Notes under the pieces: model-generated
Databases searched by the model: none
What the model was told of the DNA's origin: nothing
The model's input: only the letters and a program-made list of their open reading frames with translations
In this document: one piece after another, positions 1 through 15,383 of the stretch
Position numbering within the stretch: position 1 is the stretch's first letter
Layout of the letters: every line of letters begins with the position of its first letter
Program-made: the position numbers and the translations under genes
Source of the DNA: Candidatus Micrarchaeota archaeon
GTDB taxonomy: Archaea > Iainarchaeota > Iainarchaeia > JAADDC01
Length of the DNA: 15,383 nt
Direction of reading: 5' to 3'
NCBI GenBank assembly: GCA_027046625.1
Contig: JALTXX010000010.1
Location: 1-15,383 of the forward strand

Positions 1-1
1 G

Positions 2-3000
2 GTGGAGGGGAACAACCTGTTGGCGTGTTGGGTGGCCAACGGTGGGGAGAATGCCGGTACTGGAGGTGGTTACTTTGATGTGGAGGTGGAGGTGACGTAT
101 GAGAAGACGTTATCCACCACTACCCAGATCTGGGTAAGGGTTCCCTCTATACCTGCCGGGACTTCCACTATCTATATGTACTATGGAAACCCGGCAGCTA
201 CAGCCAATATACAGGATTTAAATACCTTTGAAAAGTTTGAGTCCTATACCATAACTCTACCTACCCAGACAGTGGCAGGTGAGTGGTTCTGGTTTGACTT
301 CAACTCACCCTTCAGCGGTACGCCTGTTGTTATTGCGCAGCCAGATACCACATACAACGGAGCCCAAGAGTTAACCTTAAGGTTGAGAGACATCAATACA
401 ACGGGATTCTACATTAGACAGCAGGAACCATCAAACAGAGACGACATCCACGCATCAGAAGCTGTTCACTACTTTGCTGCATTACCAGGCTGCTGGAAGA
501 TTAGAGGTCTAAACATCACATTCTGTGCAGGCAGATTTGAAACCAACATATGGGAACCCGGAGATGTGGTGTATACAGGACCATCAAATACGGTTACATT
601 CCCCATAACCTTTGCTACTACTCCAGTAGCTCACGTTCAGATGCAGGATTATAACTATACCGGCTTTGTAAGGACAAGAATATACTCCGTTTCCACAACA
701 GATCTCTCCACTAACCCGGAGCCAGAAGGGGGTATAACCACCGTTCCCTCCACATGGGTAACTCTAGGATGGATGGTCTTTGAACGAACAACCACCACAG
801 GCTATGAGAGTGGTATATATCCCTCTTGTGACGCAGATGTGGGTGCTGGTACATGGTGTACCATCACCTTCACCAACACATACACAAACCCATCCGTTAT
901 TATGCATGCCCAAACTGGTATAGGCGGTGATTCCTTCGGATTAAGAGGGAGAAATCTCTCCTCTACTTCGGTGGATGTAACAATAGAGGAGGATCAAACT
1001 GCAGACACGGAGCAGTCCCACGTAGCAGAGGACATTGGATACACAGTGATTGAGGAAGGCACATACTATCTTACAAAGGTAGTAAGTGATCCTCCGTCTT
1101 ACAACGTCGGGAGCGAAGAAACTGTAAACGGTTCCTATCTTTGGGTAAGGGAGTATCCCTTCAAAGGCTATCTAGTGGGTGTGATAGAATACAACGATAA
1201 TGGAAACTGGATCCTTGTAACAACAGACTTTAATACTTTCCAGACATGGGATGGCTTCGTAGACTTATCCTCCTTCTGGGTAGACTGGAACACGTGGGGA
1301 GCCAACCAGGGTATCTACAGAGCTAGGGTGTTTGCACACAACGTATATGGAGAAGAGTTAAACAGTTTTGGAACTCCCTTGGAGGCTTACTACATCTTTG
1401 AGGTAGGTCCGCCACCTATAGACTTTACTATTACTGACTTCCGCCTCTACGAAGCCAATACACGAACTGGAGGTACATTCATAGACTCTGGATTAGAAAA
1501 GACTTACTACCTTGAGGTAAACAAATCCTATCGCCTTGAATTCGATGTTACTCTAAGCCCCTATAGCTATGATTGGAATGTAGCAGACTCTAATGTATAT
1601 GCGTCCGAGCTAAATATCGACTGGAATGTGTACGATATCTGGTATACCATCTCTTCAGACTTTAATGGAGGTGTGTTCGATGGAAATGTAGAGTGGAATA
1701 CAGCTCAGGGAGGCACTGTTAGTGCGTCCCAGACAGCCACATTCAAATTCCTGCTCACTCCTACCAACGAGGGGGATTATAACCTCTACCTCTTCGTAGA
1801 GCATATACTTGACAGCGATTCTAACTGGGTTAGGATAGTATCCTTTGTGCCTGATACTGTTCCTCCCAATCCAATAGAATATAACTTGCTCAACATTGAT
1901 ACCAATCAAGTAGGCTGGGAGATAAACGTTATTAGAACATTTGAGCAGGCCAAAATCTATGCTACATGGGATGAGGACATTAACGAGGCTTATGTGGAGT
2001 ATAACTCTACCTCTCCCCTCCTAATAACCTCCACTATCGTCCCCTCTGGCAACTACACAGAGTACACGTTTAACATAACCAAGTTCTGGCTACTTGGCCC
2101 ACACGTTGCAAAGATATACGCCTCAGATCTATCAGGGAACTGGAGAAACGATCTGAACTACCTAATCTTCAACGTATGGGGATTGGCAGATGTTAATGGG
2201 GCAGAATTGAACACTTCCGCTGTATACGAAGGCAATACCGTAGAAATAAGGGCCACTGTGGTGGATAGAACAGATAATAACAGCCCAATATCTAACATTA
2301 TTGTTTATTTCGATATAAATGGAACGTTACTAACCGCCACAACAGACAGTAACGGAGAAGCTAACATTACATACACCTTCACATCCGCTGGTACCTATGA
2401 GATCAATGTATACACAGAGGGCAACCTTGCACGCTATTATCTCCCTGGATTGTCCCAAATCATCGAGCTTAATGTATACGAACTTGTACCTCCTGACTAC
2501 AACAATGTAACATATCCTACAAAGATACACAGAGGCGAAGTATTTGAGGTAAATGTGCAATGGATAGACAATCACAAAGTAACCGAGACAAACCTCTACG
2601 TTAGGAAAACACCCTCCGCACCATTCCTAACAGGATGGAACTATAGAAGGGCTATATACGTCTCCTCTCCAGCAGACATAAACGAATATCAGGTGTTGAT
2701 AGTATTCGACTCAAGAAGTCTCATACTGGATGGGAAGATGAACAGTGATTGTTCAGATATTAGAATTACCCTTGCGGATGGAACCACAACACTCCCCTAT
2801 TGGATAGAAAGAGGATGTGGCGAGACCAACACCTTTGTATGGTTTGAAGCAAATCTTACCAACGGAAGTAACATGTTCTACCTCTACTATGGTAATAACT
2901 CTGCTACTTCAGAGTCTAATATCGATGCCGTAATGATACCAGGTATTCACCTTACAACTGGCAGATGTACAGATGCAACCCTATGTAATTACACAGACAA

Positions 3001-5494
3001 TCACAATGAATTTGACCAGATAAGAGCTACGATGCCGTCCATTGATGGCAGCGGGTATGTAACGGAGGTAAACCATGATCTAAATCCCTTCGGATCAAGT
3101 GACAACTACTATTCCAGGTACAGATTCATATTTGTGGCCCCTACTGCAGGAACGTACACCTTCTACACAAACTCAGACGATGCATCGGAAGTAGGTGTTT
3201 GGATAGCCGATGGATATGGAGGTGGACTCACAACACCCTCTCCACATCCCTTCGGCGAACATAATGTAGTATCTTACTGGTATGGCGGTCATGGAGCAAC
3301 AACGGCATGTAGTACCGGTGGGGTTGCCGGCAGTATATCCCTTAACTCAGGAGATACCATATGGATAGACTACATGCAATCTGAATGGCTAGGAGGGGAG
3401 CTTGCCCAGTTGTGTGTATCCATAAATGGAGGTACTGCTCAGCTGGTATCTACATCCAACTTCTCCCTATATGCAAGGAAGTACATAACCCCCGATCCCT
3501 CTGTTACGGTAGGTGCAGAAGAAACCGATTGGGTATTGGTTGACACTAATACAAACATAGACTCCAACAATGTAGTTGTAACACTTGAATGGAATGTTCC
3601 AACTACTGAACCCCTTGGAGGTCACCAGTGGAAGGAAAGGGGGAAGGACTGGAGTGGTAATGTAACAGAAACTAATATCTATGAATTTAATGTATGGGGG
3701 TGGGCTATAGTAGCCGATTCCTACGTAGATCCTCCCTCTGTAAATCCAGATCAGAATGTTACCATGTTCTGTAAGGTCATTGACAAGGATACGAACATTC
3801 CACTCAACACATACGATGTAAACTTCTACTGGGATGGTAATTATCTAGGAACGGTAGAAACCAACATTGAAGGGTGGGCTAGCTTTGAATATAATGTTGG
3901 TAGTGTCACTGGTTTGCACTCATTTTCCTGTGTTATAGGCAGTGAACCCCTCATGCTATACGATCCCTATCCAGGACAAGATAGTGCAGTTGAAACGGTA
4001 AATGTTACAACATCTTCCGACACAGACCCGCCAGATGCGGTAGAGTGGAATGTGATAGACCTTAACCTTTCAAGGGAAGGTAAGGAGATCAACATATATA
4101 GAGGCGATGAGCTGAACTTCTGGAGTGTATGGGATGAGAATCTACAGAGGGCATGGGTAGAGTACAGCCCTGATGGTGTTACAGATACCAACTTAGAGGC
4201 TAATGTAGACCTTAACAGGGCATACGCAATTATGTACACATCCACATGGAGTAGAGGGCTTCACACCCTCCTAATGAGAGGCATGGATGATGCAAATAAC
4301 ATTTCCATCGATGCAAACTCTGCAGAGGTGAATGTATTCGTCTGGGTTACATCAAATGTAGAATGGGTATCACCCACAGGTACGGTGGATAGAACTGCAG
4401 ATATGAATGCTGTATGCAGGGTATACGAGGGAGATACAAATGTAGGCATCCCCAACTACACGGTGTACTTCTACTCCTCCTACGGAGGGGGTACATTCCT
4501 CGGATCTGCAGATACCAACAGCGATGGATACGCCACACTCTTTGTAGATCTAAACAACTACTACGGAACCTACACCTTCTGGTGTGAAATACAGGATGAT
4601 CTAACAAGATACTATGAGGCAAATATCTCCACAGACTCTACAACCATAACAGTGGCTGCCATAAACCTTAGAGCTACAAACGTGGATGTAAACATTACCT
4701 CTCCACCTAGAGAGGGAGATCTCATACTCATAGAGGGCAACATTTTGAACGAGTATGATCCTGTTGACACAAATGTTGAAATACGAATAGAAAGGAATGA
4801 AGGAAACTTTACACTGTTTGAGAGCTATAGAGTATTCCATAGCTTTGCCTCAGGAGAGGAGAATACATTTACATACGTATGGTCTACATATCCAGGAACA
4901 TACAGGATATTCATAGTGGCAGATCCGGACAATACAGTTTCGGAGGAGAATGAGCTGGACAACAACACCTACATAGAGCTAAATGTACAGTCTTGGACGG
5001 TACTCTATGGTGAGGTTAACCTTGATGCCGTACTCGGCGGGGGTGCAGACGTATTCTACAACTGGGAAGGACTTGACGGTATTGCTATCTTCTATGACAG
5101 CGATTACTCCATCGATATAGATCAGATCAACCCGCTAAACGATGTAAACGATCTAAGACTAGCTGATATTGTTCTTAACATGTATGGTAGTTGGGATTCC
5201 ATAGAGTACACCTACGATAGTAATAGAGATGGGAATATCGACAATTTCTACACCTTTATCATAGGTAACAGAGCAGTAACTATGCCTGTAATATATGAAG
5301 ATAATTGGCCCGTGGGCATAGGATTTGTAGGCACCGCCTTTGATGGCAACCAACCCATTGTATTTGTCACAGAAATACGCAAGGGGAGTAGCTGCTCATA
5401 TGGAGTATGTGACTACGTAGTAAGAATACCCGCGCTCCTTAGGGACCAATCCACTGCCACAAGCAGGATAGGTCTGAAGTTTATCCCTCAGTAG
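2..5494 (+). CDS. Giant modular extracellular adhesin-like protein, 5'-truncated: partial DUF2341 with 3 H-type-lectin-like repeats, 3 paired Ig-like repeats, DUF2341 with PA14 insert, CARDB, C-terminal domain
   Basis: The frame is open from the window edge, so the true start is probably upstream. T/N/D/V/Y-rich beta composition. DUF2341 motifs WNYRRAI..DCSDIRIT..LPYWIE..FYLYYGN and QIWVRVPSIP..IYMYYGN. PA14 motif FVAPTAGTYTFYTNSDDAS. CARDB motif GTYRIFIVADPDNTVSEENELDNN. No C-terminal TM helix. Confidence 0.85.
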   Translation: MEGNNLLACWVANGGENAGTGGGYFDVEVEVTYEKTLSTTTQIWVRVPSIPAGTSTIYMYYGNPAATANIQDLNTFEKFESYTITLPTQTVAGEWFWFDFNSPFSGTPVVIAQPDTTYNGAQELTLRLRDINTTGFYIRQQEPSNRDDIHASEAVHYFAALPGCWKIRGLNITFCAGRFETNIWEPGDVVYTGPSNTVTFPITFATTPVAHVQMQDYNYTGFVRTRIYSVSTTDLSTNPEPEGGITTVPSTWVTLGWMVFERTTTTGYESGIYPSCDADVGAGTWCTITFTNTYTNPSVIMHAQTGIGGDSFGLRGRNLSSTSVDVTIEEDQTADTEQSHVAEDIGYTVIEEGTYYLTKVVSDPPSYNVGSEETVNGSYLWVREYPFKGYLVGVIEYNDNGNWILVTTDFNTFQTWDGFVDLSSFWVDWNTWGANQGIYRARVFAHNVYGEELNSFGTPLEAYYIFEVGPPPIDFTITDFRLYEANTRTGGTFIDSGLEKTYYLEVNKSYRLEFDVTLSPYSYDWNVADSNVYASELNIDWNVYDIWYTISSDFNGGVFDGNVEWNTAQGGTVSASQTATFKFLLTPTNEGDYNLYLFVEHILDSDSNWVRIVSFVPDTVPPNPIEYNLLNIDTNQVGWEINVIRTFEQAKIYATWDEDINEAYVEYNSTSPLLITSTIVPSGNYTEYTFNITKFWLLGPHVAKIYASDLSGNWRNDLNYLIFNVWGLADVNGAELNTSAVYEGNTVEIRATVVDRTDNNSPISNIIVYFDINGTLLTATTDSNGEANITYTFTSAGTYEINVYTEGNLARYYLPGLSQIIELNVYELVPPDYNNVTYPTKIHRGEVFEVNVQWIDNHKVTETNLYVRKTPSAPFLTGWNYRRAIYVSSPADINEYQVLIVFDSRSLILDGKMNSDCSDIRITLADGTTTLPYWIERGCGETNTFVWFEANLTNGSNMFYLYYGNNSATSESNIDAVMIPGIHLTTGRCTDATLCNYTDNHNEFDQIRATMPSIDGSGYVTEVNHDLNPFGSSDNYYSRYRFIFVAPTAGTYTFYTNSDDASEVGVWIADGYGGGLTTPSPHPFGEHNVVSYWYGGHGATTACSTGGVAGSISLNSGDTIWIDYMQSEWLGGELAQLCVSINGGTAQLVSTSNFSLYARKYITPDPSVTVGAEETDWVLVDTNTNIDSNNVVVTLEWNVPTTEPLGGHQWKERGKDWSGNVTETNIYEFNVWGWAIVADSYVDPPSVNPDQNVTMFCKVIDKDTNIPLNTYDVNFYWDGNYLGTVETNIEGWASFEYNVGSVTGLHSFSCVIGSEPLMLYDPYPGQDSAVETVNVTTSSDTDPPDAVEWNVIDLNLSREGKEINIYRGDELNFWSVWDENLQRAWVEYSPDGVTDTNLEANVDLNRAYAIMYTSTWSRGLHTLLMRGMDDANNISIDANSAEVNVFVWVTSNVEWVSPTGTVDRTADMNAVCRVYEGDTNVGIPNYTVYFYSSYGGGTFLGSADTNSDGYATLFVDLNNYYGTYTFWCEIQDDLTRYYEANISTDSTTITVAAINLRATNVDVNITSPPREGDLILIEGNILNEYDPVDTNVEIRIERNEGNFTLFESYRVFHSFASGEENTFTYVWSTYPGTYRIFIVADPDNTVSEENELDNNTYIELNVQSWTVLYGEVNLDAVLGGGADVFYNWEGLDGIAIFYDSDYSIDIDQINPLNDVNDLRLADIVLNMYGSWDSIEYTYDSNRDGNIDNFYTFIIGNRAVTMPVIYEDNWPVGIGFVGTAFDGNQPIVFVTEIRKGSSCSYGVCDYVVRIPALLRDQSTATSRIGLKFIPQ

Positions 5495-5543
5495 AATGTA
5501 ACCACCCAGTAATCGTTAATTAACCTTGTGGGAAGGCAATACC

Positions 5544-5551
5544 TTTAAGTA
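5544..5551 (+). promoter_or_regulatory. Putative TATA box of the archaellin gene
   Basis: TTTAAGTA in the intergenic gap, about 50 nt before the likely GTG, leaving a short leader that contains a strong SD. Confidence 0.5.
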
Positions 5552-5585
5552 TGGGAAATACTAACTCTAATTGACCCTATATAAA

Positions 5586-5594
5586 GGAGGGTGA
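5586..5594 (+). promoter_or_regulatory. Shine-Dalgarno site of the archaellin
   Basis: GGAGGGTGA, 5 nt before GTG at 5600. Confidence 0.65.
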
Positions 5595-5599
5595 AAGAC

Positions 5600-6217
5600 G
5601 TGAAGGGACAGGTAGCAATCGGAACCCTTGTGGTATTTATAGCGCTGGTGATAACAGCGGCCCTTGCAGCTGGAGTACTTGTGGCTGCCACACAGAATGC
5701 CCAGAGCAAAGCTGAGGCTGTATACGGAAAAACGCTGGAAAAGGCCACGTATGCCTTTAAGTTCAGAGGTGTAGAGGGTCTTACAACGGCAGACGACAGC
5801 AACATAGAGTATGCCATCTTCTATATAGAGCTCGCCCCAGGTTCCGGCGAAATAGACCTAGAGGATGTTACAACCATTTGGAGGGCAGCAAACGGAGCAG
5901 AGTACGACGAATATGACTTTAATACAACCTCTGTAGATCTGAACACAGCGGCACTATCCAGCTCCAATCCATTCACCGCAACACTGGCAGCTGGTAAGTT
6001 TTACGTGGTTGGAAACAGAACATCTGCCAACGAGGCAACACCAGACAGGTATGTAGAATCTGGTGAGCTTTACGCCATAGCAATAAAGCTTCCAGCAACT
6101 CTTGACGAAGGTGAAGACTGGCAGATAACAGTAAGGGCACCCTATATCCAGGATACTTCAGTAGATGGTATAGCACCTGAGGTGCTACAAAGCGGCAGAA
6201 TAGAGAAGTTGGCATAA
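5600..6217 (+). CDS. flaB: Archaellin, probably the major filament subunit
   Basis: Class III signal peptide and conserved helix MKG|QVAIGTLVVFIALVITAALAAGVLV. Archaellin motif IELAPGSGEIDL. Start moved from 5591 to GTG 5600 on SD spacing. Has its own promoter, SD and terminator. Confidence 0.9.
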   Translation: MKGQVAIGTLVVFIALVITAALAAGVLVAATQNAQSKAEAVYGKTLEKATYAFKFRGVEGLTTADDSNIEYAIFYIELAPGSGEIDLEDVTTIWRAANGAEYDEYDFNTTSVDLNTAALSSSNPFTATLAAGKFYVVGNRTSANEATPDRYVESGELYAIAIKLPATLDEGEDWQITVRAPYIQDTSVDGIAPEVLQSGRIEKLA

Positions 6218-6223
6218 ATAAAA

Positions 6224-6250
6224 TCTCTTCCTTTCCCTTTTCTTTTCCAT
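6224..6250 (+). terminator. Pyrimidine/oligo-T archaeal terminator of flaB
   Basis: tctcttcctttcccttttcttttcc just after the stop, in the gap between convergent flaB and flaH. Confidence 0.55.
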
Positions 6251-6943
6251 TTATATTGCAAAAGCCGAGATATCTATTATCAACCCAAACCTTGGCTCCA
6301 CACGGAACTTTATAACCTTTGTGACATCCCTTTCTGCCTTCCAACGCTTCACATAGATTACATTCTTTATATCGTCACCCACAACCTCCTGTTTTAATTC
6401 TAGGTAATTATCTGCAACCTCTCTTAGCTGTTCCATAAGCTTCACATCCATATTACCAGGATCGTAGGTGATAATGATGCTCCTTCCCTTCTGGATAACC
6501 TTCTTCAAGAAATTGATAAACTGGAACACTTGAGACTCCCTTAATGGCTCATCGGGCAGCATAAGGTTAATGGAATCTATAATAGTAACTTCATTAATGA
6601 AAAGGAACTCCGCTCTCATCAAACGTTCAAGCAGGTCCTTCTTCTTTTTAAGCTTCTTCGCAGAGGGTGGAAAAACGGGGAAGAACATCAGTCTCCTCTT
6701 TACTAGGTAGGGTAGCACATTGTATCCTAGCGATTGCATCTGTCTAAGGAATCCCTTGGTGGATAGCTCCGTGGAAAGATAAGTTACTGTATGTCCGTTT
6801 TCTAGCAATCCAAAGGCTATTCGTTGTGACAGTATACTCTTTCCTGATCCATCTTCTCCCTCTATGATGGTTATGGTTCCTGGTGCTATGCCACCGCCTA
6901 GTCTCCTTCCTAACTCATCTCTCTCCAGATTTATAGAGTACAT
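6251..6943 (-). CDS. flaH: Archaellum KaiC/RecA-like nucleotide-binding protein ArlH/FlaH
   Basis: N-terminal RDELGRRLGGGI, Walker A GEDGSGKS, TYLSTE, Walker B IIDS, C-terminal IKFRVEPRFGLIIDIS. SD AGGTGA overlaps the upstream stop. Confidence 0.95.
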   Translation of the reverse strand: MYSINLERDELGRRLGGGIAPGTITIIEGEDGSGKSILSQRIAFGLLENGHTVTYLSTELSTKGFLRQMQSLGYNVLPYLVKRRLMFFPVFPPSAKKLKKKKDLLERLMRAEFLFINEVTIIDSINLMLPDEPLRESQVFQFINFLKKVIQKGRSIIITYDPGNMDVKLMEQLREVADNYLELKQEVVGDDIKNVIYVKRWKAERDVTKVIKFRVEPRFGLIIDISAFAI

Positions 6944-6950
6944 CGGTGTC

Positions 6951-7646
6951 TCACCTGCTCATAATATCCTTTATTGATAGGATGTATTCCAGCACTCTAT
7001 TGTGTTCTTCTGGGTCTAATTGCACATTTACCATCTCTGGCTCCAGATCTACCCGTATTCCCTCTGCATACCTCTTTAGTACATCTGCTACTTCCTCCGA
7101 TATCCACCTAATCTCCACATAGTATCTTAGTAGTTCCTCTATTCCACTGTGGCCCACCTTTTCTACCATAAAACGTGCCCAATCCATTAGCACCTCTATC
7201 ACCTTGGGGTTGGTTAGATCTACATAGGAAAGCACCGTTTCTTCCTGCGATTCTTTAGTTTCCTTCTTCTCAACCTCTACCACCACTGGTTTTTCTTCCA
7301 CTTCTTGCACTCTCTCCTCCATTTTTTCCTTTCTCAACGGCAGCGCCTTTTCCTCCTCATCAAGGAAGGGGTTTAGCTGGTTCATTACTATCTCATATAT
7401 GGAAGCCAACTGGCTCATAGTCTTTTCCATCTCTTCCAACTTCCCATTAACACTCTTTACGCTCTCTTTAACCACATTCAACGCATCTTCCAATCTCTCC
7501 ACCTTCTTCTCCAAGTCCTCTACCACGATATTAAGGTCTCTTCCCTCATTCTTTGGCTGTGTCTGCTGAGGCGCTGGTCCTATGGATATAGCTGGTTTTG
7601 GGGGCGGTGTTTGAGGGGTTTCCTTCTTTTTTAGGAAGTCAAACAC
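6951..7646 (-). CDS. flaCDE: Fused ArlC-ArlD/E (FlaCDE) switch/scaffold protein
   Basis: Coiled coil ending in FlaC-type LASIYEIVMNQLNPF. C-terminal FlaD/E-type WARFMVEKVG..LLRYYVEIRWISEEV..LDPEEH. GTG start with a perfect SD. Confidence 0.85.
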   Translation of the reverse strand: MFDFLKKKETPQTPPPKPAISIGPAPQQTQPKNEGRDLNIVVEDLEKKVERLEDALNVVKESVKSVNGKLEEMEKTMSQLASIYEIVMNQLNPFLDEEEKALPLRKEKMEERVQEVEEKPVVVEVEKKETKESQEETVLSYVDLTNPKVIEVLMDWARFMVEKVGHSGIEELLRYYVEIRWISEEVADVLKRYAEGIRVDLEPEMVNVQLDPEEHNRVLEYILSIKDIMSR

Positions 7647-7650
7647 ATTC

Positions 7651-7658
7651 TCACCTCC
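7651..7658 (-). promoter_or_regulatory. Shine-Dalgarno site for flaCDE
   Basis: GGAGGTGA on the minus strand, overlapping the upstream TAG, 4 nt before GTG. Confidence 0.8.
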
Positions 7659-8428
7659 TAAGGGAATATTTTCACTATCTTTCCTTCAAATCCTCTTGGG
7701 AGCATGAGCTCCTTTGATTCCTTATATCCTTGGGCATGTCCCATCTCTAAAGTTATAGAGGATGCTGGATAGAGGGGGGATCTCAATCTGTAAAAGATCA
7801 TTATCTCCTGATCCCTTAGAAGAGATACGGTATCTCCTTTATCATAACAATCCGTCCAAAGTACAGTATAGAAGGATCCTATACGGGGATCTGACGAGTT
7901 TGGAGGAAATGGGTCCATAACATAAGTGATATAGTCCAAGGAGTACCTGTTTAATCTCCTCATAGCATTGATAAGAGTGGCTCTGCAGGCTGGTTGCGGA
8001 GGAGAATCACCATTTGAAATATAGTCTGCTATAATAATTAGTTCGTTCCTTTCTGGATCACCATTTACATCTGAGAACTCTGTAGGAAGATCTTCTGGTT
8101 TTACGTATCTAATACCTTCTAAAGCCTCATCTTCCGTAATCACACTTAAGGTAGTTTTCTCAAGATTCATTGGATTGGATCCGGGATAGAGAGCAGCCTT
8201 TATAAGCAAATGGGTCACACACCTCTCAGATCCACAGATATTTGTTACACCCTTCACCTCCTTTATCATAACTCTATCCAATAACATCCTTTCCTGTTCC
8301 TTTTGAATTGATCTTGCCTTCACTCTCAATTCATCTGCCGTTTGCACCAATAGTATTGCCACTACAACGGCTGTAAGTATAATGGCGATCATCACAAGAA
8401 TGGTGCCTATTCCACTCTGGCCTTCCAT
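7658..8428 (-). CDS. Divergent archaellin-family protein (minor archaellin-like)
   Basis: MEG|QSGIGTILVMIAIILTAVVVAILLVQTA class III-like N-terminus. ALYPGSNPMNLEKT resembles the archaellin xPGSxxIDL motif. Central insertion with cysteines. Confidence 0.8.
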   Translation of the reverse strand: MEGQSGIGTILVMIAIILTAVVVAILLVQTADELRVKARSIQKEQERMLLDRVMIKEVKGVTNICGSERCVTHLLIKAALYPGSNPMNLEKTTLSVITEDEALEGIRYVKPEDLPTEFSDVNGDPERNELIIIADYISNGDSPPQPACRATLINAMRRLNRYSLDYITYVMDPFPPNSSDPRIGSFYTVLWTDCYDKGDTVSLLRDQEIMIFYRLRSPLYPASSITLEMGHAQGYKESKELMLPRGFEGKIVKIFP

Positions 8429-8452
8429 TCCCTAAGATGTGGGTGCTGCCCG

Positions 8453-8459
8453 TTTAAAA
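8453..8459 (-). promoter_or_regulatory. Internal TATA box giving a leaderless archaellin-like/flaCDE/flaH transcript
   Basis: TTTTAAA on the minus strand, 24 nt before ATG 8428. No SD present, and an in-frame stop lies two codons upstream of the ATG. Confidence 0.6.
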
Positions 8460-8488
8460 GATGGGTGTGAACTCTTCAAACAATTTAA

Positions 8489-10183
8489 CTACCCCGTAGT
8501 AATTTCAACAGCTCCAGAGGTTGGTGTAATTAAGGCTACTGCTATATCCGTTAAGTAGTACACAATGAGCAGTCCTAACACAAGGATTACATAGTGGAAG
8601 GTTGCTCCCACCTTCAATCCACCGTCTAACACTTTTATCATAATAGATAGTATCACTGCTTCCACCGCAAAAATATACACCATCATATTAACCATGGGCC
8701 ATAGATTTACATTGAAATTCAGGGCAAAATTTATCATGGCTGCTGCTTCTCCCTCCATTATAGAAGCAAAGGTATTCTTTAGCATGTCAAACATGGAGGC
8801 TAATGCCTTGACAGCCAGAAACACACCCAACGCAACTCCCCAGTAGGTTCCATATATCATACCTCTTGCCCCTCCTGCCGTCTGGGATCTTAGCTTCCTT
8901 GCATCCAGCAAAACATGTAGCTGATCTCCAATAATGTTTCCTGTAGCCTTTGGATCTGCACCTGCATAAAGGGCTTTTACGAACAGCTCATTAAACTTTG
9001 TGAGTATGGCAGAACCTAACTCCTTAGAAAACAGTCTAAAGGAAGTAAATACATTCCTTGTAATGGCAAGTCTCCTGTATAATCGTTCTAGTGCTTCGTT
9101 CATCCCTAGATAAGTATGTCTCCTGAGTCTTCTTACAACGGGGATTACTGCTCCCTCCCTTATTTGTACCAGTTCACCAAAGGTTCGTATAAAGGGCAAG
9201 TATGACTGCTCCCTCCTTCTTATCAACATCTCCGCCCTCCTTGATAGGTATGCAGGAACGATAAGAGGCACTACAGTTAATGCAACAGTTATGATGGGAT
9301 CGAGTCCCATTAACAGTCCTGCAGCAAATACTATTAGGGATAGAACCACTCCTATGGCTGTAGCAATAATGGCAGTCATGTGTTCCGGAGATATGTCGGG
9401 AAAGTCATTTGCAAGCTTGTCTGGAGGCACGGAAGCCCTTGCAGCCACAAATATAACCACATTCACTAATAGAATGGAACCTGCGTAGGCTGCATACAGG
9501 TATACCTCAGGTACTGGAAAGAATATGGGTAGCATTGCTATAAACGCCAATATAAACGCTATGGCCACCATTAAAGCCGAAAATAGCTCTGCCACTGTAC
9601 TTATCTTGTATATGGATTCTTGGTACATAGTGTAAATACTTCTAAGTATGTCCCTGAACTGGGTTTGGAAGAATAACACCACATCCTCACCGTACTCCAC
9701 CACCTGAGACAACCTAGCCAGAAAATCAGAAAATACCGGAGATGGAGTTGTATCCGCTACTACTTTACAGGCCTTTGAATAACCCAGCTTCCAATCCTTA
9801 GCAAGGTGATACAACCTTTTCATCTCCTTGGATATCTCTCCAAACTCCTTTGTTTCTGCCATTGTACTAAAGAATTCATCATAACTTGTCTTTGAGGTGG
9901 CCATAGAGTTCATGAACACCACGAAGAAAGGGAAGTTCTTGTCTATATCCTCCTTTTTTACATAAAGAGGAATATTCATCGATAGTATTGCCAGCAATAA
10001 CGATAGCACAAGCAAAAACGGAATGAGAAAGATGATGAAGTCAAGAGAGAATATGCCCAGCTCTACAAATGGGTAAAGAAGCAGCATAAATACGATGAAG
10101 ATAGAAAACCACGCAATACCTATGTATACCACCAACTCCCTCAAGGAGGTTATACCCAGCGCGTGGATAAGTTTATCCATCAT
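8489..10183 (-). CDS. flaJ: Archaellum membrane platform protein ArlJ/FlaJ
   Basis: 564 aa polytopic membrane protein with two GspF/TadC-like cytoplasmic domains (FGEISKEMKRLYHLAKDWKLGYSKACK..TPSPVFSDFLARL; RRREQSYLPFIRTFG). ATGA overlap with the upstream ATPase. Confidence 0.92.
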   Translation of the reverse strand: MMDKLIHALGITSLRELVVYIGIAWFSIFIVFMLLLYPFVELGIFSLDFIIFLIPFLLVLSLLLAILSMNIPLYVKKEDIDKNFPFFVVFMNSMATSKTSYDEFFSTMAETKEFGEISKEMKRLYHLAKDWKLGYSKACKVVADTTPSPVFSDFLARLSQVVEYGEDVVLFFQTQFRDILRSIYTMYQESIYKISTVAELFSALMVAIAFILAFIAMLPIFFPVPEVYLYAAYAGSILLVNVVIFVAARASVPPDKLANDFPDISPEHMTAIIATAIGVVLSLIVFAAGLLMGLDPIITVALTVVPLIVPAYLSRRAEMLIRRREQSYLPFIRTFGELVQIREGAVIPVVRRLRRHTYLGMNEALERLYRRLAITRNVFTSFRLFSKELGSAILTKFNELFVKALYAGADPKATGNIIGDQLHVLLDARKLRSQTAGGARGMIYGTYWGVALGVFLAVKALASMFDMLKNTFASIMEGEAAAMINFALNFNVNLWPMVNMMVYIFAVEAVILSIMIKVLDGGLKVGATFHYVILVLGLLIVYYLTDIAVALITPTSGAVEITTG

Positions 10184-11808
10184 TCTATCACCACCGGGAA
10201 GGGGAGGCCTTCCAAGCCAAACTCTATATACCTACTTACCAACTCATACACCTTGAAGTAGTCCAAATATCCTCTCTCCACCATCTCCTTTAGTATGGCA
10301 GCTCTTGTTCTCAATTCCTGGTATACCTCCTCCTTTTCCATTCCAAGAGTGGGAGCTACCACCTCCTCTAATACATAGGAGTTATACCATGCCTTGAACT
10401 GATGGGTATCGGTTACCGGATCCCAGCTAAAGGCTTCCCTTGTTACAATACTACCAGTAGGCTGGTGATACCTCTCTATCTCTGAAATGGATATCATTCT
10501 CCTATAGTTTTTTCCTTCCCTCATAACAGACTGCTGAACTGCCACGATTTGAACATTGGGGATGTACTCCTTCGGTACATTTATGGGAGGACCTGATATT
10601 CTTCTTATAAAGGAATTAACGCTACCTGCGTGAAATGTGGACATAACGGGGTGACCTGTTTGCATAGCTTGAAATGCCACATATCCTTCTGCTCCTCTTA
10701 TCTCACCCACGATGATATAGTCTGGTCTAGCTCTAAGGGCTGCCTTGAGAAGGTCGAACATGTCTGCTCTTCCCTCTGCTGTCACAGTTCTTACCCAGTT
10801 CTCATGGGGCACATAAATCTCTGGTGTATCTTCAACGGAGTATATCCTTGCATGGGGTTCTATAAATGTTGTCAAAGCCTTTAATGTAGTTGTTTTTCCA
10901 GCAGCTGTCTCTCCACATATGAAGGCTGAAGAACCGGCCTCTATTGCTAGCCAGAAGTATGCGGCCTCCTCTGGGGATATAGTATTCCACTTTATAAGTT
11001 GAGTAACAGATATGGGAACCTTGGTAAACTTTCTAATGGTAAAGGATGGTCCCCTGATAGATATGTCCCTTGAAAATATTACATTTAACCTTGATCCGTC
11101 TGGCATGGCAGCATCCACAATGGGCCTAACCTCTGTGGCTGGTTTATTGAGCAGTTCTGTTAGCCTAAAGATAAAATCCTCCAGTTCTTCCTCATCCTTA
11201 AAAGACACATTAGTTTCCATGGATCCGAAGATTTTGTGTACTATCCATATGTTGTTAGTTCCTACACATGAGATATCCTCGATATAAGGGTCTCTCATAA
11301 ACACCTCTATGGTGGAATACTGGGCCAATTCCCTTATGAGTAGCTCCCTTATAAAACGTCGTTTCTCTTTTGGCACATAAACCTTACCAAGAAGTACTTC
11401 GTTCAATAATCTATTGAATCCCTCCTCGCTGTGCATAAGCTCTTCTGTAAGCTTTATAAGCAGGGATATAAACTCCTCCTGAGAGGTAGGTATCTTTTCC
11501 ATGAGAGAAACCTTGCTTGTAATGCGATCGTATAATCTCCTGAAGTACTGAAGGTCTTCTCTTGTGTAAGATGGTTCTATTGCAATGTATTTGGGATCTT
11601 CGCCTTCCTTTTTCATTATATGAACAAAGTATGGCTCTCCAACAGGGTATATAACATTTATCTCATCCATAACAGCTACCTTTAGATCCAAGGGTATCTC
11701 CGTTACAAATATTGGTCTCTTCCATGTTCTTTGCAGTCTGTTAACATATTCATTTAGGTGCGGGTTTCTCTTAAGTGCCCTTCTGAATGCGTCCTCCTCA
11801 TGTTTCAC
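10180..11808 (-). CDS. flaI: Archaellum motor ATPase ArlI/FlaI, copy 2
   Basis: NPHLNEY N-terminus, DPYIEDISC, Walker A GETAAGKTT, Asp box VEDTPEI, Walker B YIIVGEIRG, His box TGHPVMSTFH. GTG start overlaps the previous TGA. Confidence 0.93.
   Translation of the reverse strand: MKHEEDAFRRALKRNPHLNEYVNRLQRTWKRPIFVTEIPLDLKVAVMDEINVIYPVGEPYFVHIMKKEGEDPKYIAIEPSYTREDLQYFRRLYDRITSKVSLMEKIPTSQEEFISLLIKLTEELMHSEEGFNRLLNEVLLGKVYVPKEKRRFIRELLIRELAQYSTIEVFMRDPYIEDISCVGTNNIWIVHKIFGSMETNVSFKDEEELEDFIFRLTELLNKPATEVRPIVDAAMPDGSRLNVIFSRDISIRGPSFTIRKFTKVPISVTQLIKWNTISPEEAAYFWLAIEAGSSAFICGETAAGKTTTLKALTTFIEPHARIYSVEDTPEIYVPHENWVRTVTAEGRADMFDLLKAALRARPDYIIVGEIRGAEGYVAFQAMQTGHPVMSTFHAGSVNSFIRRISGPPINVPKEYIPNVQIVAVQQSVMREGKNYRRMISISEIERYHQPTGSIVTREAFSWDPVTDTHQFKAWYNSYVLEEVVAPTLGMEKEEVYQELRTRAAILKEMVERGYLDYFKVYELVSRYIEFGLEGLPFPVVIE
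10189..10221. repeat. 33-nt exact direct repeat, copy A (3' end of flaI copy 2)
   Basis: caccaccgggaaggggaggccttccaagccaaa, identical to 11814-11846. Confidence 0.95.
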
Positions 11809-13376
11809 TCTACCACCACCGGGAAGGGGAGGCCTTCCAAGCCAAAGTAGTAATACTTCTTTATGACATCAAACACATCTCCATACTTCCTGATCTCCTG
11901 TTTTCTCATCTCACTAAGTACGGCTGCTCTCTCATCAAGATCCTTGTAGATATCTCTCGGGTCTGCATACCCCTTGTAGAGGGCTATCTTGCTCTCAAGA
12001 ATATAGGAGTTGTATCTTCCCAGGAACTCTATCCTATCGTAAAGGGGGTCCCACCGAAACACCAACCTAGTCAGTATTCCCTTCCCCTCTTGGTATCCCT
12101 CTATCTCATACACACCCACAACTCTCCTTATAATCTGCCTCCCTCTCCTAAACGAGCGCTGAATAACTACCACATTCAGGTTTGTAATATAGGGGAGAGG
12201 GATATTAATAGGTGGGCCGCTCAGACGTTGTATAATTTTCTTTATATCTCCACCGTGAAACGTAGACATAACAGGGTGGCCTGTTTGCATTGCCTGGAAT
12301 GCTATATTACCTTCCTTCCCTCTTATTTCCCCTACAACAATGTAGTCTGGTCTTGATCTTAGAGATGCCTTGAGAAGATCGAACATGTCTGCCCTTCCTT
12401 CCCTTGCTACGGTTGCCTGCCAATTCTTATGCGGCACGAAAAGTTCTGGTGTATCTTCAACAGAGTATATCTTTGCATCTGGTTTGATAAATGCGGAGGC
12501 TGCTCTCATAGTTGTGGTCTTTCCTGAGGCTGTCGGACCGCAGAAGAATACACTCATACCATTTTCTATAACCAACCAAAGGTATGCAAGCAGCTCTGGG
12601 GAAGCTGTACCAAGCTCTAAAAGATGTATTACACTCATTGGATCTCTCTCTACCAATCTTATGGAAATAGAGGTACCTTCCTTGGAAACCTCTCTTCCAT
12701 ATATGATGTTTACTCTCGAACGTGTTTCTGGAAGGATTCCATCCACTATAGGGTGTGTAACGCTTACCCTCTTGTTCATCCTTAACCCTAATCTAAAGGC
12801 AAAGCTATCCACTTCTTCAAGGGAGGAGAACTCTATGTTAGATCTCATGTTACCCCAAACCTTGTGCACAACATAGGTATGTGTTCTCGCATTTCTCACA
12901 TCTTCAAGATAATCGTCCTTAAAGAAGCTGTCCCACATTTCGTAACCTATAATATTCTTCACCAGCATAAAGAAAACTGCATCTTTGTAGGATGGGTCAA
13001 GCTTTAACTGCTTAAAGGCTTCTTCCATAAGATTTCTGAGAATTTCTGGAGTGGGTTCGTGAGCTTTAACCTCCGAGGCCAGCTCCGTAACCTTTTCCAA
13101 TACCATTTCATATACTTCAGGTGCCTCCACTTTGGGTTCTATGAGATGGTAAATCAGTTCTCCTGTATCCCTATCACGGTAAACATGAACAAAAACGTCC
13201 TCAGATATGGGATAAATTATGTTTGGATCCCTTATCTTGGAGAGGTTTCTATCAAGCTCCTTGTAGAATGTAGGTCTACCGTATATTTTTGACATATTGG
13301 CAACATGGAGTCTTAGATGTGGATATTTTGAGAGAAGAGTATTAACTTCCGCCTCTGTCATCTTTTGTGCTACCAT
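11805..13376 (-). CDS. flaI: Archaellum motor ATPase ArlI/FlaI, copy 1
   Basis: YPHLRLH..PNIIYPISEDVFVHV FlaI-type N-terminus, Walker A GPTASGKTT, VEDTPEL, YIVVGEIRG, TGHPVMSTFH. Confidence 0.9.
   Translation of the reverse strand: MVAQKMTEAEVNTLLSKYPHLRLHVANMSKIYGRPTFYKELDRNLSKIRDPNIIYPISEDVFVHVYRDRDTGELIYHLIEPKVEAPEVYEMVLEKVTELASEVKAHEPTPEILRNLMEEAFKQLKLDPSYKDAVFFMLVKNIIGYEMWDSFFKDDYLEDVRNARTHTYVVHKVWGNMRSNIEFSSLEEVDSFAFRLGLRMNKRVSVTHPIVDGILPETRSRVNIIYGREVSKEGTSISIRLVERDPMSVIHLLELGTASPELLAYLWLVIENGMSVFFCGPTASGKTTTMRAASAFIKPDAKIYSVEDTPELFVPHKNWQATVAREGRADMFDLLKASLRSRPDYIVVGEIRGKEGNIAFQAMQTGHPVMSTFHGGDIKKIIQRLSGPPINIPLPYITNLNVVVIQRSFRRGRQIIRRVVGVYEIEGYQEGKGILTRLVFRWDPLYDRIEFLGRYNSYILESKIALYKGYADPRDIYKDLDERAAVLSEMRKQEIRKYGDVFDVIKKYYYFGLEGLPFPVVVE
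11814..11846. repeat. 33-nt exact direct repeat, copy B (3' end of flaI copy 1)
   Basis: Identical to 10189-10221. Confidence 0.95.
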
Positions 13377-13401
13377 CCTATGAATTATGGAGGATACCTC
13401 T

Positions 13402-14091
13402 TTAAGGAGGATACAGCTTCACTAGAGAGGATCTAAATACCTCCGGCACAAAGAATTCCACTGTAGACGTGCTACCATCATTTACAATAAGTTTAATTCT
13501 TACCTTATCACCAGGTAGTAACCCATCTGGTGGCATATAATATATTACTGCCAGCTGCTTTGGATATATGTGCAGATCGTCTTTCTCGTTGTTACATAAT
13601 ATCCATGCAACGGTATAGTATTCTCCACTAGTAAAGAGGGTATACTCCTCTGCCTTTCCCAGTTCGTTCCAGAACCCCTCAGTTATAATTTCAAACACTC
13701 TCCTGTCAGTATCTTCACACGGATCGCCCGGAGCGCTGTTATCTGCATCACTTGCATCCAAGAAAGTAGCTGACTTTATTACGTTATTCGTAGTGAATTC
13801 CAGTACTGTGTTTCTAAGATCCACAGGGTATCCACCCGAGGCTATGCGAACCGCTATCCTTAGAAGGCGAATTCTGTTGTAGGTGGGAGAGGATGTATTG
13901 GTATCCACAAATCCGTAAACACTATCTATGGTGAGCTTTCTCATAAATTTAGCTTGTGACTCTTTCTGGGTTATTTCTGCCTGGTTTTTCAGAGAGTTAG
14001 CAGCACTCAGTAACACCACGGCAGCTATAGAAGCAATCAACACGATCACAATGAATATTATGAGTGTCGAAATCCCTATATCTCCTCTCAT
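13402..14091 (-). CDS. flaB: Archaellin-family protein (minor archaellin-like), first gene of the operon
   Basis: MRG|DIGISTLIIFIVIVLIASIAAVVLLSAA class III N-terminus and VRIASGGYPVDL motif. Start moved from 14148 to ATG 14091 because a TATA box lies inside the longer ORF's 5' part; 14100 is an alternative start. Confidence 0.85.
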   Translation of the reverse strand: MRGDIGISTLIIFIVIVLIASIAAVVLLSAANSLKNQAEITQKESQAKFMRKLTIDSVYGFVDTNTSSPTYNRIRLLRIAVRIASGGYPVDLRNTVLEFTTNNVIKSATFLDASDADNSAPGDPCEDTDRRVFEIITEGFWNELGKAEEYTLFTSGEYYTVAWILCNNEKDDLHIYPKQLAVIYYMPPDGLLPGDKVRIKLIVNDGSTSTVEFFVPEVFRSSLVKLYPP

Positions 14092-14114
14092 CGCCCCCAT
14101 TAGGTTATGTAGTA

Positions 14115-14121
14115 TTTTAAA
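14115..14121 (-). promoter_or_regulatory. TATA box of the archaellum operon (leaderless)
   Basis: TTTAAAA on the minus strand, 23 nt before ATG 14091. Confidence 0.6.
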
Positions 14122-14137
14122 TGTGGGAATGTGAGTG

Positions 14138-14157
14138 TTACCATCCAAGGATGGTAA
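14138..14157. promoter_or_regulatory. Perfect inverted repeat, candidate transcription-factor operator
   Basis: TTACCATCC-AA-GGATGGTAA, between two divergent TATA boxes. Confidence 0.55.
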
Positions 14158-14164
14158 AGGTAAA

Positions 14165-14172
14165 TTTATATA
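14165..14172 (+). promoter_or_regulatory. TATA box of the PRTase-like gene (leaderless)
   Basis: TTTATATA after a purine-rich BRE-like stretch, 21 nt before ATG 14194. No SD. Confidence 0.65.
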
Positions 14173-14193
14173 CCTCCTCTCCCTTCATCCCAC

Positions 14194-15198
14194 ATGCACC
14201 TAAAAAAGGTGGAAGCAAAAGGGGCGTTACACGTTTTGGATGATCTATCTCCCTATGCATGGGAAAAACTAAGTAGGTTTGAGTATAATGGTAAAAAGGG
14301 TTTTGAGGGTGTGAAATCCTTCCTTATGGAAACACATGGGTATAGGAATGTAGTTTTTGAACCGTACGGAATATATAAGGCGATCACAGGGGCTCTCAAT
14401 TCTGTTATAAGAGATGTAAAACATAATGCATTCATCATAGTTGGCCGATCTGGCCTTGACCATATTCATAGAAAAGGAATTAGAGCGCCCTTTGAAGTAC
14501 ACAAAAAGAGAAAAAATATATTCTGGCTTAACGTCAAAAGAGAATCCCAGATAAATCCCGCTTCAAAAGATCCTATGTCAGCAGAGTTTCTGGCTGGAAT
14601 CCGTCACATTGTAACTCAGCTTCCCAAAAAGTCTAGAGTGTTTGTATTTGACGATATTATAAGAACAGGTAGTGTGATGAAGAACATTGCAAGGGCTTTG
14701 GCAGACTTTGCCCGCAAAGAGGGCAAGGAACCTCCTCAGGTTATACCGCTTTCTCTTATGGTAAGTGCACCTGCATTCATAGCGCGACATGATATCATAT
14801 CCAAGAAGGAGTTTAAGCAGGTAAGAAATATTAAGAAGCTCGCTGAAGACCTTTTCAAATACATAAATGTACATCACGGTATAATTCAAGGTAACAAAAA
14901 CAAGCTTCAAAAGGTGCTCCGCCAAGAGCATGGAATACCCACCAACAGGCTAAGTTCTATCATAAAGAAGTTCGAAAACATGCACGCACCCATAACAGGG
15001 ATAATATCTGATCATATCTATGTAAACACACTATCCCACGAGCTTAGCGACACGGTAGAAATGCTCCTGGAAAGGGGTAGCAGCGGAGACATTATAAACA
15101 AGCTAGCAGACATTGTTGCGGAGAGGGAGAACCGCCTAGAGCCACTAAAGGCAGAAACCAGAGAGTTTGTTATCATGGCACCTCGAACAAGGGTGTAA
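14194..15198 (+). CDS. Basic hypothetical protein with a type I phosphoribosyltransferase-like domain
   Basis: PRPP-binding-loop motif RVFVFDDIIRTGSVM and upstream AFIIVGRSG strand/loop. K/R/H-rich. Own promoter. Confidence 0.7.
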   Translation: MHLKKVEAKGALHVLDDLSPYAWEKLSRFEYNGKKGFEGVKSFLMETHGYRNVVFEPYGIYKAITGALNSVIRDVKHNAFIIVGRSGLDHIHRKGIRAPFEVHKKRKNIFWLNVKRESQINPASKDPMSAEFLAGIRHIVTQLPKKSRVFVFDDIIRTGSVMKNIARALADFARKEGKEPPQVIPLSLMVSAPAFIARHDIISKKEFKQVRNIKKLAEDLFKYINVHHGIIQGNKNKLQKVLRQEHGIPTNRLSSIIKKFENMHAPITGIISDHIYVNTLSHELSDTVEMLLERGSSGDIINKLADIVAERENRLEPLKAETREFVIMAPRTRV

Positions 15199-15205
15199 TT
15201 TAAAC
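15199..15205 (+). promoter_or_regulatory. Putative TATA box of the tRNA gene
   Basis: TTTAAAC about 36 nt before the mature tRNA 5' end. Confidence 0.5.
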
Positions 15206-15240
15206 ATTTTCTATCCCTTATCCAAACGGGGGGTTGGCAT

Positions 15241-15315
15241 AGCGGGGTGGAGCAGCCTGGAGTGCTCGCCGGGCTCATAACCCGGAGGTCGGTGGTTCAA
15301 ATCCACCCCCCGCTA
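15241..15315 (+). tRNA. Initiator tRNA-Met (CAT)
   Basis: Acceptor AGCGGGG/CCCCGCT with an A1-U72 pair, D-stem GAGC/GCTC, anticodon stem CCGGG/CCCGG with three G-C pairs, CAT at 15276-15278, T-arm GGTGG-TTCAAAT-CCACC. No intron; CCA not encoded. Confidence 0.97.
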
Positions 15316-15348
15316 CTCTTTCTTTCTCCTTTGGGGTTTCTCTTTCTC
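15316..15348 (+). terminator. Pyrimidine/T-rich terminator after the tRNA
   Basis: ctctttctttctccttt...tttctctttctc directly downstream. Confidence 0.5.
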
Positions 15349-15383
15349 ACCTAAACTCCTTTTAAACCATCGGCCCATAGGGT

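Follow-up and report, generated by a model that had tools for sequence, protein, structure and literature searches.

An upstream acid-asparagine motif of exported proteins is a candidate N-glycosylation sequon in one DPANN family

The window, the 15,383-nucleotide stretch of DNA analysed here, is an entire contig (C10) that begins within the gene of a giant surface protein, so the N-terminus of this protein is missing. Its sites of the form [D/E]-x-N run from nt 5-13 (the first) to nt 5342-5350 (the last). Pfam matches above cut-off to DUF2341, Big_1 and CARDB domains suggest that it is of an archaeal/bacterial adhesin-like type, and it is acidic, with little Lys (1.3%) and Arg (3.2%). The window also encodes an archaellin and two FlaI proteins, and the oligosaccharyltransferase (OST) considered below lies on another contig of the same 652-kb genome (G000). 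The features are as follows.

2-5494, + strand: giant surface protein, open reading frame (ORF) with translation, 1830 aa, 89 [D/E]-x-N sites
293-430, + strand: weak H-type lectin-like match, residues 98-143 (Pfam PF09458, E 7.5e-4, 20.0 bits, under the 24-bit cut-off)
1142-2641, + strand: chain of all-beta domains as modelled, residues 381-880, 34 motif sites (Asn in strand 19, in loop 15)
1571-1699, + strand: dense run of motif sites quoted in the preliminary description, residues 524-566
2234-2422, + strand: Big_1, bacterial Ig-like domain, residues 745-807 (Pfam PF02369, E 3.1e-10, 40.4 bits)
2747-2935, + strand: DUF2341 domain, better of two matched stretches, residues 916-978 (Pfam PF10102, E 8e-22, 77.9 bits)
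4184-4216, + strand: DTN-LEAN-VDLN, three sites in succession, residues 1395-1405
4766-4966, + strand: CARDB domain, residues 1589-1655 (Pfam PF07705, 24.7 bits)
5216-5242, + strand: Ca-loop-like D-x-N-x-[DN]-G site, one of just three, residues 1739-1747
5591-6217, + strand: archaellin (Pfam PF01917, E 6.7e-24), 3 of 8 Asn in [D/E]-x-N and 2 in N-x-S/T
G000:C16:42959-45319, outside the window: STT3/AglB oligosaccharyltransferase (Pfam STT3 PF02516, 35.4 bits against a 24.5-bit cut-off)

The preliminary description of this DNA had counted about 89 of about 155 Asn residues of the surface protein with Asp or Glu at position -2, and our count gave exactly these numbers (46 D and 43 E). Across 5000 shuffles, [D/E]-x-N occurred 20.0 times on average (sd 4.0, maximum 36). 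The claimed enrichment over about 22 expected sites was thus upheld, but not the acid content of 14-15% behind that figure; D+E make up 12.95% of the protein, which lowers the expectation from 22 sites to about 20. At position -2, E (4.62-fold) and D (4.28-fold) alone were enriched, with P next at 1.07-fold, and S/T was not enriched at +2. The enrichment was specific to the order acid(-2)-Asn(0), and extended neither to T, S or Q at -2 nor to acids at +2. N-x-S/T was near chance, as had been reported, with 29 occurrences without Pro against a shuffle mean of 25.7 (1.12-fold); an acid at -2 and S/T at +2 coincided at 13 of the 89 sites, and the other 76 had no S/T at +2. Hydrophobic residues occupied positions -3, -1 and +1 around the acid-Asn pair. 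Motif sites were found across the whole surface protein, more sparsely in residues 1-400 (7 of 23 Asn in the motif), and the two FlaI proteins were at background (2/18 and 4/18, together 6/36 Asn), in line with the earlier count; the three sites of the + strand archaellin, among its 8 Asn, agreed with that count as well.

No motif site had Pro as x (0/89), which agrees with the preliminary description, and Pro stood at +1 in 1/89. Among 107 surface ORFs pooled from the family of this organism, the 927 motif Asn had Pro 14 times at -1 and 13 times at +1 (45 expected at each), while the 1491 other Asn of the same ORFs had 62 and 116, respectively (72.4 expected at each). These results indicate that Pro exclusion on both flanks is limited to motif Asn, in the manner of a sequon. 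In the family, the acid was independent of the +2 position (P(D|S/T) 0.19 vs P(D|no S/T) 0.21); outside the family, the preference for Asp at -2, shared across the class, was coupled to Ser/Thr at +2. Residues 381-880 were modelled with AlphaFold2 on alignment A2 (mean pLDDT 83.8), and of the 34 modelled sites 19 lay in strands and the other 15 in loops; strands make up a fraction of 0.56 of the model. The motif appears, on this model, to have no fixed structural context, and its strand/loop split follows the composition of the model.

A HMMER search of 1.84 billion representatives supplied the 150 best hits for comparison with the surface protein, 151 proteins in all. Only four, all close kin, had 57-62% of their Asn in [D/E]-x-N; the remaining 147 had at most 21% (median 9.4%), and N-x-S/T covered at least 40% of Asn in 57 of the 151 proteins, reaching 79%. 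A similar enrichment in homologous domains of other taxa, which the preliminary description had named as evidence against its reading, was absent. The enrichment is not an artefact of repeats, of the fold or of beta strands. Two homologues, P0003 and P0004, were at 0.9-1.4-fold for [DE]xN, and at 2.24-fold and 2.93-fold, respectively, for N-x-S/T. When P0003 was aligned, 15 of 65 aligned motif Asn fell on an N-x-S/T Asn (3.3 expected, p = 2e-7), and with P0004 the count was 9 of 61 (4.2 expected, p = 0.02). Motif Asn were no better conserved as Asn in P0003 than the others (21/65 vs 17/38). Among Asn-Asn pairs, the preference for a sequon Asn was modest with P0003 (15/21 motif vs 6/17 other, p = 0.048) and not significant with P0004 (9/17 vs 5/13). 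On these alignments, the motif appears to stand where the homologues of other archaea carry their N-x-S/T enrichment.

An orthologue from the same genus (58% identity) kept the Asn at 53 of 75 motif positions, and at 16 of 38 elsewhere. Where the Asn was retained, the acid was too in 50 of 52 cases; where the Asn was lost, the acid survived in 9 of 21, against 67 of 90 for other D/E residues, and D and E were swapped at 13 of the 50 conserved sites. This pattern suggests that acid and Asn are conserved or lost jointly, as a unit under selection.

The motif was then counted genome-wide, with ORFs assigned to exported and cytoplasmic classes by a crude hydrophobicity rule on home-made ORF calls. 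With the surface protein left out, 71 ORFs with an N-terminal transmembrane (TM) segment only held 196 motifs against 92.9 +/- 8.9 expected (z 11.5), whereas 474 ORFs without TM segments held 516 against 543.6 (0.95-fold, z -1.3); 72 multi-TM ORFs gave z 2.0. In the exported ORFs, D-x-N and E-x-N ranked as the top two of 400 i,i+2 residue pairs. Among ORFs with at least eight Asn, 31 of 42 exported and 80 of 211 cytoplasmic ones were above expectation. The ten most motif-enriched other ORFs were of varied folds (LVIVD repeat, DUF2341, DUF11/CARDB, Laminin_G_3), and four of them had no Pfam match. The motif excess is confined to exported ORFs in this genome, and the secreted-versus-cytoplasmic contrast on which the preliminary description had made its idea depend is borne out.

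These observations bear on another possibility, that the proteins themselves have adapted physico-chemically through the acid-Asn pair, fixed in the lineage with its Asn unmodified. The benefit could lie in hydrogen-bond pairs at the surface, in the binding of cations, in the solubility of acidic proteins poor in Lys and Arg, or in shielding Asn from deamidation. The acidic, Lys- and Arg-poor composition of the surface protein fits such an adaptation, as do the hydrophobic flanks at -3, -1 and +1, which resemble an amphipathic strand, and the 2-5-fold D-x-N excess of other families in the class regardless of their AglB motif. Nevertheless, we consider it unlikely, since 147 homologues share the same domains without the enrichment, the organism's cytoplasmic proteins stay at background, only one order of acid and Asn is favoured, and placement in strands and loops is proportional to the composition of the model. 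A Ca-loop-like context is present at just 3/89 sites, and Pro at +1 is excluded at motif Asn yet enriched at the other Asn of the same proteins.

Glu-x-Asn was enriched in 10/10 family genomes and in 0/21 others, and the Glu form of the motif is thus restricted to one DPANN family, whose members are tiny archaea. NCBI labels the close kin 'Candidatus Diapherotrites'. Asp-x-Asn alone was enriched class-wide, including in kin that retain the WWD motif of the OST (G025, 4.24-fold; G034, 3.29-fold; G018, 2.07-fold). A first sampling near CARDB hits had given low E-x-N values for G001 (1.34) and G008 (1.59), from sets in which TM-less ORFs of 874 and 903 aa, admitted through a '>=700 aa' rule, predominated. 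Re-sampling of G001, G008 and G004 near DUF2341 hits under the N-terminal-TM rule only, which was prompted by these outliers, gave 3.55, 3.14 and 3.02. The per-genome tables omit G010, G013, G030, G036 and G024 for scant exported sequence, and G002 and G012 were unsampled.

A candidate reader of the motif is AglB, the only STT3 match of a profile search of the genome, in which PMT_2 had no match. Its AlphaFold2 model was of high confidence (mean pLDDT 92.5, pTM 0.91), and Foldseek ranks 1-19 were STT3, AglB or PglB chains (E 2e-15 to 6e-11, TM ~0.5), so that the protein is predicted to have the GT-C fold of OST catalytic subunits. PglB came at rank 13 in a profile search with AglB. E147, D149 and E442 (in T-V-V-E) were invariant, and D33 nearly so, in a 26-sequence alignment of the class. 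AglB probably keeps its catalytic acids, with residues assigned to the two DXD motifs and TIXE/SVSE by our own reading, guided by excerpts of PMC8342417. The WWD motif is described, in the excerpts of PMC10859629 and PMC8342417 consulted, as strictly conserved and as hydrogen-bonding the +2 Ser/Thr. In AglB, NWWGLGHWL aligned to SWWDYGYQI of human STT3A/B, and WWGLG replaces WWDYG; the preliminary description had pointed to this motif as a place to look for change, and its Asp is gone from the sole STT3 of the genome. All 13 family AglBs read had WW[G/S/N] (WWG[LVIM]G in genus mates, WW[S/N]IG in the sister genus), and a wider search for AglB relatives returned six proteins only, all with WWGxG. 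In the very divergent DK/MI region, pairwise alignment and the class consensus showed no D-x-x-K after Y-D-Y-I-L-W. Candidates for a basic residue in contact with the -2 acid are K453, which is class-invariant, and K/R at 170, 301, 645 and 733, which are family-specific. The genome also has one GT4 gene and three GT2 genes, in keeping with a glycosylation pathway.

Among other families, at least seven genomes also lacked the Asp (G028, WWNNG; G032 and G026, WWSYG; G037, WWNQG; G040, WWGSG; G027, WWGEG; G014, SWGYG), with E-x-N ratios of 0.66-1.96; in G028, G032 and G037 there is just one STT3 each. Loss of the WWD Asp is therefore not specific to genomes with the motif trait. Because the family genomes are all kin, the association of AglB type and motif counts as one evolutionary event, not many. 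A DNA pattern for W-W-D-x-G-H-W was found in 104 of 201 class genomes, a rough map only that undercounts WWD (G033 has WWDQGHI).

The canonical sequon has not vanished from the family. In 28 close archaellins, sites of both kinds, [D/E]-x-N and N-x-S/T, were conserved, N-x-S/T occurred 68 times against 39.8 expected (1.71-fold), and there were two conserved canonical columns, N-K-T and N-R-S/T. In the exported ORFs of the genome, N-x-S stood at 1.45-fold. With these values, one part of the idea first put forward, that an Asn modification or OST of this lineage reads only the -2 residue, is not supported; its core, a lineage-specific system that reads the -2 acid, is partly supported by the comparisons of homologues and compartments and by the WWDYG change. 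Archaella were present in 13/14 family genomes and 0/27 others of the class. No archaellin was found in the 27 genomes of other families, so a cross-family comparison could not be made, and 92 distant archaellins (mostly haloarchaeal by name) were low in both motifs and uninformative.

Alternatively, another extracellular process may read or select the motif, the AglB change being coincidental. Such a process could involve some other modification directed at Asn or at a carboxylate, a family-specific maturation or attachment enzyme, or a partner or host that recognizes the motif. The seven or more non-family genomes that lost the WWD Asp without E-x-N enrichment favour it, as does N-x-S/T conservation in the family archaellins, by which AglB may still use the canonical sequon, and the family differs in other respects too, archaella being an example. 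Against it, no candidate enzyme was found in the genome, with AglB as the sole STT3 match and no PMT_2 match, and the motif has properties expected of OST acceptor sites: it excludes Pro at +1, is confined to exported proteins and lies at former N-x-S/T positions. A [D/E]-x-N rule is not known to us for any modification, which also counts against such a process, and we give it a rather slim chance. A statistical artefact of repeats or composition in one protein is highly improbable: the Ig-like domains are repeated, so the 89 sites are not independent, but the excess recurs outside this protein, in 71 exported ORFs (z 11.5), across different folds and in ten family genomes, and the 151-protein comparison together with the exported-ORF test refutes it.

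Among known systems, canonical archaeal N-X-S/T glycosylation likewise uses a single-subunit AglB and targets surface proteins and archaellins, but here N-x-S/T is at chance in the surface protein, and the enrichment has moved upstream of the Asn. The bacterial extended sequon of Campylobacter PglB, D/E-X-N-X-S/T, is similar in its acid at -2, in accepting both Asp and Glu, in disfavouring Pro at the X positions and in belonging to the same STT3-type OST family. In Campylobacter lari PglB, Arg331 forms a salt bridge to the -2 acid, as described in excerpts of PMC4894442 and PMC10859629. However, PglB needs the +2 Ser/Thr and keeps WWD, whereas here S/T is present at 13/89 sites, the Asp is lost and the host is an archaeon. 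A PglB-type sequon that requires both acid and S/T was rejected, as 76/89 sites have no S/T at +2. In eukaryotes, N-X-C or reverse sequons are relaxed or non-canonical OST acceptor sites. Desulfovibrio PglBs lack the -2 rule, which indicates that the flanking-residue rules of the STT3 family can shift (excerpts of PMC4894442). These relaxed sites differ from the present case in that the -2 rule is relaxed or rare +2 substitutes are tolerated; a -2 carboxylate replacing the +2 hydroxyl as the main determinant was not reported in the literature searched. Nor did that literature report a [D/E]-x-N archaeal sequon, although Nakagawa et al. 2024 (J Bacteriol, on DPANN N-glycosylation) lay outside the search and may bear on novelty. 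Ca-binding D-x-[DN]-x-[DN]-G loops (EF-hand, dockerin, thrombospondin type) also contain D-x-N, but here Glu is as frequent as Asp and half the sites are in beta strands; this reading was rejected because the full consensus surrounds D-x-N in only three of the 89.

On balance, we lean towards [D/E]-x-N being a linear, lineage-specific N-glycosylation acceptor motif of one DPANN family. Glycan attachment, the role of AglB as reader and the manner in which the acid is recognized are inferences. Exported proteins would thread past the single membrane oligosaccharyltransferase, AglB/STT3, which in this family would select Asn chiefly through the carboxylate at -2, not the hydroxyl at +2. Such selection would have filled the surface proteins with Asp/Glu-x-Asn, as those of other archaea are filled with Asn-x-Ser/Thr. 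The acid might be bound by a basic residue acting as Arg331 does in PglB or, more boldly, by the Trp-Trp pocket without its Asp, which may hold the carboxylate with the peptide in another register or polarity. The change could have begun when Asp at -2 became preferred throughout the class, in a way that outside the family is coupled to +2 Ser/Thr; loss of the WWD Asp would have followed, and after it a single family would have come to accept Glu and to be independent of +2. It is nearly a toss-up, tilting slightly to the negative, whether a natural STT3-family OST has in this way shifted its rule from the +2 hydroxyl to the -2 carboxylate, making [D/E]-x-N a new sequon.

For enzymes of the STT3 type, N-x-S/T is, to our knowledge, regarded as universal. 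If the sequon hypothesis is true, this would be the first natural rewritten sequon, with about 60% of surface-protein Asn carrying an upstream acid and a sole OST without the WWD Asp, and it would open a direct way to learn how OSTs recognize substrates. Glycoengineering could also gain from it a short, orthogonal tag for glycosylation, and the hypothesis is open to a direct test with a single recombinant enzyme and a small number of peptides. Glycosite prediction in DPANN archaea would change, as counting N-x-S/T would miss most sites. With exported proteins packed with acid-x-Asn and a sole OST that lacks the Ser/Thr-reading residue, these cells may mark their glycosylation sites in a new way.

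The excess of Asn residues with Asp or Glu at position -2 ([D/E]-x-N) is genuine and very strong, and it is both specific to exported proteins and confined to one lineage. The surface protein (1830 residues, open at the contig start) lies on a 15.4-kb contig, the whole of which makes up the window, in a 652-kb genome that is 94% complete. Exact counting gave 155 Asn, 89 of them with an acid at -2 (46 Asp, 43 Glu), compared with 20.0 ± 4.0 sites and a maximum of 36 in 5000 shuffles of the protein. Glu (4.62-fold) and Asp (4.28-fold) were the sole enriched residues at -2, Pro being next at 1.07-fold, and no Ser/Thr signal was found at +2 in this protein. Canonical N-x-S/T occurred 29 times (25.7 expected), 13 sites had both features, and Pro occupied x in 0/89 and +1 in 1/89 motif sites. 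The motif was present at 6/36 Asn of the FlaI pair and 3/8 Asn of the plus-strand archaellin in the window. As the recount covered the motif, N-x-S/T, Pro, FlaI and archaellin figures, every count in the preliminary description was confirmed; the enrichment over chance that it reported also held, on a D+E content of 12.95%, slightly under its 14-15%. Asn codons (AAT/AAC) of the surface protein were 45/44 at motif sites vs 21/45 elsewhere (Fisher p 0.02).

The surface protein and other features of the window are as follows.
2-5494, plus strand: surface protein, with Pfam matches to DUF2341 (two), Big_1, CARDB and, weakly, H-type lectin
10180-11808 and 11805-13376, minus strand: tandem FlaI-type secretion ATPase genes (T2SSE), overlapping by 4 bases
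14194-15198, plus strand: Lys-rich ORF of 334 aa, no Pfam match at E 0.01, with a stretch that may resemble a phosphoribosyltransferase PRPP-binding loop

Residues 381-880 of the surface protein were modelled (AlphaFold2) as a chain of all-beta domains with a mean pLDDT of 83.8. The protein adjoins a gene cluster for the archaellum, made up of three archaellin-family members, FlaH, FlaC/D/E, FlaJ and the two FlaI; at least three further family genomes also have the giant surface protein next to archaellum genes (loci L034, G005:C40; L036, G006:C13; L043, G011:C11; compare window 2-14148), so the pairing is syntenic. At NCBI, 'Candidatus Diapherotrites archaeon' is the label of a 63%-identical homologue of the surface protein and of a 64%-identical archaellin. 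A scan for archaellin genes (PF01917) was positive in 13/14 family genomes, the window's genome (G000) included, vs 0/27 sampled genomes of 15 other class families, and the window's family alone seems archaellated among the families searched.

To compare exported and cytoplasmic proteins, 686 ORFs of G000 (simple longest-ORF rule) were sorted into crude classes by hydrophobic segments. Results showed that 71 ORFs with an N-terminal segment only, the surface protein excluded, held 196 motifs vs 92.9 ± 8.9 after shuffling (z 11.5), while 474 segment-free ORFs held 516 vs 543.6 (z -1.3) and 72 multi-pass ORFs gave z 2.0; the genome-wide contrast that had been put forward as a check was thus found. 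Of all 400 i,i+2 residue pairs, D-x-N and E-x-N were the two most over-represented in exported ORFs, and ORFs with at least 8 Asn exceeded motif expectation in 31/42 exported vs 80/211 cytoplasmic cases. The ten most enriched other ORFs included LVIVD-repeat, DUF2341, DUF11/CARDB and Laminin_G_3 proteins and four without a Pfam match, a varied content that implies several folds. A repeat or composition artefact within one protein was ruled out by the z of 11.5 in 71 other exported ORFs of several folds.

Relatives of the same class were sampled at loci around CARDB or DUF2341 matches with the same crude ORF classes, and two family genomes low for Glu-x-Asn at first sampling (G001, G008) were re-sampled. 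Glu-x-Asn was enriched 2.29-5.39-fold in 10/10 family genomes that offered sufficient sequence (G000, G001, G003-G009, G011) and stood at 0.27-1.96-fold in 21/21 genomes of 15 other families, where the top values, 1.96 and 1.79, came from G027 (5 vs 2.5) and G026. The family genomes are all related to one another, so the Glu trait amounts to a single evolutionary event. Asp-x-Asn, 2.3-5.3-fold in the family, was likewise elevated across many other families (G016 5.14-fold, G025 4.24-fold, G014 3.91-fold, G034 3.29-fold, G028 2.83-fold) and was below 1 in G038 and G020. Loci of other families whose surface ORFs had Asp-x-Asn at 2.8-5.1-fold and no Glu-x-Asn enrichment were L067 (G025), L061-L062 (G034), L055-L056 (G028), L138 (G016) and L113 (G014). 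Outside the family, Asp at -2 went with Ser/Thr at +2 (0.179 vs 0.126, p 4e-4); inside it the two were independent. These patterns hint that a D-x-N-x-S/T sequon, extended as in bacteria, exists in archaea, and it is possibly a precursor state of the family's motif.

HMMER found 2835 matches to residues 381-1560 among 1.84 billion cluster representatives; the best 150 were scored together with the query. Only four proteins, the query and three close kin, had 57-62% of Asn in the motif; the remaining 147/151 had at most 21% (median 9.4%), with no intermediate values, and N-x-S/T reached at least 40% of Asn in 57/151. The motif as a property of the fold was ruled out by these 147 proteins, and similar enrichment in homologous domains of other taxa, named beforehand as the refuting outcome, was not seen. 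Homologues labelled Woesearchaeota and Altiarchaeota (31-33% identity) had [D/E]-x-N at 0.9-1.4-fold and N-x-S/T at 2.24-fold (150/324 Asn) and 2.93-fold (96/160 Asn), respectively. BLASTP against the Woesearchaeota-labelled homologue aligned 65 motif Asn, 21 on Asn and 1 on [D/E]-x-N; 15/65 fell on N-x-S/T Asn vs 3.3 expected (p 2e-7), and 9/61 did so in the Altiarchaeota-labelled homologue vs 4.2 expected (p 0.02). These results indicate that the motif fills the niche held by N-x-S/T in homologues. Two points weaken this: motif Asn were no better conserved against the first homologue than other Asn (21/65 vs 17/38), and the sequon preference among N-N pairs was modest there (15/21 vs 6/17, p 0.048) and not significant in the second (9/17 vs 5/13).

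In the alignment to the genus orthologue (58% identity over 1171 columns), Asn was kept at 53/75 motif vs 16/38 other sites (p 0.004), and the -2 acid was still acidic at 50/52 sites if Asn was kept vs 9/21 if it was lost (p 1e-6), with 67/90 for other Asp/Glu; Asp and Glu were swapped at 13/50 conserved sites. Among 107 pooled family surface ORFs, the 927 motif Asn were directly preceded by Pro (-1) 14 times and directly followed by it (+1) 13 times (45 expected each), vs 62 and 116 times for the 1491 other Asn (72.4 expected each). Pro exclusion beside the acceptor Asn is described in PMC8342417 as a hallmark of oligosaccharyltransferase (OST) substrates. In these comparisons acid and Asn behave as one unit, and the motif resembles an acceptor site. 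A purely structural adaptation, in which the acid and Asn serve the protein itself, is unlikely: modelled Asn were spread over strand (19/34) and loop (15/34), strand making up 0.56 of the model, and the D-x-N-x-[DN]-G loop context occurred at only 3/89 sites, so there is no single structural context.

The genome has one STT3 match, no PMT_2 match, one GT4 and three GT2 glycosyltransferase genes. The candidate AglB (G000:C16, 786 aa, model pLDDT 92.5) had STT3, AglB and PglB chains as its 19 best Foldseek matches, and the acidic residues that we assigned to the DXD and TIXE motifs were invariant in 26 class sequences. Its N-W-W-G-L-G-H-W-L aligns to S-W-W-D-Y-G-Y-Q-I of human STT3A/B. According to reviews (PMC10859629, PMC8342417), the WWD motif is strictly conserved and its side chains form hydrogen bonds with the +2 Ser/Thr; PMC4894442 describes a salt bridge of C. 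lari PglB Arg331 to the -2 acid. WWG was present in all five genus sequences read and WW[S/N] in eight sister-genus sequences, and 12/16 of those read from other families kept WWD. A scan for exact W-W-D-x-G-H-W was positive in 104/201 genomes, an undercount because WWDQGHI also exists. The change predicted for WWDYG is present (WWGLG), but its link to the motif is loose: Asp-less WW-x also occurs outside the family (G028, G032, G037, G040, G026, G027, G024, G021 and the sister family's G014), with no Glu-x-Asn enrichment in those with data and no second STT3 in G028, G032 or G037. Replacement of the Asp by G, S or N was seen in several class families (WWGSG, WWSYG, WWNNG, WWNQG, WWGEG, WWNEG, SWGYG; AglB loci L003-L032, L116, L123, L130-L132), and besides its WWGSG AglB, G040 carries another STT3-like gene, which is shorter (C19:18257-18685, 533-aa frame). 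Family AglBs gained Lys/Arg at 170, 301, 645 and 733, have His542, and exceed the AglBs of other families by ~100-150 residues, an addition that lies before the TIXE motif (residues ~256-430, G000:C16:42959-45319, L002) and includes, in the model, hydrophobic helices and a small beta hairpin at 325-341; these gains, His542 and the extra residues are candidates. Another extracellular reader of the motif, to which the loose WWD link leaves room, is a still more doubtful alternative.

No report of a [D/E]-x-N sequon was found in the literature searched, the coverage of which was incomplete. A re-written N-glycosylation sequon, putatively read by the WWD-less AglB, is the best explanation and somewhat probable. 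That only the -2 acid is read, as first proposed, was not borne out: N-x-S is still 1.45-fold in exported ORFs of G000, and 28 close archaellins have [D/E]-x-N 78 times vs 31.3 expected and N-x-S/T 68 vs 39.8, with conserved columns of both kinds. Because of these two observations, the AglB of this family may recognise an acceptor by one flank or the other, or both rules may operate side by side.

Follow-up and report, generated by a model that had tools for sequence, protein, structure and literature searches.

We identified two full-length ArlI/FlaI motor ATPase genes, arranged head to tail on the minus strand, in the archaellum operon of a very small hydrothermal-vent archaeon of the DPANN group, with a 0.65-Mb genome. 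Described archaella use one ArlI homohexamer, whereas the vent archaeon encodes two paralogues with one ArlJ and one ArlH. The best explanation, to which we give slightly less than an even chance, is that an old duplication yielded two active-looking ArlIs that serve one ArlJ/ArlH motor and would form a mixed ring. Coordinates below refer to the window, i.e., the whole stretch of DNA that was analysed (15,383 nt).

Two ArlI paralogues in one archaellum operon

The operon comprises seven genes on the minus strand: arlB, arlI-1, arlI-2, arlJ, an arlF/G-like gene, arlC/D/E, and arlH. The first encodes an archaellin of the ArlB type (13402..14148; Pfam PF01917 Arch_flagellin, E = 1.4e-20) and stops 25 nt 5′ of arlI-1. 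The two ATPase genes follow: arlI-1 (11805..13376, 523 aa, ATG start), encoding a divergent "type-1" ArlI paralogue, and arlI-2 (10180..11808, 542 aa, GTG start), encoding a more canonical "type-2" paralogue. The sole platform gene of the cluster, arlJ (8489..10183, 564 aa), matched PF00482 T2SSF (E = 1.5e-8) and the NCBIfam ArlJ/FlaJ model NF004704 (E = 1.9e-84, under the model cut-off). Next come an archaellin-like gene in the arlF/arlG slot (7658..8428, 256 aa; PF01917 at residues 3-109 only), an arlC/D/E-type gene (6951..7646, 231 aa; PF05377 FlaC_arch and PF04659 Arch_fla_DE), and the KaiC-like arlH (6251..6943; NF052589 ArlH, 237.7 bits against a cut-off of 215). A second archaellin gene (5591..6217, plus strand; PF01917, E = 6.7e-24) is convergent with the operon. 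The operon context of an ArlI, with archaellin, arlH, arlJ, and arlC/D/E all present, was found here and with the same set in relatives.

Consistent with the single ArlJ and ArlH named in a preliminary description of this DNA, we found one of each in the whole genome; arlH was the single match above the NF052589 cut-off, and no further ArlJ was present near the cluster. Five other FlaI-like ATPases are encoded elsewhere in the genome, four of which adjoin platform genes of their own. The preliminary description had also proposed a missing stator and a modified organelle for attachment or pulling. The first of these proposals found no support, as the arlF/arlG slot is filled by the archaellin-like gene, a candidate arlF or arlG whose product has an N-terminus resembling solved archaellins and matched archaellin N-termini only; the slot holds one gene, as opposed to the separate ArlF and ArlG of the euryarchaeal-type archaellum. 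The second was left unsupported, with arlC/D/E, arlH, arlJ, and two archaellins present.

The arlI-1/arlI-2 junction reads ...GTAGAGTGAAAC, which places the GTG that starts copy 2 across the TGA that ends copy 1 (GTGA, 11805..11808); the arlI-2 stop overlaps the arlJ start in the same manner (ATGA, 10180..10183), both overlaps being read directly from the minus strand. This GTG is the earliest possible in-frame start of copy 2, and the residues that follow it (KHEEDAF..NPHL) are conserved among orthologues. We also found GGTGGTG 5 nt upstream of the arlI-2 GTG and an identical GGTGGTG 5 nt upstream of the arlJ ATG. The stop/start overlaps, with these Shine-Dalgarno-like motifs just upstream, make translational coupling of arlI-1, arlI-2, and arlJ probable.

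Against the NCBIfam equivalog model NF058587 ("archaellum flagellar ATPase motor FlaI"; cut-off, 550 bits), copy 2 scored 620.7 bits and copy 1 scored 550.7 bits, a borderline pass with a margin of 0.7 bits. The copies scored 66.8 and 58.9 bits against TIGR01420 pilT_fam, below its cut-off of 319 for PilT-type membership. Residues 28-514 of copy 1 align to residues 8-504 of Sulfolobus acidocaldarius FlaI (4II7; E = 4.8e-102). This S. acidocaldarius protein (4II7, 4IHQ) belongs to the same family, shares the fold as judged by sequence as well as the Walker A, Walker B, Asp, and His boxes, and has the same operon partners, arlH and arlJ. Copy 1 differs from it in Walker A (GPTASGKT versus GETASGKT) and in several residues of the N-domain. 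Full-length identity between the two copies is 42%, falling to 28% in the N-terminal part (67/237 columns) and reaching 55% in the C-terminal part (154/280 columns), in agreement with the strongly diverged N-terminal halves of the preliminary description.

Its other observations on the two proteins were likewise reproduced, i.e., two full-length FlaI-type ATPases coupled by GTGA, the retention of all catalytic boxes, and deviations of copy 1 at conserved spots. Walker A, the Asp box, Walker B (GEIRG), and the His box are present in both copies, with the Walker B Glu identified by alignment to 4II7 and 4IHQ, and these motifs are also intact in all 12 family orthologues sampled. The deviations DDYLEDVRN, SISIRLV, and STFHGG are fixed or nearly fixed among the copy 1 orthologues; the motifs of copy 2 are canonical (DPYIEDISCVGTN, SFTIRKF, and GETAAGKT). 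There were 13 orthologue clusters for arlI-1 (64-83% identity) and 13 for arlI-2 (70-83% identity).

Integrity of the assembled tandem

We consider it very improbable that the tandem is an artefact produced by chimeric assembly, by the collapse or expansion of a repeat, or by contamination. In favour of an artefact, Logan unitigs built from the probable source run are broken precisely where each arlI gene ends. These breaks are caused by a 33-nt exact repeat on the minus strand, as a tract at the 3′ end of arlI-1 (11814..11846) is identical to one at the 3′ end of arlI-2 (10189..10221). The repeat forms its own unitig at about double depth (29.8 versus 14.6). Against an artefact, the three unitigs are equal in depth (14.6, 14.7, and 13.9), identity between the copies is only 42%, and a 289-nt contig from a second sample covers 11740-12028 with zero mismatches, bridging the junction. 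This arrangement also recurs in 9 other family genomes and in 6 public records that come from different assemblies. In the sequencing run labelled X2, only 13 of 30 bins were covered. The independent assemblies and the bridging contig show that the pair is not a chimera, a concern that the preliminary description had raised.

Age, conservation, and selection of the pair

To place the duplication, we used an IQ-TREE phylogeny of 55 rows, with the outgroup limited to the pilus-type paralogues of the same genome (contigs C16 and C3), that included the first and second ArlIs of another uncultured lineage (X1, which is P0018, and X2). Both copies fell within the ArlI clade, separated from the pilus-type ATPases of their own genome with a support of 100/99, so that neither groups with pilus ATPases, as the preliminary description had asked to be checked. 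Copy 1 joined X1 and P0019/P0024 (98/97), and copy 2 joined X2 (100/98), all of these forming one clade (97/99) inside ArlI (100/99). Constraining copy 1 and copy 2 as one clade cost 40.3 lnL (p-AU = 0.00013). By the grouping of copy 1 with X1 and copy 2 with X2, the duplication is older than the family on these trees, which bears on the dating that the preliminary description asked for.

An early FastTree of 224 rows had paired X1 with X2 as its sister (98), a topology that would imply that the duplications were separate. It was set aside since it contained P0137, a chimera with an X2-like N-terminal part and a C-terminal part identical to X1, and the sister grouping vanished after the removal of this sequence. 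The first quick tree also contained P0137, and trees without it were preferred. X1 and X2 appear to be neighbours, as judged from source contigs of the same size and from one X locus, found in the metagenome search and broken off inside X1. A search of genome contigs with X1 alone found no relative; with alignment A1, the best identity was 48% and the X lineage was not represented.

The pair, always in the order arlI-1/arlI-2, was present in 9 of the 13 other family genomes, spanning two genera (G001, G002 [partly], G003, G005, G006, G009, G010, G011, and G012). The operon of a tenth genome, G007, is interrupted by a contig end, and a single-ArlI operon was seen in none of the genomes. An apparent frameshift in copy 2 of G002 was rejected, being a run of 10 N. 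The dN values ranged from 0.03 to 0.18, and every estimable dS exceeded 1. Omega could be estimated in 10 of 16 genome pairs for copy 1 (0.013-0.095) and in 11 of 16 for copy 2 (0.017-0.071); these values are rough and amount to no more than an upper-bound impression, as dS is saturated. Judged by these ratios, both copies are under strong purifying selection, with omega at most about 0.1.

These data bear on the idea that one of the proteins, probably type-1, is mainly regulatory or scaffolding (for example a brake, an assembly chaperone, or an ArlH/ArlCDE adaptor), or that the two are largely redundant isoforms for dosage or conditions, which we regard as unlikely. It would suit the faster evolution of copy 1, which had a higher dN than copy 2 in all 16 genome pairs (ratio, about 1.06 to 1.6), and the changes in copy 1 at positions with 99-100% conservation elsewhere (L198 in place of E, R203 in place of P, ET in place of DG at 217-218, L241 in place of K, and, in Walker A, P281 in place of E), as well as the lack of the Walker B Glu in the related P0019 and P0024. 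However, all sampled copy 1 orthologues of the family retain the Lys of Walker A, the Asp box, GEIRG, and the two His residues, omega is low, and plain redundancy rarely outlasts so old a duplication in a 0.65-Mb genome. Copy 2 is also altered, at 23 conserved columns, and therefore neither copy is the untouched original.

Independent ArlI pairs in other lineages

We found independent pairs of full-length ArlI genes beside one arlH and one arlJ in Methanoperedens, in Pyrohabitans (Hydrothermarchaeota), and in a Thermoplasmata genome; these were separate duplications on the tree and differ in origin and age. The ArlI pair is thus not peculiar to the surface biology of this host. Identity between the copies is 45-56% in the independent pairs versus 42% in the vent-archaeon pair. 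The first His of the His box is absent from the Methanoperedens-type b copies (6 of 6), the Pyrohabitans a copy, and the Thermoplasmata a copy; several independent pairs therefore have one copy without this residue, whereas both copies of the vent-archaeon pair are intact. The gene order of the vent archaeon is also rearranged relative to these pairs, with I1-I2-J preceding F/G, CDE, and H. The Methanoperedens genes share a frame, and a reading of the pair as one read-through gene was rejected upon finding a TGA stop, a Shine-Dalgarno-like GAGGT, and an ATG.

One mixed ring or two separate rings

The preliminary description had proposed a heterohexameric motor or a division of labour. On indirect hints, we favour a mixed hexamer over two separate rings as the most likely arrangement. 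Both ArlI proteins would serve the single ArlJ/ArlH motor, with the arlI-1 and arlI-2 products assembling into a heterohexameric ring in which specialisation would chiefly concern the N-terminal domain of the type-1 subunit and the C-terminal domain of the type-2 subunit. Filament assembly and rotation, which are tasks of one ArlI elsewhere, would then be divided among non-identical subunits.

In the solved hexamers of FlaI/GspE, each N-domain rests against the C-domain of the adjacent subunit. We counted changes restricted to one copy across the 186 columns with at least 90% conservation among 181 single-type ArlIs; for copy 1, the N-terminal part had 14 and the C-terminal part had 5, and for copy 2 the counts were 4 and 12, respectively (Fisher p = 0.007, post hoc, the asymmetry having been noticed after looking at the data). 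This may be a hint of a mixed ring; the asymmetry was absent in the X lineage (X1-only changes, 7/5; X2-only changes, 7/7; p = 0.71). P0019 and P0024, which are sister type-1 proteins, carry Gln instead of the Walker B Glu (GQIL/GQII), at the residue that is altered in the 4IHQ chain (vgAir versus vgEir in 4II7). A degenerate copy would be retained most readily when it acts jointly with an active one, and thus this Walker B loss and the His-box loss in the independent pairs may be further hints of a mixed ring. A primer also argues that heterohexamers are the default outcome when a ring ATPase is duplicated (PMC6711533).

On the other hand, the presence of all catalytic motifs in both copies would fit just as well with two separate homohexamers. 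These may dock alternately on the one ArlJ, with one ring specialised for filament assembly and the other for rotation or a single direction of rotation, a scheme that we see as possible but not probable. It would agree with the N-terminal divergence to 28% identity, the purifying selection on both copies, the presence of one ArlJ and one ArlH, and the occurrence of CdiPE1 and CdiPE2 in one pilus operon (PMC12448462). However, the stop/start overlap suggests co-synthesis instead of separate regulation, and the degenerate Walker B or His boxes of relatives and independent pairs would be harder to explain in autonomous motors.

Comparison with known systems and implications

Bacteria divide extension and retraction between PilB and PilT, and PilT and PilU form a distinct retraction clade that is not usually translationally coupled to PilB. 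The bacterial type IVa PilB/PilT/PilU ATPases resemble the pair described here in being paralogous members of the same superfamily on one platform protein. Unlike PilT/PilU, however, both vent-archaeon copies are ArlI-clade proteins, with no sign of retraction. Mixed hexamers have been proposed for PilB/PilT/PilU (PMC6711533).

According to a 2025 paper, all known archaella operons encode a single ATPase (PMC12448462), matching what the preliminary description had said of described archaella. We found no description of two arlI/flaI genes per archaellum in the literature covered, which was main texts mostly outside subscription journals. That 2025 paper also reports two ATPases, CdiPE1 and CdiPE2, in a pilus operon of Cuniculiplasma divulgatum and calls it an outlier (PMC12448462). 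Like the vent-archaeon operon, it encodes an archaeal type IV filament with two ATPase genes; however, it specifies an Aap-like adhesion pilus, whereas the operon described here specifies an archaellum. The two-ArlI operon corrects the generalisation of a single ATPase per archaellum operon.

The independent pairs, some of which have lost catalytic residues in one copy, suggest that evolution can repeatedly turn a homomeric motor into a heteromeric one. Other ring ATPases have catalytic and non-catalytic subunits, one kind having lost its catalytic residues. More speculatively, and with rather low confidence, archaella with a heteromeric ArlI ring may have arisen several times independently, in this DPANN clade, Methanoperedens, Hydrothermarchaeota, and Thermoplasmatota, with filament building and spinning split between the subunits. 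If so, one subunit would tend to lose catalytic residues over time, and the vent-archaeon operon would be a case in which both are still fully catalytic and translationally coupled to ArlJ. Reviews of the field treat as an open question how a single ArlI hexamer can both assemble and rotate the archaellum (PMC6711533 and PMC12448462). Natural operons with two diverged, selected ArlIs on one ArlJ/ArlH offer a handle on it, since such pairs could answer which subunit binds ArlH, ArlJ, and ArlCDE, and which serves assembly and which rotation.

Two ArlI genes in a single archaellum operon

The window is the entire 15.4-kb contig of a DPANN archaeon whose genome spans 652 kb (18 contigs, 94% complete), and the sequencing run containing it is a hydrothermal-vent metagenome. 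Its archaellum genes (6251 to 14148) form one tightly packed operon on the minus strand: an archaellin gene (13402 to 14148), the two ATPase genes arlI-1 (copy 1, 11805 to 13376) and arlI-2 (copy 2, 10180 to 11808, GTG start), the platform gene arlJ (8489 to 10183, ATG start), an archaellin-like gene in the arlF/G slot (7658 to 8428), arlC/D/E (6951 to 7646) and, last, arlH (6251 to 6943). On the plus strand lie a second archaellin gene outside the operon (5591 to 6217), a gene for a giant surface protein (2 to 5494; >1830 aa; DUF2341, CARDB, and Big_1) and, divergent from the operon, a 334-aa open reading frame (14194 to 15198) for which we found no Pfam or NCBIfam match below an E value of 0.01. 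The archaellin-like gene is the sole one where both arlF and arlG are expected, and its similarity to archaellin models and solved archaellins is limited to the first ~110 of 256 residues; the product may be ArlF, ArlG, or a fusion of both. Save for this single gene, the operon looks like a complete euryarchaeal-type archaellum, and the stator-less pulling organelle proposed in the preliminary description found no support.

Each ATPase is full length and matches the curated FlaI equivalog above its 550-bit cut-off, copy 2 at 620.7 bits and copy 1 at 550.7 bits. The stop codon of arlI-1 overlaps the start codon of arlI-2 as GTGA and that of arlI-2 overlaps the start codon of arlJ as ATGA, with GGTGGTG 5 nt ahead of the start codon at both junctions; relatives keep this or a GGAGG-type element at both gene ends. 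Both copies retain an intact Walker A, Asp box, Walker B (GEIRG), and His box. The Glu in GEIRG corresponds to the position that is changed in 4IHQ, a chain of Sulfolobus acidocaldarius FlaI (vgAir, versus vgEir in 4II7). The copies share 42% identity (N-terminal part, 28%; C-terminal part, 55%). These features bear out the preliminary description of two full-length, GTGA-coupled FlaI-type ATPases with retained catalytic boxes and diverged N-terminal halves. The genome carries seven FlaI/T2SSE-type ATPases, on the window and contigs C3, C4, and C16; four of the five outside the window adjoin their own T2SSF platform genes, and the fifth (C3:29456-30766) adjoins none.

The tandem is genuine and conserved within one family

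In the probable source run, unitigs break at both arlI gene ends because each gene carries, at its 3′ end, one copy of an exact 33-nt repeat (10189 to 10221 and 11814 to 11846). The three unitig pieces across the pair have equal depth, and a 289-nt contig from a second sample bridges 11740 to 12028 with zero mismatches. Together with its recurrence in relatives, this shows that the pair is not an assembly artefact. The repeat looks like the product either of recent gene conversion over a very short stretch or of selection on the coupling signal. In three relatives of the same genus, the same 11 codons differ between the copies at several synonymous sites.

The pair is present in 9 of the 13 other genomes of the family, which comprises two genera (G001, G003, G005, G006, G009, G010, G011, G012, and G002, in which the contig starts within the final residues of copy 1 and a gap of 10 N interrupts copy 2). 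In G007, arlH lies at the contig start, so the operon is cut, and no arlH was found in G004, G008, and G013 (83, 87, and 68% complete). No single-ArlI operon was seen among the genomes of the family. In a scan of 215 genomes from the phylum, ArlI-grade matches were confined to this one family, the lone match outside it being a 41%-identical paralogue; the whole operon was therefore probably acquired horizontally.

Both copies are under constraint

For each gene, we estimated dN/dS from 16 pairwise Nei-Gojobori comparisons between members of the same genus. dN was 0.03 to 0.18 across the pairs of both genes, and all estimable dS values (10 of 16 pairs for copy 1 and 11 of 16 for copy 2) were >1. 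Since dS is saturated, the estimable omega values (0.013 to 0.095 for copy 1 and 0.017 to 0.071 for copy 2) are rough, and all lie below 1; both genes are clearly constrained. dN was higher for copy 1 than for copy 2 in 16 of 16 pairs.

In 181 other ArlIs, 186 columns reach at least 90% conservation; of these, 26 are changed in the copy-1 group and 23 in the copy-2 group, 7 being changed in both. Copy 1 departs from invariant residues at L198 (for E), R203 (for P), ET217-218 (for DG), and L241 (for K), and has STFHG for STFHA, which is invariant elsewhere. Its Walker A likewise departs from an invariant residue, reading GPTASGKT instead of GETASGKT, a change that we do not read as inactivating because P is the usual residue at this position in bacterial PilB and GspE. 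Copy-1-only changes fall mainly in the N-domain (14, versus 5 in the C-domain), whereas copy-2-only changes fall mainly in the C-domain (12, versus 4 in the N-domain; Fisher p = 0.007 in a post-hoc test). No such split was seen in X1 and X2, the type-1-like and type-2-like ArlIs of a second uncultured lineage (X lineage).

The duplication is old

Orthologues of copy 1 form 13 clusters at 64 to 83% identity, beyond which identity falls to 46%; those of copy 2 form 13 at 70 to 83%, then 53%. The next-best matches to both come from the X lineage (X1: P0017, P0018, and P0021; X2: P0117 and P0136), and the contigs carrying X1 and X2 agree in length pair by pair. One locus of this lineage encodes archaellin, arlC/D/E, arlF/G-like, and arlH, followed by X1, where it is cut. 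One protein on a 1.8-kb contig, P0137, is a chimera, X2-like in its N-terminal part and identical to X1 in its C-terminal part, produced by either misassembly or genuine recombination. It skewed the initial trees and was omitted from later ones. X1 and X2 appeared as sisters in an earlier FastTree that still included P0137.

An IQ-TREE analysis (LG+C20+F+G4, 55 rows) included 6 of 14 copy-1 and 6 of 14 copy-2 sequences, 3 X1, 2 X2, P0019, P0024, P0102, 23 representatives of the 181 other ArlIs, 10 proteins from five tandem loci and, as outgroup, two own-genome paralogues. It separated ArlI from the paralogues (support 100/99), placing both copies inside the ArlI clade, and recovered one clade of all paired forms, i.e., copies 1 and 2, X1, X2, and P0019/P0024 (97/99), within which copy 2 grouped with X2 (100/98) and copy 1 with X1 plus P0019/P0024 (98/97). 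Forcing copies 1 and 2 together was rejected (delta lnL 40.3, p-AU 0.00013); this constraint was chosen after the tree had been seen, the underlying question having been posed beforehand in the preliminary description. A single duplication therefore preceded the split of the window's family and the X lineage and gave rise to two forms, type 1 being divergent and type 2 more canonical. In P0019 and P0024, both of type 1, Gln replaces the Walker B Glu (GQIL/GQII versus GEIRG) and the Arg after it is lost.

The operon is rearranged in the window's family (arlB, I1, I2, J, F/G-like, CDE, H at 6251 to 14148) relative to the X lineage, which keeps the usual order (B, CDE, F/G-like, H, I at L102:5976-9957). 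The rearranged order is common to both genera (loci L103 and L110). Giant surface proteins with DUF2341 and CARDB adjoin the archaellum operon in both lineages (L102:3-4832, minus strand, >1610 aa, in the X lineage); that of the window additionally carries Big_1 and weakly matches an H-type lectin domain, and the two are weakly similar, the best segment showing 32% over 95 residues.

Independent ArlI pairs elsewhere

In species-representative genomes, we examined 74 loci from the best 80 of 611 candidates ranked by likeness to X1, a non-random sample with some loci cut by contig ends, and found two ArlI-grade open reading frames in 14. Six belong to the window's family, four to Ca. Methanoperedens, one to Ca. 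Pyrohabitans, and one to Thermoplasmata, and two are "Methanobacteriota archaeon" records grouping with Ca. Methanoperedens. A fifteenth locus, L057, was not counted, its second match being a distant paralogue. The non-family pairs each have a single arlH and a single arlJ in the order H-I-I-J, or H-I-J-I in the Thermoplasmata genome. The Methanoperedens-type, Pyrohabitans, and Thermoplasmata pairs are separate duplications on the IQ-TREE phylogeny, and in each pair the initial His of the His box is missing from one copy.

In the Methanoperedens-type pairs (L062, L065, L077, L090, L098, and L099), the arlI genes share one frame, with a single TGA between them and an ATG following after 6 nt. 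In the b copies, the His box reads QAGN rather than QTGH; in the a copies, the Asp box reads DATE rather than DTPE, and Walker A has GKTAA. Differing at separate motifs, the copies thus show complementary decay.

Two ATPases on one ArlJ/ArlH

One ArlJ/ArlH is accompanied by a pair of ArlIs that is old, under selection, encoded in the same orientation, and coupled by overlap. We found no description of two arlI/flaI genes in the literature searched, mainly the main texts of non-subscription papers. A passage of one article calls the archaellar ATPase the sole one (PMC6711533), and passages of another describe duplicated archaellins and duplicated loci with no mention there of a tandem ArlI (PMC4858521). 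Another DPANN archaeon, reported to swim with archaella (PMC11104419), carries a single ArlI (locus L064).

We infer that both proteins act in one motor. Two homohexamers could alternate on the shared platform, a possible but rather doubtful arrangement that we rank second; still less probable, and ranked after it, is that one copy is mainly regulatory or redundant. A duplicated ring ATPase has been argued to form heterohexamers by default (PMC6711533). Tentatively, we favor a mixed hexamer, in which the products of arlI-1 and arlI-2 would together form the motor of this archaellum.
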